64,000 nucleotides of DNA. It comes from Escherichia coli (GTDB lineage: Bacteria; Pseudomonadota; Gammaproteobacteria; Enterobacterales; Enterobacteriaceae). Where the stretch lies: assembly GCA_009729775.1 (NCBI GenBank), contig GCA_009729775.1_4081.1. One strand, 5' to 3'. The number at the start of each line of letters is the position of its first letter. Position 1 is the stretch's first letter. A program made the position numbers and the translations under genes. The notes below the pieces were generated by a model. It made no database searches. It was not told the origin of the DNA and saw only the letters and a list, made by a program, of their open reading frames with translations. Shown in pieces: positions 1-64,000 of this stretch.

Positions 1-416
1 GGTGTATAGAATTGCCATGTATTGTGATCTGGCTCATAGTTAGGGTCTAGTACAAAAACCGTACCATCCTGACCATAAACTTCCCCATCCTCTAATAGCT
101 CACGGAAGAAATCTTCTCCAGTAGTTGGGTCTTCGTATGCATTATAAAAACGAAAAACAACATTCTCAACATCAGTTCGGGTAGTACCATCGTCTTCATC
201 ATATTCCACCAAACGGTCCTGATGAAATACTAGGTCAATAGAACCAATGCGAGGTTTATTATGTGGAGTTTTGATTTCTTGCTGGGAATTCAAATCAATA
301 CGTTCAGTACTGATGAATACTCCACTAGGGGTAATTTCAATACCAGACACATTTTCTGGTGAATAGTAAGCGTCACACATGTCATCAATGTGCATGTGCT
401 CATGATACACTTCCAT
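1..416 (-). CDS. partial CDS, hypothetical protein (C-terminus lies beyond window start)
   Basis: ATG at 414-416 on minus strand opens a frame (MEVYHEHMHIDDMCDAYYSPENVSGIEI...) with no stop in the ~120 nt I translated by hand; absent from ORF track presumably because no stop in window. Confidence 0.3.
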   Translation of the reverse strand, partial: MEVYHEHMHIDDMCDAYYSPENVSGIEITPSGVFISTERIDLNSQQEIKTPHNKPRIGSIDLVFHQDRLVEYDEDDGTTRTDVENVVFRFYNAYEDPTTGEDFFRELLEDGEVYGQDGTVFVLDPNYEPDHNTWQFYT

Positions 417-457
417 TTCAGGATTCTGCAACAACAGTGCTGCTAAGTCTTTTGCTT

Positions 458-850
458 TCAATCTTCAATCTCCATAGAATTATCATCATCATAATCATCA
501 CTGGTGTACTTAGTTTTTACCTCAATACCATTCTCATGTAGGTATGTGATAAAACCATTACCATAAACGAATTGATTATAATATGTATTTTCTTCTACAT
601 GTGCATCATAATCATCTTCATAATATGTGGGTATTGTAACATCATGACCTACACTTTGCAAGTACTGGAACAATTCTTTCAGTACTACTTCGATATCACC
701 TTCTTCTGTACCATAACAATAAGCAGGTTCACCGTGAGTGAATTTGAAACCTTTACAGGAAACTGTATAAATGTCACTCATTTGTATACCACAATCATCA
801 CATTCATGTATAGAACAATGCTGGTGGAATTTAATCTTTTTGATTTGCAT
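458..850 (-). CDS. hypothetical protein (130 aa, acidic)
   Basis: ORF track; same strand and packing as neighbours. Confidence 0.55.
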   Translation of the reverse strand: MQIKKIKFHQHCSIHECDDCGIQMSDIYTVSCKGFKFTHGEPAYCYGTEEGDIEVVLKELFQYLQSVGHDVTIPTYYEDDYDAHVEENTYYNQFVYGNGFITYLHENGIEVKTKYTSDDYDDDNSMEIED

Positions 851-1463
851 TTAGAAATTCACCAATTTTGGTAGTTGATGCTTTAACATTGAATTCAGAA
901 TCAGGAAAATCTTTAGAAAATGATTCATTTTGTTCTTGTGAAAGTTCTTTTTTCGGTGGAAATAACATTTTGGCTAAATTTTTACCACATTCAATTGCTT
1001 CATCATATGACATATTTTCCCATGTTTCATGCCAAGTATTAGGATCATATTCTGTCAGTACTGAAATGAAATCAATATCATCAGATGTATAACAAACAGC
1101 ATGTTGATTAGAGAATTGTGTTGATTGATTTTTACCTAATAAAACAATTGGCTTTTCATAAGGAATGTTAAATACCAACCCATATTCTAAGCTAAGAACA
1201 GTTTGAATATGTGAACCCTCCAATTTTGGAGTAATAGTACCATCCTTAAAGAAAATTTGCACATGACCCAAGAGGGGGGTTTCGTATGGTGTAAGTACAT
1301 TTTCAGAAACTGATGTAGGTTTTACCGTTGTGAAAATACCAGATGGTGTAACCATTAATTTATTATCAAAATTCTGATAATGCAAGTCACTCTCTGCATC
1401 ATAATGATAAATTTCTAGATTTGGTTGAGATAGTAGTAATTTTGCTAACTCATGCGATTTCAT
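831..1463 (-). CDS. hypothetical protein (210 aa)
   Basis: ORF track; ATG at 1461-1463 preceded by GGAG RBS. Confidence 0.65.
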   Translation of the reverse strand: MKSHELAKLLLSQPNLEIYHYDAESDLHYQNFDNKLMVTPSGIFTTVKPTSVSENVLTPYETPLLGHVQIFFKDGTITPKLEGSHIQTVLSLEYGLVFNIPYEKPIVLLGKNQSTQFSNQHAVCYTSDDIDFISVLTEYDPNTWHETWENMSYDEAIECGKNLAKMLFPPKKELSQEQNESFSKDFPDSEFNVKASTTKIGEFLNANQKD

Positions 1464-1474
1464 ATTATTTCTCC

Positions 1475-1504
1475 AAAAGAAAAGGAGAGTCGCTATGACT
1501 CTCC
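1475..1504 (-). terminator. intrinsic terminator-like hairpin (stem GGAGAGTC/GACTCTCC) followed by U-rich run on minus strand
   Basis: 8-bp perfect stem 1484-1491/1497-1504, A-run 1475-1483 on plus = U-run after hairpin on minus; lies between stop of 1512..1952 and RBS of 831..1463. Confidence 0.5.
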
Positions 1505-1511
1505 ATATAGT

Positions 1512-1952
1512 TTATTGTAAAACTTTAAGTTTGTAAAGTACTCCTTCAACAAAACTCATAATATCTTCTAATGTGTTTACACTGCCGTAATCACCCGATT
1601 CTTCAAGCATATCATGAATTGCTCTGCATTGCTCAACATATTCTTCAAGAATTGGTACACAATCTTCAATTGGTGTAAAACGATAACTATTACCAGTCCC
1701 AACTTGCAAAGCACCACGATTATTCATGATACCTTCAACAAATGCGTCTACATATTCTGGTAATTCTTTATATAGTTCATCTAATTGTAAATGCTTTGTA
1801 TAAAAATGACATTGTAAGTGCCAGTTATGTGCAGCAGAACTTAAAAACAAACTATTTTCAATAAAAGTTAATAGTACTTCATCATATGAATTATCTTCTT
1901 CAGTACTTCCGATAAAGTCCATTACGTGTCGTAAATCATTAATATCTTCCAT
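1512..1952 (-). CDS. hypothetical protein (146 aa)
   Basis: ORF track. Confidence 0.6.
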   Translation of the reverse strand: MEDINDLRHVMDFIGSTEEDNSYDEVLLTFIENSLFLSSAAHNWHLQCHFYTKHLQLDELYKELPEYVDAFVEGIMNNRGALQVGTGNSYRFTPIEDCVPILEEYVEQCRAIHDMLEESGDYGSVNTLEDIMSFVEGVLYKLKVLQ

Positions 1953-1984
1953 AATATCTCTCCTTAGAGTTATTCTCTTATTAT

Positions 1985-2413
1985 TTAGTTAATAATAAAG
2001 GTAATTTCAGGATTCATTTCCGAAACTGCATTGCGTTTACTTCTATCCCATAGTATTCTGTTATTATACAAAGAAGAATCACATACGACAAGTAAGCAAT
2101 TTCTTAATCTACTTACAGTACTTTGATTATTTAAATCAGTTTCTGAGATAAAAAATACATTTTCAGGAACTACTAAAGGAATAGATTTATCAAAAAACAA
2201 AACTACAATAGGTCTTGTTGTATGAACTGATTTAACAAAATCCAAAATACTATTATAAAAATTAGTTTCTTTAGTAATTACTGACGGATCTTTAATTCTT
2301 TTCAAATATTGCTGTGGTAATTGATGTTCGTCTTTTATCTGAAACTCAAAATATTCTTTGAATAACATTTGTGTTAATTCAGATTTATCGGATATTTTCG
2401 TTGTGTTACTCAT
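1985..2413 (-). CDS. hypothetical protein (142 aa)
   Basis: ORF track. Confidence 0.6.
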   Translation of the reverse strand: MSNTTKISDKSELTQMLFKEYFEFQIKDEHQLPQQYLKRIKDPSVITKETNFYNSILDFVKSVHTTRPIVVLFFDKSIPLVVPENVFFISETDLNNQSTVSRLRNCLLVVCDSSLYNNRILWDRSKRNAVSEMNPEITFIIN

Positions 2414-2496
2414 TCACTTCGTTCTCTCGTAACTCAAGAAGTCACTGCGTTTACTTCGTAAACTAGTTCCTTCTGAAAATGATAATGTACTTTAAA

Positions 2497-3068
2497 AACT
2501 TGACGGGATTTGTTGAGGACTATTACATCCCCCCGCAGGGGAATGAAGGTAATAAAAAAGAGACAATTAAGTCTCTCTTGACGATGATGGCATCGGATAT
2601 TATCGAATTGCGAATTTCTCAAATTTTGGACGGATCTTTCTTGTACCAAAATTTAGAGAGCGAAAGCGGGTTGCTCGGTTTCTCTCTATCGCAGTCATAT
2701 GCAACGGTCGCTGGTCTTTTCATCAACAGCACTCAGTACTAACTCTATTCGATCAAAGTAGTACTTGTTCTCAAATTTTGGACGCAACTTTCTTGTAAAA
2801 ATTGCGTCCGCTATCCTTGAACTCCCTTAGCAAATCTGGTAAGGTGCGAACCTTATACATCTATCTAGGAACTCTCTGTATGCTTATCGGAGTTCTTTAT
2901 ACAGCCGTGTCGCCGTGATTCGTGGTCTTACATCGTGTTTGTTTAAATGCCAGTACTCTAACAGGTTTCTTCTGCTGTTCGCTACAACGGTAAAGCTCAT
3001 CTATCCTTTACATTTTCAAGAGAAGTAGGTTCTCAGTGTCCATTTTTCAATGTCCGTTGTCATTTTCT
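2497..3068 (-). ncRNA. candidate large structured noncoding RNA, copy A (paralog of 58627..59162); identity unknown
   Basis: ~690 nt gap without credible ORF in an otherwise gene-dense genome; local GC ~50% vs ~33% background; blocks conserved with copy B (CCCCGCAGGGG, GAAAGCGGGTTGCTC.GTTTCTCTCTATCGC, GCAACGGTCG..GGTCTT, TTTGGACGCAACT, GGTAAGGTGCGA.CCTTATA, AGGAACTCTCT...GGAGTTCTTTATACAGCCG, TGCTGTTCG); conserved stems with variable loops; TGATATAAT extended -10 on minus strand at 3075-3083; strand and ends approximate. Confidence 0.45.
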
Positions 3069-3074
3069 ATATAC

Positions 3075-3103
3075 ATTATATCATTGGAACATATAATGTC
3101 CCA
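3075..3103 (-). promoter_or_regulatory. extended -10 promoter (TGaTATAAT) with upstream imperfect palindrome TGGGACAT-N3-ATGTTCCA, reading into ncRNA copy A
   Basis: plus-strand attatatca at 3075-3083 = TGATATAAT on minus; palindrome 3085-3103 resembles the one at 28306-28326. Confidence 0.4.
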
Positions 3104-3580
3104 TTACATGTATACTTTTTTTAAATCCTTAGAACAACGATCAAAAATTGTGTTTATGAATTCAACATCTTCGATAATATTCGAATCGTTAGCAACATTT
3201 TCATTTCTTGTCGTGTTCCTATATGTGTGTTCAGGATGATTGTATACCACCTTGACTACATTATTTAGGTCTATAAAATTTGACGTTTTTTGTGTATAAG
3301 AAGCCTGAAGCTTGATGAGTTTACCATCATTCTCAAGATTGGTTTTATGAATTAGTTCTTCAATGCCAGTTAAATGGCTATAGCTATCTTTTTCTTTTAC
3401 AAAAGTAATAGTAACAAGAACTGCTTTCTCATCTCCCATATCGGAAATGTTTTTTACAGCACTGATAATTTCTAAGTTTGAAAAATCTAATTCTTTAAGC
3501 ATTTTACAAATATTTCCACAAAGTTCGATAAGTGATAATTTCTTCTCTGGTAACAGAAACTTCATTGCACTTAACACCAT
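3104..3580 (-). CDS. hypothetical protein (up to 158 aa; true start probably internal)
   Basis: ORF track; 5' end overlaps 3504..3860 by 77 nt so a downstream start is likely. Confidence 0.5.
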   Translation of the reverse strand: MVLSAMKFLLPEKKLSLIELCGNICKMLKELDFSNLEIISAVKNISDMGDEKAVLVTITFVKEKDSYSHLTGIEELIHKTNLENDGKLIKLQASYTQKTSNFIDLNNVVKVVYNHPEHTYRNTTRNENVANDSNIIEDVEFINTIFDRCSKDLKKVYM

Positions 3581-3860
3581 CAGTTTCAGTACTGAATGGT
3601 TGTACTGGTCTATCTTCTGTTAAACCTCGTTCATAAGTACAATGATAAAACTTATTTGTGCTCATGTCAAGAAATACGAGATCAAATTCTTCAGTCCACC
3701 TTCTGTTCCCTTTGCTTTCATTGTAGATGATTTTATATTTTACATCTGGTTTAAAAGTTTCAGTACTGTCATCCCATGCACCATAGTCAGTATATTCATC
3801 ATTTTCATCTAACTCTGCTAGATGCCACATTAATTGTGGTAAAAAGATTTTAGATTTCAT
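3504..3860 (-). CDS. hypothetical protein (118 aa)
   Basis: ORF track; ATG 3858-3860 preceded by GGAG RBS. Confidence 0.6.
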   Translation of the reverse strand: MKSKIFLPQLMWHLAELDENDEYTDYGAWDDSTETFKPDVKYKIIYNESKGNRRWTEEFDLVFLDMSTNKFYHCTYERGLTEDRPVQPFSTETDGVKCNEVSVTREEIITYRTLWKYL

Positions 3861-3871
3861 TTATTTTCTCC

Positions 3872-3899
3872 AAAAAAAAGGACTTGAATACTCAAGTCC
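3872..3899 (-). terminator. intrinsic terminator-like hairpin (GGACTTGA/TCAAGTCC) plus U8 on minus strand
   Basis: perfect 8-bp stem, A8 run on plus 3872-3879; immediately downstream of stop of 3913..4524. Confidence 0.5.
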
Positions 3900-3912
3900 C
3901 TATAATATCATA

Positions 3913-4524
3913 TCAATCATGTTTATTCAATTTCTTCTGTTCTTTTTTCAAAGCTTTCATATGACGACCAAACTCTCGAACATGCCATAGATGATCAGTT
4001 TCCCATAATTCTTGACGTAACCTACGTTCTTCTAGTAGTTTCGACTTGTCAATGTTATTTTTCTTTTTTTGTACATTAAAGAAATTATTCATATGTTCTT
4101 GGAGAAGATTACGACCTTTAACTTTCTCAAGAAACTCATCAACTGTTTCAGTTTTATTCGAACGTAGTTGATTACATCTGGAGCACATAGTATTAAAGTT
4201 TGACTCTAAATCAGGTCCACCCTTAGATGCCAGATGATTATGGTCAACTGTCATTAAAACTTCATAAAGACCACATACAGCATATACATTTAAATGTGGT
4301 TTACCATATACTGGATCAGAACATAATGAACGTTCAATGCGTACTTCAGTAGCTTCAATCCCACATGCCACGCATTTTGGATTCTTAATAAATGTAAGAA
4401 CTTTTTGTGGGAAATATCGAAAAGTAATACCATTTAAAGTGTAGCGTTTCATCTTAGTACTTCGTTGATTTAATTCGTCAAGAAGTGATAATTTGGTCGT
4501 ATAGTAAACATGATATTTGTTCAT
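3913..4524 (-). CDS. HNH endonuclease (homing-endonuclease-like), ~203 aa
   Basis: motif CVACG...TVDHNHLASKGGPDLESNFNTMCSRCNQLRS (HNH with flanking Cys pairs); start moved to ATG 4522-4524 (AAGGA RBS) to avoid 44-nt overlap. Confidence 0.7.
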   Translation of the reverse strand: MNKYHVYYTTKLSLLDELNQRSTKMKRYTLNGITFRYFPQKVLTFIKNPKCVACGIEATEVRIERSLCSDPVYGKPHLNVYAVCGLYEVLMTVDHNHLASKGGPDLESNFNTMCSRCNQLRSNKTETVDEFLEKVKGRNLLQEHMNNFFNVQKKKNNIDKSKLLEERRLRQELWETDHLWHVREFGRHMKALKKEQKKLNKHD

Positions 4525-4525
4525 T

Positions 4526-4834
4526 TTATTCCTTGATATTGATTTTAATATCTTTACCTTGTAAATCACGAATAGTTTTAATTAATGCATCATGTTTTAA
4601 AGCACATTCGTTGTATACTGCATCCCAACGAGTAAGTACTTTAAGAATTTCTGCACCATCATAACCTTTAAAACCATTTTTGTCAATCATAATTTTTTGT
4701 GGTAGAGGTGTATCATCATCACATCTTTCTAACAGAATTTCTTGTTTAATTGGTGCAGGGGATTGTAGTTTTACTTGTTCTGCACATCCACTTATAATTA
4801 AAAAAGAAATAAACGGAACTAATAATTTTTTCAT
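4526..4834 (-). CDS. putative o-spanin (outer-membrane lipoprotein, Rz1-like), 102 aa
   Basis: N-terminal signal with lipobox LIISGC; directly follows and overlaps the i-spanin-like gene. Confidence 0.5.
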   Translation of the reverse strand: MKKLLVPFISFLIISGCAEQVKLQSPAPIKQEILLERCDDDTPLPQKIMIDKNGFKGYDGAEILKVLTRWDAVYNECALKHDALIKTIRDLQGKDIKINIKE

Positions 4835-5205
4835 TTGAATTTATTCCTCGCAGCTTGAGAATTTTGTTTTAGTTCATTCAGTACTTTTACACCATCTTCA
4901 TCTAAACATACATTCTTATAAACTTCACGTTCTACAATAAAAGGAACTTTTGTTTCAATAACTTTAGCATTATCTTCCATGATTTTTTTAGTTTCAAGGT
5001 AATTTTTTGCATTTTCTTGTTGCATTTTATCTAAGGCGGTATCAACTTTTTTAGCTATTTGTTGCTCTATGCTTTGTTGATAGCCACTGTAATAAGTATT
5101 AGCTTCCCAGCCAGCATAAGCTGAACCGCCAATCAATAATACAAAAGAAATTGGTTTCCAAAATGGAATAAGAATTTTTGAAACAATTATTTCTAACATA
5201 CTCAT
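4831..5205 (-). CDS. putative i-spanin (Rz-like), 124 aa
   Basis: single N-terminal TM helix (WKPISFVLLIGGSAYAGW) followed by charged helical region; ATGA-type overlap with lipoprotein gene. Confidence 0.5.
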   Translation of the reverse strand: MSMLEIIVSKILIPFWKPISFVLLIGGSAYAGWEANTYYSGYQQSIEQQIAKKVDTALDKMQQENAKNYLETKKIMEDNAKVIETKVPFIVEREVYKNVCLDEDGVKVLNELKQNSQAARNKFK

Positions 5206-5258
5206 AATAATATCTCCTATAGTTGATGATATTATTTAGAGTATATAATTGTATAGAT

Positions 5259-5678
5259 TTACAACATTTTTTGAATATGTTCTGCTAGTTCATACAGCTT
5301 AGTTTCATTATTCTCGAACTTTTCATCAACTTGAACATTGAATTTTTCTTCTAGTTCCATTACCATTTCAATCCAATCAAGCCAATCAAAATGGAATTTT
5401 TCTTCGACTTCCAATTTAGTAAGATTGAAGTTCGCTGATACATCATTCTCTGATGTATCACAATAACGAGTAGTGATGAATTTGACAATTTCTTTTTCAA
5501 CATCGTTTAATTCACGAGTTTGATATTCGGGCTGAAGATACCACCACTCTCCCTTATTAATAGATTCCAATTCTTGTTTGATTTCATGCATTACTTTATA
5601 ACGGTCAGTACTTTTATGAATAGAATTGACTTCTTGATTCAATACATGTAGTGCATTTTTAATACGTTCATTTAACAT
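5259..5678 (-). CDS. hypothetical protein (139 aa)
   Basis: ORF track; AAGGTG RBS upstream of ATG 5676-5678. Confidence 0.6.
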   Translation of the reverse strand: MLNERIKNALHVLNQEVNSIHKSTDRYKVMHEIKQELESINKGEWWYLQPEYQTRELNDVEKEIVKFITTRYCDTSENDVSANFNLTKLEVEEKFHFDWLDWIEMVMELEEKFNVQVDEKFENNETKLYELAEHIQKML

Positions 5679-5689
5679 TTTATCACCTT

Positions 5690-5722
5690 ATAAAAAAAGA
5701 GAACTCCATATGAAGTTCTCTA
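5690..5722 (-). terminator. intrinsic terminator-like hairpin (AGAGAACT/AGTTCTCT) plus U7, overlapping the transcription start of the promoter at 5723-5751
   Basis: stem-loop 5697-5722, A7 on plus 5690-5696; downstream of stop of 5753..8542. Confidence 0.5.
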
Positions 5723-5751
5723 ATTATACATAATTACTTTTTCTATGTCAA
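5723..5751 (-). promoter_or_regulatory. sigma70-type promoter, consensus TTGACA-17-TATAAT, for 5259..5678
   Basis: minus-strand TTGACA (plus 5746-5751) and TATAAT (plus 5723-5728) with 17-nt spacer. Confidence 0.55.
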
Positions 5752-5752
5752 G

Positions 5753-8542
5753 TTATAAATCACGGAAACGATTTGGTGTGTTTAAACGATACATTGAGTA
5801 CAATCCCAATCCACGCATAATCTCACCTGCCCAGAAACCAAAAAACATACCATTATCAGTACCTTCTCTGACTGCTGGACTCCATGAACCATTCATTGGA
5901 GAACCTGGACTTACAATAACATAGTTCTTTTGAAGTTCGAGAACTAAGTTATCAGCGAGTGTTGTTAGACCTTCTATTTTACATCCAGCCAATCCAGCAG
6001 CACAAGCCCCAGCTAACCACAACCCACACATATGACCTGTAAAGTCCCAATCTGGACCTTCAACTGTGCCATCTTTATTGAAGATTGTTGGTGAACGACC
6101 ATCATTATCTTTTTGAAATTGAATTAAAAAGTGAATCCAATTCTCACAAAATTCAACAAGATCTGCTGGTGGTTCAATTCCTCTCTCTGCGAGTTCTTGC
6201 CATGCTCTGGCAGCCCCAAAGAACGCACGTGGTTCATACCCACTCCATGCTTGATCACCCCAATGTAGCATAGTAAATGTATCTGGTTCACCATATTTTA
6301 AGTTATCCCAGCGGTTCCAAACATATGCTTGTGCACATGGACCAACAGTACCGAATTGTTGAGTAAACCATGTTTGAGAATCTTTCATAAAGCTTAACAT
6401 GTTGCCTAAACGTGTGTTATCAACTGGTTGGTCTTTAAAACAATATATCACTGGATACTGATAACCAGGATAAGGCAAACCACGCCAACCTGAATACTGA
6501 TTCGCATACGGGTCAGTGATGTTAGAAAATGGTATTGTTCCTGGAGTGTAATGCAATGAGTTTAACAAATAATCTTTGATTACACAATCCCCTAACTGTG
6601 CAGTATAAGGTGATTCACCTGCAATTGTTATTGAAAATGTCATGGTATAGTCATCACCGTCAGCATCCGTATATAATTCTGGAATGTCATTAATACAATA
6701 CCAATCAATTATTGCAGCAACGCCATCTACTGGGGTTGTATCAGGTAAAATAGTAATATCTTCTAGCTCACTATAAACTGGTGCATCTGGTCTTGGGTCA
6801 GAACTTGGATGATTTGGCTGATACCCAGATAAACGTAATGTATCAGAACTTAGTGTGATAGTAGTCCATTCCCCGTGTGTTGCAGGAATCATCCACCACC
6901 ATCTCCAACCATTATCATCTATAATTCGTATATTATAATCATCTTCATATGAACGATATGTGAAAGATTTAACTTCAGACTTATTTGTTGCTAATAACCA
7001 AAATCCAATAACAGCACCATCATCTTCACCACAAACCAACTGATTAATTGTATCGCGTCTTGTGATTAATATATCAGTACTATATAACATTTCGGACGTA
7101 GCTGCACCATAAGGAACAACAATTCTACTATCAGCAATTATATAAGGGGAACCATCTGCTTTCTTTTCTCTAACAAATGCACTTAACGGTGTTAATGAAT
7201 GTGTGATATTTTGGTCTTTACTTTCTGGTAAGCCGCAACGATAACGAACAACATCATGGTCATTTTTTGTTTTTGACAATTCCAGTACTGGTTTAAATGA
7301 TAACGGTTTACCATCATCGCACACGCCACCATAGTCAACTAGCAATTTTGAATCAGCATTTACCCTGAACCAAATAGCTTGTTGCTCCATAGTACTCTGT
7401 GCACTTTGGTCTTGTCTGATAGTAATGTATCCTAACGAATTTCTACCAAACTTAGCAATAGCATCACTTGGATAAAAATATTCATAGGAAATACCATCAG
7501 TGAATGGTGTGGTTACAATTGTACTTTGTCTGAAAAATTTATCTCTGGAGTCGATATCACCATAAGCATAGCATGTGAGTAGTGAACATTTCCAACCCAA
7601 ATAATGTTTTCTTTCTTTAGTTATTTTATATAACAAATACGAAGCATCACTAAACCATAATTCTGCATCTGATGCGTTATCAGCAAATTCTAAATCAATT
7701 GGAACATGAAGTGGGCGGTTGTGTTGCATTTCATTTCGTTGAATTATTACACCACCATATTCTACTGGTTGACGATTAGCAAAATTTAATTTATATACAC
7801 CATTAATTGTTGTATTCTTTAATTGAACAGTTCCTTTTTCAGATTCGTCAAAACCTTCTGCTAAAATATTACCATCCCAGTCGATTTTTCTACCCATGAA
7901 ATCAATAATCCAGTCAACATCATATTGTTCACCTGGTGTATCCCAATCAACACTACCATCTGGTAATAAAGCTTTTACTGACGCATTTATTTGGTTCCAT
8001 GCTAAAGCACCTTTGAATGCAAATGTCACTTTATCCAAGAACTGACCATAATATGGTGCACCATGTGGTATTTTGCATTGACCATTAGTAAATGTAAATT
8101 CTACTCCCTTGAAACCACCATGTGTGGGCCAGCCATCATCAGCTAAAGGCCAGTTAGCCAATATAGGTTCTTTTGCATTAACTATCCAGTTACATTGTAG
8201 CGGTGTAGGTGGATCTGGTAATTCACGTCCAGCATAAAAGTACTGATGATATGCGTCCCAATACCACTTTGCCTTATCTAAAAACAATGGATCATTTGTA
8301 GCCAGATATGCATAAATGTATCCTAAAATTAATAGACTTTGACCTTCTGTTGTCCCGTCACCGTTTGGTTGACCTTCCATTGCAGAATAGTTAATAAAAT
8401 GGCGGTTGTTCGCCAAAACACCCTGATTGTTCACCACATAATGCTGTACTGTTGGATCTATAGTATCACCAGTATTTCTTTCAATAAATTTGTGATGCCC
8501 ATAAAGAAGTTGTACAATATTATCAATATTATTGTTTAACAT
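5753..8542 (-). CDS. large protein (929 aa), possibly tail-associated with glycosidase-like C-terminal region
   Basis: long ORF ending the tail-fiber-containing transcription unit; Trp/Gly-rich, C-terminal segment reminiscent of alpha/alpha-toroid glycoside hydrolases (weak, by eye). Confidence 0.65.
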   Translation of the reverse strand: MLNNNIDNIVQLLYGHHKFIERNTGDTIDPTVQHYVVNNQGVLANNRHFINYSAMEGQPNGDGTTEGQSLLILGYIYAYLATNDPLFLDKAKWYWDAYHQYFYAGRELPDPPTPLQCNWIVNAKEPILANWPLADDGWPTHGGFKGVEFTFTNGQCKIPHGAPYYGQFLDKVTFAFKGALAWNQINASVKALLPDGSVDWDTPGEQYDVDWIIDFMGRKIDWDGNILAEGFDESEKGTVQLKNTTINGVYKLNFANRQPVEYGGVIIQRNEMQHNRPLHVPIDLEFADNASDAELWFSDASYLLYKITKERKHYLGWKCSLLTCYAYGDIDSRDKFFRQSTIVTTPFTDGISYEYFYPSDAIAKFGRNSLGYITIRQDQSAQSTMEQQAIWFRVNADSKLLVDYGGVCDDGKPLSFKPVLELSKTKNDHDVVRYRCGLPESKDQNITHSLTPLSAFVREKKADGSPYIIADSRIVVPYGAATSEMLYSTDILITRRDTINQLVCGEDDGAVIGFWLLATNKSEVKSFTYRSYEDDYNIRIIDDNGWRWWWMIPATHGEWTTITLSSDTLRLSGYQPNHPSSDPRPDAPVYSELEDITILPDTTPVDGVAAIIDWYCINDIPELYTDADGDDYTMTFSITIAGESPYTAQLGDCVIKDYLLNSLHYTPGTIPFSNITDPYANQYSGWRGLPYPGYQYPVIYCFKDQPVDNTRLGNMLSFMKDSQTWFTQQFGTVGPCAQAYVWNRWDNLKYGEPDTFTMLHWGDQAWSGYEPRAFFGAARAWQELAERGIEPPADLVEFCENWIHFLIQFQKDNDGRSPTIFNKDGTVEGPDWDFTGHMCGLWLAGACAAGLAGCKIEGLTTLADNLVLELQKNYVIVSPGSPMNGSWSPAVREGTDNGMFFGFWAGEIMRGLGLYSMYRLNTPNRFRDL

Positions 8543-8543
8543 A

Positions 8544-9080
8544 TCATACTCCTGCTCTAATTAATGCACCGTACCATGTAACTCCTTTATCATATGTTTC
8601 TAATGAAATAATATCTTTTTCACCAATTTCATAAGAAAGAACAACTGGTCTATTATATGACCATTTAACATTTGAACCCCAATTAACGAGGTTAGACCCT
8701 GTTTGCTGAGTTAATAGGATAGTAATTGAATAAACTTCAGTAGGAGCAGAACCAATAGCAATAGTGGTATTTCTATCAGATAAATTAATATTAAAAACTG
8801 TATTACCTGATAGGGGATTAATTAAAATATTATTAGAACTCAATACATTATATAACTTGTTACTAGCACTATCATACAATGTTACCCATTCTGTTTCATG
8901 ATTCTCATTAGTAGCTTTAGCTTTTATTTTTACATTATTTTCGGAAGAAGTCATTCCAGTCCAGCCAGAAATAATAAAAGAACTGTTTTTATTTGTTCCA
9001 AATGATGCAATTACCGAATCACTAAGAGAACTATCTTCACCGTCAATAGATCCGAGTACTGACAATGTTAAAACCATCAT
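8544..9080 (-). CDS. hypothetical protein (178 aa), Ser/Thr/Asn-rich, possibly structural
   Basis: ORF track; composition. Confidence 0.55.
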   Translation of the reverse strand: MMVLTLSVLGSIDGEDSSLSDSVIASFGTNKNSSFIISGWTGMTSSENNVKIKAKATNENHETEWVTLYDSASNKLYNVLSSNNILINPLSGNTVFNINLSDRNTTIAIGSAPTEVYSITILLTQQTGSNLVNWGSNVKWSYNRPVVLSYEIGEKDIISLETYDKGVTWYGALIRAGV

Positions 9081-9243
9081 TTTTAATGTCTACGCCAGTT
9101 GCACCTGAAAAATTATTTTGAAATTTAATAACTCCGGTAGTGTGGATATCTGTGAAAATTTGTTGTGCCATACTTAATCCTTGCGTTAATTTATATTGAG
9201 TATTTATCGAGTATAATGGCATTTTTAGTACCATTATACTCAT
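9043..9243 (-). CDS. hypothetical small protein (66 aa); may be N-terminal part of 8544..9080 via frameshift
   Basis: ORF track; overlaps downstream ORF by 38 nt in another frame. Confidence 0.3.
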   Translation of the reverse strand: MSIMVLKMPLYSINTQYKLTQGLSMAQQIFTDIHTTGVIKFQNNFSGATGVDIKNDGFNIVSTRIY

Positions 9244-9248
9244 GTATA

Positions 9249-10481
9249 TTACTTATACCATTGCATTTCTCTGATATCAATGATAATTTTTGATGCTAAT
9301 TTAATGTTTGGTTTTTTGGGAAGTACTGATTTCTTATATAGAACATCACGAATGTATTGTACTTTATCATCGAAATATTCTAATACTTCTTCATACTTCC
9401 ACTTACCATTACGAATATCCATCAACATTTGTGCATCAGGTCGTTTAACTTGAATAATTCCACTCTGTAATGCTTCTTCTGCACTATTCAAAAGTCTAAT
9501 TGTGTGCATAGCATGTTTGCAATCGAATCCGTGTTGTGATTCTAAAATAGCACGTTTGGCATTACGATTTTCTTTCCATTTATGATAACTTTTCCTATTC
9601 TCACTATTTTCCTGATATTCTTTTTCGTTAAATTTTACAATTAGTTCTGGTTTGGTTTTCAACTCTTCAGTACTACGCTCTTTAGAAAAATAACGCAATG
9701 AACCATCACCATTGATAGTACTTTCATTCGGATTTTTAATAATCGCAAAAATGTTTTCTCCGTAATGAATTAGTTCATAGCCATTATTAAAATTCAATAA
9801 ATTGAAATCACGATCTAGAATTTTATCAGTAGTGTAGTTATGCACTAATCTTACAAAATGATATTGCTTTAATGGATTTTTCGAAACTAACTGCAATGAC
9901 GTATCACGCATATATTTTTCAAAATCAATCTTTTTAGCATTAAATGGATGTAAGTTCGATGTATCTAAACGTTCAACAAGATATTGTGGAAATGAATCAT
10001 ACATCCACGCAAGAACCTCATCGACTGGGTGTTCTTCTAAAATCTCATTTAATCGTTTTTCAGCAATACGCTCTTTATCCATCCAACCGTGATGATTTGT
10101 CATACGCTTAATCTGATTATATGCATATCCAGTGTATGAAAATGCAATCTTGGAACTAAGAAGTTTTTGGTTAAATGAACGAAGATAGTCATAAATTTCA
10201 GTACTTTCAACAATGTGTTCAGGTTCAACCCAAAGTGATTCAAGAATATTAGGGTTAGCTTCAGTGTATAATTTTAAATACTGATTCAACTCATAGAATT
10301 TAGTATCTTCTTCGCTTTTATCAGCTACCTCTTTGACCTTATAGAAGGGTGTAAGAATAAATTCTTTATTAGCAAGAAAAATACCACGATAATCAGTATC
10401 ACTTTCAGGTGTACTGGTTCCGTAGGCTTGTGACCCAGCCAAGTGTTTCACTATTGTTTGTTCAATATATTGGTTATTCAT
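9249..10481 (-). CDS. Pol-beta-superfamily nucleotidyltransferase (410 aa)
   Basis: N-terminal motif AGSQAYGTSTPESDTDYRGIF = GS-x9-SDxD nucleotidyltransferase signature; rest unassigned. Confidence 0.6.
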   Translation of the reverse strand: MNNQYIEQTIVKHLAGSQAYGTSTPESDTDYRGIFLANKEFILTPFYKVKEVADKSEEDTKFYELNQYLKLYTEANPNILESLWVEPEHIVESTEIYDYLRSFNQKLLSSKIAFSYTGYAYNQIKRMTNHHGWMDKERIAEKRLNEILEEHPVDEVLAWMYDSFPQYLVERLDTSNLHPFNAKKIDFEKYMRDTSLQLVSKNPLKQYHFVRLVHNYTTDKILDRDFNLLNFNNGYELIHYGENIFAIIKNPNESTINGDGSLRYFSKERSTEELKTKPELIVKFNEKEYQENSENRKSYHKWKENRNAKRAILESQHGFDCKHAMHTIRLLNSAEEALQSGIIQVKRPDAQMLMDIRNGKWKYEEVLEYFDDKVQYIRDVLYKKSVLPKKPNIKLASKIIIDIREMQWYK

Positions 10482-10879
10482 AGATAAATTGTTAACTCCT
10501 TTAAGAAACCATTATAATAACGATTAAAGTCATGTTCTAATGTTTTATAATCATCAAAACTAAAACCTAAATTGATAATTGTATCTTCTTGAAAGAAAGT
10601 TTCTTCATTCATACATTCAATAGGTTCGTAATTAATTCCACCTTTGAAAACTTTTGTAAAAAACATTCCATCATTATTAATTTCAACATACATAAAATTA
10701 TTTTCTGGATCACGAGGACAGACGATATTCAGTGAACTATTTCCACTTGTATTGTACTCATAAGAAATTATATCAAAAGAATCAATACCATAACACTTAG
10801 ATTTTTCTTTATCGCCAAATACTTTTCTATCTGTACTCATATTGCGTATAGTGCTATAGATATCATCAACTGTAGTCAT
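10478..10879 (-). CDS. hypothetical protein (133 aa)
   Basis: ORF track; ATGA overlap with neighbours. Confidence 0.55.
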   Translation of the reverse strand: MTTVDDIYSTIRNMSTDRKVFGDKEKSKCYGIDSFDIISYEYNTSGNSSLNIVCPRDPENNFMYVEINNDGMFFTKVFKGGINYEPIECMNEETFFQEDTIINLGFSFDDYKTLEHDFNRYYNGFLKELTIYL

Positions 10880-10881
10880 AG

Positions 10882-11391
10882 TTAACCACCATACTTTGAC
10901 TTGTATGTTTCAAGTGATAAAGATATACGATTTTGCTTTTTAATTCTTTCATCAATATCCTTTGAATTCTTCACACTTCGGTATACGTCAGCTAATAAAT
11001 TATAATCTTCTTTATTTGAGCTATGCTGTGTCCAACCTATGTCTGTTTTAATACGAACACTTGCTTTATTTGACGAGTAAAAGAAACTGAAACCATTTGA
11101 CCCATCAAAAATATCAAAAGTATCTACCCAATCACCATAAGGAAAACTCATTGGGACTGACTCGTGGTCGATTGTGATATCCGATAAATTTTTTGAACAG
11201 TACTTCGCAAAGTGATAAACGATTGGATCACATTTTGATAATTCGTATTTGTATTCAATGATAGTTTTTCTATTAGCATCATTGATAGCATATTCTTTTA
11301 TCAATGGACTTTTTTTGATGATAAGAGTCCATAGAAACGATTCTAATCCGGTTTCATCAACTTTTTGTTTCTTTTTGAAAAATGAAATCAT
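10882..11391 (-). CDS. hypothetical protein, tandem paralog 3 of 3 (169 aa)
   Basis: shares KSPLIK...DANRK.IIEYKYELSK core with the two upstream ORFs. Confidence 0.6.
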   Translation of the reverse strand: MISFFKKKQKVDETGLESFLWTLIIKKSPLIKEYAINDANRKTIIEYKYELSKCDPIVYHFAKYCSKNLSDITIDHESVPMSFPYGDWVDTFDIFDGSNGFSFFYSSNKASVRIKTDIGWTQHSSNKEDYNLLADVYRSVKNSKDIDERIKKQNRISLSLETYKSKYGG

Positions 11392-11909
11392 TTATATAAA
11401 CCCTTAATTTTCTGTCTATTATGTATATCATTTTGCTGGATTTTCAATTTAGTAAGGTTGTTTCTTACACCTTCAACTCCACGCATTATTTGTAACATAA
11501 TTAGTGATTCGTCATATGTTAGTACATTGCTATTATTATCGATATATACTTTCACTCCACTTTCAAGATAATCATTTTCTTTGGAGTTAAAGTTTCTAAT
11601 AACAAACTTAACGCCATTTGATGTATCACTGAAAACATATCGTTCCGCACCGTAGAATGTTTTTCCACGAAATAAACCGCCGTCTTCCCACTTCCAACGA
11701 CTAGATTCATAATCATTAACGTAATCAATGATTAAAGAAAGTAAAGGATGTTTGCTCAATTTATATTTTGCATCTAACAGGATACGTCTATCATTATCTG
11801 TGGTAATAATATCCTTTAGTGAGTAGCTTTTAGATATAATTTTAAAGATAATTTCATGCCAAATTAAAGTACTGTTTTGTTTTCCAACTGATCCAAAAAA
11901 CATATCCAT
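11388..11909 (-). CDS. hypothetical protein, tandem paralog 2 of 3 (173 aa)
   Basis: shares KSYSLK...DNDRR.LLDAKYKLSK core. Confidence 0.6.
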   Translation of the reverse strand: MDMFFGSVGKQNSTLIWHEIIFKIISKSYSLKDIITTDNDRRILLDAKYKLSKHPLLSLIIDYVNDYESSRWKWEDGGLFRGKTFYGAERYVFSDTSNGVKFVIRNFNSKENDYLESGVKVYIDNNSNVLTYDESLIMLQIMRGVEGVRNNLTKLKIQQNDIHNRQKIKGLYK

Positions 11910-11915
11910 TCCTCA

Positions 11916-12482
11916 TTAGTATAAATCAGTAATGTCTTTGTATGCATTAATCTGTTTTTGTTGTAATGAAAGTTCATTGAGTTTAGTTACCATTTTATCT
12001 ACACCAACACGTGTATAGAAAATAATAAATGAATCTAAATTGCCTAGAGTAATTCTTGAACTGAAATTTGAAAGTTTTCTTGCATAAACATAAATTTCTT
12101 CTTCACTTGGTAAACGTTTCTCAATCGGCCAGCTTTCCACACCATTCGGCTCATAATCGATTTCAAATTCAACTCCCATCACTGTGTCTTGAATGCGATC
12201 CGTATATGAACCACCGTAAAAATACTCTCTTGGTTTGGATCTCCAACGAGGACTAAATGGGTCAGTTGCGTATTCTTTTACAAATTTGTAAAAGGACATT
12301 TTACTGAGCATATACTTCATCTCAATTAGTGCTTTGCGGTCATCATCAGTTTTAAACTCTGCTTTTAGCGATGGACTTTTACACAGTAACTTAACTAAAT
12401 TGTTGTACATCTTTAATGTACGTTGTTCTTTCATTTCTTTGATTTTGTGACGTTTTGGTGGTGGTAATAAAGATTTGACCAT
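11916..12482 (-). CDS. hypothetical protein, tandem paralog 1 of 3 (188 aa)
   Basis: shares KSPSLK...DDDRKALIEMKYMLSK core; AGGAGG RBS; promoter upstream. Confidence 0.6.
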   Translation of the reverse strand: MVKSLLPPPKRHKIKEMKEQRTLKMYNNLVKLLCKSPSLKAEFKTDDDRKALIEMKYMLSKMSFYKFVKEYATDPFSPRWRSKPREYFYGGSYTDRIQDTVMGVEFEIDYEPNGVESWPIEKRLPSEEEIYVYARKLSNFSSRITLGNLDSFIIFYTRVGVDKMVTKLNELSLQQKQINAYKDITDLY

Positions 12483-12504
12483 AATTTCCTCCTATTTTTA
12501 TTCA

Positions 12505-12532
12505 ATTATACACATAAAAGAAAAGCCCGTCA
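12505..12532 (-). promoter_or_regulatory. sigma70-type promoter TTGACG-16-TATAAT; -35 lies inside the preceding terminator stem
   Basis: minus-strand TTGACG (plus 12527-12532) and TATAAT (plus 12505-12510). Confidence 0.5.
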
Positions 12533-12542
12533 ATAGACGAGC
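12515..12542 (-). terminator. terminator-like hairpin downstream of tail-fiber-like gene
   Basis: 7-bp stem (one mismatch) 12525-12531/12536-12542 followed on minus by U-rich run. Confidence 0.45.
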
Positions 12543-12549
12543 TTTAAAT

Positions 12550-15279
12550 TTATTTCCAACGTGTGCCTGGACCTGATGGTACACCAGTACTGGCAGGTAT
12601 CGCTGAACCACGTTTCGTTGTACTTGGACGATATGTCAAAAAACGAGTTACTTTTTCTGTATCAATTGAATTTATTCCTGAAGTTCCAGTAACTATCTTA
12701 CCAATGTAAGTGCTAGTTAAAGATTCATCAATTGTTTCAGTACTAATAACATATGACGCTTTCTTAGTATTCCTGTTCATTTGTATATACAAATAGAACG
12801 TAGTATTAGCTGGATTACTTTTTACAGTACTTAAATCAACACTTTGTATAGGTAGTCTGTCGAAAATTCCACCTAAAAACACCGGAACTTCACGTGTAAA
12901 GTACACTGAGAATCCTTGTGCAACGTCTTGTGATACTACCACAATCTTTTCTTTAACGCTACCATTTCCGCTAATTAAACCATCCATTTCAGCAGATGTT
13001 GTACCAAAAACGCTGAATACAGATTTGGTTTGATAGTCAGAATCTTGAAAATTGTAATATCCAAAACCAACACCAGGAATAACACCATGTTGATATGCTG
13101 CACCAAGTTGGATGTAACTAGATGATAAAAAACGATTTGATGTTATGACACCATCTACTGTTTTAGCTATCATCATCTTAAATTGTGCATTACCTGGTTG
13201 TGAAAATTGATGTACGGCATCAACACCAATGTAACCAAATCCTGAATATTTTGCAACTGTTAGACCAGTACAACGTTTCATATATGCTTCAGTAATAATT
13301 CCTGTAACAGAACTCAGTGTTTCATATCTAGTACTCACCAATGTAGCTGAAGTTATGTTAGTTCCAGATAATACAACATCAACTTCGGCATAGATTGCAT
13401 AACCTTGGTTATTGTTAAGATTATATGCTGAAACTACTGCGATGGATTTAGAAAAAGTATTATCAGGTACATAATATAATACAATTTGTCCAGATAGTGT
13501 ACCAACAATGCCAGAGTTTCCTATATTAGCAAAAATATCTTGTTTTAATGATTCTAATACCGTTGGTTCTATTGTATATGTTTCATCAAATTCTAAAGTA
13601 TCTGGATTTAATAATCCACCACTTGTTTTATATACACCTTCAATGAATGATGTTCCATAGCATCTAACACTACCATCGGTATCAACAAGAGAAATCATAG
13701 CAGTGTATGTAAAATCATCGCCTATTTGTTTACGATTAGATTGTGGTGCAAAACCATTTAATGTAGTATTATGTTGAACTGAGTTATATTGATATGTTGG
13801 TTGTGAACCTATTTCAGAAAAAACAGTATTATTATAATTATATGTTACATCATCATACGTACCAGAACATGCTAATAATATTTTTCTATTATCGATGAAA
13901 CGTACACCTAAAAGGTTTGCACCAACAGCACTACCAAAAACTGGTAAAACGTTTGCATTTATAACATTACTTGCGGATCTAGTACTGGCAACCCATGAAT
14001 CAAACGGTGTACCACTAACCTTATATCGTTGTAGACCATAAAATTCAGTTGAACTCCATCTAAATTTAGATGCAAATACCAAACCATCTTTAGTTTGACA
14101 TAAACCACCTGCGTTTCCTAATACGCCAGCAGCAGTTGTCCCGGTGAAGTTGACCATATCAATTTCAAAAGGGTTAGAAACTTGAAATCCATTATTATAT
14201 GAAACAGTCGCAGGTGCACGAGCACTACCATCTAGGGACATAGATTTTGAGTTTATATTATAAACAAAACTTATGCCAGTACCATAAACTGTTGAAATAT
14301 ACAAAGGTGTAACCATTCGATGTGTTGGATATAAAGTTACACGTATTTTTGATAAATCAGGACTAACGTTGGCTTGTATATTAAAGTCTGTATAATCTGA
14401 AAATTCTACACGTGATACGGGTGATGTAACTTCGAATAATGAATCCGAGCTAGTACCAACACTATATAATTTATCGAACACTCTTATGTTATTAGATGCA
14501 GAATAACTTGTGTTTCGAACAGTTTGTCCTGATAACCCAGTAACTTTTGTTAATGATGCCATTGAGCTTGCTTTCACATCACTTAGCTCTACTGTGTAAA
14601 TGGAAAGTGCTAATCCCAAATTAGAAACACTCTTATCTTTACACCAAATATAAACCTTTGTCCCAACAATATGTGTATATATTGGCATATCATTACCAAA
14701 AGAAGTACTTGGTACTTTAGCATGAATATGTGATATTTCGTTAAATGTACCATTGGTTATAGTGAAAATATAATTATCTTCAGTACTTAAACACCCAAGC
14801 ATTTCATAACCATTAGAGCCAATAAAGTACTTAATATTTTCAGTACTACTCATAATTGAAGGTTTATACATTGAATTGGTTGAAATAACACTTTCTTGTG
14901 AAATCATAGTTATATTTCTGATTTCTCGTATAAATGAATAATAAAAACCTTTAGTACTACCATTGGTTCCGCTACGCAGAACAACGGCGGTTCCATCATC
15001 TTCAATAATTGTTGGCTGAACTACTTGGTCACTTGACATAGGTGTAGCACCTTCATACGACCCACTTACGTTTAATGGTAAGTAATCCATTTCTCCTATA
15101 CGTGATATAGGCAACATATCTAAAATACTTTGAACTTCAGAACGCTTATATATTGGATATTGAACAATTCCAGTATTGGCATTCGGTGAGGTTCCATTAA
15201 AAGTACGCATAGCGTACCTTTGTCCAATTGCCAAGTTCCCAAGGATCTCGGCACTTCCTATAATTCGTTTTGATGACAT
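12550..15279 (-). CDS. tail-fiber-like protein, paralog B (~909 aa)
   Basis: start moved to ATG 15277-15279 (AAGGA RBS); N-terminal module LPIS.IGEMDYLP..VSG...GTAVVLRSGTNGS and C-terminal module shared with 15895..18591. Confidence 0.65.
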   Translation of the reverse strand: MSSKRIIGSAEILGNLAIGQRYAMRTFNGTSPNANTGIVQYPIYKRSEVQSILDMLPISRIGEMDYLPLNVSGSYEGATPMSSDQVVQPTIIEDDGTAVVLRSGTNGSTKGFYYSFIREIRNITMISQESVISTNSMYKPSIMSSTENIKYFIGSNGYEMLGCLSTEDNYIFTITNGTFNEISHIHAKVPSTSFGNDMPIYTHIVGTKVYIWCKDKSVSNLGLALSIYTVELSDVKASSMASLTKVTGLSGQTVRNTSYSASNNIRVFDKLYSVGTSSDSLFEVTSPVSRVEFSDYTDFNIQANVSPDLSKIRVTLYPTHRMVTPLYISTVYGTGISFVYNINSKSMSLDGSARAPATVSYNNGFQVSNPFEIDMVNFTGTTAAGVLGNAGGLCQTKDGLVFASKFRWSSTEFYGLQRYKVSGTPFDSWVASTRSASNVINANVLPVFGSAVGANLLGVRFIDNRKILLACSGTYDDVTYNYNNTVFSEIGSQPTYQYNSVQHNTTLNGFAPQSNRKQIGDDFTYTAMISLVDTDGSVRCYGTSFIEGVYKTSGGLLNPDTLEFDETYTIEPTVLESLKQDIFANIGNSGIVGTLSGQIVLYYVPDNTFSKSIAVVSAYNLNNNQGYAIYAEVDVVLSGTNITSATLVSTRYETLSSVTGIITEAYMKRCTGLTVAKYSGFGYIGVDAVHQFSQPGNAQFKMMIAKTVDGVITSNRFLSSSYIQLGAAYQHGVIPGVGFGYYNFQDSDYQTKSVFSVFGTTSAEMDGLISGNGSVKEKIVVVSQDVAQGFSVYFTREVPVFLGGIFDRLPIQSVDLSTVKSNPANTTFYLYIQMNRNTKKASYVISTETIDESLTSTYIGKIVTGTSGINSIDTEKVTRFLTYRPSTTKRGSAIPASTGVPSGPGTRWK

Positions 15280-15295
15280 CTTTCTTTTCCTTAAT

Positions 15296-15883
15296 TTACC
15301 AACCAATTGTACCAGTTTCTGATGGTTTTCCAGTACTGACTGGGAATGAAGAACCTTTTTGTGTAACACTAGGTCTATATGTACTAAATCTGGATACTTT
15401 ATTAATGTTTATATTTGTAATACCACTTGTACCAACGGTCAGTGTTCCAATAAACATTATAATTTCAGATTCTTGTATTTGTGTTGGTGATATTTTATAA
15501 ATTGGTTCACCGAGAACTAACGTTGCATATACGTATTGTGTTTGTGTTCCAGATGAAACTGTTGAAGCAAAAATAGAAACTGCTGGAAATTTATAAAGAT
15601 AACCACCAATAAATGATGGTATCTGTCTATTAAATGTAAGACTATATCCAGATGAAGTGATATTTAGACTTGCATCATCATACAATTCACCGTATTGTGT
15701 GAGGGGTAATCCATTTACAATAAAATTAACTTCATCTTTAGTAATAGAGGGGAATGTACATTCCCCATTTGAATTTGTTGGGTAATAAGTCATATTATTA
15801 CCTAATACACCAAGTCCAGTACTTTTACCTTGTACTGTAACTTGTTGCATTGCCTTAAGGTCTGCTCTTATTTTATATGCCAT
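15296..15883 (-). CDS. small protein (195 aa) sharing the tail-fiber C-terminal module
   Basis: C-terminus ...RFSTYRPSVTQKGSSFPVSTGKPSETGTIGW matches C-termini of both large paralogs. Confidence 0.6.
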   Translation of the reverse strand: MAYKIRADLKAMQQVTVQGKSTGLGVLGNNMTYYPTNSNGECTFPSITKDEVNFIVNGLPLTQYGELYDDASLNITSSGYSLTFNRQIPSFIGGYLYKFPAVSIFASTVSSGTQTQYVYATLVLGEPIYKISPTQIQESEIIMFIGTLTVGTSGITNININKVSRFSTYRPSVTQKGSSFPVSTGKPSETGTIGW

Positions 15884-15894
15884 TATGTAATCCT

Positions 15895-18591
15895 TTACCA
15901 GTTTATGGTTCCTGTTTGTGATGGTAGACCGTAGCTAACTGGGAACGATGAACCTGCTGATTCAAGTGAAGCACCAAATATATCTAAACGGGAACGTTTT
16001 TGTATATTAATTGTTTCGATTTGAATTGCATTAGTTTGAATAGTACCTATCCAAAAAATATTATATGCAGTTGTTCCTGTTTCAGAAATAACATCAGTAG
16101 TTATGTAATAGTTTGCCAATCCTTGTTCCAATTTAACATATACATAGAATGTTGTATTTGCTGGATTAGACTTAATAGTTCTCAAATCAATATTTGAAAC
16201 TGGTAGTGAAAATGACTTACCTGAAAGAATAACAGGTGTTTCCTCAGTAAAATAAACAATAAATCCTTGTGCAACGTCCTGTGACACTAAGTTAATTGGG
16301 CTACCTTGAGCAGTCCAGTTATTATAGTCTGTAATCGTTGTCCCATATTTTTTGAATGTCATTTTATTTGAGTAATCCATTGGCTCCAAAATTCCAAAAC
16401 CAATACCAGGTAATGCTGCGGGTTGACTTCCTTGTTCATAACTGGCATGAGATCCAGTAATAATAAAACTTGTAAATTGTGCAGTTGATTTAGTTACATA
16501 TGCTCTAAATTGATGAGTTGCAGTATTACCTATTGTTGGATGTGTTAATGGGTCAGAACCACCAATGAAGTAGAATGAACCACCATCATATATTGTCAAA
16601 CCAACAGAAGAAGATGCAATCGAACCATTCCCATTTGGTGTAAAGTTATCACCATATGTATTTTCAAGTACTAAACGCTTGAATGTAATAGATGTAATAT
16701 TACCAACTCTAGTATTAACATTAACTTCAGCAATTCTAATATAGTTTCTATAATCATTAGTAACTGTACTCAACATAACGAAAGCAGGAATGTCTGTTTG
16801 TTGCGGAACAAATAGTGTCATATCACGGTATGCTTGTGCTGATAAATTCCAATCACTTAGAACTTTCGCATATTCAGCATTTCTAAAATTATCAAGTACT
16901 GATTGTGTTACACTTATAATACCTGTACCATTTAAGTTTTTATCATAGGATAAAGATTGTGAATAACGTTGTCCAACCATAAAAATACCACCATTGGTTG
17001 TGACAGTTGACCCAGAAATACTACTAATAAAAATTCTATTATTTGCATTATCATCAACATTAGCACGTTCAACTGTAGGTTCATAACCTTGTATTGTTCC
17101 TAAAGATAATGATTTAAATGTAAAATTAGGAGTACTTTTATGAACTGCATATGATGGTCTAAATCCACCACTACCCGAAGCACGTGAATATTGTTTAGTA
17201 CTGTTATCTGGTAGTAATTCCACACCATTAATAAATGAGCCTACGGCTGAACCAAATGATGGACGAACTATTCCACCTTTGAAATCAGTTGATAGTACTG
17301 CACGGACATTCAGCATACTATAAACTATTTGAATAGGAAACTTAGCTTTTTGCATAAGTAATGGTTCTGCTAAGTTTGGACATGCAGTACAAAATGCTTC
17401 ACCAGAATTTAAATAAAAATAAGAACTGTAAATATTCCTTGCATTTGCATGGTTATACAATGGATCGTTATTTAAAACGTTACCAGTAGGAACTAATGCT
17501 GAACCAGTATCCGTTATAACTAATGGTGCTTGGTATGAACCAATATCATTACCCGCATCTAATGTACATTGTTTAGTACTCATATTGAATACAAAACTGT
17601 AACTATGTTGTGGTCGTGTATTATAAGTTGCCATTGTAAACCAAGCATCACCATTCATTCTAAAGCGGAAATTCTGTGTACCTGGCTGCTGTGCAACATA
17701 TAAATCGATTGATGTCATGTAAATCCCAATACCACGTAGATTTTTTGGAACATACACATAAGGTTTATCAGCGATATTCGTTGATGTTACCTGATTAGTT
17801 ATAACCATATTATTTTGTGCAGAATAAGTTGTATTATAAAATGTTTTAGTAGTCCATCCAGTAATACGAGTTGCTGTATAAGTGCCATTACTGATATTAT
17901 AAACAACTTTAACTACAACTAATTGTAATTGGTTATTTGCATTAAGTACGTTGAAAACATATATAGAACCATCTTCTGCCATCATAGCATATTCAATACC
18001 ACCTTCAGGTGATATATCTGCTTGGTTAACGAAAAAACCAGTATGCAATTTATCATCTAATGTACCATTGGTAATTGATATAAACAAACCATTAGTACTG
18101 TTAGAAGTGTCAATATATCTACCGAGTAAAATATTTGGATCAGTATTGTATAAACCAATCGCAACTCGATTTGAACCAAAAAATCCAGGCTTGTATTGAC
18201 GACTTGTGTTAATTGTACGGCTCATGTCATCAACTGATAATGCGTTAGCTAAATATGAATAAAATAATCCCTCAACACTACCGTTTGTCCCACTACGTAA
18301 AAGCACTAGTGTACCATCGTTTTCTAATAAAATTTTATTTCTACGTTGTGTCTGGTTTTCTGATGCACCATTGAAATCTCCAGAAACACCCGCAGGTAGA
18401 TAGTTTTGTGAACCATAATGGGAGATTGGCATCATACTTACTATATCTAGTACTTCATCTCTTGAATAAGTATCTAGCTCCATATTGCCATTAGCATCAA
18501 ATACTTGATCATTGATACCTTGTATTGTTCTTTTACCATTAACTGTCACATTATGTGTGACATCCAAGCCACCATATATTTTCTTTGACAT
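15895..18591 (-). CDS. tail-fiber-like protein, paralog A (898 aa)
   Basis: long Gly/Ser/Thr/Asn-rich ORF; shared N- and C-terminal modules with 12550..15279; T4-type late promoter upstream. Confidence 0.65.
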   Translation of the reverse strand: MSKKIYGGLDVTHNVTVNGKRTIQGINDQVFDANGNMELDTYSRDEVLDIVSMMPISHYGSQNYLPAGVSGDFNGASENQTQRRNKILLENDGTLVLLRSGTNGSVEGLFYSYLANALSVDDMSRTINTSRQYKPGFFGSNRVAIGLYNTDPNILLGRYIDTSNSTNGLFISITNGTLDDKLHTGFFVNQADISPEGGIEYAMMAEDGSIYVFNVLNANNQLQLVVVKVVYNISNGTYTATRITGWTTKTFYNTTYSAQNNMVITNQVTSTNIADKPYVYVPKNLRGIGIYMTSIDLYVAQQPGTQNFRFRMNGDAWFTMATYNTRPQHSYSFVFNMSTKQCTLDAGNDIGSYQAPLVITDTGSALVPTGNVLNNDPLYNHANARNIYSSYFYLNSGEAFCTACPNLAEPLLMQKAKFPIQIVYSMLNVRAVLSTDFKGGIVRPSFGSAVGSFINGVELLPDNSTKQYSRASGSGGFRPSYAVHKSTPNFTFKSLSLGTIQGYEPTVERANVDDNANNRIFISSISGSTVTTNGGIFMVGQRYSQSLSYDKNLNGTGIISVTQSVLDNFRNAEYAKVLSDWNLSAQAYRDMTLFVPQQTDIPAFVMLSTVTNDYRNYIRIAEVNVNTRVGNITSITFKRLVLENTYGDNFTPNGNGSIASSSVGLTIYDGGSFYFIGGSDPLTHPTIGNTATHQFRAYVTKSTAQFTSFIITGSHASYEQGSQPAALPGIGFGILEPMDYSNKMTFKKYGTTITDYNNWTAQGSPINLVSQDVAQGFIVYFTEETPVILSGKSFSLPVSNIDLRTIKSNPANTTFYVYVKLEQGLANYYITTDVISETGTTAYNIFWIGTIQTNAIQIETINIQKRSRLDIFGASLESAGSSFPVSYGLPSQTGTINW

Positions 18592-18625
18592 TATATATCC
18601 CTTATAAATTAGATATTAGTTAATG

Positions 18626-18633
18626 TATTTATA
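18626..18633 (-). promoter_or_regulatory. T4-type late promoter box TATAAATA upstream of tail-fiber-like gene
   Basis: exact TATAAATA on minus strand ~35 nt upstream of ATG 18589-18591; the octamer alone is expected by chance in AT-rich DNA. Confidence 0.35.
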
Positions 18634-18641
18634 TACATAAC

Positions 18642-18663
18642 AAAAAAGCACCCAACGGGTGCT
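18642..18663 (-). terminator. intrinsic terminator downstream of nrdG
   Basis: stem AGCACCC/GGGTGCT with U-run on minus strand (A-run 18642-18646 on plus). Confidence 0.55.
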
Positions 18664-18667
18664 TATG

Positions 18668-19138
18668 TTAAAAATCTTTATTTTTATATAGTATTCTTTG
18701 ATTATTTGAACCACGGAAAGGTAATTTTAAATTCTTTTCGGACTCGATAAACTTACCATCAACTAATACATCTAAGTACTGAAGTATATCTTTAGCATGA
18801 TTTTTCATAATCTCATCTAAAGTATACCCACTCCAGCACCAAATAGTTTTACTAGGATAAGTTTCTTTAACTACTTTGCATAGATTTAAAACTTCATCTA
18901 TATTCTTTTTCATTAATGGATCGCCGCCTAGAAGTGACAAACCACTAACATATGGTTTTTTTAGTTCCTGTAGTATAATCTCAACTGTTTCAGTACTGAA
19001 CAATTGACCACTTCTGTAATCCCATGCTTCTTCATTGAAGCAACCATCACATCCGTGCGAACACCCACTAACAAATAAAGAGCAGCGAACGCCCTCTCCA
19101 TTTACTAAATCATCCTTGATTATCGTCTGGTAATTCAT
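18668..19138 (-). CDS. nrdG: anaerobic ribonucleotide reductase activating protein (radical SAM)
   Basis: 156 aa; motif VSGCSHGCDGCFN; adjacent to nrdD. Confidence 0.85.
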   Translation of the reverse strand: MNYQTIIKDDLVNGEGVRCSLFVSGCSHGCDGCFNEEAWDYRSGQLFSTETVEIILQELKKPYVSGLSLLGGDPLMKKNIDEVLNLCKVVKETYPSKTIWCWSGYTLDEIMKNHAKDILQYLDVLVDGKFIESEKNLKLPFRGSNNQRILYKNKDF

Positions 19139-19442
19139 CTAATATTGCACTCACTATTTCGACAAGAACATCGCCGTGACATGATTTTGGTTTACAGAAA
19201 CAACCAAGGCGTTTCCCTGCGAGTTCAAGTAATTCATCAATCTTAACTTCTCCACAAGAAATACGTTCAATAATGTATTCTCTGAATTTTTCAATTGATT
19301 CTTCTCTTGTACTAACAATGAACTCGGCTTTGGTTTGTTTATCTTTAATATGGGTAAATGGGTTTCCCCATTTAGACCCACGTCCAATATACACATCATA
19401 CGGTTCTTTGTATTTGTTAACCACAATTGGCTTTAAATCCAT
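19110..19442 (-). CDS. conserved small protein (110 aa) with GNP and C-x-C...C-H motifs (DUF4326-like, from memory)
   Basis: YIGRGSKWGNPF...LGCFCKPKSCHGDVL; located between nrdD and nrdG. Confidence 0.5.
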   Translation of the reverse strand: MDLKPIVVNKYKEPYDVYIGRGSKWGNPFTHIKDKQTKAEFIVSTREESIEKFREYIIERISCGEVKIDELLELAGKRLGCFCKPKSCHGDVLVEIVSAILDELPDDNQG

Positions 19443-19450
19443 AATTTACC

Positions 19451-21256
19451 TTATTTGTGCTGAATACGCTCACAACACTCTTGTTGTTTGCCTTTATTGA
19501 ATCCACGCGAAGAAGGATTACCCAAGTAACCAGAAACACGACGAATCACTGAGATTGTCTTCTCATTACGATTATCACATACCGGACAGTGGAAACCATG
19601 TTTATCTACACTGAACTCACCCTGGAAGCCACATTCATAACAATGGTCAACTGGTTGGTTAATACCAAAATATGGTATCTTCGTGTAAGCATAGTTAACT
19701 AATGTTTCAAGTGCTTGAATGTTGTTTGCTAAGTTTGGAGATTCAACATAACTGATGTTTCCACCGTTACTTAGGTAAGCAAAGCCTTCTTCATAACTCC
19801 ATTTATCAAATGGAGAACTTTCTACCCATACTGGTTGATGGAAGGAATTTGTGATGTAATCACGTTTTAGTACTGAAGGATATTTTGCTTCAATACAACG
19901 TGCAAATTTATAACAAAGTGACTCTGCTGGCGTTCCATATAGACTAAAAGCTATATTACTCTCTTTTTTGAACTCATCGCATTTTACTTTCATATAATTC
20001 AGTACTGACATACAAAACTCCTTACTGATAGAACCAGTGAGGATTTCTGAACATTCAACAAGTCCAACATAACCAATACTAATACTAGCATAACCATTGT
20101 AAAATAGCTTGTCAATGGTTTCTTCTGCACCTAAACGTGCTAATGCACCTTCCATGAACAAAATTGGATTTTGCTTTGCTTTAGTGCCTTTTAAACGCTC
20201 TACGCGGTTCATCTGAGCACGATATGCAATATTCATATGCTCGTCTATCTTATCAAAAAACTCTCCGTCAGAAGTACTCTCAAGAGCAATTAGAGGTAAA
20301 TTGATAGAAACCACACCTAAATTGAAACGACCGTTGTATTGTTCATTTCCATTTGAATCTTCCCATTTTCCTAAGAATGAACGACAGCCCATCGGTGTTA
20401 CAGCAGTACTACTACTTCCAGTCACTTTGTGATTTAATGGTACTGAAACAAAGTCAGGGTAGATTCGTTTTGATGCACAACGCATAGCTAACTGTTTAAG
20501 GTCATAATTACTATCGTTGGTATTCATGTTTATACCATCTTGTAAAAAGAAAATTACTTTAGGAAACACTGGAGTAATCTTATCTTTACCTAAACCATTC
20601 TCATGGACTTTTAAGTACTGTTCAGTGATTAATTTGCCAAATTTAGAAGTGTTAAGACCTAAACTAAGAGAAATAAATGCAGCTTGACCATTAGTACTAA
20701 TCATTGAATTAGTTTGGTAAAGTAATGTTTGGCAGCCATCATACACTTCTTTACGTAGTTCTTCTTCAATGAATTCATCACTTAGATTATATTTCTTTTG
20801 TTTTTCTAACAGCTTATCCCATGACTTTTGAACGTAAGGTTCTAATCCGACATCAATGTGAGCCAAAGATTGACCACCATACTGGGAACTGGCAACAGCT
20901 TGGACAATTTGTGTCAGTACTGTGCAAGCTACACTGAAACTTTTTGGTTCTTCAATTTTAGCACAACCAATAGTGAAGCCGTTTTTAAGCATATCAGGAT
21001 AGTTAACCAAGCAACAATTGGTCAATGGGCTAATATAGTAATCTAAATCATGAATATGACCATATCCATCATTATGCCATTGCATTAACTCGGTGGGAAT
21101 AACATCTTGTGAATAATGCTTAGATAGAATACCTGCTAGTAAATCTCTATGTGTATTGACGCATTTTGCATCTTTATTAGCGTTTTCATTAGTAAGATCA
21201 GTATTACTCTGATTTAGGAAATTTGTTACATCGGTATATAATTTATCTAATTGCAT
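19451..21256 (-). CDS. nrdD: anaerobic ribonucleoside-triphosphate reductase, class III
   Basis: strong resemblance to T4 NrdD as I recall it (LTNENANKD, NCCL, C-terminal glycyl-radical region RRVSGYLG and CPVC Zn site); start moved to ATG 21254-21256 with AAGGA RBS (ORF track start 21319). Confidence 0.9.
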   Translation of the reverse strand: MQLDKLYTDVTNFLNQSNTDLTNENANKDAKCVNTHRDLLAGILSKHYSQDVIPTELMQWHNDGYGHIHDLDYYISPLTNCCLVNYPDMLKNGFTIGCAKIEEPKSFSVACTVLTQIVQAVASSQYGGQSLAHIDVGLEPYVQKSWDKLLEKQKKYNLSDEFIEEELRKEVYDGCQTLLYQTNSMISTNGQAAFISLSLGLNTSKFGKLITEQYLKVHENGLGKDKITPVFPKVIFFLQDGINMNTNDSNYDLKQLAMRCASKRIYPDFVSVPLNHKVTGSSSTAVTPMGCRSFLGKWEDSNGNEQYNGRFNLGVVSINLPLIALESTSDGEFFDKIDEHMNIAYRAQMNRVERLKGTKAKQNPILFMEGALARLGAEETIDKLFYNGYASISIGYVGLVECSEILTGSISKEFCMSVLNYMKVKCDEFKKESNIAFSLYGTPAESLCYKFARCIEAKYPSVLKRDYITNSFHQPVWVESSPFDKWSYEEGFAYLSNGGNISYVESPNLANNIQALETLVNYAYTKIPYFGINQPVDHCYECGFQGEFSVDKHGFHCPVCDNRNEKTISVIRRVSGYLGNPSSRGFNKGKQQECCERIQHK

Positions 21257-21393
21257 TGTACATTCCTTGTATTTTGAAATCATCTGGGGGTGAAGATATT
21301 TAATATCACCAGACAACATTATAGCGTCAGAACAGGTTATTTCTCTTGACCTATATCAAGGAAAAGTCACATTGGTTTTTATTTGCACAAATA

Positions 21394-21415
21394 GAAAAAG
21401 CACCACTAGGGTGCT
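21394..21415 (-). terminator. intrinsic terminator-like hairpin (AGCACC/GGTGCT) plus U-run
   Basis: hairpin 21399-21415 with A-run 21394-21398 on plus. Confidence 0.5.
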
Positions 21416-21532
21416 TTAAAGTACTGCTAATATAACAACTGCCCAAATTAACAGTAATACATTGGTTGGGGCTGAAAAAATCATATATGCAGCAATTGCA
21501 CTACAACCTATGACAAGTTTAGCTAGTCTCAT
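21416..21532 (-). CDS. small hydrophobic peptide (38 aa), not in ORF track
   Basis: hand translation MRLAKLVIGCSAIAAYMIFSAPTNVLLLIWAVVILAVL; terminator directly after stop. Confidence 0.3.
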   Translation of the reverse strand: MRLAKLVIGCSAIAAYMIFSAPTNVLLLIWAVVILAVL

Positions 21533-21704
21533 CTGGACTCCATGTAATAGTCACTGTGAACGTCCCTTCCTGAAAACCAAACTCATCTTGTGGGATTTGT
21601 TCAGCTAATGGGTTAAATCTTGAATCGAAGGCTTCATGCACATCTCGCTGAATATCATAGAGACTTTCACCATCGTATTCTTTTTTAAAGATTTCATTCT
21701 GCAT
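21519..21704 (-). CDS. hypothetical small protein (61 aa)
   Basis: ORF track; overlaps 21694..22104 by 11 nt in another frame. Confidence 0.4.
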   Translation of the reverse strand: MQNEIFKKEYDGESLYDIQRDVHEAFDSRFNPLAEQIPQDEFGFQEGTFTVTITWSPDETS

Positions 21705-22104
21705 TGATACGTAACGACCCTCGTATTATGTCTGGATAGCCATCAAATAGTTCAATAAGTTGGTTTAACGCATAAGAACTGAAGAATGGATTATTCTTTG
21801 CAATTTCTATTCGTTTTTCAATATCCATTAATATAATCTCTGGTCTACTGAAATTACCTTTACGTCTATATGTTAGTAAACGCTCTTTGTGTCCGTTGAA
21901 CTGAAATTCAAAATATGTTGATGATGTATAATCACTTCCATCAGGAATCGGAATTGAGAAATCAACATTGTACTTATAACCAAATGCAAAAAAATAACCA
22001 CCATCTTCGAACGGTATAGTTGTATCATTTAGGTGGAAATCTATTTCATCTCCTAATATATCAAATATCTTGGTACTTAGAGACATAAAATCATCGGCTA
22101 ACAT
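21694..22104 (-). CDS. hypothetical protein (136 aa)
   Basis: ORF track. Confidence 0.5.
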   Translation of the reverse strand: MLADDFMSLSTKIFDILGDEIDFHLNDTTIPFEDGGYFFAFGYKYNVDFSIPIPDGSDYTSSTYFEFQFNGHKERLLTYRRKGNFSRPEIILMDIEKRIEIAKNNPFFSSYALNQLIELFDGYPDIIRGSLRINAE

Positions 22105-22114
22105 TTTTTTTACC

Positions 22115-22333
22115 TTATTTTATAACTCGACAGTAGTACTGAATAATGTAAGGAAATAATGGATTATTCACGTATGTAGCGAAATTAGCTATTGTAACTT
22201 TTTTATAGTACGAATTATGAATTGTTATAAGAGTGTGGGGATCTATTGATTCTCTATTAGAGAGTTCAACATAACGCCCACACTTCATATAAGCCTTACC
22301 ATAATAATCGTAAATTATGTCATATTTTTCCAT
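22115..22333 (-). CDS. hypothetical protein (72 aa)
   Basis: ORF track. Confidence 0.5.
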   Translation of the reverse strand: MEKYDIIYDYYGKAYMKCGRYVELSNRESIDPHTLITIHNSYYKKVTIANFATYVNNPLFPYIIQYYCRVIK

Positions 22334-22693
22334 TTATTCTGGATCTTTGTTTTTATCAACTGTGTTGTTTTTATTCAAATCAATTTGTAAAGCCATTGCA
22401 GCTTCAGCATTTTCTTCATGTGTGCCATTGAATTTATACCCATTCTTAATGAGATTCACTGTGTAGTACTTATTGTAAAGAAATGCCCACACGACCATTG
22501 CAATTGTACCCACAATCCAAAATGACACTGCGTTGAGGATGAAGTAAATTACAAATGCACCGATGAACGTAATAAAGTCACCACGAAACAATGCAGGGAA
22601 CGGTCCAAAGAATAATGTTGTCCATGAGAATCCAAAGAAACCATCTTTGCGTTGTCCTACATTTTCATTTTTTAAAGAAATAGTTTTAGCCAT
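22334..22693 (-). CDS. membrane protein (119 aa)
   Basis: two or three hydrophobic helices (FFGFSWTTLFFGPFPALF..., ILNAVSFWIVGTIAMVVWAFL). Confidence 0.55.
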   Translation of the reverse strand: MAKTISLKNENVGQRKDGFFGFSWTTLFFGPFPALFRGDFITFIGAFVIYFILNAVSFWIVGTIAMVVWAFLYNKYYTVNLIKNGYKFNGTHEENAEAAMALQIDLNKNNTVDKNKDPE

Positions 22694-22702
22694 TTTAATC
22701 TC

Positions 22703-22927
22703 CTACTTATTATTTGGGTTTGGTATACAGTACACATATACTAGATTACTAAAGTGTTCAGTACTGGAATATTTTGCTAACTCAGTAATGTGAAAGTTCT
22801 TGTCATAAAACCTTCCACTATTGAATGTTGTTATTTGGCAACAATGTATAGGTCTGAAAATATAATAATAAAATATATCATTTTCAACTACAACAGTATG
22901 GTTTGTATAACGCTCGATTTTCTTCAT
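22703..22927 (-). CDS. hypothetical protein (74 aa)
   Basis: ORF track. Confidence 0.45.
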   Translation of the reverse strand: MKKIERYTNHTVVVENDIFYYYIFRPIHCCQITTFNSGRFYDKNFHITELAKYSSTEHFSNLVYVYCIPNPNNK

Positions 22928-23292
22928 GTGTGGATAATTTCCTTAACCCCGTATTCCATAATTGCTAATGTGCAAATTTCACATGGTTTAGCAGGTACAG
23001 GAATACCATCTTTACTTATCCGTGCAATCAGTAAAGTATGAACATCAGCACGTGCAGCTAATAAGCAAGAAATTTCAGCATGGAGAAATTCACCTTGTGG
23101 ACGTCCAGCACGAATTGCAAAACCTTTCTGTACTGGATGTGTCTGTGTATAAGAATTTGTGCGTGTTGCCAGTACTCGACCTTTTTTATCCAGTGCACGA
23201 GCAATCACACGATACCGCTTGTAGTTCCCTACTTGCTCAATAGGTGGCATCCGGCGTAATTCTTCAACAAGTTTCTCCAATTTACTATTCAT
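22924..23292 (-). CDS. small CDA-fold zinc deaminase (TadA/cytidine-deaminase-like), 122 aa
   Basis: HAEISCLLAA ... PCEICTLAI = H(A/C)E...PCxxC zinc-binding signature; Arg-rich; gene GC ~42% vs ~33% background (hand count). Confidence 0.65.
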   Translation of the reverse strand: MNSKLEKLVEELRRMPPIEQVGNYKRYRVIARALDKKGRVLATRTNSYTQTHPVQKGFAIRAGRPQGEFLHAEISCLLAARADVHTLLIARISKDGIPVPAKPCEICTLAIMEYGVKEIIHT

Positions 23293-23915
23293 AAGTCTAA
23301 GTCTATACCCTTTTCAAGTGATTTTTCTAGAACCCAAAGTTTACATTCTTCACTCTCCAAATGTATCTTTGCCTCTTGCTGTTCTTCTATTGTACAAGAC
23401 TTTATGAATGCACGCAAGGCTTGGATTGTATTTTTTAAATTTTTTATGTCATCGATAATTTTTTCTTTGGTTTCTTCATCGATTACACATGAACTCCAAC
23501 TGTGTCGTTCCTCCCAAACTGTTTTAGTGGGATTATAAATTGATGATGTCGAAATAGCTACATGGATCTTATTAAATTCATCGTCCGCTTCTTGTTGGGT
23601 GTAATCACCATATGTTCTTAGCACATTTTTGTATAATTCATCAATGGCCTCTTCATACGTATCACCACCACAATCCAATTGATAATCATGTGCTTGTACC
23701 CATTCGTCGTCTTGCTCAATATACATTGGTGAAAGAAATTCTACCCAAAATTGAGTCTTTGTATTCAATGCTTTGAAATCTTCAATTCGATTTGTCATTG
23801 GACACACATCATGAGGTTCTATATCAATCCTAGCTGGAACCATATCTTTGTTTATGAATTTAGGATGACCCAAAATCCACCAGTACTTTTCCGATGTAGT
23901 CATAGTAATCTCCAA
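23289..23915 (-). CDS. hypothetical protein (208 aa)
   Basis: ORF track. Confidence 0.6.
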   Translation of the reverse strand: MEITMTTSEKYWWILGHPKFINKDMVPARIDIEPHDVCPMTNRIEDFKALNTKTQFWVEFLSPMYIEQDDEWVQAHDYQLDCGGDTYEEAIDELYKNVLRTYGDYTQQEADDEFNKIHVAISTSSIYNPTKTVWEERHSWSSCVIDEETKEKIIDDIKNLKNTIQALRAFIKSCTIEEQQEAKIHLESEECKLWVLEKSLEKGIDLDL

Positions 23916-23949
23916 TTAAAAAGTACTGCACACGATGGCAGTACTGATG

Positions 23950-24309
23950 TTAAACGTAACGTTTCTTTTTATAATCATACCCTACTGCTTTGTAAAAGTC
24001 AAACAAAGAAGCATGTTCAAATGTAGGTAATAGATCATATGGGTGCTGATAGTTCGCAATACCAACAATAGCCATCATTGATTCAGCAGTTCTTACGTTC
24101 TCACTATCCCATTCATCTAAACGCCAAAGTGAGCAAAGTACCTCTCGTTCATGTTGCTTACCCAGAAAGAATCCAGCTTCACGGTCACGAAATGCACCTA
24201 CACTGACAGTACTTTTGTACCAGTCTTTTTCACCATATAATGGCATACGGATAATATGTTTTTCTTTAGCTTCTCCAAAGCGATGAAGAAATGCTACATA
24301 ATCACTCAT
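23950..24309 (-). CDS. hypothetical protein (119 aa)
   Basis: ORF track; ATG 24307-24309. Confidence 0.55.
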   Translation of the reverse strand: MSDYVAFLHRFGEAKEKHIIRMPLYGEKDWYKSTVSVGAFRDREAGFFLGKQHEREVLCSLWRLDEWDSENVRTAESMMAIVGIANYQHPYDLLPTFEHASLFDFYKAVGYDYKKKRYV

Positions 24310-24476
24310 AATTTATAACCCATTACAGGTTTGGTATGATCCGGTTCGTAAGACTTTTCAGTACTGAACCCTCTGAAATTACCACGACCTGGATTCGGGC
24401 AAGCCATTCCTTGTACTGAATGCTTACCCTTATCTTTGCCACAATTTTTACATTTGTAGTCAATTACTTCTTTCAT
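24306..24476 (-). CDS. small zinc-ribbon-like protein (56 aa), not in ORF track
   Basis: hand translation MKEVIDYKCKNCGKDKGKHSVQGMACPNPGRG...; ATGA overlaps with both neighbours. Confidence 0.4.
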   Translation of the reverse strand: MKEVIDYKCKNCGKDKGKHSVQGMACPNPGRGNFRGFSTEKSYEPDHTKPVMGYKL

Positions 24477-24721
24477 TGTGCATCCTTCGGAACAGTATTA
24501 AGACGTTTGCGATTCACAATCTTCCTGCACATGAGGTTAAGATCTTGCCCATGACGCATAGTATGACATGCGTATAGTGTTCCTTGATGATTTAGTTTTG
24601 TTAAACCTTGACGGATGATTTCAGCATCCATCTCATCAACTTTAGGAGCACAACCACAGAGAATAATGGATACAAATATTGTTAATGTAATGAATATATT
24701 TTTCATGATATTTTTTCTCAT
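24473..24721 (-). CDS. small lipoprotein (82 aa)
   Basis: signal peptide with lipobox ILCGC. Confidence 0.5.
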   Translation of the reverse strand: MRKNIMKNIFITLTIFVSIILCGCAPKVDEMDAEIIRQGLTKLNHQGTLYACHTMRHGQDLNLMCRKIVNRKRLNTVPKDAQ

Positions 24722-25098
24722 TTAGTAAAACACGAATTATTACTGATAAGTTCATCAAGTACGTTTTGTACTTCGATAGAATTAATATCAACTTTGTAAT
24801 AATTATAGTTTTTAACTCTAAAATGTTCTTTTGATATATCAACTTTAAATTCAATAATATCAAGATTACCAATAAAATCAGACTTATCAGTTCTTAAATC
24901 CAAAATACCTAATTCCGGTTTTTGTGGTTTACATAAAATCAAACCAAATTTATTTTCTTCAAATGCCTGATTAAACATATCATAATAATCACTAATAACA
25001 AATCTAATATTATCAGTGCTTAACTTTCCTGATTTTCCTTTTTTATAAACAGAAACAATGTTTAGTTCAAAGGTTTTACCAAAGCGTGTGATTTTCAT
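24718..25098 (-). CDS. hypothetical protein (126 aa)
   Basis: ORF track. Confidence 0.55.
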   Translation of the reverse strand: MKITRFGKTFELNIVSVYKKGKSGKLSTDNIRFVISDYYDMFNQAFEENKFGLILCKPQKPELGILDLRTDKSDFIGNLDIIEFKVDISKEHFRVKNYNYYKVDINSIEVQNVLDELISNNSCFTK

Positions 25099-26066
25099 TT
25101 TGGGCTATAACCACTTTTAATTTTAGAAATTACTTTCTTCTCGAAGAACTTACGTGCTTCTTCAATAGTTTCGAATTCTTCACCATCTGTAGTACTAGTT
25201 TTACCAATAGAACCGTACTCAATAATTACTTCACACACTGGAGCATTCAATTCAATATTATAGAATTTGTTTGAAGAATCGTGAACATATTCCAAATGTA
25301 CATTATCAGGAATGTTCTGTACATAATCATAGTTCTTGAAGATAATATCAATCATATTTTCTTCGCCGCGATCAGGAAATATTTCAGTATTATTGAGTAC
25401 TAAACGCTGTGCAGCACGGAACATATCAAAATATTGTTCGCCTTTTTTCAGTTCTTTTGTATCAGAACAGAAATGACCATAATATTCTACATAATCATTC
25501 CAAGGATAAATTCCTTCATCAGCAGTTTCAGACACGTAAGTTTCATCTTGTGGAACTTTAAAACCACGAGTTTTTGGATGAGAAATTAAGCACAGTGAAA
25601 TATTATGACCGATATCTGAATCATCAGTAATACTACCACCAACCATATGAACAACATTTTTAATACTTTCAAAATCTACATCTTCAATTTCATGATACAT
25701 TAAATGTTCTTCAATATTACTTACTAGTAATGAATTACCATTTCCGGCATCGAATTCAAAAATGAAAAGTTCTACACAATCTTCTTCTTTCATTTCAATA
25801 GTATCACTGAGTTTAATATACTCATTTTTTAATTGTTCAATATTTTCATGAGAACCAAAACTATAACGTGAACTGATATAACTACTACCGTCCAACCATC
25901 CCATATCCCAAGGTTCTTCTGACATGTATTCTGAGCTATAGAAATCAGTCAAATCATCTCTCTGAGTACAAACCGTAAGAGAACGAACATTACTAAGACC
26001 TTGAACTTCAAGATTCAGCACTGTAGTATTGCCAATTTTTTGTTCAGAAATAATTTTAGTTTTCAT
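25095..26066 (-). CDS. protein with C-terminal WGR-like domain (323 aa)
   Basis: C-terminus NKFYNIELNAPVCEVIIEYGSIGKTSTTDGEEFETIEEARKFFEKKVISKIKSGY resembles the WGR motif pattern; N-terminal 260 aa unassigned. Confidence 0.55.
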   Translation of the reverse strand: MKTKIISEQKIGNTTVLNLEVQGLSNVRSLTVCTQRDDLTDFYSSEYMSEEPWDMGWLDGSSYISSRYSFGSHENIEQLKNEYIKLSDTIEMKEEDCVELFIFEFDAGNGNSLLVSNIEEHLMYHEIEDVDFESIKNVVHMVGGSITDDSDIGHNISLCLISHPKTRGFKVPQDETYVSETADEGIYPWNDYVEYYGHFCSDTKELKKGEQYFDMFRAAQRLVLNNTEIFPDRGEENMIDIIFKNYDYVQNIPDNVHLEYVHDSSNKFYNIELNAPVCEVIIEYGSIGKTSTTDGEEFETIEEARKFFEKKVISKIKSGYSPK

Positions 26067-26283
26067 TTAAAATACCTATTGAATTGATTTACGCCATTTG
26101 GCTAGTTTAACATTCATGTAAGTAAGGAACTCACGTTCCATCTCTTCTGAACTCATATTATCGCATTACAAAGCGAACATGTCAAGTGCACAAATGCAAA
26201 GATCTACAGCTTCACCTTTGACACCATCTTTACCTGCTTCTTTATATGATAACCCATCACGGATGTTCATATTTCATATCATC

Positions 26284-26934
26284 CTACTTTTTCGATTGGA
26301 ACAATGCAATCTGTACGCGTGTGATGAACTCACGCTCTACTTCTTCAGCACTGTGTCCTTCATATTGTGTCTTGAAAAGTTCCATTGCTTTTAGGGCCAT
26401 CTGTACAGAAATGTCTGTAATACTTTCAGTACTGGTGCTTTCAAATACGTTTTTGATGGTTAGTTCACCATCACAAACATCATCAACTACAACTGGGGTA
26501 TTGTTTTGTTCATCAATGTAACGTAAAGCTTTGTACTCTGCTTTTGTTAGATTTTCATACCAACGTGGGTGGTGGAACAAATCATGCATTGTAACTTTTG
26601 CTGCTTCCATGAGAAGTAATAGCTCTTCATTTCTGCGAATATGTTTTTCTTCACCTTTATGATTTTTGTAAGTATATGCACAACGCATAATGGCTAATCG
26701 AACTTCACCTGCTTTGGTGATAGTGTATGAATGTATTGCATTATCATAATCACTTTCCCATTTCTGACCAGCATATTCGTACCAAAGTTCATTAGTTTCC
26801 CATTTAATGAAATCAAATTCTAACAAACTGTCAATCAACTTAGCCAAATTACCACTGTACTCACGGCTAATGATATTGAAACCACCATTGTACTTTGCAA
26901 GGTACAGAATCTTTTCTTGAGTTACATTTTTCAT
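26284..26934 (-). CDS. hypothetical protein (216 aa)
   Basis: ORF track. Confidence 0.6.
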   Translation of the reverse strand: MKNVTQEKILYLAKYNGGFNIISREYSGNLAKLIDSLLEFDFIKWETNELWYEYAGQKWESDYDNAIHSYTITKAGEVRLAIMRCAYTYKNHKGEEKHIRRNEELLLLMEAAKVTMHDLFHHPRWYENLTKAEYKALRYIDEQNNTPVVVDDVCDGELTIKNVFESTSTESITDISVQMALKAMELFKTQYEGHSAEEVEREFITRVQIALFQSKK

Positions 26935-27272
26935 TACATGTAATCCTTGATGTATTTTAGCAGTTTAGATTTCTCTTCGGTACTTAATGATTTCTTGTTC
27001 ATTAAGTGTTTCATTTCTTGACGTTCAATTTCTTCACATCTTTTAGATTCAGCTTCAATTCGTGTATTATATTCTTCGTCAGTTTCTTCTCTGGTCCAAA
27101 TTACATTGTATCCATGAAAACCGCCGTAACCACTGTCTGGTGAAAGACTAATGTGACCGTTATATTCAGCACGATACTTATTAAGAGTGTCAATAAAGGT
27201 ATCAATGCCACACGGTTCAATTTCAATATAACCAATCACTACAGTAACGTCAATTTTGTTCATAAAGTTCAC
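26934..27272 (-). CDS. hypothetical protein (112 aa)
   Basis: ORF track. Confidence 0.55.
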   Translation of the reverse strand: MNFMNKIDVTVVIGYIEIEPCGIDTFIDTLNKYRAEYNGHISLSPDSGYGGFHGYNVIWTREETDEEYNTRIEAESKRCEEIERQEMKHLMNKKSLSTEEKSKLLKYIKDYM

Positions 27273-27290
27273 CTATAAAATTAGGGAGCA

Positions 27291-27848
27291 TTAGCTCCCT
27301 TTGTATTGATGTTTATGTTTTGTACTGTATTTCCAGCCAGTACTATGTCTTGTTCTGATATCGTCCCAATACGATGGTAATGAACGCATCTTACGTCTTC
27401 CACGTATATCAGGTTCCCCCTCATCCTTCAGTACTGCACAAGCCATACGACGCTCTTGTTGAGTCTTAGGACGCTTGTATCGGGAGTGGTTATGTTTGTA
27501 CATATACGAACGCTTATGACGCCATTCCGTATCACGAGCTTTACGTTTATGTTCCCAGTACTCATTATAGAGTATCATGTATTCACCCATAAGTAAATCA
27601 GGAGATACAAGTAATCCTTTTTCAGTACAAAGATAATAACCCACAAACTTTTCTGGAAACATTTCGTAATAGAAACGGTTCTTCCAAAATGTTTCACGAT
27701 TCTTTTTGTTGAATTCTGCTAAATCAAATTTCATCTTACTGTGGAAACGATCTATCCCTTGATGGTCAGCAATGTATTGAAGTAGATCGTCTACAATCTC
27801 AACTTTACCAGAATCGTGATACAACGTAAATGTTTGGTCAAAAAACAT
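27291..27848 (-). CDS. hypothetical protein with strongly basic C-terminus (185 aa)
   Basis: ORF track; K/R/H-rich tail. Confidence 0.55.
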   Translation of the reverse strand: MFFDQTFTLYHDSGKVEIVDDLLQYIADHQGIDRFHSKMKFDLAEFNKKNRETFWKNRFYYEMFPEKFVGYYLCTEKGLLVSPDLLMGEYMILYNEYWEHKRKARDTEWRHKRSYMYKHNHSRYKRPKTQQERRMACAVLKDEGEPDIRGRRKMRSLPSYWDDIRTRHSTGWKYSTKHKHQYKGS

Positions 27849-27944
27849 ATGAAATCTCCTTTAAGTTAAAATAACCTAATGGAAAGTCATTCTTCCTTTA
27901 ATACATGTTCTCATGATTTGTTCCTTTTGTCAAGATATAGATAT

Positions 27945-27970
27945 AAAAAATCCCTGCCAAAAGACAGGGA
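27945..27970 (-). terminator. intrinsic terminator (TCCCTG/CAGGGA) plus U6 ending the 33.5-28.0 kb transcription unit
   Basis: perfect 6-bp stem, 8-nt loop, A6 on plus 27945-27950. Confidence 0.5.
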
Positions 27971-27990
27971 CGAAAAACTGAAATAACACA

Positions 27991-28055
27991 TGGAGTTCTT
28001 TTTAATTTAATAAAAAGTATTATTATTCTTATAAAAGTATTTATTAAGAACTCCA
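27991..28055. repeat. 10-bp perfect inverted repeat (TGGAGTTCTT / AAGAACTCCA) separated by ~45 nt of AT-rich DNA
   Basis: seen directly in the sequence between gene 28075..28263 and the terminator. Confidence 0.4.
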
Positions 28056-28074
28056 CAATATTGCTTCAAATGAA

Positions 28075-28263
28075 TCAAAAACCTTTCTGAGCTACTAGTT
28101 CACGGTACTGTGCACGAGTTAGTACACCTTGCTTGCGTAGAGCTTGTAGACCGGATAGGGTTTCACTCTTACGTTGTTCGTACATACGTTGTTCTTTGGA
28201 TTGAATAACTTTCTCTTTCTTAACTTTTGCTACTGGTTCTTGTTTCTTAGGTTGTTTAGCCAT
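28075..28263 (-). CDS. small basic protein with SHOCT-like C-terminal motif (62 aa)
   Basis: AAGGAG RBS; MAKQPKKQEPVAKVKKEK... then LSGLQALRKQGVLTRAQYRELVAQ; own promoter/operator upstream; GC ~40%. Confidence 0.55.
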   Translation of the reverse strand: MAKQPKKQEPVAKVKKEKVIQSKEQRMYEQRKSETLSGLQALRKQGVLTRAQYRELVAQKGF

Positions 28264-28294
28264 TTTATATCTCCTTCTGTATTATGATAACAAC

Positions 28295-28326
28295 ATTATA
28301 TCATGTATGGGACATAATGTCCCATA
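28295..28326 (-). promoter_or_regulatory. extended -10 promoter (TGaTATAAT) overlapped upstream by a 21-bp palindrome TATGGGACA-N3-TGTCCCATA (candidate operator)
   Basis: plus attatatca 28295-28303; palindrome 28306-28326; RBS and ATG of 28075..28263 follow. Confidence 0.5.
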
Positions 28327-28331
28327 CAATA

Positions 28332-29771
28332 TTACATATTTTCTTCAGCAAATTCAGCCAGTGGTGAACGAACAACACCTTCTAGTTCGATGACACGACA
28401 ACCTGCCCAGTCTTTAAACTTCTCAGTTACATATGTCAAACCACTGTTAACAGGACTAATAAACTTACTGTCAATCTGACTCAAGTTACCCATAATTACT
28501 ACTTTACAGTTTAACCCTGCTCGTGTCAAGATGGTTTTTGCTTGTGCAGGTGTAATGTTTTGGAATTCATCAACTACTAGAATAGTGTTGGTGAATGAAC
28601 GTCCACGTACAAAGTTTAGTGCTTTAAATTGAATAACATTACGTTTCATAATCTCTTCAATACTACCTTGTGGATTGGCATCATCTTTATGAAGAAACTC
28701 TAACGCATCAATCGCGGCTCCACAGAATGGAATCACTTTTTCTGCTTCTGAACCTGGCAAGAAACCAATATCTTCAAACTGTGAGTCTTGAGTTTTAGAG
28801 AAGATGATTCGGTCGTATTTACGTTTTTCCAGTACTAATTCTAATGCAGTAGCAATTGTAATTAGTGTTTTACCAGTACCAGCAGAACCTAGCAGTACTG
28901 TTAGATGTACATCAGGATCGAGAATACTGTTGATGGCGAGTGCTTGTTGGATATTCTTTGCTTTAATATCCCATACTTTAGCACGTAAAGCCACTGATTG
29001 TCCAATGTCTTGGAATACCAAAATATCTTCTGGTGTTAGTGTTCCATCATCTTCCTCAATTGCTGATTGTCCTTCGTACACAAATAATACGTCAGCATCA
29101 TCATATAGATAATCACCGATGCATAGATTTTGTGGAAGCAGATGTTCAATCAAGCTTTTAGAAATGTAATGATACAAACGACGACCAACTTGTTCGGATT
29201 GAATATTAGTATTGGTTAAGTTGCTGTATACTTCCCAAAAATTGATTTCCAGATGGTGTTGACCAATGTGAATCAAATCACTATCACCAATAACAATATC
29301 ATGGCGATAATCTTGTACCTCGACACCATAACTTAGTGCTTTGATACGCATGTTGATATCACGAGTTACCAGTACTGATTCTGTTGCTAAAGCTACCAGA
29401 ATGATTTTATCATCAGGTACAGTACTTTTGAGAAGGGTTTGAACTTTCTCTTCTGTACCTTTAGTACGAATTAGTGCCTCAGCTTCTTCGTTTGTAATAA
29501 CAAACAATTTGCTATCAGGATTCATATTGGTATGAACATCAGCAATATTAACACCAGTACTACTAATCTCGTCATGTGATGCATCTGCAATAATTGCTTC
29601 AATGTTACGAATAGCAACACGAGCATCGCGTGAAACATCTACATTACGACTCTTAATCGAATCTAATTCTTCCAGTACTGTAAATGGTAGAATGATTGCA
29701 GCACCATCAAAAGCAATAGATGCATTAGGGTCAGATAGTAGTACGTTTGTGTCAATTGTATATTTTTTCAT
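28332..29771 (-). CDS. phoH: PhoH2-type protein: N-terminal PIN domain fused to PhoH-like ATPase (479 aa)
   Basis: PIN signature (YTIDTNVLL, ILPFTVLEELD); Walker A VLLGSAGTGKT and PhoH-like C-terminal half. Confidence 0.85.
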   Translation of the reverse strand: MKKYTIDTNVLLSDPNASIAFDGAAIILPFTVLEELDSIKSRNVDVSRDARVAIRNIEAIIADASHDEISSTGVNIADVHTNMNPDSKLFVITNEEAEALIRTKGTEEKVQTLLKSTVPDDKIILVALATESVLVTRDINMRIKALSYGVEVQDYRHDIVIGDSDLIHIGQHHLEINFWEVYSNLTNTNIQSEQVGRRLYHYISKSLIEHLLPQNLCIGDYLYDDADVLFVYEGQSAIEEDDGTLTPEDILVFQDIGQSVALRAKVWDIKAKNIQQALAINSILDPDVHLTVLLGSAGTGKTLITIATALELVLEKRKYDRIIFSKTQDSQFEDIGFLPGSEAEKVIPFCGAAIDALEFLHKDDANPQGSIEEIMKRNVIQFKALNFVRGRSFTNTILVVDEFQNITPAQAKTILTRAGLNCKVVIMGNLSQIDSKFISPVNSGLTYVTEKFKDWAGCRVIELEGVVRSPLAEFAEENM

Positions 29772-29831
29772 AAAACATCCTTGAGTTATGAGTACATCCT
29801 TGTACTCGACTAATGTTATTGACTCGGATTA

Positions 29832-30134
29832 TTACATATTTGGTTCGTATTCAACATAGCAACGTGAACCTCGAACCTTTTCTTCCCAGCACTCCTGGTA
29901 AACAAGTTGACCAATTGAAACTGGTTCTCTTGATAGTCCATTACGTACTTCACCACTTTGGGTTTTATACATGAATGAACATTTGGACTCGCTACATTGT
30001 CCTAAACTAACAACTTCTGCGGTATTGTAGTGAATGTTGGTACGCTTAGTGTTCTCGTGATACTGTCCGAACCAAAGAACTCCTGCACCTAACAGAACAG
30101 TACAAATAAGACTTTTGATGTGTGTTTGAATCAT
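29832..30134 (-). CDS. small secreted or membrane-anchored Cys-containing protein (100 aa)
   Basis: N-terminal hydrophobic segment LICTVLLGAGVLWF; five Cys. Confidence 0.5.
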   Translation of the reverse strand: MIQTHIKSLICTVLLGAGVLWFGQYHENTKRTNIHYNTAEVVSLGQCSESKCSFMYKTQSGEVRNGLSREPVSIGQLVYQECWEEKVRGSRCYVEYEPNM

Positions 30135-30451
30135 AATGCGTTAAATCCATTGTTTAAGTATGTTTCAATATTAATTTTACCAACAGGATTACTACTGTGA
30201 ACAAAGTACTCAAACGGTTCTTTAATATTATTATCAAACATATAATCAATAAGAAACTTAGCAAAAGAATATCCAGTCTTTTCGTCTTCGCTCACATCAC
30301 CCAAGTCATGGTCGAATGATACAAATGCTGGAATTCCATTTTCAATAACATATTCACATGCACTTTTAAAGTCACGACATACCACCATATCTTGGTTTGG
30401 ATAATATAGATTTGCATCACGAATATCATCCAAAAACATTGCGTAAGACAT
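30131..30451 (-). CDS. hypothetical protein (106 aa)
   Basis: ORF track; ATGA overlap. Confidence 0.55.
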   Translation of the reverse strand: MSYAMFLDDIRDANLYYPNQDMVVCRDFKSACEYVIENGIPAFVSFDHDLGDVSEDEKTGYSFAKFLIDYMFDNNIKEPFEYFVHSSNPVGKINIETYLNNGFNAL

Positions 30452-30460
30452 GTTAAACTC

Positions 30461-31012
30461 CTATAGATAACTAATTAGTAAGTTTTCTTTTTGAATCAGA
30501 TACTCCAATTCTTGTTTTGCTGTACCGATGAAGTTCTGTGTCATAAGATTATTATATCCCGCTTCTCGATTTTGTCCCTTAGAATAACGAGAAATATGAC
30601 ATAAATTTACACCAGCAACTTCAGCACTCGCATGTTTAGCATTAGTGTATCCATCTCTAATGTGTTTCAACTCGTCATAGCTTACTTCATAGCTAAAACT
30701 ATGACTGTTTGCACCTGGGTAAATTTCAAAAGTTTTGAGTGGTCGAAGATGGGAAACAAAAATATTGTAATCCATTTCTTCTTGAACTTCACGACGCAAC
30801 GCATCTTCTAGTGAGATATCAGTACTTTCAACTGTTCCACCACATCCTCCTAGAAGTCCATCCCAACGTAATTGTAGTAATACCAGATTTACTTCTGGTA
30901 TATCATTTAACTCATAGTTTTTGTAAGGGTTGCATTTTCTTGCAAAGAAATAGCAAAATACAAAATTTGCACGTGAGCCATATTCACCAAAGGGAACTTC
31001 TTTAACACTCAT
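30461..31012 (-). CDS. Nudix-family hydrolase (183 aa)
   Basis: Nudix-box-like GGCGGTVESTDISLEDALRREVQEEMD (REVQEE core; spacing slightly atypical); start overlaps Sir2-like stop (ATGA). Confidence 0.6.
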   Translation of the reverse strand: MSVKEVPFGEYGSRANFVFCYFFARKCNPYKNYELNDIPEVNLVLLQLRWDGLLGGCGGTVESTDISLEDALRREVQEEMDYNIFVSHLRPLKTFEIYPGANSHSFSYEVSYDELKHIRDGYTNAKHASAEVAGVNLCHISRYSKGQNREAGYNNLMTQNFIGTAKQELEYLIQKENLLISYL

Positions 31013-31767
31013 TTCATACGTTCCTTAATTATAGTCTCTAGATGTGGTATTGCTTTGGTTGCTGGCTTGATAACTTTTTCATTAAACAAAAAATCATTAT
31101 CATTTTTACGAATGTTAACATTAACACTATAACATGGTAATGCTGCTGCTAATCTCGACCATACCAGTACTGTATCGCTACTACCAATTACAATAACTGT
31201 ATCATTTTCATTAAGAGATTTCAACACATTATTTCGTTCTTCGTAAATTGGTAAGCGTATACCATCAACATAACGATGATATTCTCCAATCATTACTACA
31301 TTTGGTTTAGCAAAAACATCATGTTTTGGTATGTATGGTTCGTATCCGCAGTTAATAACATTATAATCATCAGAATTGATACTATAATTTTCAATAACTT
31401 CACACAAGTTTCCATGAAGTTTAAGCTCATGACCACCAATACGAGTATAAAGATCGTCCATGTTAGAAGTCATATGAAGGAAGCAATCACCATATTGATC
31501 TTCTAACGATTTTATAAAATAATGCATTGCATTTGGTTCGCATTGTCCCAATTTTACACGTAATGTATTATAGAAAGAATGAACAACATGATATTTTGTA
31601 GTTAAACTAGCAATGTTACATACATCATTAATTTTAAATGTATCCCACAAACCATCATCAAATCGAAAAGGTTCCATCCCACTTTCAACGGAAAGTCCTG
31701 CACCTGATATAATCAGTAATCGTTTTTTACCTTCATTGCTTATAAATTTTTCTGATATCATATTCAA
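31009..31767 (-). CDS. Sir2-family (sirtuin-like, NAD-binding) protein lacking the Zn-ribbon (252 aa)
   Basis: ISGAGLSVESGMEPFR (GAGIS..SGIP.FR), TSNMDDLY (TQNID.LH-like), LHGN, VIVIGSS; no Cys4 module. Confidence 0.8.
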   Translation of the reverse strand: MNMISEKFISNEGKKRLLIISGAGLSVESGMEPFRFDDGLWDTFKINDVCNIASLTTKYHVVHSFYNTLRVKLGQCEPNAMHYFIKSLEDQYGDCFLHMTSNMDDLYTRIGGHELKLHGNLCEVIENYSINSDDYNVINCGYEPYIPKHDVFAKPNVVMIGEYHRYVDGIRLPIYEERNNVLKSLNENDTVIVIGSSDTVLVWSRLAAALPCYSVNVNIRKNDNDFLFNEKVIKPATKAIPHLETIIKERMK

Positions 31768-31770
31768 TCC

Positions 31771-31965
31771 TTATAAAAAACCAATTAAATATATTGATAA
31801 TAACAGAATGATTCCAATATGATAGGCATACATAAAATTATTATCTTTGTGATAACCATTGGATTTCAAGTCCCTGTATAAGCATTTAGCATTGTTATAA
31901 ATTACAACAATAAAAAAAACTATAAAAAAACTCAAAACCCATTCATAAATTGTGTATGCCATCAT
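31771..31965 (-). CDS. small membrane protein (64 aa, 2 TM)
   Basis: two hydrophobic helices; between HslV-like and Sir2-like genes. Confidence 0.45.
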   Translation of the reverse strand: MMAYTIYEWVLSFFIVFFIVVIYNNAKCLYRDLKSNGYHKDNNFMYAYHIGIILLLSIYLIGFL

Positions 31966-31989
31966 CTATTCTCTTATAATTATATAATT

Positions 31990-32586
31990 TTAATACTTTA
32001 AAACATCAAACTCGGCACTTACACTAGTTACATTATCACTGACAATTTTAAAAATTGATTTGATGCGTTCATGTAGTGGCACTTTTGATTCATTTTCAAC
32101 TTCAATATATGCTTGCATTGCTGCAATAGCATGATATGTTCCGCTACCTACGGCGGTGATTCGTGTTTTCGGTTGAAGAACTGAAAAATCTTCTTGAACT
32201 TCATAAATTGTATGATTGTGAAGAATGATGAACTGTCCACCACCTACTTCTTGTGAAGGATCACGAGAACCCCATTCCTCTTTGAACATTTGACGAATAA
32301 TAGGAATAACTTTCAGTACTAAGTACTGTGGAAACGTCTCATTTGCATCTTGCTGTGGTAGATTCAAACTGTAAGTAAGAAGTTGACCCATACGGAATGA
32401 TGTGGTGTAACCAATCGCCATAATTTCTTTTGTACGGGTCAAACCAGCATCATCATTGATTTTAATGAATTCTTTCTCAAATACTTTAGGCTCAGTTTGA
32501 ACGGACTTTGTGAACCCGTTACTTCCCAGTTTGTCCCCTGCAATAAAAGAAGTTACACCATCAGTGTGTGCAATGATACATGTCAT
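31990..32586 (-). CDS. HslV/proteasome-beta-like Ntn-hydrolase peptidase (~198 aa)
   Basis: start set to ATG 32584-32586 giving N-terminus M-TCIIAHTDGVTSFIAGD (cf. HslV TTIVSVRRNGHVVIAGDG, Thr1 nucleophile after Met removal) and RITAVGSGTYHAIAAMQA (cf. HslV LIAIGSGGPYAQAAARA); comparison with HslV from memory. Confidence 0.6.
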   Translation of the reverse strand: MTCIIAHTDGVTSFIAGDKLGSNGFTKSVQTEPKVFEKEFIKINDDAGLTRTKEIMAIGYTTSFRMGQLLTYSLNLPQQDANETFPQYLVLKVIPIIRQMFKEEWGSRDPSQEVGGGQFIILHNHTIYEVQEDFSVLQPKTRITAVGSGTYHAIAAMQAYIEVENESKVPLHERIKSIFKIVSDNVTSVSAEFDVLKY

Positions 32587-32843
32587 AAAATAGCTCCAAT
32601 TGCAAATAAAGTTGTATATAAAATATAAATCAATGTACCTAATAACATTAGACACACCAAATATGATGTTGCCAGAACATAATAAATTATTGCTTCAAAC
32701 TTTGAATTGAACTTCATTGTTGTGTTATCAATAAAGCCATTTTTGTAATCTTTGTAAATGAAAACTGTTAGGAAAAGTACAGTAATATACATCACTACTG
32801 TAGCATAAAAAATAATAGATGTCAAATTTTGGATGTTTGTCAT
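32583..32843 (-). CDS. small membrane protein (86 aa, ~3 TM)
   Basis: hydrophobic helices; stop overlaps the HslV-like start (ATGA). Confidence 0.5.
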   Translation of the reverse strand: MTNIQNLTSIIFYATVVMYITVLFLTVFIYKDYKNGFIDNTTMKFNSKFEAIIYYVLATSYLVCLMLLGTLIYILYTTLFAIGAIL

Positions 32844-32913
32844 AGTTATATAATCTCAATATAATTAATAACAAAGGAAGTACATCATAATCATCCTGTT
32901 ATTTTAATTATTT

Positions 32914-33522
32914 TTATTGTTTGACTGAACCGTAAAAAACCAGTTCTGGTTTTGTTAATATTACAACATCTTCACCACGCGAACGGCTAACTTTATATAG
33001 AACGTCTGGTGGAATTCCATTTGCAGAATATAGTGTAAATAGAAAACCTACTTTAGTTGCCATTTCTTCAGTAAAAGTTGATAGCTGCCTAACTGATACA
33101 AAAGAATTATCACCGTCTTTAACATTACTTTTAATAGAAATGTTATGAAGTCCCAGTACTGAGCGATTTATCATGTATCGCTTTTCAAAAGCTACACTGA
33201 AGAATACCACAGTACATGCTGAGTTGCAATACCTAGAAACAATTAAATTTATACCATTGTCTCTAACGAAGTTTGCCATTTTAATCCCAGCATCAAAATC
33301 ACCACCTGGCGATGTGATGGTAATGGTATCATAGTGTTCTTTATCATACAACTCCATCATACGCTTTAGTGACCCATCCGTAATATCTGAGATGAAATAT
33401 ACATTACGTGTTTCAGGATTGTACTTTATCACATTTTTACTTTCAACACCAGCACTGGCTGGAAAATTTATCAACATCAGAAGCATTACTGCTTGTACTA
33501 CCTCAAGCCATAGTCTTTTCAT
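32914..33522 (-). CDS. secreted ClpP/S49-fold serine peptidase-like protein (202 aa)
   Basis: signal peptide MKRLWLEVVQAVMLLMLINFPASAG; core ITSPGGDFDAGIKMANFV...CNSACTVVF...VLGLHNIS resembles the ClpP/SppA/NfeD pattern. Confidence 0.55.
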   Translation of the reverse strand: MKRLWLEVVQAVMLLMLINFPASAGVESKNVIKYNPETRNVYFISDITDGSLKRMMELYDKEHYDTITITSPGGDFDAGIKMANFVRDNGINLIVSRYCNSACTVVFFSVAFEKRYMINRSVLGLHNISIKSNVKDGDNSFVSVRQLSTFTEEMATKVGFLFTLYSANGIPPDVLYKVSRSRGEDVVILTKPELVFYGSVKQ

Positions 33523-33555
33523 AACAAATCCTTAATTTTGGTTAGGAAGATATAA

Positions 33556-33585
33556 ATAATATAGTACTTAAACACTTAAGTCAAA
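33556..33585 (-). promoter_or_regulatory. sigma70-like promoter TTGACT-17-TATTAT for the 33.5-28.0 kb operon
   Basis: minus-strand TTGACT (plus 33579-33584) and TATTAT (plus 33556-33561); AAGGA RBS before ATG 33520-33522. Confidence 0.4.
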
Positions 33586-33703
33586 CTTTTTCTGTACTTA
33601 ACTCAAATTTCCCTCATCTGATAATCCCCTTAGTACAATCACTGTGAAGATTCTATCACAAACCCATACCAAATGTAAAGCTTTTTTATAAGGAGTGCCC
33701 TTA

Positions 33704-33835
33704 ATGGGGGAACCAATCGCAGGACAAGACCAATTTCCATTCACTTTAGGTGGATATTTAGTTGACGGTGTAAATATAAAAGGTACAACAATCTGTAAAA
33801 GTAGTTGTTTATTAATAAGAGGAAATAAAATATGA
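33704..33835 (+). CDS. small upstream ORF (43 aa) translationally coupled to 33832..34209, not in ORF track
   Basis: AAGGAG RBS 8 nt before ATG 33704; stop TGA overlaps the downstream ATG (ATGA). Confidence 0.4.
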   Translation: MGEPIAGQDQFPFTLGGYLVDGVNIKGTTICKSSCLLIRGNKI

Positions 33836-34209
33836 AAGCTATAGCAGCACAAGGTAAATTACCATTCAATATCGGCGGCTTTTGTGTAACCGCCGCTAAT
33901 ATAAACGGTGAATTGAAATATAACTTGAACATCTTTAATCAACGTTCTAGTTGTGTTTACGATCTTATCGACACTGATTTTAATGTTTATCGTTTTGTAA
34001 CTATAACAAGTTTTGATAAAGATAAAATCAGATTAGATGCAACTAAAACTGCACTAGAGATTGCACCAACTTTAGCAAAAAATACTTTTTGTATTAAGAT
34101 TGATGATAGTGCATTTGCCGAATCATTCCAGTTTCATAAAATTAAATTGAGTACTGGAGAAATGAAATATCACCCTTGGGATTTGTATTATTGTAACATC
34201 CCTGGTTAA
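33832..34209 (+). CDS. hypothetical protein (125 aa); the only clear plus-strand gene
   Basis: GAGGAAA RBS; bounded by a bidirectional terminator. Confidence 0.6.
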   Translation: MKAIAAQGKLPFNIGGFCVTAANINGELKYNLNIFNQRSSCVYDLIDTDFNVYRFVTITSFDKDKIRLDATKTALEIAPTLAKNTFCIKIDDSAFAESFQFHKIKLSTGEMKYHPWDLYYCNIPG

Positions 34210-34210
34210 C

Positions 34211-34240
34211 AAAAAAGGAGCCTTCTGGCTCCTTTTTTTA
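34211..34240. terminator. bidirectional intrinsic terminator (AGGAGCC/GGCTCCT flanked by A6 and U7)
   Basis: perfect 7-bp stem with 4-nt loop between convergent genes. Confidence 0.55.
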
Positions 34241-34492
34241 TTCTACAGTATTAAGCTTCTGACAAATCATGTCAGCTTCTACTCGGTCTTTATAATAAAT
34301 GGTAAATCCAAATCTACTTGTTACCCTTTTCTCACTACGGTGTATACAGTTTACAATATAGTACTTATTATTTTGTGCAGAAAAACGCACTTCATAGTTT
34401 CGTTGAGAAATGTCATTATCATCAATAACAAACATTACTGTTATAAAAAATAATACTAATATTGATAGTAATCCAACAATCATAAATGTCAT
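34238..34492 (-). CDS. small membrane protein (84 aa)
   Basis: N-terminal TM helix IVGLLSILVLFFITVMFVI. Confidence 0.55.
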   Translation of the reverse strand: MTFMIVGLLSILVLFFITVMFVIDDNDISQRNYEVRFSAQNNKYYIVNCIHRSEKRVTSRFGFTIYYKDRVEADMICQKLNTVE

Positions 34493-34980
34493 TGATTCAT
34501 ACCCTTGTCATAAATGCAGTTAACAATAATCCCAGCATCTTCCAGTACTTTAATCGCTTCAGGTGGTGTTCGTGGATAACTTTTGTGATAAATTACACGG
34601 GTAATCCCACTACCTGCGATTAACTTAGAACAAGTATAGCATGGTTGTAGAGTTGTGTAAAGAGTTGCTCCTTGGCGTTCAGTAGGAGAACTATACAGTA
34701 AAGCGTTCATCTCTGCATGGATCTCATGAATATTACTCCACTCATGATGTTCATGTTTTGCTGCATCATCAACCCAGTCTTGAAAACGACCATCGTTCAC
34801 TAAATGTTGATTTACATCACAACAGTTTGGCTGCTTAGATGGCGTTCCATTGTATCCAGTACTCAATACTCTATTATTTTTAACAATAACACAACCAACT
34901 TTTTGTGAAATACATTTACTTTCCTCAGCAACTACTTCTGCTATCTTCAACCAAGTCGTATGTTTCATTATAAGCTCCAA
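34489..34980 (-). CDS. cd: deoxycytidylate (dCMP) deaminase
   Basis: HAEMNALL ... PCYTCSKLIAGSGI zinc signature; 163 aa. Confidence 0.8.
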   Translation of the reverse strand: MELIMKHTTWLKIAEVVAEESKCISQKVGCVIVKNNRVLSTGYNGTPSKQPNCCDVNQHLVNDGRFQDWVDDAAKHEHHEWSNIHEIHAEMNALLYSSPTERQGATLYTTLQPCYTCSKLIAGSGITRVIYHKSYPRTPPEAIKVLEDAGIIVNCIYDKGMNQ

Positions 34981-35449
34981 TACTTAACAATGCGTTTTTA
35001 CACAAATCATGAATTTTCATAACTCGAATATAGTTTAACACATCTGTTTCATTAATTTCAAATGGTTTATCTGCATATGTAGACCATGTTTGATTTAATT
35101 CAATCACAAATGTAATTTTGTCTGTATCCATAATATTATCACAAAATCTACGAAAATCTTGCTCTTCATCGGAAAGTCTGAAATTTAAATCATTTTTTAA
35201 ACCATTAACAGTGAAGCAAATACCAGTACTGTAACCGATGCAAATATCTTCAATATCATATAATCCATAAATTAATTTAGAGATAAAAGTGCTATATTTG
35301 TTTCTATGATAATAGTTTAATATTTCTTGTTTAATATTAATTTCAATATCAGTAGTTTTTTGTAATGTAAGTTTAATTAATTCTAATGTCTTGATTATGT
35401 TATCTAACCAGATATTAGTATCATCTATACTTAGGTGTGTGTATTTCAT
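34925..35449 (-). CDS. hypothetical protein (174 aa)
   Basis: ORF track. Confidence 0.55.
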   Translation of the reverse strand: MKYTHLSIDDTNIWLDNIIKTLELIKLTLQKTTDIEINIKQEILNYYHRNKYSTFISKLIYGLYDIEDICIGYSTGICFTVNGLKNDLNFRLSDEEQDFRRFCDNIMDTDKITFVIELNQTWSTYADKPFEINETDVLNYIRVMKIHDLCKNALLSIGAYNETYDLVEDSRSSC

Positions 35450-35975
35450 TATGTCCCTCTAGATTCCAATCATCAACGAGTTTAGAACAAACTTCCATAT
35501 GATTATAGTACTTTTCATTCAATACATAAGGTTTATTATGATATTGACGTACATCAGTGAATATATCATAATTTCTATATATGAATGACATATTTTTGTG
35601 CATGAATTCTATAGTTTTCCAAATCTTTTCTATATCATATAAAATTGTTTTTAATGATAAACCTGTAAGCTTTGAAATTCTTTCAACTTTAAAACCGGAT
35701 AATATCATAGTATTATTGTGTTTAGTCAAATAACTATATCCAATTGAACTATGTATCATTTCTACACTATCAACTTGTGTTATTGTTTTTAAAAATGACT
35801 TTAAATTTCTATTAAACCAATACCACTTTTTGTTTTTATTATAACATGAATACCATTTCTTCAATATATCAATTGCTTCAGAATTAATTTTCAAAGCAAA
35901 CTCATCAATTAAAAACATATGATGATAAAAAATATCACTTTGTTCTTCAGTTAAATTATATTGCTGCATATTCAC
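35421..35975 (-). CDS. hypothetical protein (184 aa)
   Basis: ORF track. Confidence 0.55.
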   Translation of the reverse strand: MNMQQYNLTEEQSDIFYHHMFLIDEFALKINSEAIDILKKWYSCYNKNKKWYWFNRNLKSFLKTITQVDSVEMIHSSIGYSYLTKHNNTMILSGFKVERISKLTGLSLKTILYDIEKIWKTIEFMHKNMSFIYRNYDIFTDVRQYHNKPYVLNEKYYNHMEVCSKLVDDWNLEGHNEIHTPKYR

Positions 35976-36054
35976 CTACCCTAGTAACAATGATTCCTTG
36001 GGTATTTAGCTTATATAGATCATTTTTTGATCGATGAAAATTGATATACAGCAA

Positions 36055-36082
36055 TAAAAAGAGGAATCCAGTACTGGATTCC
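36055..36082 (-). terminator. terminator-like palindrome GGAATCCAGTACTGGATTCC plus U-rich run
   Basis: 20-bp perfect palindrome downstream of stop of 36094..36540. Confidence 0.45.
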
Positions 36083-36093
36083 TATTTGTAATA

Positions 36094-36540
36094 TTATTTT
36101 TGATATGGGGTGTACTGATATTTTTCACAATCAGAAACAGTTAGGACACCTTCGTCATAACCATATTGAAGAACGAGGTCGAAAGCTTTATCAACCATAG
36201 CCACAACATCTTTATAACGAACAATTTTATGCGATTGATTCTCAACAGCTTTCATAATACCCATTAGTAGCCAACGTCCTTCATCTGTATGAAGTTTAGC
36301 AAAACGAGGTCGTTTAGTAGCTGCCATAATATCAGTCCATTCAGCTTTAAAAATGTGTGGACGTTTTGGAATATCATATAGTGTAGTAGGGAAAGTTACA
36401 TTATTTTTCTTCATTGCTTCTGCTTGGGCTGCACGATAACCCTGACGATATAATGGATGCTGCATTTTTAGTTGTTCAGCACTTAGAACTACTTTTGCTT
36501 TGTATGCGTCATAACCATCTTTATATTGTGCATTAGACAT
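36094..36540 (-). CDS. hypothetical protein (148 aa)
   Basis: ORF track. Confidence 0.6.
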   Translation of the reverse strand: MSNAQYKDGYDAYKAKVVLSAEQLKMQHPLYRQGYRAAQAEAMKKNNVTFPTTLYDIPKRPHIFKAEWTDIMAATKRPRFAKLHTDEGRWLLMGIMKAVENQSHKIVRYKDVVAMVDKAFDLVLQYGYDEGVLTVSDCEKYQYTPYQK

Positions 36541-36541
36541 A

Positions 36542-36859
36542 TTATTCTTTTACCTCATCAGTTTGAATGTATTTTTTATCAGAGAATGTACCGTGTTCTT
36601 TACGCATAGCTTCTGCATGTTGAACCGCATCAACTGGATTAATGTTCTTTTTAATTAGTACTTCTTTCATTAATTCAAGTACAATTGCAAAACCATTCAG
36701 TACACGCTCAGATTCATCCACGTTTTTTAATTCAAGTGCTACTGCACTAATTTGATCGAACGCAACATTAATAAAATCGGAATCTTCTAATACATTTGCA
36801 ACTTCAGTATTATTACGCACTAGTACTTTCATATAATCTCCACAAAGATGATGCCCCAT
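36542..36859 (-). CDS. hypothetical protein (105 aa)
   Basis: ORF track. Confidence 0.55.
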   Translation of the reverse strand: MGHHLCGDYMKVLVRNNTEVANVLEDSDFINVAFDQISAVALELKNVDESERVLNGFAIVLELMKEVLIKKNINPVDAVQHAEAMRKEHGTFSDKKYIQTDEVKE

Positions 36860-36880
36860 ATTGAGGCATCAAAAACCATC

Positions 36881-37576
36881 TTACACCCACTCTTCCACGC
36901 CACCGCGACGCTTAACTAAGTACTTACCTTCTTCATTGCGTGGCCCAAGAATAATACCATCGATGAAACCATGTTCACCATATTCAAGAGCTTCTTCTGC
37001 ATTTAGCCACAAATCACGGTCTGCATCTTTAAGTAGTTGTTCGTGTGTTACACCAACTGCTTCTGCAATTTCTTTAGTCAATAGAGTGTTTAGGGCATCA
37101 GAATGTTTAAGTGAAATCTTCTGGTCAGTAATTAGACCTTGTGTACCAGAACTTACTTGGTGACACATGAAATAAGAACGCTTACCACCTAAACGGAAAC
37201 CTTTAGTGCCAATTACAGATTGTGTATAGCAACCCATTGATGCTGCATAGCCCATTACTACTGTGCGAATTGGCGAAATACAAGACTTGGCAACATCTGC
37301 AATACCCAAACCTGCGTGTACTGAACCACCAGGAGAACTAATGTAAAATGTAATAGGGGAATCACCTTGTGAATCTAGCCAAACCAATTGTTGTTTGATG
37401 ATATGTGCCATTTGATCATTAAAGTCAGTATCAAGGAAAATGATACGGTCTTGCATCATTCGAGATGCTAGATCATATGTACGCTCTGACCCATTAACTT
37501 TTTCAACTACATAAGGAATAGAAATGTTACGTACTTCACCACCAGCATAACCACCAAAATTGAATTGTTCAACCAT
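36881..37576 (-). CDS. clpP: ClpP-like ATP-dependent protease proteolytic subunit (231 aa)
   Basis: YISSPGGSVHAGLGI ... MGYAASMGCY (Ser) ... YFMCHQVSSGTQG (His); not in a morphogenesis context. Confidence 0.8.
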   Translation of the reverse strand: MVEQFNFGGYAGGEVRNISIPYVVEKVNGSERTYDLASRMMQDRIIFLDTDFNDQMAHIIKQQLVWLDSQGDSPITFYISSPGGSVHAGLGIADVAKSCISPIRTVVMGYAASMGCYTQSVIGTKGFRLGGKRSYFMCHQVSSGTQGLITDQKISLKHSDALNTLLTKEIAEAVGVTHEQLLKDADRDLWLNAEEALEYGEHGFIDGIILGPRNEEGKYLVKRRGGVEEWV

Positions 37577-37640
37577 TATTAATTTCCTCTATTGTTTCAA
37601 TGTTGTGAGTATTATATCACTAAGATTTAAAATGTCCAAA

Positions 37641-38081
37641 CTATTTTACTGGAATATTTGAAAAGAAATCAGTCATCCAATACGCCGTCTCTTTGTTGAA
37701 TAATACTGGATCAAACTTAAGTAACTCAACATGACTTGTATCATACACGCTTGTATCGGTAATGTCAAACAAAGTTTTAGTACTGAATAGTGGATTACTC
37801 ACTAGAAAGTAGTAATCAGCAGTAGTGCTAATGTCATCATAAAACACACCGTCATACCATCCATCATCATATACATAAACAGAATCGTCATGAAGATAGT
37901 AAACTTCTATATGTAAACTCAAGTTCTTCATGGTTTCAATCATTTTTGCCGTATGAGGATTTAACTTATTGACATTTTCAAACACATAAGAGTGTTTTTT
38001 ATTCATATCAACAAATGAAAATATTCGTACTGAACGTATATTCATATTACTCCAAATAAACAAGTGAATTAATGAAATCAT
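37641..38081 (-). CDS. hypothetical protein (146 aa)
   Basis: ORF track. Confidence 0.55.
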   Translation of the reverse strand: MISLIHLFIWSNMNIRSVRIFSFVDMNKKHSYVFENVNKLNPHTAKMIETMKNLSLHIEVYYLHDDSVYVYDDGWYDGVFYDDISTTADYYFLVSNPLFSTKTLFDITDTSVYDTSHVELLKFDPVLFNKETAYWMTDFFSNIPVK

Positions 38082-38430
38082 ATTTCAATTTATCATCAAC
38101 ATAATTCAAATCAACTTTAATCATCGGAGCATGGGAACGTATAGACAGTGTTTCCATAAAGTACTGATTAAGTTTGTATGTATGGAAAAGATGAATATCT
38201 CGTTTCAACACCACCATTACTTCCCCGAACAGATCACAGAGTTCAACTTCAGTGTTAGTAGGGTCAAACCCATAACGATTCTTTAATGTACGTGGTTCTT
38301 TATTTCGATAATAATGCACAGCTTTATTACTATTCACTAACAAGTGATGATATGCATTACTATAAACTGAGCAAATAACTCGGCTTGGATAATTGGTATA
38401 TTCTGGTAGTTCAAAATAAATTAATGACAC
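38047..38430 (-). CDS. hypothetical protein (127 aa)
   Basis: ORF track. Confidence 0.5.
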   Translation of the reverse strand: MSLIYFELPEYTNYPSRVICSVYSNAYHHLLVNSNKAVHYYRNKEPRTLKNRYGFDPTNTEVELCDLFGEVMVVLKRDIHLFHTYKLNQYFMETLSIRSHAPMIKVDLNYVDDKLKYDFINSLVYLE

Positions 38431-38442
38431 AATATCCTCTCA

Positions 38443-39246
38443 TTAAATTTCAAATACAAATTTAGGATTGTAATCAAAATTCTCACAAGCTCCACTGTAT
38501 GATTCATAGCCTCGTGGATTACAAATGATACGTGTCTTACCAATGTGGTAGTCAAAGCTACTATGAACATGACCATGAATCCAAACATCAGCACCCAAAT
38601 CTTCAATGTACTGATCCATATCGGAACAGTAACAACCATTCAGTGAATCATTTTTATATTTTGGTGAAACACTTTGATAACTTGGTGCGTGATGGGTAAC
38701 CACGATGACCTTGAAATCATTATCATGCATAAAGCGAACTGTGTCAATAGAATTTTTGATAAATTGTTTATCTTTGTGATGCATAAACTCAGTATCATCT
38801 GGTGTCAGTTTCTTACGCCAAGGCTCTGATGTTGTTCCATGACGGATATGTTTGTAATCGTTCATCTTCAGACGAGCATCAAACTTCGTTAAAGAATTAC
38901 CTTTATCGAAGTCTGTCCACAGAGTACTACCAACAAGCAGTACTCCATCCAGCCATACAAATTTGTTTTGCAAAAAGATGAAATTTGGAATCTCATCTTG
39001 CATATCAGACAGTACTTTATGCGTTTTGTGGATATTGGAACCATAGTATTCGTGATTACCGGGAACCAGTACTACATTCTTAAACTGCTTACATAGTGAT
39101 TCGATGCCAGTACGGTAACGACTGCGTTTAACTTCATCGAAGTCCCCAGCAATAATCAGTACTACATCACTGTAATCACCGCTATGGAGGTAATCAGTTC
39201 CACCGTGTACGTCAGATGTTACAACAAATTTCATAATTACCCCCAA
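38443..39246 (-). CDS. calcineurin-like metallophosphoesterase (267 aa)
   Basis: TSDVHGG, GDF, GNHEYY, VTHHAP, GHVH motifs. Confidence 0.7.
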   Translation of the reverse strand: MGVIMKFVVTSDVHGGTDYLHSGDYSDVVLIIAGDFDEVKRSRYRTGIESLCKQFKNVVLVPGNHEYYGSNIHKTHKVLSDMQDEIPNFIFLQNKFVWLDGVLLVGSTLWTDFDKGNSLTKFDARLKMNDYKHIRHGTTSEPWRKKLTPDDTEFMHHKDKQFIKNSIDTVRFMHDNDFKVIVVTHHAPSYQSVSPKYKNDSLNGCYCSDMDQYIEDLGADVWIHGHVHSSFDYHIGKTRIICNPRGYESYSGACENFDYNPKFVFEI

Positions 39247-39253
39247 TAAATGG

Positions 39254-40672
39254 TTAACCTAATGCGTCAATAATACTGTTTGAGAATACTTCAACTGCAC
39301 TCTCACGAATTTCTAAGATACGAGTATAATCATCACAAGTGTTTTTGTCAAATCTAAATTCAATAAACACTGGTAAGAACAGTGATGGCTCACCAGTACG
39401 CTTGTCGAATACAATGTCATTACACTCAACTGTAACCACTTTACCAATAAGTTCTTGCATTCTTTCCCAAATGGTTTTAAATGTCCATTCAGCATCTTTC
39501 TCTTTGATACCAGTACCCACATTAACTTTCAATGAACCACAAGCACTTTCCAGTTGTAAAGAACCTAGGCTTCCTTTACGTTTACCTTCACCTTCATTGA
39601 AACCAACAATACGTAAGTCCAGTTGCATTTTCAATTTCATTTTCAACTGCTTCGGAGAAGTGTGAGATTTCCAGATGCCATCTTCACATTTCAGTACTGA
39701 ACCCTCTTCACCTTCGTTCATTAGTTCACTATTGTACTCAAATGCTTCTTTGATGTTTAGAACTTTACGGAATCCAACCATACGAACAAAATCACTATTG
39801 AGTTCGTTAATTGCATCTACTAAGATCTCGCGACGTTCTTTACGTTTTACATCCCATACGCCTTCACAAAATGCATCATATGGAACAACATCCCATAGAA
39901 CGAATACAGTACGCATTGCTTCATTCTGACTGATGCTATCTTTTCCAGCTTTCTGAATTATACCGTTGCCAGTAGTGCGTGGGAGAATTGTTTCCCCATC
40001 ATTGTCCAGTACTACACCTTCACCCATAAAGACTACACCACTACTAAAACGTTCATCTTTACTTTGGATGATGTGAGCAAGACCTGCCATCTCACCATCT
40101 CGACAACCCAGGAAGTCGTATAGTTTACCATTACGGGATGTAGAAGTTAATGAACCATTAATGACAACGTGGTTCAAGTACTGACCATCCATTTTCACTT
40201 CTGATATAGCATAACCATAATCTTTGAAGTTAATGTTCTTTGCAGTCTTTTTGTCAATCAAAGAACAACGCATATATGGTTCGTCTTTGATGAATCCTTT
40301 ACCAAACACATCATTGCAGTTTTTCTCCTGAATACCACAATCAAGGTTCTTCGTGAGCATTTTACGAAGAACTTCCTGGTCATCTTCTGATACAGAACCC
40401 AGTACTGAAGCAATGAAATCACGCCCAGCATTTCCTGTCACGCCACGCTTGTAAATGCATTCTAGCTTATCAATTGCTTCATCTAACGTCATATGTTGAT
40501 ATACGTCATCAGCGTCAGGGAGCTTCTTATAGCCACTTACGATAGAAGGGTCTAGAGTATATTTCAGTACTTTTTGTAAAGTTACATTATCTTTATTTTG
40601 TTCAAGAATAGCTTTTTTGCCTAGTGTACTGCTAGTATTTTTAATGCTTTCAAGAATTGCTAAAATGCTCAT
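39254..40672 (-). CDS. ATP-dependent DNA ligase (472 aa)
   Basis: nucleotidyltransferase motif I EVKMDG (lysine adenylation site); size and architecture like T4 gp30; AAGGA RBS. Confidence 0.85.
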   Translation of the reverse strand: MSILAILESIKNTSSTLGKKAILEQNKDNVTLQKVLKYTLDPSIVSGYKKLPDADDVYQHMTLDEAIDKLECIYKRGVTGNAGRDFIASVLGSVSEDDQEVLRKMLTKNLDCGIQEKNCNDVFGKGFIKDEPYMRCSLIDKKTAKNINFKDYGYAISEVKMDGQYLNHVVINGSLTSTSRNGKLYDFLGCRDGEMAGLAHIIQSKDERFSSGVVFMGEGVVLDNDGETILPRTTGNGIIQKAGKDSISQNEAMRTVFVLWDVVPYDAFCEGVWDVKRKERREILVDAINELNSDFVRMVGFRKVLNIKEAFEYNSELMNEGEEGSVLKCEDGIWKSHTSPKQLKMKLKMQLDLRIVGFNEGEGKRKGSLGSLQLESACGSLKVNVGTGIKEKDAEWTFKTIWERMQELIGKVVTVECNDIVFDKRTGEPSLFLPVFIEFRFDKNTCDDYTRILEIRESAVEVFSNSIIDALG

Positions 40673-40683
40673 TGTATATTCCT

Positions 40684-41886
40684 TTATAGATAATACTTTC
40701 CAATATAAAGTGGATTACTAATTGATAGTTGAACGTGACATGGTTTGTCTTGGTAGTAACGAGTGCTTGATGTTTTGCGTTCATTTGGTGGGAAGAATGG
40801 GGAACGATAGCCATTCCATGTACTAAATGATGAGTGTTCATTAATATCAACATCCATTACCATAATCCCATTATCATCAATTTGAACCGGATATGCACTA
40901 AAGCGTTCAAATTTATCATTATAATGGATATTATAATCTCCACTACGCCCATAATAACTACGCGTTGTATTATTACTTACACCAAAAAATACGCGATATG
41001 TTTGTTCATTATCTTTAGTCATAAATGGTACGTTCTCATTGAAACGTCCATTATTCATAAGATCATCAACATTTATTTCTTCGTATTTAATTTTAAGGTC
41101 TTTTGCTTTAAATGATTTATTGTGTACCAGTACTGGAATGTTAGATTCACCTAATGGGTTATGTCTGTTTGTTCTATAGCTTTGCCAAAATTCATTAGCA
41201 AGTTTAATTTCTTCATCTGCCGTAGTCTTCTTATTCAAGAGTGCACGAGGTTCCAGATTGTAATTATCCAAACGTTGATTCAATGCATAAGTTCCACGAG
41301 TACTGTTAAAAAGTAAATGATAAACTGAACTCTTATCGGGATATGCAAATTCCTTAGTTTTCTTTATACAAATTGCATGTACTTTACCGCAGTAATAGTA
41401 ATCTTCTTTAAGATAAGTGAAACCATCACCAACTTTAAGACCTGCTACAGTTTCTTTTTGTTGTTCTTTTTTATTTTCTTTTTCAACTAACTTAGCAAAC
41501 GTTTTTGTTTTACCATTAATTAATTCTAAGTTATTGTTGAAAAACATTGGGTCTACAAAAACACCTTTGATTATATCGTTATTGATAATTAAATCATTCA
41601 TGTTTTTTGCACTAATCATAAATTCAAATCCTTCTGGGTGACGGATTGTGAAATATGTTTCTCGTGCATGAGTTGTTAATTTATCAACTACACAAAATCC
41701 CGTAGTTGGAACGTTGTCAATATATAACGATGGAAGATTGTTCTTCTTTGCCCAGTACTCTGCTCTCTCTTTCTTTGTTTCAAACGCTTTTGTATGTGAT
41801 TTTGTTGCATCGATAATAAAACCATCAACTTGGTTGTGGTTTACATAGGAACGTGCAACAAATAACTTCTCTGGAAAATCCATCAA
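40684..41886 (-). CDS. hypothetical protein (400 aa)
   Basis: ORF track. Confidence 0.6.
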   Translation of the reverse strand: MMDFPEKLFVARSYVNHNQVDGFIIDATKSHTKAFETKKERAEYWAKKNNLPSLYIDNVPTTGFCVVDKLTTHARETYFTIRHPEGFEFMISAKNMNDLIINNDIIKGVFVDPMFFNNNLELINGKTKTFAKLVEKENKKEQQKETVAGLKVGDGFTYLKEDYYYCGKVHAICIKKTKEFAYPDKSSVYHLLFNSTRGTYALNQRLDNYNLEPRALLNKKTTADEEIKLANEFWQSYRTNRHNPLGESNIPVLVHNKSFKAKDLKIKYEEINVDDLMNNGRFNENVPFMTKDNEQTYRVFFGVSNNTTRSYYGRSGDYNIHYNDKFERFSAYPVQIDDNGIMVMDVDINEHSSFSTWNGYRSPFFPPNERKTSSTRYYQDKPCHVQLSISNPLYIGKYYL

Positions 41887-42302
41887 ATAGTCCTCATTGT
41901 ACTGATTGCTTTTAATGTGTCAAACAATGCACCATATTTTACTTGCATTAGTTGATCACCAGCAGGAAGATTCATACGCATAACAGCCATGTCTTCAATC
42001 ATTTCAGACGTACACAGTACTGCTACACAGGTAATAGCATCATTCAATCCAGCTTCATTGAATTTGGCAAACGGAACTTTTCCCTGTTTGCTGAGGTTGT
42101 TATAATAAGAATTTAACTTATCATGTCCACCAGCATTTAGTACTACAATAGTTTCGTGTTCATTGTACCATTCATCAATAATAGTACTGAAAGCAGTACC
42201 TTCATATTCTTTAATTAGTTTAACACCAGCATGGAATGCTTGAATACCAGCTTGGACACCCTGGCAGTACATATTGGTTAAGCAATATAATTTCATTTCC
42301 AT
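41883..42302 (-). CDS. hypothetical protein (139 aa)
   Basis: ORF track. Confidence 0.55.
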   Translation of the reverse strand: MEMKLYCLTNMYCQGVQAGIQAFHAGVKLIKEYEGTAFSTIIDEWYNEHETIVVLNAGGHDKLNSYYNNLSKQGKVPFAKFNEAGLNDAITCVAVLCTSEMIEDMAVMRMNLPAGDQLMQVKYGALFDTLKAISTMRTI

Positions 42303-42520
42303 ACCTCTTGTTTTTCTACGTAGCCTTTCCCATCACAGTGTGGACAAGCATAAAAGCTGCGGTAATCTTCTGACGGTACTTGTTGTGTTCCATTACATGT
42401 AGGACATACTTTACGTGCACCCGAAATAATACGTTCATGGTGTTCAGCTTGTTTAGCTGAATCAAAAATACGACCATCTTCAGTTTGGTATTTTTCTACC
42501 ATAACTTGAATTACTTTCAT
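42293..42520 (-). CDS. small zinc-ribbon protein (75 aa)
   Basis: CPTC ... CPHC. Confidence 0.5.
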   Translation of the reverse strand: MKVIQVMVEKYQTEDGRIFDSAKQAEHHERIISGARKVCPTCNGTQQVPSEDYRSFYACPHCDGKGYVEKQEVWK

Positions 42521-42530
42521 TTCTATTTCC

Positions 42531-42800
42531 TTATAAAAATGTTAAATCTTCAGTACTTAATTGTGATAATTTACCATCATATTCAATTTCAACATATACA
42601 TTTTGGTCATAAACAGCAACTACACGTTTAATAACTCCAACCTTCACGACATTCTTTTTGTAGTTGAACTCAACTGAACAACCAATAAGTTTATTTGATA
42701 GAATCTCACGTATTTGATTTGCATGATCTTTTAGGATAGAATTAATAGATTTTTTCATAATATATCTATCATTCAAATATTTTTTAACTACATCATGCAT
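42531..42800 (-). CDS. small protein, member of dispersed paralog family (89 aa)
   Basis: core L.....KLIGCSVEF like other ~85-100 aa ORFs. Confidence 0.5.
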   Translation of the reverse strand: MHDVVKKYLNDRYIMKKSINSILKDHANQIREILSNKLIGCSVEFNYKKNVVKVGVIKRVVAVYDQNVYVEIEYDGKLSQLSTEDLTFL

Positions 42801-42805
42801 AATTA

Positions 42806-43564
42806 TTACCTTTTGAAACGATTGAATGAGTACTCATCTTTTTCTTTACGTAAGTATCTCATTCCACCACTTTGTGGAGTAGCGAGAGTTAAGTCACCCG
42901 TCAAGAACTGACTATCAATCCATATGCGATTTCCGTAAATGAGTGGGTCTGTAACTGCTGTATGTCCACTAAAGACACAATGCACTCCATCTAACTTAGG
43001 TGCATAATATGTATTATTAGTTCTACAATAATCGAATGTTTTTCTATCCCACAAGCACTTATCAATTATATCAGCACTAAGTGATTTTGTCCCATTGACA
43101 AATCGTTCCCATGTTGTATATTCCAACGGAACTCCAGCATGAACTAACCCAATCTTCAATCCTCGGTGATTGATTTGGATAATCATAGGGAGATCCTTTA
43201 AGTACTGACGAAAGAATTGAATGCCTGTTCCCCCAACTTCATCAAGGAATTTATCACCACCATTACTTATCCAACAGTGATACCAATCTCGAAGTGTTTC
43301 CGAATCAACGCACATCATCTCATGATTACCAGCAATCATGTAACGATTTTCTCCGAACAAAAATTCAAAAAGGAGCTTTGAATTTTGTTCTCCACGGTCG
43401 ATAATATCACCTACACTGAAAACATAATCATTGTGTGTAATACCAAATTCTTTCACTGTAGCATCCCATAGTTTACCATTACCATGCAAATCACCTACAA
43501 TGTATAAATCTTTATCATCAGGTACGGTTACTTCTAAGAAGTGTTTCATTATTACTCCAACCAT
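42806..43564 (-). CDS. Ser/Thr protein phosphatase, lambda-PPase-like metallophosphatase (252 aa)
   Basis: GDLHGN, GDIIDRG, GNHE motifs; true start probably the internal MKHF. Confidence 0.75.
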   Translation of the reverse strand: MVGVIMKHFLEVTVPDDKDLYIVGDLHGNGKLWDATVKEFGITHNDYVFSVGDIIDRGEQNSKLLFEFLFGENRYMIAGNHEMMCVDSETLRDWYHCWISNGGDKFLDEVGGTGIQFFRQYLKDLPMIIQINHRGLKIGLVHAGVPLEYTTWERFVNGTKSLSADIIDKCLWDRKTFDYCRTNNTYYAPKLDGVHCVFSGHTAVTDPLIYGNRIWIDSQFLTGDLTLATPQSGGMRYLRKEKDEYSFNRFKR

Positions 43565-43803
43565 ATAATATTAGTGTGTTTAGTAACTTGTGTTCCAGCA
43601 AAAGAACCATCTTTAAGATAAGTATTAATTTTAAAACGCCATTCACCCCCACTAATATACATATCAGTAATAATATACTTTCCATACCCTCTGGAGTTTA
43701 TTAATCGTACTTCTTGACCAATATATTTTGGCTTCAGATCATTTATAAAATCATCAGCCAAAGACATAAGATATCGCAAATGTGATAAGTCGGTGTTGAA
43801 CAT
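43552..43803 (-). CDS. small protein, paralog family (83 aa)
   Basis: KPKYIGQEVRLI core. Confidence 0.5.
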   Translation of the reverse strand: MFNTDLSHLRYLMSLADDFINDLKPKYIGQEVRLINSRGYGKYIITDMYISGGEWRFKINTYLKDGSFAGTQVTKHTNIIWLE

Positions 43804-44018
43804 TATTTCTTTCTCTTATATTTGTTAATAATATCTTGGGTAAGTGAAATAAAAATATATACTAACGTTACAGGCCAAATAATAGCCATCAGTGCTGCTG
43901 TTTGGAGATTCATGATAATCATGATTTCATCTTTAAAACAACCCCAATTAAGTACTAGAAAGTTGGTTATAAATGTAACAAATGCTACAAAACCATATAT
44001 TGCAAAAAATGTTATCAT
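43803..44018 (-). CDS. small membrane protein (71 aa)
   Basis: two hydrophobic helices. Confidence 0.45.
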   Translation of the reverse strand: MITFFAIYGFVAFVTFITNFLVLNWGCFKDEIMIIMNLQTAALMAIIWPVTLVYIFISLTQDIINKYKRKK

Positions 44019-44020
44019 AA

Positions 44021-44350
44021 TTATTCCTCATCATCCACTAAAACAAGATAATCCAAACTTAACTCGGTATCTATGTAACAATCACAATTCAAGTACTCAA
44101 TTTCAGCACCTATAGTTCTCCCATTCTTAAATATCTCAATGATTTTCATTCTAGTATTGGGATTAATGTGTTCAATGTCGTATTCGTATTCAGGGTCAAT
44201 ATACTCACTTGTCATACGTTTGATGTATTGTTCCGAATATCGTACAGTTTTACCTATAAGATCATTACTCAACGTCTGATAAAAATCATCTTGAATTTTG
44301 AATAATGACCTATAAAAAATATTATGTTGAATTAGTGGTTTCATTGACAT
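44021..44350 (-). CDS. small protein, paralog family (109 aa)
   Basis: SNDLIGKTVRYS core. Confidence 0.5.
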   Translation of the reverse strand: MSMKPLIQHNIFYRSLFKIQDDFYQTLSNDLIGKTVRYSEQYIKRMTSEYIDPEYEYDIEHINPNTRMKIIEIFKNGRTIGAEIEYLNCDCYIDTELSLDYLVLVDDEE

Positions 44351-44979
44351 TAATCACAACTTCCAGACGATGAACTTGAATCAGAACTAGAGCTATCATA
44401 GGAACAAGAATCAGAGGAAGAACTGCTGTGACGGCTATAATCACTGTAATCATCATTGTTGTAGATTGGTGATGTTACGATTGCTGCTGCGGTCGCTGCC
44501 GTTGCAATTTGTGCAGTATGGTCATGAACACCTAGTTGTGGTTCATCCTTAGATTTACCTTTGTTCTTACCTTTAGTGTAACGAGCTTTCTTTGCAGTTT
44601 TAGTATTTTTCTGTACTTTAGGAGCTTTTGGTTTCACATCTTCAACTACTGGAACTACATTCACTACAACTTTAGGATCAGTTTCTTCAAGTGTATTATA
44701 CACTTTAACTTGCATTTGAACTTCAACTTCTTTAACTTCTTCTTTAACTTCTGGAATAACTGTTTCTGGTGCTGGAGTGATTTTATCAAGTTCTTTAGTA
44801 ATAAAGAAGCTTGTATTTTTCTCACCTAGCATAACAAGAAGACCAATGGCAATCACTGGACTTAGTACTGTACCAAGTACTACATAACCTAGAACACTTC
44901 TGTTATAGTTATATGCAAGCATACCAGAAATAATAATACCGATTACATATGCACTGCTAAGAATAATTGGGGTTAACAT
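44350..44979 (-). CDS. membrane protein with low-complexity linker and Ser/Cys-rich C-terminus (209 aa)
   Basis: two N-terminal TM helices; PKV/KEV-rich repeats; C-terminus SSSSSDSCSYDSSSSDSSSSSGSCD. Confidence 0.55.
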   Translation of the reverse strand: MLTPIILSSAYVIGIIISGMLAYNYNRSVLGYVVLGTVLSPVIAIGLLVMLGEKNTSFFITKELDKITPAPETVIPEVKEEVKEVEVQMQVKVYNTLEETDPKVVVNVVPVVEDVKPKAPKVQKNTKTAKKARYTKGKNKGKSKDEPQLGVHDHTAQIATAATAAAIVTSPIYNNDDYSDYSRHSSSSSDSCSYDSSSSDSSSSSGSCD

Positions 44980-45283
44980 ATTCTACTCCTTTGTATATAA
45001 ATTTACTAACTTCTTCGATGTATAAAGACGTTCCTGAACGTTCATTTAGAACTAACCAAGCACCAAAACCACATCGAATCTCGGATATATGAAACTCTTC
45101 TACACTATAATTTGAATACGCGTTAAATGGACATATTTCATCAGATATACTTACCACATAGTTATTATTAATTGAATCTAACACCTGGGTATTGTATAAA
45201 TTATTAGTACTGAAAATCTGCATTAACGAGCTAGAAAGCATCTCGGTTGTCTTTTCTAATATTGTTAAAAACGAACCATTCAC
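44957..45283 (-). CDS. hypothetical protein (108 aa)
   Basis: ORF track; promoter-like TGATATAAT upstream. Confidence 0.5.
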   Translation of the reverse strand: MNGSFLTILEKTTEMLSSSLMQIFSTNNLYNTQVLDSINNNYVVSISDEICPFNAYSNYSVEEFHISEIRCGFGAWLVLNERSGTSLYIEEVSKFIYKGVEYVNPNYS

Positions 45284-45314
45284 TTCAACTTCTCCCTATT
45301 GGTGATGTAATCAA

Positions 45315-45323
45315 ATTATATCA
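45315..45323 (-). promoter_or_regulatory. extended -10 element TGATATAAT
   Basis: ~32 nt upstream of ATG of 44957..45283. Confidence 0.35.
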
Positions 45324-45340
45324 CCGAATTCTGATACGTC

Positions 45341-45646
45341 TCATGATATTCGCATTTCATCTATATATAATGAACATGATTCAGAATTATCGTCTAAACT
45401 TAAACCTAAATCGACCATTAAACCACAATGCGTTCCCCAGAATTTTTTTATGTATAGTTTTTTGCTACTATTACCTAAATCATAAACATATTCATTTTTA
45501 AACATACTTTTTAATTCTTCACATATACATTTTACTATCTTCATTAATTGATTATGATATTCGTATGGTATCCCATCAAGTTCGTTAATTATTAATGCAA
45601 AACCATTATCATAGTACTTTAGCTTATTGAATGTTTGTATATCCAT
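45341..45646 (-). CDS. hypothetical protein (101 aa)
   Basis: ORF track. Confidence 0.5.
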   Translation of the reverse strand: MDIQTFNKLKYYDNGFALIINELDGIPYEYHNQLMKIVKCICEELKSMFKNEYVYDLGNSSKKLYIKKFWGTHCGLMVDLGLSLDDNSESCSLYIDEMRIS

Positions 45647-45943
45647 TTAATATATAATCTCACTAGCTTCTATTGTGTAGACACCATCATCAGTCATTAA
45701 TCTTACTGCAACTTTAATATTACTAGACATTCGTGTAACTATCAATCCAATAATTATACCATTCTTTAAAGTACCATTATGGTATCTAACTTTTACTTCA
45801 GTTTTATTATCAATTAAGTATCTTCTAATTATGTGTATTTCATTTCTGAATAATTCTAAAAAAGCTTCACTATTTTCTTTATCTGACCCGTCTGAACACC
45901 AGTACAATAAATTTACTTGTTCAAATAATTTTTTTATATTCAT
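45647..45943 (-). CDS. hypothetical protein (98 aa)
   Basis: ORF track. Confidence 0.5.
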   Translation of the reverse strand: MNIKKLFEQVNLLYWCSDGSDKENSEAFLELFRNEIHIIRRYLIDNKTEVKVRYHNGTLKNGIIIGLIVTRMSSNIKVAVRLMTDDGVYTIEASEIIY

Positions 45944-46299
45944 AAAAATCTCACAGATTTAATATTACTGGTTACATGATTTACCCAAGTGTTATCGAAC
46001 TTGTAAACAATTGTATTAAGTGATTTATGAAAATTAACCTCGCACACTAATGCCTTGGAACCATTGATTGTACAGACCGTGGATGGTAAGTTGTTTGCTA
46101 ATATCTCTTTTTCATCTAAACAAAGTGAACTAATACAATCATAATAGAGAGGTTCAAGAACTTTTTCAGTACTGAGAAATTCAAAAGAAAGATCATCTAT
46201 TAGTTTTATGTAATCGAATAAATTATGATAATATTCATTCATTGTAGATCCTTTTAAATTTAGCATTATTAGAATATGTATATGAATGACCAAAATCAT
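45940..46299 (-). CDS. hypothetical protein (119 aa)
   Basis: ORF track. Confidence 0.5.
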   Translation of the reverse strand: MILVIHIHILIMLNLKGSTMNEYYHNLFDYIKLIDDLSFEFLSTEKVLEPLYYDCISSLCLDEKEILANNLPSTVCTINGSKALVCEVNFHKSLNTIVYKFDNTWVNHVTSNIKSVRFL

Positions 46300-46489
46300 T
46301 TACACCATGTACATTTAGTACACCGTCACTGAAATAAATTCGATCAATAGTGAGTTCACGTTTATAATCCCAATCATCATACCAGCACAGAACACGAATA
46401 CCTTTGTACTTTGTAGTTAAATCATTTTCTAATATAGTCAAGTAATCAATATGACTTTTGAATATCTCTAAGTCCTGCTCAAACATCAT
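46235..46489 (-). CDS. small protein, paralog family (84 aa)
   Basis: TTKYKGIRVLCW core. Confidence 0.5.
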   Translation of the reverse strand: MMFEQDLEIFKSHIDYLTILENDLTTKYKGIRVLCWYDDWDYKRELTIDRIYFSDGVLNVHGVNDFGHSYTYSNNAKFKRIYNE

Positions 46490-46746
46490 TGTTCCTCGTA
46501 TAATTCTATATCATCAACTCCAACTTGGCGAATTGCAGTACTTCTGTTGAATGTATTTTTTTCAAACAAACATACTGTTAAACGTATTTCACACTTCAAT
46601 GCACTGTAATAAATCATATCAATAACACCATATGTTTCATACATTTCTACGTATACATTTCGACCTAAATACTTTTCTTCTAAATCAGTAATTAGACTAT
46701 TGATAAGATTACCTATCTGTGTTATATCTGTGTGAAATTTATCCAT
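46486..46746 (-). CDS. small protein, paralog family (86 aa)
   Basis: EEKYLGRNVYVE core. Confidence 0.5.
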   Translation of the reverse strand: MDKFHTDITQIGNLINSLITDLEEKYLGRNVYVEMYETYGVIDMIYYSALKCEIRLTVCLFEKNTFNRSTAIRQVGVDDIELYEEQ

Positions 46747-46991
46747 TATAATAAACCTCTCACATAAAACATTGATGAAAATAGATAATCATTAGTACTT
46801 GTGTTTAGTTGTTTAGAAAAGTTATATTTTTTATCTTTATTTTCGTATAAAGACAATCTATAGAACATTTCTATATTTTCTAAGTATTCTTTTTGTAACA
46901 ACATCTGTGTTTTTACATTCATTATAATATACCTTAAAAGAAAAAGGGACCAACATATGATCCCTTTTGTATTAGAAATTTCCTTCTGCAA
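46746..46991 (-). CDS. hypothetical small protein (start uncertain; track start is TTG inside pseT 3' end)
   Basis: ORF track; probable true start at internal ATG (MNVKTQ...). Confidence 0.35.
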   Translation of the reverse strand: MQKEISNTKGIICWSLFLLRYIIMNVKTQMLLQKEYLENIEMFYRLSLYENKDKKYNFSKQLNTSTNDYLFSSMFYVRGLL

Positions 46992-47904
46992 CTTGCATTA
47001 CTTTCAAGCCAAGTAGCTTACGCCACATGAATACAACTTGATCGCGGTCATCATAAACCTTTTTAACATCGTAATGATCAACCACATTTTTCATGTACAG
47101 GTCGAATTTTACAACATCATCGGGACGTTTATCATCTATGTCTCGCATAAACAATGCATCGTAAGGAATACCCCAATTCTTAAGCCACTGTTCGGTATCA
47201 GCACGACACCCTTCAGTACGCCCACTCATGACGATAATCTTGCGTTTATGAAAAACTGCTTCAGCGATAATAGACAAAATAACTTCTTCATCTGGTGTAT
47301 CCTGAAGAACAGTACTTTCATCGTAAGGATTACGACCCCATTTATGAGCAAGAGTACCGTCAATATCAACGATAACAGCAGCTTCTCGTGAATTACCATA
47401 GTAACCAATGTGCATGGCCTTACTATAATAGTACGTATCTGCCATAGTGTCAATGATATTATCTTGTACTGAACGCTCACGCATGAGGTTACGTTTCTTA
47501 CAAAGTTTTACGAACTCTTTAATCTTAAAGAAAACATGAACATCTGCACCACGATCTTCATTCGGTACAAAATCTTCGTAGAAGTTCTTTTCTTTGTAGT
47601 CGTATTCATTATCTTTAGCCCAACGTTTCCATTCATCACGGAAATGTTGTTTAAGGTTCGTATCGGACACAATGATGTTCCAACCATTCTCTGCTGCTGA
47701 ATTTGCTGCACTGAACTGCATTTTAGTTACGTACTGCTCATTAGCGTCGTTGAATTTGTATGCATCATGTGACCCTGCCATTGATTCTCGAATGTCATCA
47801 CGGTTAATGTTGATAGTCTTCGATTTGGCATTTTTAATTTCTTGAACTGCCCATGTGGTTTTACCACAACCAGGCAACCCAACTGTTAGTGTAATAGTTG
47901 GCAT
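46972..47904 (-). CDS. pseT: polynucleotide 5'-kinase / 3'-phosphatase
   Basis: Walker A GLPGCGKTT; HAD phosphatase motif VIVDIDGTLA; overall resemblance to T4 PseT (from memory) including C-terminal QVAEGNF; AAGGAG RBS. Confidence 0.9.
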   Translation of the reverse strand: MPTITLTVGLPGCGKTTWAVQEIKNAKSKTININRDDIRESMAGSHDAYKFNDANEQYVTKMQFSAANSAAENGWNIIVSDTNLKQHFRDEWKRWAKDNEYDYKEKNFYEDFVPNEDRGADVHVFFKIKEFVKLCKKRNLMRERSVQDNIIDTMADTYYYSKAMHIGYYGNSREAAVIVDIDGTLAHKWGRNPYDESTVLQDTPDEEVILSIIAEAVFHKRKIIVMSGRTEGCRADTEQWLKNWGIPYDALFMRDIDDKRPDDVVKFDLYMKNVVDHYDVKKVYDDRDQVVFMWRKLLGLKVMQVAEGNF

Positions 47905-47916
47905 TATTACTCCTTG

Positions 47917-48231
47917 TTACTCAATGAATTCTACATCTTCGAGTTTGTGCCATCCTCTTGAAAGGTTTCTTGTTCCGTTATTGTATTCAGTGTATACAAA
48001 GCATTCACCATTTACTAAATTACCAATAGCAGTACGCGATACTTTAACATCAAGAATTATAGTACTGAACCATTCTCTGATTGTATGATCCCAGCATTTA
48101 ACTTTACATCCAATCAATGTTTTCTTAAAATCGAAAACGTAATCTTCGACCATTGATTCGACAGATTCTATTAGTTCCTTTTCAATGTACTTTAACTTTT
48201 CGATCCTCTCAAATGCAAGTTCTTTATTCAT
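47917..48231 (-). CDS. small protein, paralog family (104 aa)
   Basis: KKTLIGCKVKCW core. Confidence 0.5.
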   Translation of the reverse strand: MNKELAFERIEKLKYIEKELIESVESMVEDYVFDFKKTLIGCKVKCWDHTIREWFSTIILDVKVSRTAIGNLVNGECFVYTEYNNGTRNLSRGWHKLEDVEFIE

Positions 48232-48237
48232 ATGTCC

Positions 48238-48492
48238 TCAATTATCTAGAACATCCACTATCAAACAAGCTTCAATAACGAAACAATCATCTAATTCAAA
48301 GAGTAATTGATAGTCATCAGAAAACTTCACTTTAGTAATGTAAGCACTTTCAATTCCACCACTATGATAAGAACTATATAAAATACATTTACCTGTATAT
48401 TCCTTACGGATACGACTAAATTCTTCATATAAATGAGTAATAAACGTATCCGCAGTTTTGTTGTAGTATTTTAGGTCACTTACTGTGCTCAT
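48238..48492 (-). CDS. small protein, paralog family (84 aa)
   Basis: RKEYTGKCILYS core. Confidence 0.5.
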   Translation of the reverse strand: MSTVSDLKYYNKTADTFITHLYEEFSRIRKEYTGKCILYSSYHSGGIESAYITKVKFSDDYQLLFELDDCFVIEACLIVDVLDN

Positions 48493-48706
48493 TAACTTTT
48501 CCTACTCCAAATCGTTTGGAGATTTTCACAAGTACAGATTCATCACAACGAATACTAGCTGTATCATTGGATGAACTGTACTTTAATGGGGTCCACTGTA
48601 ATTGAGATTCTTCTAGGAACTTGATACATCTGAAGTAATCTTTCAGAGAAAGAAATTTAACTACTGACATATCCTGAACAATACTATGCTGAACTTCAAC
48701 TTTCAT
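48476..48706 (-). CDS. hypothetical protein (76 aa)
   Basis: ORF track. Confidence 0.45.
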   Translation of the reverse strand: MKVEVQHSIVQDMSVVKFLSLKDYFRCIKFLEESQLQWTPLKYSSSNDTASIRCDESVLVKISKRFGVGKVNEHSK

Positions 48707-48715
48707 ATGAACTCC

Positions 48716-48973
48716 TTATAGTGGATCAAATTTATTTTCACGTTTCGATGTATAGCGAGTTACATCATGTATTCTCGGCTTAACACCTTTTGGTTTCCTT
48801 TTCTTCTTGTATTCAGTACTACTACATCCGAAGGTATTCTCGATTCGTTTCTTACTTATCTTCACACCTTTCATTGAGCGTTTGTGCTGTAATTCATCGA
48901 TTTCTTCTTGTATTTTCCTGAACTCAGTCGGAGAAAGGGAACCGTCATTTTTATACTTAGGTTTAGCCATCAC
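48716..48973 (-). CDS. small basic protein (85 aa)
   Basis: K/R-rich. Confidence 0.5.
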   Translation of the reverse strand: MMAKPKYKNDGSLSPTEFRKIQEEIDELQHKRSMKGVKISKKRIENTFGCSSTEYKKKRKPKGVKPRIHDVTRYTSKRENKFDPL

Positions 48974-49000
48974 TTCTCCTTGTGCTTAGGCTAGATAGTA

Positions 49001-50143
49001 CTAAAAATCCTTTAGTACAATTTTCATGTATTTTATAAGAGTCTCTTTGTAATCAACTTTCTTATTGTTATACATTGCAAAGGCCAAGCCCTGACGATTC
49101 AGTTCATTAGTTAAACACTCCTGAACCTTCATTGCGAATTCCTTTCGCTCCAAGTGCTTGTGTTCCTTGACGAAGCTTTCTACTTCATCTTGTAATGCAT
49201 TATAGCACGAAAATACCAATTGTTCCATTCTTAATATCTTTTGCATAGCATATTCATCAGTACTGAACAATTGTTTTAAATCATCACTAGAACCATTTAA
49301 TACTGCTTCATATAAATGAGAATCAATAATAATACTATCTTTTGTAAGATGTAATGAACTGTACCAGTCAGTCTTTATTTTACACATTGTCCCATTATTT
49401 AGGATGCACACAAAACCCTCAATATCAAGCATTTTATGAACTTCCTCCACGCTTTCACGGAAGGTATTTCGTACCGGAAAAGTGTGATGAATATCTTTTC
49501 CAGTCATATTAGTACTGTACTGTGCAAGACATGGAAACTTATCACGTAGTGCTTTACCACATAGCAACTCACCACTCACACGATGACGAACGTTCAGTAC
49601 AAACAGTTGTTCTACCTGATATGGTAATACAATTCGGTACTCTGGGCTTGTATACTCCATATTAACTGTGTAACCTAAACGTTCCGCTTCGTCGATGTAC
49701 TGATACAAATTCTGGTTCTCGTTAATAAGTCGAGTACTGTTAATCGCATGGTCAGAGTACAATGCAGTATGTGATTTACAACGAATCTCACCATCATTAT
49801 CACGGTAAGTACTGATTACTGAACCATCCAACTTAGGCATCACTACTGCAATGTCATTACATGTGGTGTTGGCAGGGAACATTGTAGCAGGATTCTCATA
49901 AGCATTAAAGAACTTTTTCATAGTACGGGCAGCACAACGAATCATTTCACCTTCTTCATCAATTTCCCACATAGATCCACGGGTTTCTAATGCATTGGGT
50001 TGCATGAAATCAGTATATGATGCTAGTCGGTAACTGAATACACGATACGTGCCACCAGCAGGACTTTTATGATCTACATAAAAGAACGCATCGTTTGTAT
50101 TACATAAGTGCATTAAATCTTCATATATTTGCAAAAGGGTCAT
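49001..50143 (-). CDS. rnlA: RNA ligase 1 (T4 Rnl1-like)
   Basis: N-terminus and KxDG adenylation motif (MPKLDGS) closely parallel T4 RnlA as I recall it; 380 aa; AGAGGT RBS. Confidence 0.9.
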   Translation of the reverse strand: MTLLQIYEDLMHLCNTNDAFFYVDHKSPAGGTYRVFSYRLASYTDFMQPNALETRGSMWEIDEEGEMIRCAARTMKKFFNAYENPATMFPANTTCNDIAVVMPKLDGSVISTYRDNDGEIRCKSHTALYSDHAINSTRLINENQNLYQYIDEAERLGYTVNMEYTSPEYRIVLPYQVEQLFVLNVRHRVSGELLCGKALRDKFPCLAQYSTNMTGKDIHHTFPVRNTFRESVEEVHKMLDIEGFVCILNNGTMCKIKTDWYSSLHLTKDSIIIDSHLYEAVLNGSSDDLKQLFSTDEYAMQKILRMEQLVFSCYNALQDEVESFVKEHKHLERKEFAMKVQECLTNELNRQGLAFAMYNNKKVDYKETLIKYMKIVLKDF

Positions 50144-50448
50144 TTTATTACCTCTATATCTACATCAGTTCCATAATATGATATTAATCCATCATCAGAT
50201 TCACACTGAATAGACAACTCAGATTCATAGTATGTTACTTTATTCACTGTTAGTACGTGTTCTTCAATTTTTCCAGAAAAATAATTCATTTCACGCACAC
50301 GAACTTTAGTTCCTTTAGGTAGTTCATCTGAGATTTTTTGAACAAGTTCATAAGCAGCCTGTTCAAGTGTGTACAGTAATTGTAATCTATCTTGAATATT
50401 CATATTATTTCCACCAACTTGTATCACGTCCATTAGACAAAGATTCAT
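50140..50448 (-). CDS. small protein, paralog-family-like (102 aa)
   Basis: ELPKGTKVRVRE core. Confidence 0.5.
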   Translation of the reverse strand: MNLCLMDVIQVGGNNMNIQDRLQLLYTLEQAAYELVQKISDELPKGTKVRVREMNYFSGKIEEHVLTVNKVTYYESELSIQCESDDGLISYYGTDVDIEVIK

Positions 50449-51094
50449 TGTACTGATGCCTAAAATTAGTTTTTGGATTATTGTTCATAGTACTAATAAA
50501 ATCAAATTTAACATTCTCTTGAATATATTTTTTAACACTATCTTTAAATTTAATAGTACTGAAGTCTAAATCTAGATGTTCATACAATACCGGATGACAA
50601 AACTCATGTGTACGCAACGATGGCATAGTATCCTTAATGTATTGCACAGTGTTAATCATTGCATTGTATTCAGGCATAGCACGCATCATCATTAGCTGAA
50701 AGTGTTCTTCCTCTGACATTGACTCATCCAAATCAATAACGACTTCATCATTTTTAGAGTCATAAACTTTAATGGTACTCTTGGTTGGATCAAGCATCGC
50801 CCACTCTGGATACAGGCATGTTTTCCAAAAAGGATTATTGCACTGAAACATACTAATGAGATTTTGATCTTTATCAAAAATAGCAAATCCAAGATCCGAA
50901 CTTGGTTGTACTTCACATACACAAATATCGTAAGACGAGTCTTCAGTACTGAGTGAACCAACTACATTTGATATATGTGAATATGGAGTTTCTCTTGACT
51001 CCAACTGAAATGTACTTTCAATTCGATTGATTTGTGGATGTAATGTAATTACACCCCTTAGTACATATAAAATTCTATCTAAATCTTTAATCAA
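50405..51094 (-). CDS. hypothetical protein (229 aa)
   Basis: ORF track. Confidence 0.55.
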   Translation of the reverse strand: MIKDLDRILYVLRGVITLHPQINRIESTFQLESRETPYSHISNVVGSLSTEDSSYDICVCEVQPSSDLGFAIFDKDQNLISMFQCNNPFWKTCLYPEWAMLDPTKSTIKVYDSKNDEVVIDLDESMSEEEHFQLMMMRAMPEYNAMINTVQYIKDTMPSLRTHEFCHPVLYEHLDLDFSTIKFKDSVKKYIQENVKFDFISTMNNNPKTNFRHQYNESLSNGRDTSWWK

Positions 51095-51669
51095 AATTCT
51101 ATCCCCGTATCGGTTAATTTCGTTCCGTCCATGTACTTAACAGTTATTTCAATGCGTCGATCAGTACTCAATTTTTGAAGATCATTGTAGTACAATTTAA
51201 ATTCTTCAAAGAACTCAAGTGGTGGAATATCGTATAAAGTACTAATCTGGAAGTGCTCAGGTAATCCAAATTCCAATATATCAATCTTAGGCATAAGTCC
51301 ATCGGCTGCTGCACCTTCTGGAGTACTGCTGTCTGCTACATAAAACATAGAATTACCATGACGCTGGATAACGAATATGCAATCATCTTCACTTACATAA
51401 ATCATATTTCCAAGGTATGGATCGTTATCACACCAATTATCATGGACGAGTTGTTCAACTTGAAGTAAATCTTTTATAATTCCCTGACCACTATCGTCAA
51501 CTAGAATATGTAAACCAGAACAATCTTTGCTCAACCAGCGGTATCTTGCATCACATCCTGATTCCATAAATGGATATTTTGAAAAATCCATATCAGTACC
51601 ATTATAAAACCAATCGTACCACTCGTTACGCATAGTAATCAGCTTAGTACTTAATTCTAATACATTCAT
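51091..51669 (-). CDS. hypothetical protein (192 aa)
   Basis: ORF track. Confidence 0.55.
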   Translation of the reverse strand: MNVLELSTKLITMRNEWYDWFYNGTDMDFSKYPFMESGCDARYRWLSKDCSGLHILVDDSGQGIIKDLLQVEQLVHDNWCDNDPYLGNMIYVSEDDCIFVIQRHGNSMFYVADSSTPEGAAADGLMPKIDILEFGLPEHFQISTLYDIPPLEFFEEFKLYYNDLQKLSTDRRIEITVKYMDGTKLTDTGIEF

Positions 51670-51676
51670 TTTAGTT

Positions 51677-51979
51677 TTATCCTCTTAATTTAATAGTACT
51701 GGCTGGATATTCTACCAAAGTATTATCAGGTAATCCTATACAGTAATAAGGGAAATACCCCATCTTTATATTAATACCAATTAAAATTCCTGTTTTATAT
51801 GAAGTATTAATTCCATAGTAATCGTCTATATCAACAGCAAGTCCATATAATGATATGTTACAATCCTTGATATATCGGTCAAACATTTTATACATTGCAG
51901 AATATAAAGTTCCATTGGATTGTCTCACCAAATCAGCCAACATTTTGATAGTACTGTTAATTAAATCTATACTGAACAT
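51677..51979 (-). CDS. hypothetical protein (100 aa)
   Basis: ORF track. Confidence 0.5.
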   Translation of the reverse strand: MFSIDLINSTIKMLADLVRQSNGTLYSAMYKMFDRYIKDCNISLYGLAVDIDDYYGINTSYKTGILIGINIKMGYFPYYCIGLPDNTLVEYPASTIKLRG

Positions 51980-51992
51980 CTTTGTACCTGCG

Positions 51993-52016
51993 AAAAAAGA
52001 CCAGCAAACGCTGGCC
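51993..52016 (-). terminator. terminator-like hairpin plus U6
   Basis: stem CCAGC/GCTGG; A6 on plus 51993-51998; downstream of stop of 52024..52305. Confidence 0.45.
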
Positions 52017-52023
52017 TAAGAAT

Positions 52024-52305
52024 TTAAATTATTTCATAAAGACAATATACACCATCAACACCAGCATCAGGAAAATCAACATAGAAATTCACACTAACAG
52101 TGTCGTAATCTATATCAGTGATTCGTCCGGTTTTACCTACACTTTTTACAAATATATCAGTACCAAGATACACAAACTCAAATTCGTCAGCATACTCTTT
52201 TATGATATCTGCGAACCAACAACCACACCTAGGTTCTGTGTTAATAATTTCAAGATATAATGTAATATATTGTTCGTATGTCCATGTGTGTAGATAAAAA
52301 TCCAT
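52024..52305 (-). CDS. hypothetical protein (93 aa)
   Basis: ORF track. Confidence 0.5.
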   Translation of the reverse strand: MDFYLHTWTYEQYITLYLEIINTEPRCGCWFADIIKEYADEFEFVYLGTDIFVKSVGKTGRITDIDYDTVSVNFYVDFPDAGVDGVYCLYEII

Positions 52306-52315
52306 AGCAGTTTCC

Positions 52316-53053
52316 TTAGAAATATATCATACCCATCAATTCAGAATCGGCGGGGCGAGTATAACCTTGCTTCTTAACTTTAAAATAGAATGATTCATGC
52401 TCTTCTAAATTATAACGTTTTTTCAAGCAACGAGTGTATGTCTGACAATTTGGGTGAACCCATTCATAAATGTGAATGCCATTTTCGTCATAACCATTTA
52501 TACTACAACGATTTCCTTCATGCTTCATAAAGTTTTTACTTTTTTCAGTAAATTCTTTCACTGTAGTTGTATATGGAGATTTGTATTCAAAAGGAACTTC
52601 AGTCATACGAAAATAATAGTATTCTTCGTCTTCATCATATCCCAAGAGCACTGTGTTAGTTTCACGTACATTGTAATGATTCTTACTTTTTAATTCATTT
52701 TCGTATATATCTTTCAGTACTTCTGCAAAAACTTCATCGCTTGATGCATTAGGATTAGATACACCTGATACTCGGCGTTCAATAATAAAATCAGTGAATT
52801 TGCGGTCTTCGGCAATATCTTCGTTCATATAAAGACTAACAAACTTATCCTTATATGTCTTTACACTATATTGCTTACTTTGTACTTCACTATAAACATC
52901 TGCTAACATATTCTCCTGACCACACTGCACACCACTTACAGAATAAGCACATGCATGTTCAGCCATTACTGATGTTAACATTTGGAAATTTGCCATGTTT
53001 AATTCATTCGCCATCTCTGTAGCGAAACGGATACGGTCAAGCATTTCACACAC
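52316..53053 (-). CDS. hypothetical protein (245 aa)
   Basis: ORF track. Confidence 0.55.
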   Translation of the reverse strand: MCEMLDRIRFATEMANELNMANFQMLTSVMAEHACAYSVSGVQCGQENMLADVYSEVQSKQYSVKTYKDKFVSLYMNEDIAEDRKFTDFIIERRVSGVSNPNASSDEVFAEVLKDIYENELKSKNHYNVRETNTVLLGYDEDEEYYYFRMTEVPFEYKSPYTTTVKEFTEKSKNFMKHEGNRCSINGYDENGIHIYEWVHPNCQTYTRCLKKRYNLEEHESFYFKVKKQGYTRPADSELMGMIYF

Positions 53054-53102
53054 TCCTTGTGTTAATTATTGTTCCTTACCCATTATTATATCATGAATTA
53101 AA

Positions 53103-53399
53103 CTATTGTCCCTGTTTATAGCAATAAAGATTCTCTAATTTAAAGTCCACTAGGTCACATTCAGAACGTACTCGATTCTTGTTCCAGAATAAAATACGAA
53201 TCCTTTCATAATCACGATAAACACTAATAATGCTTCGGTGCTTGGATTTGTAGTACTCCTGTACTATCCCCAGATACACAGTCCTCAATAAAGACTTAGT
53301 TGGATAGGGCATATTCTGTGCTGACGTGATATTGTAAATCATCTTCATTGTTTCAGCAATAAGTACTTCATTTGTTCTCATTGTAATCCTTACATACAC
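53103..53399 (-). CDS. hypothetical protein (98 aa; track start is GTG, ATG at 53379-53381 more likely)
   Basis: ORF track plus hand check of start codon. Confidence 0.5.
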   Translation of the reverse strand: MYVRITMRTNEVLIAETMKMIYNITSAQNMPYPTKSLLRTVYLGIVQEYYKSKHRSIISVYRDYERIRILFWNKNRVRSECDLVDFKLENLYCYKQGQ

Positions 53400-53544
53400 T
53401 ATGCAAAGTAAACCCTAAACCAACACCGACAAATGGAAATAGTAAATTGATATACCAAGTATTAATTGATGAAAGGAAACAAATCCCACATACTGTCAGT
53501 ACTGCCAATGAAAAAAGACTCCAGATAAAAAATACTGTTCTCAT
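53368..53544 (-). CDS. small hydrophobic membrane protein (58 aa), not in ORF track
   Basis: hand translation MRTVFFIWSLFSLAVLTVCGICFLSSINTWYINLLFPFVGVGLGFTLHSVCKDYNENK; ATGA overlap with stop of 53541..53831. Confidence 0.35.
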   Translation of the reverse strand: MRTVFFIWSLFSLAVLTVCGICFLSSINTWYINLLFPFVGVGLGFTLHSVCKDYNENK

Positions 53545-53831
53545 AAAAATGTTACCTCATCAAATGAAAAGTTTAAGTACGTTGTTGAATCTTGGTCTAA
53601 ACTATGAATAGTAATATGACCATTGAAATAAAAAGAAACATCAACTATTTGAAGTTTTGGGTATTTTCTAGTACTGAAATACCTTCCTACTACTAAGTCA
53701 GAAAACATATTTCTGTATTCTTGTGTTACGTTTTTGTATAGGTTATGTAGAGCACTTTCTTGTGAATCGAAAGTAATGGAATAATCTTTCACCAATATAG
53801 CATATGTTTTCTGCATTAAAATGATATTCAT
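53541..53831 (-). CDS. small protein, tandem paralog array member 1 (96 aa)
   Basis: N-terminal QKTYAILVKDY and SDLVVGRYF core shared with array. Confidence 0.5.
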   Translation of the reverse strand: MNIILMQKTYAILVKDYSITFDSQESALHNLYKNVTQEYRNMFSDLVVGRYFSTRKYPKLQIVDVSFYFNGHITIHSLDQDSTTYLNFSFDEVTFL

Positions 53832-54214
53832 AAATCTCCTAATACCTCAAAAATTACTGATATTGGGTATAATGGGTTACCAGTTGAAGTAATACATACA
53901 ATTAGTACGTTTTTTCCTGGTCCCACATCCGTTATAGTGAAATTAATATTATTAATATTCAGTGATTTACCAATATAATGCTCTTTCAATAATTCAACAA
54001 AATAATCCAGTACTGGATTATCTGCACTATATGATAACTCAGTACTTGATATCATTTTATATGTATGAACTATTAGTTCAGCTTTAGTCATGAACACGCT
54101 CACAATTAAGGCAATAAATGCACTCAATGTCAGGTCGCCATGATTTATCAAAATCTTTGTGCTGTTCTTCGGTGTATTCTGCATCATCATTAATAGGGAA
54201 GAAATCACCAGCAC
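53828..54214 (-). CDS. small protein, paralog family (track 128 aa; likely ~75 aa from ATG 54053-54055)
   Basis: KEHYIGKSLNI core; 5' part of track ORF overlaps the zinc-ribbon ORF. Confidence 0.45.
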   Translation of the reverse strand: MLVISSLLMMMQNTPKNSTKILINHGDLTLSAFIALIVSVFMTKAELIVHTYKMISSTELSYSADNPVLDYFVELLKEHYIGKSLNINNINFTITDVGPGKNVLIVCITSTGNPLYPISVIFEVLGDL

Positions 54215-54284
54215 CAGTCGCCCAGTCTGAATCTAAACGGAAACGAGCTAATTGAGTACTGTTACAATATGGACACTTATTCAA
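54084..54284 (-). CDS. small zinc-ribbon protein (66 aa, TTG start)
   Basis: CPYC ... CLNC; AAGGA RBS 8 nt upstream of TTG. Confidence 0.4.
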   Translation of the reverse strand: MNKCPYCNSTQLARFRLDSDWATGAGDFFPINDDAEYTEEQHKDFDKSWRPDIECIYCLNCERVHD

Positions 54285-54561
54285 AATTTATTCCTTCTAA
54301 CTGATATACGTTTAATGAAAATGACCCACTATTATTATCGCATCTGAAACACAGTGTTAAAGAACCATTAAAACTAACTACATCCGTACAGATACATTTT
54401 TCACCATTGGATATGATAGATTTTCCTATATATAAATCTCTTACTATAGTACGGTAATGTTGCCATAAAAAATAATACACACTTTCATAGTACTCATCTT
54501 TTACATATGATAAGTATAAGAATTTATAAAATACTTGTATTTCCTTTAAGTTGTTTTTCAT
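54277..54561 (-). CDS. small protein, tandem paralog array member (94 aa)
   Basis: EIQVFYKFLYLSY N-terminus; RDLYIGKSI core. Confidence 0.5.
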   Translation of the reverse strand: MKNNLKEIQVFYKFLYLSYVKDEYYESVYYFLWQHYRTIVRDLYIGKSIISNGEKCICTDVVSFNGSLTLCFRCDNNSGSFSLNVYQLEGINFE

Positions 54562-54835
54562 TCTCCAACTCCAGTAAATTTACACCAATCCAATCAACAT
54601 CACTATCAGTACTTAATTCCAATCGTAGCTTACCGCTATGACTAACAATATCGCGGAATTTGTATATTTTATTATCACGAACTATACACAAATCATGGTA
54701 ATATTCATGTAATTCATCCAAAAACTTTATCCATACCGAACGATAGATTTCACCGTAGAGATATTCTCCAGCATCAACCGTAGCGTATTGGATATACAAA
54801 AATTTATATGTGAATTGTATATCATTTAATAACAT
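54524..54835 (-). CDS. small protein, tandem paralog array member (103 aa)
   Basis: LNDIQFTYKFLYIQY N-terminus; 20-nt identity with next paralog at 5' end. Confidence 0.5.
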   Translation of the reverse strand: MLLNDIQFTYKFLYIQYATVDAGEYLYGEIYRSVWIKFLDELHEYYHDLCIVRDNKIYKFRDIVSHSGKLRLELSTDSDVDWIGVNLLELENEKQLKGNTSIL

Positions 54836-54845
54836 ATGTAACCTC

Positions 54846-55157
54846 TTATAAATTCACCAACTTCACAACTTTAATCTCGATAAATCCCCTATCGGTTATT
54901 TCAAGAAATTCAACATGGATAATCCCATTGTATGATTTAACTCCAGAGAACTCGAATATATCATTTCCGTCGATAAAAGTACTGTAATTCTTTTTTATAT
55001 ATTCACCTACTGAATCTAAGTACTCAATATATAAATCAATAAATGGTTGTTCTTTGTATGGGTTATGTGAACCTATTTTGTTACTAACAAGGTATACATC
55101 ATACAAATCATATAGGATCTTATAAGTGAATTGTATATCATTTAAATTTAATCCCAA
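54846..55157 (-). CDS. small protein, tandem paralog array member (103 aa)
   Basis: LNDIQFTYKILYDLY N-terminus. Confidence 0.5.
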   Translation of the reverse strand: MGLNLNDIQFTYKILYDLYDVYLVSNKIGSHNPYKEQPFIDLYIEYLDSVGEYIKKNYSTFIDGNDIFEFSGVKSYNGIIHVEFLEITDRGFIEIKVVKLVNL

Positions 55158-55414
55158 GGGAATATCTCCAACGGAATACTGGTAAATCCAAAATCAGTGT
55201 AGTACTGAACCTCAACTTTACCATCACGTCTAATGATTATATCAGAAAATTCTGCATGGTCATCACCAATAATAACAGTACTGAATTTTTTTTTAATCTT
55301 ACCACGAATCGTATGAATCATTTCAGTGCATGTGTCTTCTAGACTAGGGCTATCATTGTCGTGTGCTAAATCTCGAATAATCTTGTATGTTAGTAGGAAA
55401 TCTTTATAATTCAT
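55148..55414 (-). CDS. small protein, tandem paralog array member (88 aa)
   Basis: KDFLLTYKIIRDL N-terminus. Confidence 0.5.
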   Translation of the reverse strand: MNYKDFLLTYKIIRDLAHDNDSPSLEDTCTEMIHTIRGKIKKKFSTVIIGDDHAEFSDIIIRRDGKVEVQYYTDFGFTSIPLEIFPWD

Positions 55415-55686
55415 ATGTCCACCAAATCTATACTATATCTTTCATTAGTATTACTATCTATAAATGATAGTACTAATTTACCACCAAAACTATTAACTTG
55501 TTCTATCTTCTGTTTTTTACCACGAATGATTATCTCACTATTAACAAAATATTCACGTATCATTATTAAGTGATTAATCCAGATAGTATGAGTGAATGTG
55601 TTTTCTCGTATTGTATTGAGATATCTTCCATTGTGATGTAAATCAAACAAAACACTGTATGTATATTGTAGAACTTTATAATTCAT
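55411..55686 (-). CDS. small protein, tandem paralog array member (91 aa)
   Basis: KVLQYTYSVLFDL N-terminus. Confidence 0.5.
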   Translation of the reverse strand: MNYKVLQYTYSVLFDLHHNGRYLNTIRENTFTHTIWINHLIMIREYFVNSEIIIRGKKQKIEQVNSFGGKLVLSFIDSNTNERYSIDLVDI

Positions 55687-55698
55687 ATATCCCCTTAC

Positions 55699-55726
55699 AA
55701 AAATAGCCCGAACTTATGTCGGGCTA
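55699..55726 (-). terminator. intrinsic terminator (TAGCCCGA/TCGGGCTA) plus U5
   Basis: perfect 8-bp stem; A-run 55699-55703 on plus; downstream of stop of 55733..56419. Confidence 0.55.
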
Positions 55727-55732
55727 TGTACA

Positions 55733-56419
55733 TTATTCATCGTCGTCATCGTCATCTAGATCGATATAGATACTATCATCACCATCATCAAAGTACTCCA
55801 CAATAACTCCTGGAATATTAAGGGCAGTAAACATTGCATCATATTTCTCATCAGATGGAATCAAAACAAATTCATCAATGTTTTGAACTTCTGGCATTTT
55901 ATCTTCGGGGATACCCATATCAACAAGTGACTGAATAATCTTTTCTTTGAATTCTAAAAACTTCTCTTCAGATTCAAAATCCATAATAAGCTGTGCAACA
56001 TATCCTTCATCGTTACCGAATGAAATTGACATTTGTGCATCAGTGCCGACATAGCACCAAACACGTTTACCTGTGTGCTGCTCAATAAAGTTTTGAATCT
56101 GTAACACAATGTCATGGCGAGAACTGTTAGCAATGTTGTTAAGATTTTCTACACCAGCATTAATTCCAGTACTGTCATTTGTTTCTTCAAATTCACCATA
56201 ATCACCCAATACATACTGTACACCTTCATGATGTAATGCATATGCATAGTCAAGGTCAGCGAGTGAATCGCACTTTCCACGGATCGGACGTAGGGAAAGA
56301 CCTAAGCGAAGATAACGGAAGTATGTATTAGTATTTGTATTTGTCAACGTAATGCTCCTTAACAATATAAAAGTAGTTGCTGTTATTGTCAAAAAAGATA
56401 ACCATCCCTTTATAGACAT
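55733..56419 (-). CDS. hypothetical protein with poly-Asp C-terminal tail (start uncertain)
   Basis: ORF track; C-terminus IDLDDDDDDE; N-terminal ~30 codons overlap 56328..56627. Confidence 0.5.
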   Translation of the reverse strand: MSIKGWLSFLTITATTFILLRSITLTNTNTNTYFRYLRLGLSLRPIRGKCDSLADLDYAYALHHEGVQYVLGDYGEFEETNDSTGINAGVENLNNIANSSRHDIVLQIQNFIEQHTGKRVWCYVGTDAQMSISFGNDEGYVAQLIMDFESEEKFLEFKEKIIQSLVDMGIPEDKMPEVQNIDEFVLIPSDEKYDAMFTALNIPGVIVEYFDDGDDSIYIDLDDDDDDE

Positions 56420-56627
56420 TTACACCAATTTTGATTTCACATATGTTATTTGATTTACTCGCTTCAGTCAATAACATTTTGTGCTCTTTACTGAAAGTGT
56501 GGAACAGTGGTTTGACATGCCACATTTCGATACCATCCAGTACTGAAAATTTTTCACTAAATTTAATCATTGATTCTTGTAAAAAATATCCTGTAAGATT
56601 TATTTCATCACACATGCAAGTTTCCAA
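56328..56627 (-). CDS. hypothetical protein (99 aa)
   Basis: ORF track. Confidence 0.45.
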   Translation of the reverse strand: METCMCDEINLTGYFLQESMIKFSEKFSVLDGIEMWHVKPLFHTFSKEHKMLLTEASKSNNICEIKIGVNVYKGMVIFFDNNSNYFYIVKEHYVDKYKY

Positions 56628-56901
56628 GAAAATTAATCACATCTGCATGTGATAATGTATCATTACCTTCTAGTACATTAATGATAAACGGCACTTGGCG
56701 ATATAGTTCAGCCAAGAATTGTACCTCATCAGATGTGTAAGAATATCCCATAGGAACAACCTGTGCAGTCCAGTTTCCTAGAGTTTTGTTAGCAATAATT
56801 GCAACTACAGTATTACCTTTGTATTCAACATGGATGGAACGAAATCCTGATTGCTCATTTTGATCCCAAAGTACTGGATTGGTTTTGAACAGTACTGACA
56901 T
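56608..56901 (-). CDS. hypothetical protein (97 aa)
   Basis: ORF track. Confidence 0.5.
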   Translation of the reverse strand: MSVLFKTNPVLWDQNEQSGFRSIHVEYKGNTVVAIIANKTLGNWTAQVVPMGYSYTSDEVQFLAELYRQVPFIINVLEGNDTLSHADVINFLGNLHV

Positions 56902-56903
56902 AA

Positions 56904-57437
56904 TTATTTCCTCATGTATTTTATAACGTCTTCAAATAATTGTATTTTTAAGTCCTCGTCATTTCCAGGTAAAAACTCACGAAAACTAGCAAAATCTTCA
57001 TTTTTTGCGAAGTTACGCATTTGTGTTGAGCTATATTGACTTACATTACGGTCAATACCTGCCTGAATTGCTTTTATACTACAAAAATTATACAACTTAC
57101 CATTGTACATGTCAAGAGTTTTTTGAAAAGAATCAATACGGTCAGAACCACAAATGAAAAGAACATCTAAGTACTTTCCATCCAGTTCTCTCATTATATC
57201 AAATAGATTGTCTTCTGTGTAGATGTTCTCTTGCACTGAAGGATAGAATCCCTCTGTATAATACATTTTTAGTTCAGGTGGGAGTGGGTTTTTTATATTG
57301 TCAGTACTGGTGCTTAGATATATTTTTAAATCAGCATTGTACTGTTCTTGTAATGTTTTGGCCTTTTCAAAAACTAAACCATGTCCACGATGTACAGGAT
57401 TAATACGACCAAACGTTAATACACATGTTTCTTTCAT
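56904..57437 (-). CDS. HxGH-motif nucleotidyltransferase, NMN/NaMN adenylyltransferase-like (177 aa)
   Basis: FGRINPVHRGH (cytidylyltransferase-fold H-x-G-H) and downstream SSTQMR (cf. ISSTxIR); substrate not determinable. Confidence 0.55.
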   Translation of the reverse strand: MKETCVLTFGRINPVHRGHGLVFEKAKTLQEQYNADLKIYLSTSTDNIKNPLPPELKMYYTEGFYPSVQENIYTEDNLFDIMRELDGKYLDVLFICGSDRIDSFQKTLDMYNGKLYNFCSIKAIQAGIDRNVSQYSSTQMRNFAKNEDFASFREFLPGNDEDLKIQLFEDVIKYMRK

Positions 57438-57955
57438 AAATTCTTCATCACCAACCCAAGAGATTTAAGATAATTGATTTTAGCAGTGGTTAAGTACTTA
57501 TCCAGTACTATCAGACACGAAGGAAATGGTGCTGAATCTGTTTTCTTATCGGGTTCTTCTGGTATACCAAATCGTAATCTTCCCTTAATAAAACAAATAC
57601 AATCACATATTTTAGCAGCATAATCCTGAAAAGCAATTGTGTCGGTTCTTGAGGGTACAAGAATAACTACAGTTGCCCCGTTATTATATGCATCTACTGC
57701 TTTAGATAACCAAGTTTTCAAGTCACTGTATGGTGGATTCAACCAAACTATATTATTTCCCCAATCCTGTGATAGTGAATCATCTTCTGGAGTGAAAAAA
57801 TTATCACACAATGCAGTCTCATCTACACAAGCAGCATCAAGTGTAAATCCCCATAACTCATCCAAATCTTCAAAGAAATCTTTGGGAGTTGTCCAGTTAT
57901 CTTTTCCAGTACTGAAATGTACTGAATGTTTTTTCGAAGCATCCTTCTTCGACAT
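57434..57955 (-). CDS. phage-type DNA N6-adenine methyltransferase (173 aa)
   Basis: NPPY catalytic motif (WLNPPYSD); size typical of small phage Dam-like MTases. Confidence 0.6.
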   Translation of the reverse strand: MSKKDASKKHSVHFSTGKDNWTTPKDFFEDLDELWGFTLDAACVDETALCDNFFTPEDDSLSQDWGNNIVWLNPPYSDLKTWLSKAVDAYNNGATVVILVPSRTDTIAFQDYAAKICDCICFIKGRLRFGIPEEPDKKTDSAPFPSCLIVLDKYLTTAKINYLKSLGLVMKNL

Positions 57956-57971
57956 TATATAATTCCTTTTG

Positions 57972-58592
57972 TTAGAGACAGTTGTGTACTATCTTATCAA
58001 AAGTACTACTGTCAATGTTATATTCATATAAAAATTTAAAATGTGAACCGTAACGCATCATCAGATTAAACTCTTCTTCAGTATTGAACTTGTAATCATG
58101 AATAGTCTCAGGGGTACATTTTAAACCCAAGAACTCTATAATTTCAGATGTTACATCATATCCTGAATTGAAGTATTTAACCCAAACACATTTTCCTTGT
58201 GGGTTGTATTTTCTATATTCTCCTTCTAGTTCTCCTTTAATAATATGAGCCTTAACACTTATTGAATTATTACTATATCTTTCTTCAAAATAATTACCAT
58301 ACTGGGCTTTTGATATTGTTGGTTTTTGAGTAGGAAGTAATTTAACTGAAGTCACTTCAATTCCATTTTGTAATTCCTTTATATAAGAAATGCATCCTTT
58401 TTCTTTAATAACCACATATCCAGTAAAGATATCTTCGTCTTGTGATTGATTAATGCAATCATCAAAATTCAAAGTTTTATAAGTAACAGTTTTTTCTTTT
58501 CTAATAAATGCCATCATTATTCCTATGGAAACATCAATGAATATACGTGACGTTGATTGCATCAACATCAGTAGAATTATCATGCTACGCAT
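57972..58592 (-). CDS. hypothetical protein (206 aa; start probably internal)
   Basis: ORF track. Confidence 0.5.
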   Translation of the reverse strand: MRSMIILLMLMQSTSRIFIDVSIGIMMAFIRKEKTVTYKTLNFDDCINQSQDEDIFTGYVVIKEKGCISYIKELQNGIEVTSVKLLPTQKPTISKAQYGNYFEERYSNNSISVKAHIIKGELEGEYRKYNPQGKCVWVKYFNSGYDVTSEIIEFLGLKCTPETIHDYKFNTEEEFNLMMRYGSHFKFLYEYNIDSSTFDKIVHNCL

Positions 58593-58626
58593 GTCTAATT
58601 CTACAAGTACTATTTTCTTTTAATTA

Positions 58627-59162
58627 ATATTGACGGGGTTTGCTTGAGCATATTTCATCCCCCCGCAGGGGAAAGAACAAAAAAATTTGACGCTGGTGGC
58701 CTTCACATAGTTCATATCACGAATTCTCTTACGAGACGAAAGCGGGTTGCTCTGTTTCTCTCTATCGCGGTTCTTGTAGCAACGGTCGTCGGTCTTAAAC
58801 ATCCCGACACATAATACAAATACCATATGACCAGTACTTGTATTTGATTTCACAAAATTTGGACGCAACTATATTGTATAATTCCGACCGCATATTTCTT
58901 ATGAAATCTCCCTTAGATAATTGGTAAGGTGCGATCCTTATATGTCTATCGAGGAACTCTCTTTATCCTATTGGAGTTCTTTATACAGCCGCATTGCCGT
59001 GAGTGGTTCAAACTATGCCATCATCTAACGGGTTTCATCTGCTGTTCGTACTGAAAGGACTACTCATCTACCCTCTACATTTTCGAGTGGATTAGGCTTT
59101 TAATCATTTCCTTATGGGAACCTTTCAGGATTAAAAAAGGTGACTAACATATTATGTTGTCA
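58627..59162 (-). ncRNA. candidate large structured noncoding RNA, copy B (paralog of 2497..3068); identity unknown
   Basis: ~600 nt without credible ORF; GC-enriched; same conserved blocks and stems as copy A; TGATATAAT on minus strand at 59169-59177 immediately upstream; strand and ends approximate. Confidence 0.45.
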
Positions 59163-59166
59163 CCTT
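59131..59166 (-). terminator. strong hairpin (AAGGTGACTAACAT/ATGTTGTCACCTT) plus U6; overlaps the transcription start of the promoter at 59169-59177
   Basis: ~13-bp stem with A6 on plus 59133-59138; downstream of stop of 59195..60082. Confidence 0.5.
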
Positions 59167-59168
59167 AT

Positions 59169-59177
59169 ATTATATCA
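59169..59177 (-). promoter_or_regulatory. extended -10 promoter element TGATATAAT reading into ncRNA copy B
   Basis: plus attatatca 59169-59177. Confidence 0.4.
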
Positions 59178-59194
59178 TTAACTTATCATTTGTC

Positions 59195-60082
59195 TCAGTT
59201 ATATTCGGTTTTTTCTGTGAAATTTGTTAGTATATCAACACTAAAACTTCGAATAACCTCAATCTTGCTTGGCATGAAACGGTGTTTATTTTTAATATAC
59301 AACTCATCATCTTCAATAAAAGATGTAAAAATGAATGCCATATCTTCACGTGGAATTTGTAAAATATCACACATTTCATTTGCCGATGCTACTGGTGAAT
59401 CATTATAGTACTGAGAGTATGCACTAGATTGGCGACCGATTATAATAGAATTTCTGATTAGAAAATTACTACAGTACTGAAAATCTTTGTAGTACTTTTC
59501 AATAATGTACGGCATAAGTGCTTCTTTCACGTCTTCATAACCATTAGTACTATCAATTGCTATACAGTAATCTTCACGTTCTTTTTTCTCATGATGGTAA
59601 TCATAAACATACTCAAAGAATGAATTTTTATTTAATGAATCATTTAAACCAACTGACCCACTATAGTATGATTTTCTATCATTCATTCGATCATCTGGGC
59701 ATGATGCATACATAGAAGTGTCATGTGATGATGTACCAATATAAATTTTCTTAGTAATATGATTATACGCTATGTAATCATAATCTTGAACTCCAGTCAG
59801 CATTAACTGGAACATTAAATCATCAGGAACATCAATTAACGGGTACTCAAACTTCGAATATCTACTGCGGCAGAAGTTCTTTTCAAATGCTCGGTATGCG
59901 ATAAAATCTTTTAGATTTTTACAAGATTCATGTTCATGAGCACTACTGCTACGTACATTGACATTAGTCGATGTGCAATATCCATCCGAATCTTCGGTGA
60001 AGTTACCAGCATAATCCTTATTGTAGTCAACGATTAGATAAAGTTTCATACATCTCCAGACAAAAAAAGGACGAGATAACAA
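59195..60082 (-). CDS. hypothetical protein (295 aa)
   Basis: ORF track. Confidence 0.55.
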   Translation of the reverse strand: MLSRPFFVWRCMKLYLIVDYNKDYAGNFTEDSDGYCTSTNVNVRSSSAHEHESCKNLKDFIAYRAFEKNFCRSRYSKFEYPLIDVPDDLMFQLMLTGVQDYDYIAYNHITKKIYIGTSSHDTSMYASCPDDRMNDRKSYYSGSVGLNDSLNKNSFFEYVYDYHHEKKEREDYCIAIDSTNGYEDVKEALMPYIIEKYYKDFQYCSNFLIRNSIIIGRQSSAYSQYYNDSPVASANEMCDILQIPREDMAFIFTSFIEDDELYIKNKHRFMPSKIEVIRSFSVDILTNFTEKTEYN

Positions 60083-60092
60083 ATCCCGTCCT
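60062..60092 (-). terminator. terminator-like hairpin (AGGACG/CGTCCT, 13-nt loop) plus U7
   Basis: A7 on plus 60062-60068; downstream of stop of 60101..60406. Confidence 0.4.
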
Positions 60093-60100
60093 TTGGTTTA

Positions 60101-60406
60101 TTAGTGACTTGCCCAGCAGTAAACAGGACGTAGATTTTCCATTGGATTTACTTCAGGCTTCAGTACTGTTACACGTACTTCATATGGAGTTCCATCTGCG
60201 TGATGGAATGTTTCATAATGAATACTTTCAATAAATGTTTCGTATTCTTCTTGTGAACGTGAACGTACTGATGATGAATATTTCTTTTTAGAATCTGCTT
60301 TAAGTGTAACACTAACTAGTTCTGATTCCTCACCTTCTTCAAGTTTGTTGAAATCGAACTCTGGTACACCTTCAAACATATCAAATTTCATTCCATTTTC
60401 TTCCAT
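60101..60406 (-). CDS. hypothetical protein (101 aa)
   Basis: ORF track; AAAGGA RBS. Confidence 0.55.
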   Translation of the reverse strand: MEENGMKFDMFEGVPEFDFNKLEEGEESELVSVTLKADSKKKYSSSVRSRSQEEYETFIESIHYETFHHADGTPYEVRVTVLKPEVNPMENLRPVYCWASH

Positions 60407-60455
60407 TTTTAAATTCCTTTTATATAATGTTAATTAGATATTTTTAATAAGCAGA

Positions 60456-60842
60456 TTAGATTGTGTCATACTGTAGTGTTCCGTGACGGAATTTTTCAAG
60501 TCGTGCTAGAACTTCTTTTCGTTCAACAATTTCTGGAACATCTTCTTGTAGTTGATCACAAACTTCAACAATGAAGTCCCAATCACTCTCACAACTTTGT
60601 CGTACCGCCTCAATTGTTTTCCAATCAGTACTGATATCACCATCAGCATTTTGATATACAGGCCAAACTTTTCCATAATCAGCAATGGATTTGTCATTTA
60701 GAATACGAATGGCATTGAAAATCTGACCAGTACTGAAGTGTTTTGTATTCTTCATATCTTCTAAACAGCATAGCTTTGGCTCACCTTTTACTTCAATGAG
60801 TAAAACACCACCAATTGCTTTTAGGACTGAACTTGTATTCAT
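60456..60842 (-). CDS. hypothetical protein (128 aa)
   Basis: ORF track. Confidence 0.55.
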   Translation of the reverse strand: MNTSSVLKAIGGVLLIEVKGEPKLCCLEDMKNTKHFSTGQIFNAIRILNDKSIADYGKVWPVYQNADGDISTDWKTIEAVRQSCESDWDFIVEVCDQLQEDVPEIVERKEVLARLEKFRHGTLQYDTI

Positions 60843-60913
60843 CTATATCTCCGTTATCAAAAAAAGATGTGAACATTATATCACAAGAATCTAATATGTT
60901 CACATTATTTTCA

Positions 60914-61207
60914 TTAGATTTTAATAATATTGTACCAGTTATCAAAATCCTCAATTGCTAGAATGAACATATTTTCATCATTGAAATCTAAAATATGTTC
61001 ATTGTATAGGTAACTAATGTACTTGTTTTTGCATAGTCTAGCATTCATTAGTAACATTTCTACTGCACGTTCATAAGAACAAGGAACAAGGTATAACTTA
61101 GTACCATCTTGGTGAATAATTTCCTCAGCACCATGTGGTATAAAACGTTCTGCTGTATGTGGAATATACGGCTTAGTTTTAAAAATAATTTTGAATTTAG
61201 TATCCAT
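60914..61207 (-). CDS. hypothetical protein (97 aa)
   Basis: ORF track. Confidence 0.5.
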   Translation of the reverse strand: MDTKFKIIFKTKPYIPHTAERFIPHGAEEIIHQDGTKLYLVPCSYERAVEMLLMNARLCKNKYISYLYNEHILDFNDENMFILAIEDFDNWYNIIKI

Positions 61208-61223
61208 ACCAAATCCTCCAGAT

Positions 61224-62078
61224 TTATAATGTTTCTTTTATGTTATGTAACATAGTATTAACTATGCACATCTTACCACCTAACTTGTAGTAATATTCTA
61301 ACTTATTAATAATATTACTTTTTAATATATCAAATATTTGATATTCATTTGGATCGAAACTAAGTTCGAATTGGAATGTATATAAATTGTTAAAGAGGTG
61401 AACTAATGATGCATCTGGTGATTCCATTGTAACTGTATATTTTTCACGATAACCAGTACTAATCACTACTTCGGATATATCACCTTTCATGTATATGTCA
61501 ATATTGTACATCATTGGTCTGCCCGTGGCAATATCTTTCATGCGAAAGAATGCAGTACTACGATATACAATGCCTTCTGAAACCTGTTCTTGTATAGTGA
61601 TATTTGAAACTTCACTCTCTTGGAATTTGGACTCGAATGAATGAGTGTAATTTGTTTTTTCATTATCCGTGTGCATAGTACATGTGTATTTTCCAAAATC
61701 ATCTCTAGATGTATATGATTTATCACTGCTAGTTTTATAGAACGAAACACCATTGATATGTTGTTCTTTATACATCATCGTGTCATGGGATTTGTAGTAT
61801 GAACAATTAGGTGTTGAAAGAGATTCAAACTTGTTCACGTCATGACAGTAAGAAATAGAAGAATCGCTATACATTACTACATCACGAATTGCAACTTCTT
61901 TTGTAAAACCTTTTTTGACGGAAATTTGAAAGTCATTGTATGGGAAGATTGTATATCCATCGTATGCATTTGATGTACTGATACCAAATGGTGTAGTAGA
62001 ATTCAGAAATTCGTTGATATGTTCAAGTACTGAATACTTTTTAAAATTAAGAAAATCTGAAATGTCTAACATATACAA
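61224..62078 (-). CDS. hypothetical protein (284 aa)
   Basis: ORF track. Confidence 0.55.
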   Translation of the reverse strand: MYMLDISDFLNFKKYSVLEHINEFLNSTTPFGISTSNAYDGYTIFPYNDFQISVKKGFTKEVAIRDVVMYSDSSISYCHDVNKFESLSTPNCSYYKSHDTMMYKEQHINGVSFYKTSSDKSYTSRDDFGKYTCTMHTDNEKTNYTHSFESKFQESEVSNITIQEQVSEGIVYRSTAFFRMKDIATGRPMMYNIDIYMKGDISEVVISTGYREKYTVTMESPDASLVHLFNNLYTFQFELSFDPNEYQIFDILKSNIINKLEYYYKLGGKMCIVNTMLHNIKETL

Positions 62079-62101
62079 TCCTCATAAATTTAGACAAAAA
62101 A

Positions 62102-62233
62102 TTAGTCGAGAATAAATCTCGACTTGTGTTTTACTTTACCATTTTTCATTTCTTTTTTACGATCCACATGTGTCTGAGGCTTGTTAAACTCATTCATGTG
62201 TTTCTGTACGAAATTGTTTACTTTCTTAGCCAT
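62102..62233 (-). CDS. small basic protein (43 aa), not in ORF track
   Basis: hand translation MAKKVNNFVQKHMNEFNKPQTHVDRKKEMKNGKVKHKSRFILD; starts 3 nt after stop of 62236..62709; hairpin plus U-run at its 3' end. Confidence 0.3.
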   Translation of the reverse strand: MAKKVNNFVQKHMNEFNKPQTHVDRKKEMKNGKVKHKSRFILD

Positions 62234-62235
62234 AC

Positions 62236-62709
62236 TTACTCCAAACTGGGATCTTTAACTGTTAGACTTTCTATGTCACTCGCATAAAGAACTACATTGG
62301 ATTGATTTTCAGACACTTTAAAGTCGTGATAACTGTCTTTGACGATAAAATTATCTAATATAAACCCTTTACTACAGCACATCATAATTTTATCATCTTT
62401 GATTGTGTAGGTGTTTTTCTTTTTACGTACTTCAGATTGTGGCGTAATACTATCGTTATTACGAATAACACAATCAATATATTGTTCATTTGTACTCATA
62501 GGCATACCCATGATAAACGAGTTTTCAGTACTGATTGTTAGTATAAAAACGTTAGTATTTGGGTTGTGAAAAAAATCATGCATTGTCTTGCTACACAAAA
62601 ATAGACATTGAATAATGTCCTTCACATTAAACATTATATCATGAACTTTGAATGCGTCCAACTCTAAAATGTCATCAATTTTCCCATTTTCAACAGTTTT
62701 AATCTCCAT
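62236..62709 (-). CDS. hypothetical protein (157 aa)
   Basis: ORF track. Confidence 0.55.
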   Translation of the reverse strand: MEIKTVENGKIDDILELDAFKVHDIMFNVKDIIQCLFLCSKTMHDFFHNPNTNVFILTISTENSFIMGMPMSTNEQYIDCVIRNNDSITPQSEVRKKKNTYTIKDDKIMMCCSKGFILDNFIVKDSYHDFKVSENQSNVVLYASDIESLTVKDPSLE

Positions 62710-62751
62710 GATCTATCCTTGATCTTCTAATGCACTCCATGTGCGTTTTTA

Positions 62752-63249
62752 TTAAGTCACTGCATTATACTTCTCTATAGCATTAGTAATATTTAATATA
62801 GCTTCAGGAACCATTTCTTTATTGTATTCACGTTTTAAATTTTCCATTTTCTTAATAATTTCCAAGAAAAATGGCAAAATACATGAAGTATCTGTAAAAT
62901 TACATGAGTACAAAGTACTCATTTGAAATAATTCACCTGAATCAATATTAAGAGATTTGTATTCCTTAACAATGTTTTCGTTTGTATTGAAAATATGAAA
63001 TACTGTTCCCATGTGATGAAGATATACACCATTCTCATTTTGAATATGGCATGGTGTGATTACAATAGCAGTGTTGTCAATATTATTTACTATTGATAAA
63101 CGTAGACTATGTAAACCTAAAATAACAGTACAATCACTTGAACTGCTTTGAATTTGGTCAGCAGTTTGTGTAACACTTGTAATATTTTCCCCATCAAGAC
63201 AACTCTTGATTTTATCAAATGAATTTTTCATTGATTTAGTTAGATACAT
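62752..63249 (-). CDS. hypothetical protein (165 aa)
   Basis: ORF track. Confidence 0.55.
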   Translation of the reverse strand: MYLTKSMKNSFDKIKSCLDGENITSVTQTADQIQSSSSDCTVILGLHSLRLSIVNNIDNTAIVITPCHIQNENGVYLHHMGTVFHIFNTNENIVKEYKSLNIDSGELFQMSTLYSCNFTDTSCILPFFLEIIKKMENLKREYNKEMVPEAILNITNAIEKYNAVT

Positions 63250-63653
63250 TTATGAACACCTTCGAAATATTTGATTAATGATTTTATCATATCGCTACTA
63301 ATGCCATGTAAGTCAACACCTAAACACTCGTATTGAAAAAAATCAATATCCTCCAGTGTGTTTAGATCAATTTCCACCTTATCATGACCCAACGAATTCA
63401 TAATAACGTTTTTATCATTAATTGTCAAGAAAGTTTTTTTATTTGAACCTAAAAAGATTTTTACATGTTTTTTTGGCATTACATCATAAGATAAAGATTG
63501 TGAACCATAAATGTATATGCCTTCCATTGAACCAATATCTATAAAATATAGACGAATCCCTTTGTGGTATTTTGACTCCTTAGTCATCGCCTCTATTAGT
63601 TCATCTGTGGTTGTTAACCTTGTTTCTTTCTTCTCTAAATTGCTCAAATGCAT
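63240..63653 (-). CDS. hypothetical protein (137 aa)
   Basis: ORF track. Confidence 0.5.
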   Translation of the reverse strand: MHLSNLEKKETRLTTTDELIEAMTKESKYHKGIRLYFIDIGSMEGIYIYGSQSLSYDVMPKKHVKIFLGSNKKTFLTINDKNVIMNSLGHDKVEIDLNTLEDIDFFQYECLGVDLHGISSDMIKSLIKYFEGVHKCI

Positions 63654-64000
63654 AAAATAATACCTTGATCATTTGTAATGTTTCTGACATTACATCAGCA
63701 GAAAATTGAACATCAGTGTATTTTACCATAGTACTTTGAGTAAAGAAAGTAGCTTCAATATCTTCAAGGTCAAATGGCTCATCAAATAAATTAGTACTGA
63801 ACATATCAGTTTTTTTCTTATAAGTCAACATAAACTTAGCACTGTATCTCAATACAATTTCATCTTTACTTACTAAAATTCGTGCAATGTTCTGTCTACC
63901 CAGTGTTGTAATGTTAACATTAAACGTATTCTTTCGTGCCTCAACAATATCAACGAAATAACCATCACCTTGGTAAACGTTATGACGAACTTCTAATCCT
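63601..64000 (-). CDS. partial CDS, hypothetical protein (N-terminus lies beyond window end)
   Basis: frame of the 83-aa track ORF stays open upstream through 63853-64000 (hand translation, no stop); the track start at 63852 is just the first TTG. Confidence 0.5.
   Translation of the reverse strand, partial: GLEVRHNVYQGDGYFVDIVEARKNTFNVNITTLGRQNIARILVSKDEIVLRYSAKFMLTYKKKTDMFSTNLFDEPFDLEDIEATFFTQSTMVKYTDVQFSADVMSETLQMIKVLFYAFEQFREERNKVNNHR

Follow-up and report, generated by a model that had tools for sequence, protein, structure and literature searches.

A family of large RNA elements, each built on a conserved multi-helix fold with two pseudoknots, is represented twice on the minus strand of the 64,000-nucleotide stretch of DNA analysed here (the window), which belongs to an Asteriusvirus jumbo coliphage with 99.9% identity to phAPEC6. 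Compensatory base-pair changes exceed those of controls and show that the element is a structured non-coding RNA. The balance of evidence tips towards an autonomous, trans-acting non-coding RNA gene of 480-560 nt on the minus strand. Its gene anatomy, conserved fold, lack of coding and distribution are shown; its transcription, exact ends, trans action and function are inferred.

Two homologous elements without coding capacity

The initial annotation, made from the sequence alone, described two homologous, ORF-free and GC-enriched stretches, and this description held overall, with corrections to the GC level and the number of copies. The two elements (copies A and B) are:

2499-3102 and 58629-59196, minus strand: homologous ORF-free elements, from alignment and profile

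The two copies align in the same orientation, as had been claimed, over ~530 nt with 76% column identity, and every shared block listed in the initial annotation was found. The 16-mer GAGCAACCCGCTTTCG occurs exactly 2 times in the window against a chance expectation of 0.07, and a family profile matches the window only at 2493-3071 (E 3e-127) and 58624-59133 (E 5e-121). The GC enrichment is real, with values of 0.411 (2497-3068) and 0.398 (58621-59168) versus 0.333 for the whole window, but the earlier figure of ~50% (set against ~33%) was wrong. The count of two elements was also corrected, as the genome carries four copies, the other two lying outside the window.

The claim that neither stretch contains a credible ORF held, with 5-17 stop codons in each frame on both strands. 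Among 30 copies the longest stop-free run is 46-110 aa and is unconserved, and no 3-nt periodicity was seen in column variability (0.715, 0.741, 0.745). Codon-like substitution patterns, which would have refuted the non-coding interpretation, were looked for and none was found. In many public records these loci bear 1-6 spurious ORFs labelled 'hypothetical protein', and in several database entries they are marked with short hypothetical ORFs or as a 'repeat_region'.

Evidence for a conserved RNA fold

A base-pair model built on a structure-agnostic MAFFT alignment of 30 copies contains 17 supported helices, two pseudoknots among them. Paired cells amount to 94.2% in this alignment, as against 39-43% in slid controls, and double-sided compensatory changes affect 66 of 95 pairs (20-27 in slid controls). 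The covariation score is 0.413 compared with 0.05-0.08 for controls, and the observed values were reached in 0 of 500 shuffles. The top-ranked pairs in an unbiased all-against-all column scan are the pairs of the model, which, when extended to 80 distinct sequences, remains 92.2% paired (PK2 99.6%, PK1 100%). Absence of covariation would likewise have counted as a refutation; covariation is abundant, so this refutation failed. The covariation statistics carry no phylogenetic correction, although the slid controls do preserve relatedness, and HMM alignments with explicit pair counts were used instead of a full-length covariance model (~550 positions). The main parts of the fold, all on the minus strand, are:

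2658-2709, minus strand: core of copy A, GACC and then PK1a (GUUGC/GCAAC) crossing PK1b (GAGAG/CUUUC), from pairing
2745-2754, minus strand: PK2 5′ strand of copy A, AUCGAAU, in the P8 hairpin loop, pairing with 2600-2610
2600-2610, minus strand: PK2 3′ strand of copy A, AUUCGAU, directly 3′ of P10, pairing with 2745-2754
2768-2803, minus strand: optional long-hairpin module of copy A at site 1, GGACGCAA...UUGCGUCC plus AAAAUUUGAG, an internal repeat
2616-2653, minus strand: second module copy of copy A, in the P11 tip (site 2), an internal repeat
58758-58787, minus strand: core of copy B, from alignment and profile
58823-58832 and 58710-58718, minus strand: PK2 strands of copy B, from alignment and profile

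PK1 is built around the invariant GACCGU...ACCCGC, and the 5′ strand of P10 sits between PK1a and PK1b, giving an H-type pseudoknot. Pairing is 100% for PK1a, 100% for PK1b and 99.3% for P10, and the compensatory variants of PK1 include GUCAU/AUGAC, GUUAC/GUAAC, GGAAG/CUUCC, AGGGG/CCUCU and UGAAG/CUUCA. The 7 bp of PK2 are 99.5-99.6% paired and show compensatory changes at 7 of 7 pairs (80 sequences), with variants such as AUUGUAU/AUACAAU, AUUGCAU/AUGCAAU, UCAUAU/AUAUGA, UUCAUGU/ACAUGAA and CUUGAAU/AUUCAAG. The two modules of copy A are internal repeats of 89%, and relatives bear the long-hairpin module at site 1, at site 2, or at both.

Promoters, sense strand and gene limits

Each gene is laid out as a sigma-70 extended -10 promoter, a conserved body of 480-560 nt, an optional hairpin with a U-run, and a conserved 3′ tail. 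The corresponding features in the window are:

3075-3102, minus strand: copy A promoter, -35-like GGGACA (3097-3102), 16-nt spacer and extended -10 TGATATAAT (3075-3083), scoring 10/12 with TG
2554-3068, minus strand: copy A RNA body of ~515 nt, helices P1-P12 with PK1 and PK2, from pairing, compensatory changes and MFE
2554-2576, minus strand: copy A hairpin T followed by UUUUUU, intrinsic-terminator-like, with a covarying stem
59169-59196, minus strand: copy B promoter, GAGACA (59191-59196), 16-nt spacer and TGATATAAT (59169-59177), from the promoter motif
58629-59162, minus strand: copy B RNA body and tail, without a T hairpin, from alignment and profile
59133-59166, minus strand: hairpin and U-run overlapping the inferred start of copy B, read from the sequence

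The extended -10 TGATATAAT that had been reported ahead of each element on the minus strand was confirmed at both, and GGRACA-N16/17-TGnTATAAT lies at an equal distance ahead of nearly all homologous copies. The motif is not specific to the element: with 12 minus-strand occurrences in the window and a single one on the plus strand, TGATATAAT is the common -10 of promoters in this gene array. Both ends of copy A are inferences from consensus motifs, made without expression data: the 5′ end ~7 nt past the -10 and the 3′ end at the U-run of hairpin T.

The stem of hairpin T covaries among copies (AGAGAC/GUCUCU, GUACAC/GUGUAC, GAUCC/GGGUC), and a terminator scan flags its equivalent in copy C; it is missing from copy B and from D-type copies. 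The hairpin at 59133-59166 probably terminates the operon upstream of copy B, and equivalent hairpins are present in the B-type relatives L033 and L030.

There is strong evidence that the minus strand is the sense strand, resting on promoter position, terminator orientation, G.U cells and the fold z-score. The sense orientation pairs 94.2% of cells, 140 G.U cells included, and the antisense orientation 90.9%; copy A folds with an MFE of -150.7 kcal/mol and a z-score of -4.10 on the minus strand versus -2.24 on the plus strand. The earlier claim of large structured minus-strand RNAs is thus supported by sequence analysis, transcription itself being inferred. The promoter, the terminator-like hairpin and the varied gene contexts suggest that each element is a self-contained RNA gene, again with transcription inferred.

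The conserved 3′ tail

A conserved tail is found after every copy, and GGGGGGAUGAAA and CAAAYCNCGUCA are near-invariant within it; RaK2 has a CUUCA variant of AYCNCGUCAR. Its closing motif, R2, co-varies in identity with R1, a motif in the 3′ half of hairpin P12. The relevant features are:

2577-2596, minus strand: hairpin P12 (helix 15) of copy A, from the covariation model
2577-2588, minus strand: R1 AUCAUCGUCAAG, comprising part of the P12 loop, the P12 3′ strand and the next 2-3 nt, from identity coupling with R2
2499-2547, minus strand: conserved 3′ tail of copy A, hairpin H UUCAUUCCCCUGCGGGGGGAUG (2526-2547), CCUCAACAA and R2 AUCCCGUCAAG (2499-2509), from conservation
58686-58697, 58656-58677 and 58629-58639, minus strand: R1, H and R2 of copy B, from alignment and profile

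In copies A and C the terminator-like hairpin comes before the tail; there the tail is either outside the main transcript or reached through a leaky hairpin. The tail motif without the core was sought in IMG/VR and never found, and the tail as an independent genomic motif was rejected on that ground.

Several candidate roles for tail sequences were considered and set aside. A 5′-3′ closing helix, in which UUGAYGAG after P1 complements R2, occurs in Eneladus-type A copies (the counterpart in copy A is UGAC..GGA) and is not general across paralog types. The recurrent best duplex joins GAUGAG of J2/3 to CUCGUC of R2; it was rejected for want of covariation, as CCCGUC in Asteriusvirus leaves an A-C mismatch, GUUGAG variants lack compensation and RaK2 does not preserve the pairing. 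Pairing of R2 with GAUGA, at the 3′ foot of hairpin H, fits the consensus but fails in RaK2 and in copy D. A column scan for tail covariation found no tail column that cleanly covaries with any other column. A tail micro-ORF starting at the AUG after the G-run was rejected, because its frame is disrupted by an indel and, in copy A, a stop codon follows at once. Two occurrences of ACGNAGTGA lie shortly past copy A and one past many relatives, with none after copy B; it forms no array, and iterons were therefore rejected. A scan for RaK2-type tails recovered only the second RaK2 copy, which is not an independent data point because its 3′ half is nearly identical to that of the first.

Distribution and genomic context

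The element family is found in RaK2-like jumbo phages and in a few integrated elements of enterobacteria. phAPEC6 has four copies, all in one orientation, genomes of other genera have 4-5, and RaK2 has at least 2. Copies cluster by paralog type across genera. The paralogs are ancient and occupy syntenic positions, and are therefore probably not redundant; the synteny across genera also argues that the element is not actively mobile.

Neighbouring genes encode DUF7325, a ferritin-like DUF5856 protein, Dam, an RpoD-like sigma factor, EndoVII and hypothetical proteins. In this phage as in RaK2, copy B is followed by a gene for a Dam methyltransferase, and comparison of the genes flanking copies A and B revealed no paralogy. 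Copies A, B and D stand at the head of minus-strand gene runs, and for these copies, in co-directional gene arrays, a cis effect on downstream transcription remains possible. In phAPEC6, UE-S1, GAP32 and EJP2, copy C has a divergent EndoVII gene on one side and convergent genes on the other, a placement that rules out a leader.

Enterobacterial integrative elements have captured the RNA unit by itself, with no phage protein genes alongside. In two E. coli genomes the captured copy is in a defence island adjoining ffs, and E. coli LR-29-1 carries such an island copy; at six metagenome loci and in strain RIT714 the copy is flanked by an integrase on one side and a CI-like repressor on the other. 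In the island copy 83 of 91 pairs are canonical, with 11 compensatory double changes relative to the nearest phage relative. These copies in enterobacterial chromosomes are intact and remain under structural constraint.

Comparison with known RNAs

The initial annotation had likened the elements to GOLLD and ROOL, without a match to any family, and had suggested that they may be undescribed; this assessment stands now that an Rfam 15 scan has been run with no family matched. At the gathering threshold no model matched anywhere in the window, GOLLD and ROOL included, and no family was matched by copies A and B at E up to 10 or 5 or by copies C and D and six relatives at E up to 1. Permissive Rfam 15 scans of the four paralog types and relatives gave only chance matches to snoRNAs and sRNAs. 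ARAGORN reported 0 tRNA genes and no tmRNA in the 64-kb window. Signs of an intron were absent, with no Rfam match, flanking ORFs that are complete and mutually unrelated, and a promoter directly upstream. No IscB, TnpB or reverse-transcriptase gene lies beside the copies, nor is there an Rfam HEARO match. A description of the RNA was not found in the searchable literature, although short fragments could be in the supplements of the '10,006 viral csRNAs' paper. The element matches no described RNA family and is likely to represent a new class of large phage RNA.

Among known RNAs, GOLLD and ROOL are probably the closest in kind. Like them, the element is a large (~500 nt or more), intricate non-coding fold found in lytic phages and integrated elements, with its own (here inferred) transcription unit and variable peripheral hairpins on a conserved core. 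GOLLD and ROOL are reported, from cryo-EM, to form homo-oligomers by RNA-only assembly, as is OLE (PMC12286853). In contrast to both, the element matches neither covariance model in sequence or structure, occurs as 4-5 diverged syntenic paralogs per genome with a tail bearing the R1/R2 duplication, and resides in Enterobacteriaceae-type jumbo phages. GOLLD and ROOL frequently adjoin tRNA genes in phage or prophage genomes, whereas the element does not: the window has no tRNA genes, and copies C and D adjoin protein genes.

The ColE1 RNA II and T4 R-loop origins share with the element a sigma-70 promoter, a structured RNA of ~500 nt and a conserved G-run motif, and the T4 origins also resemble it in that there are several dispersed copies. 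They differ from the element in that it usually has a terminator-like hairpin before the tail, lacks both an antisense partner of the RNA I type and a skew signal, and is under tertiary constraint well beyond what priming requires. Antitermination RNAs (HK022 put, rrn boxB-boxA, lambda nut) are likewise promoter-proximal, with a hairpin and linear motif like those of the tail and a pair of sites per unit whose identities co-vary, but the element is five times larger, and copy C and the temperate-element copies have nothing downstream to antiterminate.

In phage PA5oct the putative lncRNAs ncRNA001-004 are ORF-free loci of 236-619 nt, two of them highly transcribed by RNA-seq (PMC7318152), and related jumbo phages therefore do express long non-coding RNAs. 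Homology with ncRNA002 and ncRNA004 was rejected, as an nhmmer search with a cutoff of E 1e-3 returned nothing and their sequences look unlike those of the family.

Alternative explanations

A cis-acting role in transcription, in which the RNA, the tail or both would modify their own RNA polymerase for processive antitermination across downstream arrays, is unlikely. In its favour, copies A, B and D head gene runs, the tail is a hairpin followed by the linear motif UGCCUCAACAA, and the R1/R2 identity coupling recalls nutL/nutR co-evolving with N protein. The motif UGCCUCAACAA also loosely recalls rrn boxA UGCUCUUUAACAA, a resemblance that serves only as a lead. Against it, copy C has no same-strand downstream gene in at least four genera, temperate-element copies are convergent with the cI-like gene, hairpin T, where present, lies upstream of the tail, and a separate TTGACA promoter for the downstream genes follows many copies. 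Known antitermination RNAs measure 70-120 nt, as opposed to 500 nt with two pseudoknots, and only 2 of the 12 TGATATAAT promoters of the window carry an element. Still less probable is a replication origin with a structured pre-primer RNA (as in ColE1 RNA II or T4 oriF/oriG, whose priming mechanisms are established), in which a hybrid near the G6/C4 tail would prime DNA synthesis; this implies four or five origins around a 350-kb genome. The promoter, the structured RNA of ~500 nt and, downstream, a conserved motif in which a GGGGGG run is invariant are consistent with it, as are the 4-5 dispersed copies per genome in a single orientation in phAPEC6, and capture by integrative elements could be hijacking of helper-phage replication. 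However, most copies have a terminator-like hairpin between RNA and tail, the cumulative GC skew has no inflection at copy A or B, and no initiator gene is consistently adjacent. The downstream ACGAAGTGA motif is usually single copy, without an iteron array, and two pseudoknots conserved by compensation over ~480 nt far exceed the needs of priming.

Two further explanations can be all but excluded. One is a divergent form of a known family (GOLLD, ROOL, RNase P RNA, tmRNA, group I/II intron, HEARO/omega RNA), for which size and phage habitat, like those of GOLLD and ROOL, may be cited; the local string GACCGUUGCA...AGAGAGAAACCG is loosely like the J11/12 region of E. coli M1 RNA, again no more than a lead. 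Against this stand the lack of any matching Rfam 15 model, the ARAGORN result without tmRNA or tRNA in the window, the absence of the split flanking genes that introns need, and the absence of an adjacent IscB, TnpB or reverse transcriptase. The other is a DNA-level repeat without RNA function, whether a site of recombination or packaging or the remains of a mobile element, or else a hidden coding gene, to which the database ORFs and 'repeat_region' entries, and the fact that R1 and R2 are direct repeats, lend some support. Compensatory pair changes, many G.U pairs and two pseudoknots cannot be accounted for at the DNA level, and a hidden gene is contradicted by stops in all frames, by the lack of codon periodicity and by a tail indel that shifts the frame while the nucleotides stay conserved. 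On the favoured reading the element is neither a DNA element nor a leader.

Proposed function and significance

Under the favoured reading of an autonomous, trans-acting RNA gene, a host-type sigma-70 promoter with an extended -10 would drive synthesis of an RNA that folds into the conserved multi-helix core. PK1 and PK2 would lock this core, and peripheral hairpins and the optional movable module would decorate it. The unit would end at the intrinsic-terminator-like hairpin where one is present (copy A), in the tail (hairpin H and R2), or at both. Trans action is inferred because the bare RNA unit has been captured by enterobacterial integrative elements, and the folded RNA would most likely act as a ribonucleoprotein scaffold, as a ribozyme, or, in conflicts of phage with host or with other phages, as a decoy or competitor. 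Against a trans-acting RNA, no partner protein, substrate or catalytic motif has been identified.

A bolder reading, which is possible and no more, is of an unrecognised double-pseudoknot RNA class whose 4-5 specialised jumbo-phage paralogs would be made from early-type promoters and be active in phage-phage or phage-host conflict. One copy would have come to reside in temperate elements and defence islands, at the int-cI position, which usually houses lysogen-expressed exclusion functions. The RNA could then be a ribozyme or RNP core for the jumbo phage, and in the islands the captured copies could act as decoys or competitors. The coupling between R1 and R2, perfect in identity, would point to a pair of equivalent sites recognised by a single co-evolving partner. 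This might reflect excision or self-processing of the T-H segment, or a switch between conformations.

Large RNAs of complex fold are uncommon, and those that are well understood are almost all ribozymes or cores of essential RNPs; the few orphan classes GOLLD, ROOL, OLE and raiA are now prime structural and functional targets. The element family adds a new orphan class of large RNA and corrects the public annotation of spurious ORFs at its loci. It is carried by culturable E. coli phages (phAPEC6, 121Q, PBECO4), and its ~80 distinct sequences hold enough covariation to fix a detailed 2D model with two pseudoknots. The ancient set of paralogs invites tests of specialisation or hetero-assembly, and the intact copies in defence islands and temperate elements offer a genetic handle on whether the island copy affects jumbo-phage infection.

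Identity of the two elements and their promoter

The stretch around the first element (window 2400-3110) is 99.9% identical to positions 229428-230138 of Escherichia phage vB_EcoM_phAPEC6 (MK817115.1; Asteriusvirus, 352.6 kb), and 95-99.9% identical to ~30 further jumbo coliphages of the PBECO4/121Q type. Nearly all window genes lie on the minus strand. The two elements, here termed copy A (2499-3102) and copy B (58629-59196), share their orientation and align across ~530 nt at 76% column identity, and they are the only matches in the window to a profile of the family (2493-3071, E 1e-127; 58624-59133, E 1e-121). The initial annotation, which had described two homologous, GC-rich elements without open reading frames, was thereby upheld with regard to homology. 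The absence of reading frames also held, as each of the six frames contains 5-17 stop codons, and no 3-nt periodicity of variability was found among family copies. GC enrichment was confirmed (0.40-0.41 versus 0.333 for the window), but the earlier estimate of ~50% was too high.

Both copies are preceded on the minus strand by the extended -10 sequence TGATATAAT, as claimed, with GGGACA or GAGACA 16 nt further upstream. As a mark specific to the elements the motif fails; it occurs 12 times on the window minus strand (once on the plus strand) and is therefore the promoter type in general use across this array of genes. These sites are likely the phage's early sigma-70 promoters. GGGACA also precedes TGATATAAT at 28295-28323 and 43065-43093 (minus strand).

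Occurrences of TGATATAAT on the window minus strand
3075-3083, minus strand: upstream of copy A
59169-59177, minus strand: upstream of copy B
10767, 28295, 37611, 43065, 45315, 53085, 55236, 57193, 60875 and 62633, minus strand: elsewhere in the array

Overall, the original observation is real and its interpretation as large structured RNAs is supported.

Architecture and conserved structure of the RNA

In RNA sense (window minus strand), the 5′ side of the gene carries a conserved promoter consisting of TTTTTGGRACA, 16-17 nt, and TGnTATAAT. The body of 480-560 nt contains invariant single-stranded blocks (GAAAAUGUA, GAUGAG, AGAAGAAACCCGU, CACGGCAAUGCGGC, UAUAAAG, GAUAGACAUAUAAGG, CUAAGGGAG, GACCGUUGC and GAUAGAGAGAAACNGAGCAACCCGCUUUCG), and is followed by hairpin P12, an optional terminator-like hairpin (T) with a U-run, and a conserved tail composed of hairpin H (UUCAUUCCCCUGCGGGGGGAUGAA) and then AAUUGCCUCAACAAAUCUCGUCAG. 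Hairpin T is found in copy A and generally in copies of the A and C paralog types, and is lacking in copy B and D-type copies. A long-hairpin module occupies one or both of two sites, copy A having both (2616-2653 and 2768-2803), and in two relatives the insert of helix P5 is swapped entirely for a UUCG loop.

Seventeen helices were read by hand from alignments and then counted on a structure-agnostic MAFFT alignment of 30 non-redundant copies, where standard pairs fill 94.2% of 2716 cells. Shuffled controls averaged 78.6% paired (0 of 500 reached the observed value), and sliding the structure by 1-3 columns reduced pairing to 39-43%. Double-sided changes affect 66 of 95 pairs (20-27 in slid controls), with 417 compensatory cells (39-54) and a covariation score of 0.413 (0.05-0.08). 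Two pseudoknots are supported individually. In PK1, GUUGC/GCAAC (PK1a) crosses GAGAG/CUUUC (PK1b) with the 5′ strand of P10 in between, and both halves are 100% paired; GUCAU/AUGAC, GGAAG/CUUCC and AGGGG/CCUCU are among the variants. PK2 pairs 7 nt of the P8 loop with the strand immediately 3′ of P10 and is 99.5% paired across variants that include AUCGAAU/AUUCGAU, AUUGUAU/AUACAAU, AUUGCAU/AUGCAAU, UCAUAU/AUAUGA, UUCAUGU/ACAUGAA and CUUGAAU/AUUCAAG.

When all columns of a 51-sequence HMM alignment were compared pairwise in an unbiased scan, model pairs ranked highest; the scan also showed that P5 extends further and that a helix closes module site 1. On 80 distinct sequences the model remains 92.2% paired (PK1a and PK1b 100%, P10 99.8%, P4 99.5%, and PK2 99.6% with 7/7 pairs compensatory). 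The strand is indicated by fold z-scores of -4.10 (minus) and -2.24 (plus), and by pairing of 94.2% in sense versus 90.9% in antisense, a difference due to 140 G.U cells.

Coupled direct repeats near the 3′ end

Two short direct repeats lie near the RNA 3′ end. R1 comprises the 3′ half of P12 and the next 2-3 nt (A-Y-C-A-N-C-G-U-C-A-R), and the tail ends with R2 (A-Y-C-N-C-G-U-C-A-R).

Direct repeats R1 and R2 in the window
2577-2588 (R1) and 2499-2509 (R2), minus strand: copy A
58686-58697 (R1) and 58629-58639 (R2), minus strand: copy B

Across the 80 sequences the repeats co-vary in identity, not complementarity: the Y position is U/U in 61 and C/C in 19 with none discordant, and the R position is G/G in 42 and A/A in 37 with one discordant. 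Rare variants are likewise shared by both repeats, namely CUUCA (RaK2), UUGUCA (one metagenomic phage) and GCGUCA (Yen9-03, XaC1), and the P12 5′ strand shifts register between lineages while R1 is unchanged. The two sites might share a single co-evolving reader, form a switch through alternative pairing of each with the P12 5′ strand, or be chemically equivalent processing sites; none of these readings has been confirmed.

Paralogs and distribution

phAPEC6 carries four copies on one common strand.

Family copies in phAPEC6
40.2-40.6 kb: copy D, immediately after an RpoD-like sigma factor gene
40704-41669 of MK817115.1 (L024:426-1391): the sigma factor gene, a linkage seen in phAPEC6
150.7-151.3 kb: copy C, flanked by a divergent EndoVII gene and convergent genes
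229.4-230.1 kb: copy A
near 285.6-286.2 kb: copy B

Four to five copies each are present in Eneladusvirus, Mimasvirus (GAP32), CBB, the Yersinia fHe-Yen9 phages, Salmonella phages Munch and 7t3, and Xanthomonas phages XaC1 and XbC2, and at least two in Alcyoneusvirus (RaK2, K64-1). Across genera, copies group with others of their own paralog type and keep syntenic positions, copy C adjoining EndoVII in phAPEC6, GAP32 and EJP2, and copy B lying upstream of the Dam gene in both the window phage and RaK2; the duplications are therefore older than the genera, and every paralog has been retained. The neighbouring genes of copy A are unrelated to those of copy B, so duplication covered the non-coding unit only.

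A degenerate core pattern retrieved 40 loci from IMG/VR, all on ~345-380 kb contigs or fragments of such, 60 from metagenomes, and two from 100,044 species-representative genomes.

Matches in species-representative genomes
WJYB01000004.1 (L064): Enterobacteriaceae chromosome contig with an integrase beside the RNA
DPOH01000171.1 (L065): 2.8-kb contig binned as Clostridium, likely a mis-binned fragment

Neighbourhood of copies A and B

Directly downstream of copy A is a 142-aa ORF (window 1985-2413, minus strand) that is unannotated in the phAPEC6 record, which instead places a plus-strand ORF, gp307, within the RNA gene; in other database records the element is annotated with as many as six 'hypothetical proteins'. 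At 2414-2422 and 2442-2450 (minus strand), and nowhere else in the 64 kb, lies the motif ACGAAGTGA (or ACGCAGTGA). Many relatives also have it, 40-55 nt 3′ of the tail, and there it often precedes a conserved promoter-like block, GAAAATYCTTGAC, for the next genes. Right after the copy B -10, overlapping the inferred transcription start, is a terminator-like hairpin with a U-run (59133-59166, minus strand) that likely stops the operon upstream; B-type relatives share this arrangement. Downstream of copy B lies a 206-aa ORF whose annotated start codon is enclosed by a 9-bp inverted repeat, GUAGAAUUA...UAAUUCUAC (58590-58625, minus strand).

Copies in bacterial chromosomes and integrative elements

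Complete units (promoter, core, T, H and tail) were found in two chromosomes among 5,426 complete E. coli genomes searched, in a ~10.5-kb integrative island adjoining ffs.

Island copies
NZ_AP027515.1 3478976-3479465 (L136:11840-12500): E. coli LR-29-1
NZ_CM130020.1 245292-245781 (L137): EEC_W5

The island encodes an IS3-split tyrosine integrase, a 303-aa protein with weak PDC-M01B similarity, a 257-aa protein, a serine recombinase, and the candidate defence genes PDC-M45 (DuOB, DUF488) with mSLOG-DUF4326, and PDC-S16. No jumbo-phage relatives of the island proteins were found. The island RNA is 80.6% identical to the C-type RNA of Eneladusvirus, retains 83 of the 91 model pairs, shows 11 compensatory double changes relative to its nearest relative, and has therefore been maintained as a folded RNA. 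Both island ends (7792-7956 and 18354-18493) recur in inverted form in the non-coding sequence upstream of it (L136:11265-11545), which suggests that two elements, tandem or rearranged, are present at ffs.

In strain RIT714 an integrase gene is followed ~700 nt further downstream by the RNA. In six metagenomic loci with enterobacterial chromosomal flanks, a large serine recombinase lies on one side of the RNA and a convergent CI-like repressor (S24/HTH) on the other; beyond the repressor come a cro-like gene and a conserved 286-aa protein.

Metagenomic chromosomal loci
L086:8767-13745
L117:3733-11019 (KwaB lies further along)
L090, L097, L114 and L120

Since the RNA occurs bare in the island, RIT714 and the metagenomic loci, the gene is a portable module. 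By inference it functions outside jumbo-phage genomes, with a molecular role that is unresolved. The family is therefore also resident at the int-cI site of temperate elements, the usual place of lysogen-expressed functions.

Relationship to known RNAs and likely mode of action

Searches of the whole window with Rfam 15 (4227 families) at gathering thresholds gave no match, and permissive searches with the four paralog types and relatives gave chance matches only. ARAGORN detected no tRNA or tmRNA in the window, and no IscB, TnpB or reverse transcriptase gene was found among neighbouring genes. In the related jumbo phage PA5oct, four ORF-free 'lncRNAs' are expressed according to RNA-seq (PMC7318152); the two that were compared showed no similarity to the family, and no description of the family was found in the full-text literature searched. 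GOLLD and ROOL, large ornate phage and prophage RNAs of unknown function, are closest in kind; the membership tests that could be run fail, and the RNAs therefore form a separate family.

The evidence makes it very likely that each copy is a self-contained RNA gene and that the RNA adopts a compact tertiary fold with pseudoknots, transcription itself being inferred. The RNA probably acts in trans, as an RNP scaffold, ribozyme or decoy. The balance of evidence tilts modestly this way, by inference and with molecular function unresolved, because copy C and the temperate-element copies have nothing downstream on their own strand, the unit moves alone among unrelated genomic contexts, tertiary constraint is at a level typical of catalytic RNAs or RNP cores, and multiple diverged paralogs are kept side by side. 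For copies embedded in gene arrays, two other readings cannot be dismissed: antitermination in cis, which is unlikely, and an RNA II-like origin, which is slightly less likely still. A structured RNA gene acting in trans remains the overall reading, held with moderate confidence.

These elements constitute a well-supported and apparently undescribed family of large structured RNAs. Their hosts are amenable to experiment, and the connection with bacterial defence islands is intriguing.

Follow-up and report, generated by a model that had tools for sequence, protein, structure and literature searches.

The window analysed here, a stretch of 64,000 nucleotides, carries at two minus-strand loci an inverted repeat with a GGGACA arm next to the extended -10 element TGATATAAT, which raises the question of whether such a repeat is an operator, a component of the promoter, or a structure formed in RNA. 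Site A (minus strand, 3103..3075) reads TGGGACAT-TAT-ATGTTCCA-A-TGATATAAT, and site B (minus strand, 28328..28295) reads TGTATGGGACA-TTA-TGTCCCATACA-TGATATAAT. Both elements had been pointed out in a sequence-only reading, and their positions and strand were confirmed. Moreover, a search of the window for GGGACA-N{3,5}-TGTYCC returned three matches at two loci, A and B, versus 0.02 expected from shuffles.

By megablast, the window belongs to a Rak2-like jumbo coliphage (Asteriusvirus) and shows approximately 99% identity to phages G17, PBECO4 and 121Q. The region around site A (2400-4400) is 99.5% identical to G17 and several other Asteriusvirus isolates and 99.3% identical to PBECO4, and that around site B (27800-29900) is 99.9% identical to 121Q. 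The minus strand is the coding strand of the window and holds nearly all long ORFs, and the phage encodes an RpoD-like sigma factor with regions r2, r3 and r4 (195592-196557 in PBECO4). The complete PBECO4 genome (348,113 bp) was the basis of all genome-wide counts. The records of G17, UE-S1 and GAP32 have annotated terminators and no annotated promoters at sites A and B, and none are annotated in the stretches of Asteriusvirus records examined. On transcripts and promoters of Asteriusvirus and Rak2-like phages, the Sharanji and RaK2 papers offer no data, and the RNA-seq paper on PA5oct, a distant relative, reported only TTGAC/TATAATA promoters. Judging from sequence comparison, we consider it likely that both sites belong to a phage-wide promoter class, that the palindrome at site B is an RNA hairpin of the PhoH gene end which has been compacted into the promoter, and that the repeat at site A is weak and lineage-specific. 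The features concerned are listed in the table.

Table. Features at sites A and B and other members of the promoter class (coordinates are those of the window)
Feature	Position	Strand	Basis or remark
Site A, component parts	stop TAA 3106..3104; TGGGACAT 3103..3096; TAT; ATGTTCCA 3092..3085; A; TGATATAAT 3083..3075	-	
Extended -10 TGATATAAT, promoter A	3075..3083	-	sequence, consensus scan; TGnTATAAT kept in 7 lineages
-35-position box GGGACA, promoter A	3097..3102	-	13 nt to TG, 16 nt to TATAAT
Imperfect inverted repeat TGGGACAT-TAT-ATGTTCCA	3085..3103	-	8 pairs including one G·U (sense RNA), -8.0 kcal/mol
Upstream gene DUF7325, 132 aa	3104..3502	-	stop codon 3104-3106 abuts site A repeat
Site A spacer, window lineage			TTATATGTTCCAA
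Site A spacer, 121Q and WPEC3			TAACACATCCTAG
Site A spacer, ph0011			ATAATTGAACCTG
Site A spacer, A4			ATACTTTATATTG
ncRNA copy A	2480..3068 (approximate limits)	-	no long ORF; predicted from promoter A
Extended -10 TGATATAAT, promoter B	28295..28303	-	also in ph0011, UE-S1, WPEC5, TH47
-35-position box GGGACA, promoter B	28318..28323	-	14 nt to TG, 17 nt to TATAAT
Perfect 11+3+11 hairpin TGTATGGGACA-TTA-TGTCCCATACA	28304..28328	-	about -16 kcal/mol as RNA (MFE -16.5)
PIN-PhoH gene	28332..29771	-	Pfam PIN_4 and PhoH; annotation in relatives
Small basic ORF, 62 aa	28075..28263	-	SD GAAGGAG, ATG at 28263; downstream of promoter B
Canonical terminator closing the predicted one-gene unit of promoter B	27950..27971	-	consensus scan
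Class member, relaxed box TGGACA-N13-TGATATAAT	37611..37638	-	upstream of ClpP-like gene
Class member GAGACG-N13-TGATATAAT	45315..45342	-	intergenic
Class member GGGACA-N13-TGATATAAT	53085..53112	-	intergenic, without inverted repeat
Class member GAGACA-N13-TGATATAAT	59169..59196	-	predicted to drive ncRNA copy B
Class promoter TGAACA-N13-TGATATAAT inside inverted repeat ATGTGAACAT...ATGTTCACAT	60859..60905	-	-10 at 60875-60883; then T7
Class member, relaxed box TGGACG-N13-TGATATAAT	62633..62660	-	

The motif TGnTATAAT occurs 86 times on the coding strand of PBECO4 and 21 times on the other strand. A GRRACR box was located 13 nt from the TG at 16 of the 86 coding-strand sites and 14 nt from it at two more, and all other offsets from 0 to 40 combined gave four sites; on the other strand, no GRRACR was found at offsets 12-15. 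The strict pattern GRRACR-N13-TGNTATAAT had five matches in the window versus 0.00 expected. Coding-strand TGnTATAAT sites preceded by a box at a constant distance were found in the window at 62633, 60875, 59169, 53085, 49199, 45315, 43065, 37611, 28295 and 3075, the box variants being GGGACA, GAGACA, GGAACA, TGGACA and TGAACA. With the preceding base included (TGRRACR), the box is TGGGACA at both A and B, and a consensus scan described both sites as sigma-70-like with GGGACA as the first hexamer, a TG extension and a spacer of 16 (site A) or 17 (site B). Members of the class precede tRNA, primase and exonuclease genes, all four ncRNA paralogues of PBECO4 and a gene annotated as an RNA polymerase sigma factor, in whose product no Pfam domain was found. 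Thus, the proposal that the two sites represent a phage-specific promoter class is supported: GRRACR stands at 13 (rarely 14) nt at 18 PBECO4 sites, in agreement with Promoter 1 of phage CBB. The further suggestion that this class coordinates these two loci in particular does not hold, as it also serves tRNA, DNA-metabolism and sigma-factor genes and four ncRNA genes.

An inverted copy of the box (TGTYCC in the spacer) was present in only two of the 18 strict members in PBECO4, namely sites A and B, and the inverted repeat does not belong to the class. The left arm of each dyad is the box, so A and B necessarily resemble each other, and what had been described as their shared sequence is the box and its complement. 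The two sites had also been said to share spacing, which they do not: the hexamers are arranged as GGGACA-N5-TGTTCC at A versus GGGACA-N3-TGTCCC at B, and the distance from box to TG is 13 nt versus 14 nt.

The putative layout of the class is an A-rich stretch, tGRRACR, 13 nt (rarely 14) and TGnTATAAT, in which GGGACA would act as the -35-position box. The perfect extended -10 element probably lets the host RNA polymerase initiate, at predicted starts near 3068 for promoter A and 28288 for promoter B, and the box may be read by sigma-70 or by the RpoD-like sigma of the phage. A hairpin promoter of the N4 type was also considered and set aside; such a promoter presumes an RNA polymerase encoded by the phage, and the geometry of the sites is of the sigma-70 type.

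At site B, the order from 28334 to 28295 on the minus strand is stop TAA, TAT, TGTATGGGACA, TTA, TGTCCCATACA and TGATATAAT, so the hairpin begins 3 nt past the PhoH stop codon (28334..28332) and abuts the -10 element, with the box GGGACA of promoter B lying within its 5' arm. A palindrome had been reported here as 9+3+9; it is present, and its real extent is 11+3+11. When spacers were shuffled, a fold of this strength was obtained with P<0.0005 in each of four lineages. The distance from box to TG is 14 nt in the window, ph0011 and UE-S1 and 13 nt in WPEC5 and TH47. The hairpin has one of the attributes of an intrinsic terminator, a G+C-containing stem-loop directly 3' of a gene. In the consensus scan it was not terminator-like, having no U-tract (tail CATGATATAA), and the repeat at site A, which also lacks a T tail (tail ATGATATAAT), was likewise not terminator-like. 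The hairpins at both sites fail the standard intrinsic-terminator test because they have no U-tract, and ARNOLD called neither palindrome in G17. A standard intrinsic terminator in the strict sense was therefore rejected for both sites.

The same position was then compared across relatives. A hairpin was found 3-12 nt past the PhoH stop in all 12 isolate genomes and 7-12 nt past it in all 15 IMG/VR loci, which had been retrieved with the PhoH C-terminus; in at least nine of these 15 loci, a run of five or more T directly follows the stem. The stems are unrelated across lineages (GGGGATAC, GGGGAAC, GGGGGCA, GGAGTGCT, GCGTCCAT and GTGTTCAT). Among close relatives, the stem of site B is kept and the loop varies (TTA, TAA, ATA, GTACT, ATTC): in ph0011, PBECO4 and UE-S1 the loop alone has changed (ATA, TAA and GTACT), and WPEC5 and TH47 have ATGTGTGGGAC-ATTC-GTCCCATACAT, in which G·U has replaced one A-U pair, an additional A-U pair closes the stem and the arms are 1 nt closer. 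In Turkey5 and A4, a consensus TTGACA-N17-TATAAT promoter precedes the same small gene and hairpins stand astride its -10 element (GCGTCCAT...ATGGACGC and GTGTTCAT...ATGAACAC), with two compensatory C-G to T-A changes between them. JNE01 has GGAGTGCT...AGCACTCC after PhoH. G-rich hairpins occupy this position in 7t3, K64-1, GAP32 and CBB; T-runs follow them in 7t3, GAP32 and CBB, and the tail in K64-1 is not T-rich. Canonical terminators with T-runs were found after PhoH in most distant relatives. Since position is conserved and stem sequence is variable, these comparisons point to an RNA or single-strand structure rather than a sequence-specific protein site; a hairpin fixed in position with changing sequence is the signature that such a structure would leave. 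In addition, the departures from symmetry, at site A, in WPEC5/TH47 and in the PBECO4 terminator at 246710, are all G·T, which argues for the RNA level, as G·U pairing exists in the sense transcript only.

Beyond site B lies the 62-aa ORF. It had been labelled SHOCT-like, a label for which Pfam gives no support, as no family was matched by the protein at E<=0.01. The terminator 3' of this gene is also annotated in G17. JNE01 is without the gene, and the small ORF after PhoH in GAP32 and CBB has a different start sequence (MKLSFY...).

From the statistics of the promoter class, the conservation patterns and the folding energies described above, we infer how initiation, sigma usage, and termination or stabilisation might be arranged at site B. 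Transcripts reading out of PhoH would form the 11-bp RNA hairpin, which appears to be the positional counterpart of the intrinsic terminator found after PhoH in Rak2-like phages and probably marks the 3' end of the PIN-PhoH transcript. In the lineage of the window, the hairpin may have been compacted into the next promoter, its 5' arm doubling as the -35 box, and with such an arm the 3' arm is necessarily TGTCCC. Transcripts arriving from upstream would carry the whole hairpin and be terminated, attenuated or 3'-stabilised there, whereas those from promoter B would start about 7 nt downstream of the -10 element (near 28288), without the hairpin, and yield a one-gene message for the 62-aa protein that ends at the terminator 27971..27950. 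The logic would be that of a composite terminator/promoter cassette of the PeSL (promoter-early stem-loop) type. The sequence-only reading had named an RNA-level terminator of the upstream gene as an outcome that would speak against its operator, and the comparison among relatives appears to bring site B close to this. The weakest point of this explanation is the missing U-tract: termination at site B may be of low efficiency, and the role of the hairpin may be limited to stabilising 3' ends or providing a processing site. Two further features count against our explanation, namely that a protein-binding site could likewise take the form of a flawless 25-bp DNA palindrome whose centre varies, and that the box-to-TG distance at site B is 14 nt rather than 13 nt.

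The main alternative is that the palindrome is an operator of a dimeric phage or host regulator, as had been proposed; the bound protein would repress or activate both promoters together. The overlap of the perfect dyad at B with the -35 box, the half-site GGGACAT common to both sites, and the conserved stems with variable centres in close relatives would all suit such a protein. However, the half-sites are separated by N5 at A versus N3 at B, and the arms in WPEC5/TH47 are 1 bp closer (GGGAC-N4-GTCCC versus N5 in the window); the asymmetries are G·T, which is a wobble pair in sense-strand RNA only; and the repeat accompanies just two of 18 class promoters. Moreover, 121Q, WPEC3, ph0011 and A4 keep the promoter at A without the right half-site, and at B unrelated hairpins and plain terminators take the place of the repeat in relatives. 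The -35 box and its complement account for the sequence that the two sites share. We therefore regard a dimeric operator as unlikely.

Another palindrome, the octamer CAGTACTG, is strongly over-represented in both the window and PBECO4, with 42 copies in the window (e.g. 305-312, 3587-3594, 28893-28900 and 62526-62533) versus 0.66 expected. PBECO4 contains 191 copies versus 3.4 expected (56-fold), the next-best 8-mer palindrome being 8.8-fold enriched, and AGTACT occurs 891 times versus 118 expected. Copies are found about every 1.3 kb, mostly within genes, and have T-rich 5' and A-rich 3' flanks. They fall in two reading phases (..S-T.. and ..V-L..), which points to selection on the DNA. Nothing was found on this motif in the literature.

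At site A, the evidence for a functional repeat is of a different order. In the orthologues from 121Q, ph0011, WPEC3, Turkey5, JNE01 and A4, the box and TGnTATAAT are kept and the 13-nt spacers are unrelated, and the repeat is not present in relatives of about 90% identity. The segment from the stop codon to the -10 element folds with -8.0 kcal/mol in the window lineage versus -1.9 to -4.2 kcal/mol in the others, and spacer shuffling gave P=0.008 for the window lineage and P=0.2-0.6 for other lineages. A conserved hairpin at site A was rejected, as folding and spacer shuffling on five lineages yielded one in the window lineage only. The repeat is thus confined to this lineage and, with about 18 promoters taken into account, does not clearly exceed chance: the P value of 0.008 is not significant after correction for the approximately 18 promoters of the class (about 0.14), and -8.0 kcal/mol falls within the 4.7% tail of random 36-nt segments from PBECO4. 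It is probably fortuitous or a weak attenuator confined to one sublineage. In terms of the cassette suggested for site B, it would either have arisen by chance or be a young, weak form of that arrangement, and it would be dispensable.

These values at site A would fit a reading in which both repeats arose by chance where AT-rich spacers adjoin a fixed box, have no function, and the promoters alone matter. Extended to site B, such an explanation is quite unlikely: it is opposed by the 11 perfect pairs (P<0.0005), by a stem that has been maintained through loop and wobble changes in four lineages, and by a hairpin at the PhoH end that is universal among the relatives examined.

At seven of its 13 positions, the spacer of promoter A (3084-3096, minus strand) in the window departs from that of 121Q, and ph0011 and A4 have yet other versions. 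This spacer evolves much faster than its flanks, given that the region is about 90% identical and that the box and the -10 element are unchanged. It was also observed that the last codons of DUF7325 (GTATACATGTA, 3107-3117) can pair with the -10/+1 region of promoter A (TATAATGTATAT, 3066-3080) on the minus strand. All seven lineages are predicted to form an equivalent outer A/U-rich helix at site A, which may be a composition effect given the TA-rich sequences of low complexity.

The transcript predicted from promoter A is an ncRNA of about 600 nt. Two copies are present on the minus strand of the window (about 2480-3068 and about 58620-59160) and four in PBECO4 (near 38548, 94126, 195483 and 305392). 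A class promoter precedes each of the four PBECO4 paralogues, and the repeat occurs at copy A only. Nucleotide-level conservation of the ncRNA extends to Mimasvirus (CBB, GAP32), Eneladusvirus (fHe-Yen9-04), Erwinia phages and Serratia phage BF, where the homologous stretches bear no annotation; the RNA contains a conserved CCCCTGCGGGGGG hairpin. No Rfam family was matched by the ncRNA or the hairpins, either in the whole window at the gathering threshold or in 2400-3110 at E<=1. The homologues in CBB, GAP32 and Yersinia phage fHe-Yen9-04 are preceded by TGAAACG-N13-TGnTATAAT.

At ncRNA copy B (59133-59196, minus strand) and in homologues from three other genera, a strong hairpin followed by T6-7 was observed 3-6 nt past the -10 element (extracted loci: CBB 225-300, GAP32 190-265 and Yen9-04 240-315). 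With a start at the usual distance, transcripts from promoters of this type would begin inside or at the foot of the terminator. The hairpin at copy B may end upstream transcripts only, or it may also attenuate synthesis of the ncRNA itself.

Combinations of promoter and hairpin are not restricted to site B. Of the 86 extended -10 sites in PBECO4, seven have a hairpin of -12 kcal/mol or stronger immediately adjacent, versus 0.9% of random segments; they comprise four copies of GGGTTGACttcgGTCAGCCC-TTTT-TGCTATAAT, site B, and the sites at 274228 and 23857. The four copies carry the -35 hexamer TTGACT in the 5' arm and a T-run between the stem and the -10 element. A third GGGACA-AAT-TGTTCC stem in PBECO4 (ATATCGGGACA-AAT-TGTTCCGATAT) is a canonical terminator with T10 and is followed by a class promoter for a topoisomerase gene, which indicates that a GGGACA-type stem serves elsewhere as a textbook terminator. 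In the window, besides the class promoter enclosed in an inverted repeat (table), the promoter at 59169 is immediately followed by a hairpin and T6 (59166..59133, minus strand). Gene content 3' of PhoH varies at the cassette, JNE01 lacking the small gene and Turkey5/A4 having a TTGACA-type promoter with a different hairpin.

The module with four copies in PBECO4 is 35 nt long (AAGGGTTGACttcgGTCAGCCCTTTT-TGCTATAAT) and is located at 174098, 175888, 176812 and 187101; it is a canonical UUCG-loop terminator whose 5' arm carries the -35 hexamer of the next promoter. A second stem-loop family, outside the window, consists of about 20 copies of the hairpin GGGGAGAAatgRTTCTCCCC between small early-region ORFs at 133-152 kb; these lack a T-tail, and an RBS-like sequence (..AGGA/GAGG) comes after every copy.

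The changes of gene content exactly at the cassette (JNE01; Turkey5, A4) and the demonstrated recombination of PeSLs would also fit a hairpin that acts as DNA, for example by extruding a cruciform or by favouring recombination that shuffles gene cassettes, yet this reading is very unlikely, as mismatches confined to G·U and the T-runs seen in relatives indicate sense RNA, and recombination would be a by-product of the cassette and no alternative to a transcriptional role. There is also a slim chance that the hairpin-in-promoter at the PhoH site is a regulatory switch, either because a phage protein or cruciform extrusion at the 25-bp dyad gates this class promoter or because the hairpin, having no U-tract, terminates only with a phage factor; in the latter case, factor-dependent termination would couple read-through from PhoH to expression of the small basic protein.

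The value of the promoter class and hairpin cassette described here lies mainly in annotation. A testable promoter class, GRRACR-N13-TGnTATAAT, is provided for Asteriusvirus, with at least 18 sites per genome, and compact PeSL-like promoter/hairpin cassettes help to delimit transcription units in these jumbo phages, including those of the four ncRNAs. No new mechanism is revealed. In the relatives CBB and GAP32, this class had been predicted before, and the kind of cassette is known from PeSLs. The results also caution against taking dyads of this sort for operators.

Among known systems, intrinsic terminators resemble the hairpin at site B in having a stable stem-loop directly 3' of a stop codon, and textbook terminators are found at the orthologous position; they differ in that a U-tract is lacking at A and B, where the next promoter's -10 element forms the tail. 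Middle promoters of phage T4 combine a MotA box at -30 with a sigma-70 -10 element and, like the present class, replace the -35 hexamer by a phage-specific box set at constant spacing from a strong -10 element. The box sequence and spacing are different, and the present phage encodes its own RpoD-like sigma with regions 2-4. The closest match for the class itself is the group of 'divergent RpoD-like' promoters, with TGAAACG as their -35 region, that Buttimer et al. 2017 (PMC5259590) described in CBB and also in GAP32. Promoter 1 of CBB (Table S6) comprises 29-nt sites, TGAAACG-N13-TGnTATAAT, predicted in silico (PMC5259590). It shares with the present class a 7-nt box, 13 nt and TGnTATAAT, the geometry of site A being identical; both also lie on the coding strand and precede genes for DNA metabolism and other non-structural functions. 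The box is TGGGACA/TGAGACA/TGGAACA here versus TGAAACG in CBB, whose spacers are A/T-rich and without inverted repeats, and both classes are defined only in silico.

For the cassette, the closest known counterparts are the PeSLs of the T4-type phages RB49, phi1, PST and nt-1 (PMC2839356; PMC4122927). A PeSL cassette consists of an upstream stop codon, an AT-rich stretch, sigma-70-like -35/-10 boxes, and an SD and ATG (PMC2839356; PMC4122927), with the stem-loop lying in the interval that separates the two boxes or overlapping one of them (Arbiol et al. 2010, PMC2839356; Comeau et al. 2014, PMC4122927). PeSL stems frequently contain G-runs, tolerate G-T pairs and often have no clear T-run; several copies occur per genome and have been shown to recombine, and one PeSL stem-loop was found to terminate transcription and reduced reporter expression as strongly as rrnB T1 (PMC2839356; PMC4122927). 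The present sites differ in occurring in a Rak2-like jumbo phage rather than in Tequatrovirus-type phages, in having GRRACR-N13-TGnTATAAT instead of the consensus TTGACA, and in that site A is predicted to drive an ncRNA and PeSLs drive an ORFan. The layouts of site B and of the sites at 60875 and 59169 in the window are nevertheless alike, and site B corresponds to the 'over the -35 / between the boxes' subclass. Its intergenic bounds, from the PhoH stop to the SD/ATG, are also those of a PeSL cassette, and site A similarly follows a stop codon and then leads into the ncRNA. Likewise, a stem-loop positioned at sigma-70-like -35/-10 boxes is common to PeSLs and both sites, being stable at B, where its 5' arm contains the -35 box, and weak at A.

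Follow-up and report, generated by a model that had tools for sequence, protein, structure and literature searches.

A conserved gene block ending in an RlaP-family nucleotidyltransferase in an Asteriusvirus jumbo coliphage

What joins three tandem small paralogous genes, a further small gene and a nucleotidyltransferase into one block beside phage tail-fibre genes? The question was raised by the initial annotation of a 64,000-nucleotide stretch of DNA deposited as Escherichia coli (GCA_009729775.1, contig GCA_009729775.1_4081.1), referred to here as the window. The window belongs to an Asteriusvirus jumbo coliphage and is ~98.6% identical to G17, Sharanji and 121Q. All five ORFs of the block, on the minus strand at 9249-12482, and the nucleotidyltransferase motif are found where they had been placed, and the ORFs match 121Q gp502-506. 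The block is probably a conserved early transcription unit of RaK2/121Q/GAP32-type jumbo phages, ending in an RlaP-family enzyme that would serve tRNA/RNA repair together with PseT and RNA ligase 1, with small proteins that would be non-structural and co-regulated with it.

Layout, promoter and conservation of the block

On the minus strand the block reads, in order, paralog 1 (11916-12482, 188 aa, gp502), paralog 2 (11388-11909, 173 aa, gp503), paralog 3 (10882-11391, 169 aa, gp504), an acidic protein (10478-10879, 133 aa, gp505) and the nucleotidyltransferase (9249-10481, 410 aa, gp506). The public annotation starts paralog 2 at 11903, giving 171 aa. The junctions at 11388-11391, where the start of paralog 3 overlaps the stop of paralog 2, and at 10478-10481 are 4-nt ATGA overlaps, and the remaining gaps measure 2-6 nt. 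The operon is kept in Asteriusvirus, Alcyoneusvirus, Munch-like and GAP32-type phages as well as in metagenomic relatives, and the order of paralogs, 133-aa gene and RlaP is common to at least four genera. An extra ~150-aa gene sits between the 133-aa gene and RlaP in JNE01, L007, L008 and Muenster. GAP32, alone among the relatives examined, is missing the 133-aa gene, and its Thg1 gene is interleaved with the paralogs. In XaC1, which has Thg1 nearby, RlaP is retained at 56% identity and 939-like and 195-like genes are also present, while the paralogs are undetectable. Turkey3 is a mosaic: RlaP and the 133-aa gene have a common history (dS > 2), which is not that of the paralogs (dS 0.14-0.38). 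No known RNA family (Rfam) and no tRNA gene is found anywhere in the window.

The proposal that the block is driven by its own promoter holds up well. A σ70-type site, TTGACG-17-TATAAT (12505-12533, minus strand), scores highest in the region, matching 11 of 12 consensus positions. It is placed in a 67-nt gap, 23 nt before the first ATG, and is followed by an AGGAGG ribosome-binding site at 12488-12493. A lone consensus match carries little weight here, because 23 such sites occur in the region where 28 would be expected; across the window, sites with at least 11 of 12 matches number 15 on the coding strand versus 2 on the opposite strand. TTGAC(A/G) with a -10 box at 16-17 nt recurs at the same position in 8/8 relatives (JNE01, L007, L008, Muenster, Munch, GAP32, Turkey3 and UE-S1). 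The -35 box falls within the loop and 3' arm of a hairpin (12522-12545, minus strand) with a 10-bp stem, a TATT loop and a U-tract, identified by sequence scan as the intrinsic terminator of the upstream 909/939-aa late gene. The RNA fold of this hairpin has an energy of -17 kcal/mol (z = -5.6); in 7 relatives the stem is paired in 95.7% of cells, compensatory double changes occur at 4 of 10 pairs, and the covariation score is reached by 0/500 shuffles. The G17 annotators also marked a terminator at the same spot. The site would act as a host-σ70 early promoter of the block. The literature offers no transcript or RNA-seq study for phages of this group, so an early timing is deduced from the match to the promoter consensus and from its conservation.

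The nucleotidyltransferase and its probable role in RNA repair

The 410-aa protein is assigned to the RlaP family (PF10127) of Pol-β nucleotidyltransferases by Pfam, PHROGs and hhalign. HMMER scores it at 59.5 bits with Pfam RlaP, where the cut-off is 23 (E = 5.4e-16), aligning only model positions 24-144 of 249, and the protein matches phrog_388 with E = 5e-76. PF10127 is carried by 119 of 120 homologs among the matches listed, the exception (P0087) being an N-terminally truncated fragment. The motif G16-S17-(QAYGTSTPE)-S27-D28-T29-D30 is present, and G16, S17, D28, D30 and a third acidic residue, D59, are invariant across 43 homologs; T6 NrdC.11 likewise has an Asp at the position aligned to D59. 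A missing third acidic residue had been named as grounds for rejecting the nucleotidyltransferase, and this objection fails because D59 is invariant. Judged by its sequence, the protein is a catalytically intact Pol-β nucleotidyltransferase of an ordinary, known kind. The AF2 model (pLDDT 92) has an N-terminal α/β nucleotidyltransferase domain and a helical domain at 286-409 that resembles HEPN-like bundles. No HEPN-family Pfam match was found in the five-gene block. The crystal structure of PfRlaP has two domains, an N-terminal nucleotidyltransferase and a helical C-terminal one whose last helix packs back against the first; no solved RlaP structure was found in the two PDB libraries searched.

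T4 NrdC.11 has been assigned to PF10127 (PMC12776372). By hhalign, the 410-aa protein aligns with T6 NrdC.11 at a probability of 97.8% (E = 1.2e-12) over 274 columns, with query residues 9-377 against 3-298, across both domains. This profile match points to a full-length homolog and counterpart of T4/T6 NrdC.11, even though NrdC.11 has 336 aa, the identity is ~28% and BLAST similarity is confined to the N-terminal 140 residues. The two genes also share their surroundings. Both occupy an early region with nrdD/nrdG upstream and with a rI.-1-like gene, spanins and tk downstream. In T6, nrdC.11 likewise follows tandem small paralogous genes and then a small gene that abuts its start. However, those T6 genes (MobD.1, MobD.1-like and RB32ORF096c) are unrelated to the paralogs and the 133-aa protein. 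The MobD.1 pair and a 153-aa gene were rejected as homologs of the small genes (hmmsearch E > 0.05, hhalign probability 0.1%), and by these comparisons the T6 layout is analogous to the block, not homologous.

The initial annotation had offered a nucleotide-signal synthase beside an RNA tailing or repair enzyme, and it is the latter option that the RlaP assignment favours. The enzyme might instead act in signalling or counter-defence, as a CD-NTase-like, Hailong-HalB-like or AMPylating MNT-like protein, or as a DNA-repair polymerase. Its clade does carry some 135 additional residues in the middle, ~60 of them an Asteriusvirus-type insert, which may influence the choice of substrate, and the Sharanji paper files the enzyme under DNA repair, in an annotation that is name-based only. 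Against such roles stand the Pfam score well over threshold and the full-length NrdC.11 homology. There is no PADLOC match at E ≤ 0.1, the CD-NTase structures CdnC and CdnD appear in Foldseek only at E = 1.0-1.4 (probability ≤ 0.06) and no effector-like neighbour was found near the gene; CD-NTase membership was rejected on these grounds. Resemblance to KNTase/ANT(4'), LinB, MNT-HEPN and Hailong HalB is at the fold level only, with 8-15% identity; nothing around the gene points to an antibiotic, toxin or defence setting, and PADLOC and Pfam gave no match to these families. An MNT-HEPN pair, in which an MNT of ~100-140 aa has a separate HEPN RNase partner with an Rx4-6H motif, was rejected as well, the protein being a single 410-aa chain whose core alone is matched by MNT structures (E ≥ 0.09). 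The PolyA_pol head and RNA-binding body/tail domain of CCA-adding enzymes and poly(A) polymerases were not found. Characterised RlaP enzymes, moreover, accept neither DNA nor protein as substrate (PMC12776372). A function outside RNA repair is thus very improbable.

The known biochemistry of RlaP comes from one late-2025 preprint on two Pseudomonas enzymes, in which the in vivo role is a proposal too (PMC12776372). PfRlaP and PaRlaP add 1-2 NMP to RNA 3'-OH ends with a preference for Mn2+, favouring cleaved-tRNA mimics, and RlaP restores aminoacylation of a tRNA short of one nucleotide (PMC12776372). The phage protein shares with bacterial RlaP a Pfam match above the gathering score and the GS...DxD motif with a third Asp and, to judge from its AF2 model, may also share the order of an N-terminal nucleotidyltransferase domain and a C-terminal helical one. 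It differs in being 410 aa long, with the middle region, which is partly β, lying outside the Pfam model. As in bacteria, a 5'-phosphate RNA ligase and a polynucleotide kinase/phosphatase, able to use the 3'-OH products of RlaP, are encoded elsewhere in the genome. The first is a T4-type RNA ligase 1 (RnlA, 49001-50143, minus strand; Pfam RNA_lig_T4_1 and T4_Rnl1_C, E = 6e-163 to RaK2 RnlA), and the second is a PseT-type kinase/3'-phosphatase (46972-47904, minus strand; Pfam HAD_PNKP at 2e-43 and AAA_33, E = 9e-133 to RaK2 PseT). Unlike the operon arrangement in bacteria, these genes lie ~37-40 kb from RlaP (~39 kb for the ligase), so that the association is at the genome level. The phage RlaP gene lies instead behind four lineage-specific small genes, no RNA-repair gene occurs within ±10 kb of it, and its activity is a predicted one.

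The most likely role of the 410-aa enzyme is in tRNA/RNA repair. Anticodon nucleases of the host cut tRNAs, the RloC-type ones also excising a nucleotide. RlaP would re-add one or two nucleotides at the 3'-OH end, with end healing left to the phage PseT kinase/phosphatase and resealing of the tRNA to RNA ligase 1. Both PseT and the ligase are of the families with which T4 counters the PrrC anticodon nuclease. The classical T4 pathway, however, works without a nucleotidyltransferase; a nucleotide-restoring step would be what RlaP contributes. That RlaP acts against nucleotide-excising, RloC-type nucleases has already been proposed in print. In jumbo phages, according to one survey, RlaP is the most prevalent repair nucleotidyltransferase and tracks RNA ligases (PMC7824862). 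With the enzyme already annotated and RlaP already noted as common in such phages, the finding is otherwise an ordinary one. The cultivable coliphages 121Q, G17, PBECO4 and phAPEC6 carry an intact RlaP in a conserved operon predicted to be early and encode Rnl1 and PseT as well, and the proposed repair of nucleotide-excised tRNAs is therefore directly testable against PrrC/RloC-type defences. In GenBank, the 410-aa protein is labelled a nucleotidyltransferase.

The paralogs and the acidic protein

The three tandem paralogs reported earlier are real but distant, at 33% and 27% identity. Within the window, phmmer pairs the 188-aa and 173-aa copies at E = 2e-12 and matches them to the 169-aa copy at E = 3.5e-4 and 9e-3, finding no further copies. 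Paralog 1 (pI 9.3) belongs to phrog_18641 (E = 1e-79), and the paralogs cross-match phrog_18641 and phrog_7868. All are basic (pI 8.7-9.3). Their family is confined to this jumbo-phage supergroup, with 2-4 copies per genome. Paralog 3 scores 110 bits with JNE01_3 and 67 bits with Muenster_2, its nearest matches, compared with 29 bits to its best sibling in its own genome. The copies are old, position-specific orthologous groups, A-type (paralogs 1 and 2) and B-type (paralog 3), that predate the genus splits, and are not recent duplicates. Pairwise, gene-wide dN/dS values of 0.11-0.25 indicate purifying selection. The earlier suggestion that the triplet had diversified under selection is thus unsupported on both counts. 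Comparisons with JNE01, Muenster and Munch were left out of the dN/dS analysis because synonymous sites are saturated.

The acidic protein (pI 4.4, charge -11; phrog_22376) represents a family of 29 clusters, all within this phage supergroup. Apart from GAP32, each relative examined has its gene 5' of RlaP, and the overlap of its stop with the RlaP start is seen in Munch as well. Its dN/dS of 0.02-0.04 indicates selection as strong as that on RlaP. Kinship with the paralog family was rejected (hhalign probability 2.5%).

That function could not be read from sequence, as the initial annotation had it, still applies to the four small proteins and no longer to the enzyme. No Pfam, NCBIfam or PDB relatives of paralog 1 were found, family profiles of the paralogs and the 133-aa protein gave only chance-level matches to PDB sequences and Pfam (E ≥ 0.005), and NCBIfam and PADLOC yielded nothing beyond a chance PADLOC match of the 188-aa paralog to DUF2290 (E = 0.016). 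A match of the paralog profile to P0152 (2,278 aa) is treated as spurious, since this is a repetitive protein with only non-significant per-stretch Pfam matches. The AF2 model of paralog 2 shows three N-terminal helices, a β region and a long C-terminal helix at a pLDDT of only 63 (44-47 in the other four models); a Foldseek search of the PDB with this low-confidence model gave nothing below E = 1.3 and is uninformative. The conserved A and B pair may form a heteromer through the long C-terminal helices.

Our working reading is that the four small proteins are non-structural early proteins co-regulated with RlaP, and not demonstrably part of it. They could instead belong to a multi-subunit RlaP machine of the phage as its dedicated components: the basic A and B proteins would bind damaged RNA and select it as substrate, and the 133-aa protein would chaperone or regulate RlaP or inhibit it as a nucleic-acid mimic. 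The shared gene order, the overlap of the 133-aa stop with the RlaP start, the common history of these two genes in Turkey3, the RlaP-like constraint on the 133-aa protein, the complementary charges and the interleaved Thg1 of GAP32 would all fit such a machine. However, XaC1 keeps RlaP without detectable paralogs and GAP32 does so without the 133-aa gene, the ~150-aa gene intervenes before RlaP in four relatives, and the T6 genes 5' of nrdC.11 are unrelated. T4-like phages normally pack unrelated early genes tightly, and it is by co-transcription only that the small proteins are tied to RNA repair. Bacterial RlaP is also active alone in vitro (PMC12776372). More than 1,600 phage records carry RlaP relatives and the small-protein families are limited to the supergroup, so most RlaP phages must be without them. 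Dedicated subunits of this sort are therefore unlikely. The more specific idea, that the A/B paralogs and the 133-aa protein are dedicated subunits or regulators of RlaP, giving RaK2-like jumbo phages their own multi-component, substrate-targeting RNA 3'-end repair that tunes which damaged tRNAs are rebuilt, is rather doubtful. As conserved, non-structural proteins in the working reading, the A/B paralogs and the 133-aa protein could reasonably be put through screens for host takeover or counter-defence.

The adjacent tail-fibre genes

Between RlaP and the first strong terminator lies a variable tail-fibre module with tail PHROGs (5753-9171, minus strand), consisting of a 42-aa ORF (9043-9171), a 178-aa gene (8544-9080) and a 929-aa gene (5753-8542), all on the minus strand. 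In phAPEC6 its counterparts gp314c and gp315c belong to the virion. UE-S1 has a deletion of the module that leaves the final ~8 codons of the 929-aa gene, and Turkey3, L007, L008, Muenster, Munch and GAP32 do not have the module, while the block persists. The terminator that follows (5698-5751, minus strand) has its hairpin at 5721-5698, directly preceded by a predicted 12/12 σ70 promoter for the next unit at 5751-5723, and in UE-S1 the same element is found ~60-90 nt past the RlaP stop, measured from hairpin start to end. The position beside tail-fibre genes is thus true of this window and is not conserved. With the module variable, deleted in UE-S1 and absent in Turkey3, we consider the adjacency incidental. 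A functional tie to the fibres also finds no support in the phAPEC6 virion proteome, in which the flanking gp314c, gp315c and gp323c were detected and the counterparts of the five block proteins (gp316c and gp318c-321c) were not found.

Virions typically lack assembly chaperones, and absence from the phAPEC6 virion would equally suit paralogs that act as chaperones or adaptors for the large fibre-like proteins upstream (898, 195 and 939 aa) or downstream (178 and 929 aa). The paralogs always come after large structural or tail-fibre genes, and terminators leak, making late read-through possible. However, the conserved terminator and σ70 promoter part the paralogs from the upstream late genes. 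The paralogs persist beside unrelated upstream tail fibres, as in Muenster, which has no match to the 939-aa protein, and also where the downstream module is deleted or absent; XaC1, conversely, has the 939-like and 195-like genes without them. Copy number (2-4) does not follow the count of adjacent fibre genes, and Pfam, PHROGs and the PDB gave no match to any tail-assembly family, including the known tail-fibre chaperones to which the paralogs might have mapped. A chaperone role is accordingly a remote prospect, and we retain the reading of the paralogs as non-structural early proteins. A putative T4-late-promoter-like box, TATAAATT (9188-9195, minus strand), precedes the 42-aa ORF and the tail-fibre genes. 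The sole exact TATAAATA on the minus strand lies 35 nt before the 898-aa virion-protein gene, and an ATAAATA late motif has been reported for CBB and GAP32 (PMC5259590).

The nucleotidyltransferase of the 9249–12482 block

The block at 9249–12482 lies on the minus strand, as do nearly all of the window's genes. It is a conserved and probably early operon, and its enzyme belongs to the RlaP/NrdC.11 kind of RNA 3'-end nucleotidyltransferase; the initial observation is real and largely explained. All five ORFs (three paralogs of 188, 173 and 169 aa, a 133-aa protein and the 410-aa enzyme) were found at exactly the positions first given. They are tightly packed, with two 4-nt ATGA overlaps and remaining gaps of 2–6 nt. 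Two Escherichia phages, vB_EcoM_G17 and Sharanji, share 98.6% identity with the 3.6-kb region, and 121Q (gp502–506) shares 98.2%; every one of the 36 phage records matched is an Escherichia/Salmonella jumbo phage of ~350 kb in the genus Asteriusvirus. GenBank already annotates the 410-aa enzyme as a nucleotidyltransferase. Three elements described below are modestly new: a promoter embedded in a terminator, a conserved pair of A/B paralogs, and their acidic 133-aa partner.

The 410-aa protein matches Pfam PF10127 (RlaP) with E = 5e-16 (59.5 bits; gathering score 23) and phrog_388 with E = 5e-76. Among the best 120 of 823 database homologs, all except one truncated fragment carry PF10127, and membership of the RlaP family is very probable. 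The nucleotidyltransferase motif was confirmed as G16-S17-x9-S27-D28-T-D30, and the catalytic assignment stands because the third acidic residue, D59, is not missing: it is invariant, as are G16, S17, D28 and D30, in 43 aligned diverse homologs. The same alignment shows invariant C-terminal residues (W302, R306, N307, R310, E314, D320, K322, H326, R329, R347 and D349) and nearly invariant K303, N305, H323 and P348. In a confident AlphaFold2 model (pLDDT 92, pTM 0.82), an N-terminal alpha/beta nucleotidyltransferase domain is followed by a long helix, then by a middle region that is partly beta (~150–285), and last by a C-terminal helical domain.

Relatives were found by tblastn in 1,667 phage records, T-even nrdC.11 genes among them. 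Profile-profile comparison with NrdC.11 of phage T6 gave a probability of 97.8% (E = 1.2e-12) over 274 columns covering both domains, in which D59 pairs with an Asp of NrdC.11. The 410-aa jumbo-phage forms are ~60 residues longer than the ~350-aa relatives. This full-length form has 73% identity in RaK2/K64-1, 64% in Erwinia phage Hallingskeid and 56–59% in Munch, GAP32, Serratia BF and XaC1.

Predicted role in RNA repair

In a preprint of December 2025, the RlaP enzymes of P. aeruginosa and P. fluorescens extend RNA 3'-OH ends by one or two NMPs, prefer cleaved-tRNA mimics and Mn2+, and use neither DNA nor protein as substrate (PMC12776372). A tRNA short of one anticodon-loop nucleotide regained aminoacylation when addition by Pseudomonas RlaP preceded ligation, and T4 NrdC.11 was assigned to the same family (PMC12776372). 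According to the preprint's discussion, RlaP products fit 5'-phosphate ligases (PMC12776372), and in a 2021 survey RlaP was the most prevalent repair nucleotidyltransferase in jumbo phages and tracked their RNA ligases (PMC7824862). Partner genes were therefore sought in the window. A T4-type RNA ligase 1 is encoded at 49001–50143 (minus strand; Pfam RNA_lig_T4_1 and T4_Rnl1_C; E = 6e-163 to RaK2 RnlA), and a PseT kinase/phosphatase at 46972–47904 (minus strand; Pfam HAD_PNKP, 2e-43). RaK2 arranges its PseT and RNA ligase 1 alike (gp470 and gp464), and is reported to have a CCA-adding enzyme in addition to Rnl1 and PseT. It is noted that 46972–50143 (minus strand) holds a T4-type tRNA-repair pair with a few small ORFs between the two genes.

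Rnl1 and PseT lie 37–40 kb from RlaP, not in one operon with it. No RNA-related gene was found within ±10 kb of RlaP, and no tRNA gene anywhere in the window. RlaP would most likely act with the phage's PseT and Rnl1 in the repair of nuclease-damaged tRNA; an RNA-repair role of the phage enzyme in vivo is reasonably likely.

A second RNA-end-repair enzyme, the tRNA-His guanylyltransferase Thg1, is encoded near RlaP in some genera. It is interspersed among the four paralog copies in GAP32 (3613–6845 of that locus) and lies ~4 kb upstream of RlaP in XaC1 (2635–3369).

The paralogs and the 133-aa protein

The paralogy of the three upstream proteins, proposed initially, is real but distant (33% and 27% identity; phmmer E = 2e-12, 3.5e-4 and 9e-3 among them), and phmmer found no fourth copy in the window. 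They cross-match phrog_18641 and phrog_7868. Only 35 related clusters, nearly all of 160–197 aa, emerged when 1.84 billion representatives were scanned in full with HMMER, and those traced originate from Asteriusvirus-sized contigs. A 37-sequence profile recovers the family across the whole RaK2-like supergroup. Three copies are present in the window, JNE01 and Munch, two in Muenster and in each of two metagenomic contigs (L007 and L008), and four in GAP32, where Thg1 and a gene resembling NrdA.1 lie among them; none is detectable with this profile in XaC1. Within the supergroup, the copies always have the large structural genes' terminator on one side and RlaP on the other.

Each copy is nearer to the same-position copy in other genera than to its siblings in its own genome. 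The third copy of the window, for example, scores 110 bits against the third of JNE01 and 67 bits against the second of Muenster, versus 29 bits against its best sibling. This positional likeness across genera separates an A-type, which stands first in the series (as one or more copies), from a B-type, which stands last. One A plus one B is the smallest set conserved, and the duplication that gave the window its two A copies is older than its split from JNE01.

The paralogs are basic (pI 8.7–9.3). Their weak AF2 model (pLDDT 63) suggests that three N-terminal helices bear the conserved KS..LK...D..R....KY.LSK motif and are followed by a beta region, with a long helix at the C-terminus. No match was returned by fold or profile searches. 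Through its central beta region, the paralog profile hit 11 stretches of a repetitive 2,278-aa database protein (P0152; E = 5e-10); this is probably a compositional artefact, and the protein's Pfam matches are solely non-significant and unrelated.

The 133-aa protein is acidic (pI 4.4, net charge −11), and its family of 29 clusters is confined to the same RaK2-like supergroup as the paralogs. Its gene lies upstream of RlaP in all relatives examined except GAP32, and is weakly recognisable in XaC1. An extra gene of ~150 aa separates it from RlaP in JNE01 (6556–7005), L007 (8922–9365), L008 (10193–10648) and Muenster (7541–8005); neither the window nor its close relatives have this gene. That the A/B paralogs and the 133-aa protein serve as RlaP cofactors is improbable. 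Phage T6 has a similar layout (1464–4008 of its locus), in which nrdC.11 is immediately preceded by two MobD.1 paralogs in tandem (180 and 173 aa) together with a probable membrane protein of 153 aa, but homology to the block is undetectable.

The initial annotation took the triplet as a sign of diversification under selection, which is not borne out by dN/dS. Pairwise Nei–Gojobori gene-wide averages, taken against UE-S1 and Turkey3, where synonymous sites are unsaturated, are 0.11–0.25 for the paralogs, 0.02–0.06 for RlaP, 0.02–0.04 for the 133-aa protein and 0.13–0.20 for the neighbouring structural genes. Given also their 29–38% identity to JNE01 (versus 75% for RlaP), the paralogs are fast-evolving yet, on these gene-wide averages, which can hide positive selection at single sites, under purifying selection. 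Turkey3 is sharply mosaic inside the block: its dS to the window is 0.14–0.38 for the three paralogs versus >2 for the 133-aa gene and RlaP, which indicates a recombination breakpoint near window position 10880 that splits the paralogs from the 133-aa/RlaP pair; the 133-aa gene there has the same divergent history as RlaP.

Transcription signals and the variable fibre module

The sigma70-like promoter of the initial annotation was recovered as TTGACG-17-TATAAT at 12533..12505 (minus strand; 11 of 12 positions), followed by a strong AGGAGG ribosome-binding site. A lone consensus match is weak evidence, since such sites show no excess in the region. Across the window, the coding (minus) strand has 15 sites matching at least 11/12 and the plus strand has 2. 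Of the 15, roughly nine fall in the 3' parts of upstream ORFs, not in gaps.

The −35 box sits within the loop and 3' arm of the terminator hairpin of the upstream 909/939-aa gene (12545–12522, minus strand; 10-bp stem, −17 kcal/mol, z = −5.6 by RNA folding). Through compensatory changes, the hairpin is retained in JNE01, Turkey3, UE-S1, Munch and two metagenomic relatives; 95.7% of the compared cells are paired, both sides changed in 4 of the 10 pairs, and none of 500 shuffles reached the covariation score. The same genomes keep TTGAC(A/G) and a −10 box at a spacing of 16–17 nt, and Muenster and GAP32 have a sigma70-type site directly ahead of the first paralog. This comparative sequence evidence is much stronger than the consensus match, and the promoter is accepted as real, with a predicted host-sigma70 (early) type.

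Downstream of RlaP, no strong terminator occurs before 5721–5698. At 5698–5751 (minus strand), a perfect 12/12 sigma70 promoter (TTGACA-17-TATAAT) is followed at once by this 10-bp terminator hairpin, the 5' arm beginning ~2 nt past the −10 box. A transcript that starts at this promoter would not contain the whole hairpin, while an incoming one would terminate at it. This is another case of a terminator and a promoter overlapping, built differently from the one at 12505–12545.

The adjacency to tail-fibre genes noted initially holds in the window but is not general. In UE-S1 the complete 42/178/929-aa module (window 5753–9171) is gone; what remains is the final ~8 codons of the 929-aa gene, fused ~40 nt past the RlaP stop (3900–4040 of that locus), after which the same promoter/terminator element comes next. 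The remnant argues for a deletion there, not an insertion in the window's lineage. Asteriusviruses that are otherwise close thus differ by an indel of the module. Turkey3, L007, L008, Muenster, Munch and GAP32 also lack it. The ancestral unit is therefore promoter, paralogs, 133-aa gene, RlaP and terminator, with the fibre genes as a variable insert lodged ahead of that terminator. The upstream large genes are also no fixed partner: unrelated tail fibres precede the paralogs in Muenster, and a 939-like gene lies downstream of RlaP in XaC1. In the window, the products of the 939-aa, 195-aa and 898-aa genes are large proteins related to one another; the first is a mechanical ORF with a GTG start (12550–15369, minus strand), for which public annotations give ATG at 15279 and 909 aa. 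Its XaC1 homolog is annotated as a structural protein, and the 898-aa counterpart is a virion protein in phAPEC6 (PMC7247149).

The phAPEC6 virion proteome contained gp314c (929-aa fibre), gp315c (42-aa ORF) and gp323c (898-aa protein), whereas gp316c (RlaP) and gp318c–321c were undetected (PMC7247149). Absence from virions is negative evidence, yet consistent over all five proteins, and early, non-structural expression of the block is likely. The 42-aa ORF (9043–9171, minus strand), which overlaps the start of the 178-aa tail-fibre gene, encodes a very small genuine structural protein, its counterpart gp315c (4.66 kDa) being found in virions at 69% coverage (PMC7247149). A T4-late-like TATAAATT box (9195–9188, minus strand) lies ahead of this ORF and the fibre genes, and the sole exact TATAAATA on the minus strand lies 35 nt before the 898-aa virion gene.

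Elsewhere on the minus strand, the window encodes a WGR-domain protein (25095–26066), a PIN-PhoH fusion (28332–29771), two calcineurin-like phosphoesterases (38443–39246 and 39254–40672) and an ATP-dependent DNA ligase (42806–43564). The phAPEC6 counterpart of the PIN-PhoH fusion, a PhoH-like protein, has been observed in virions.
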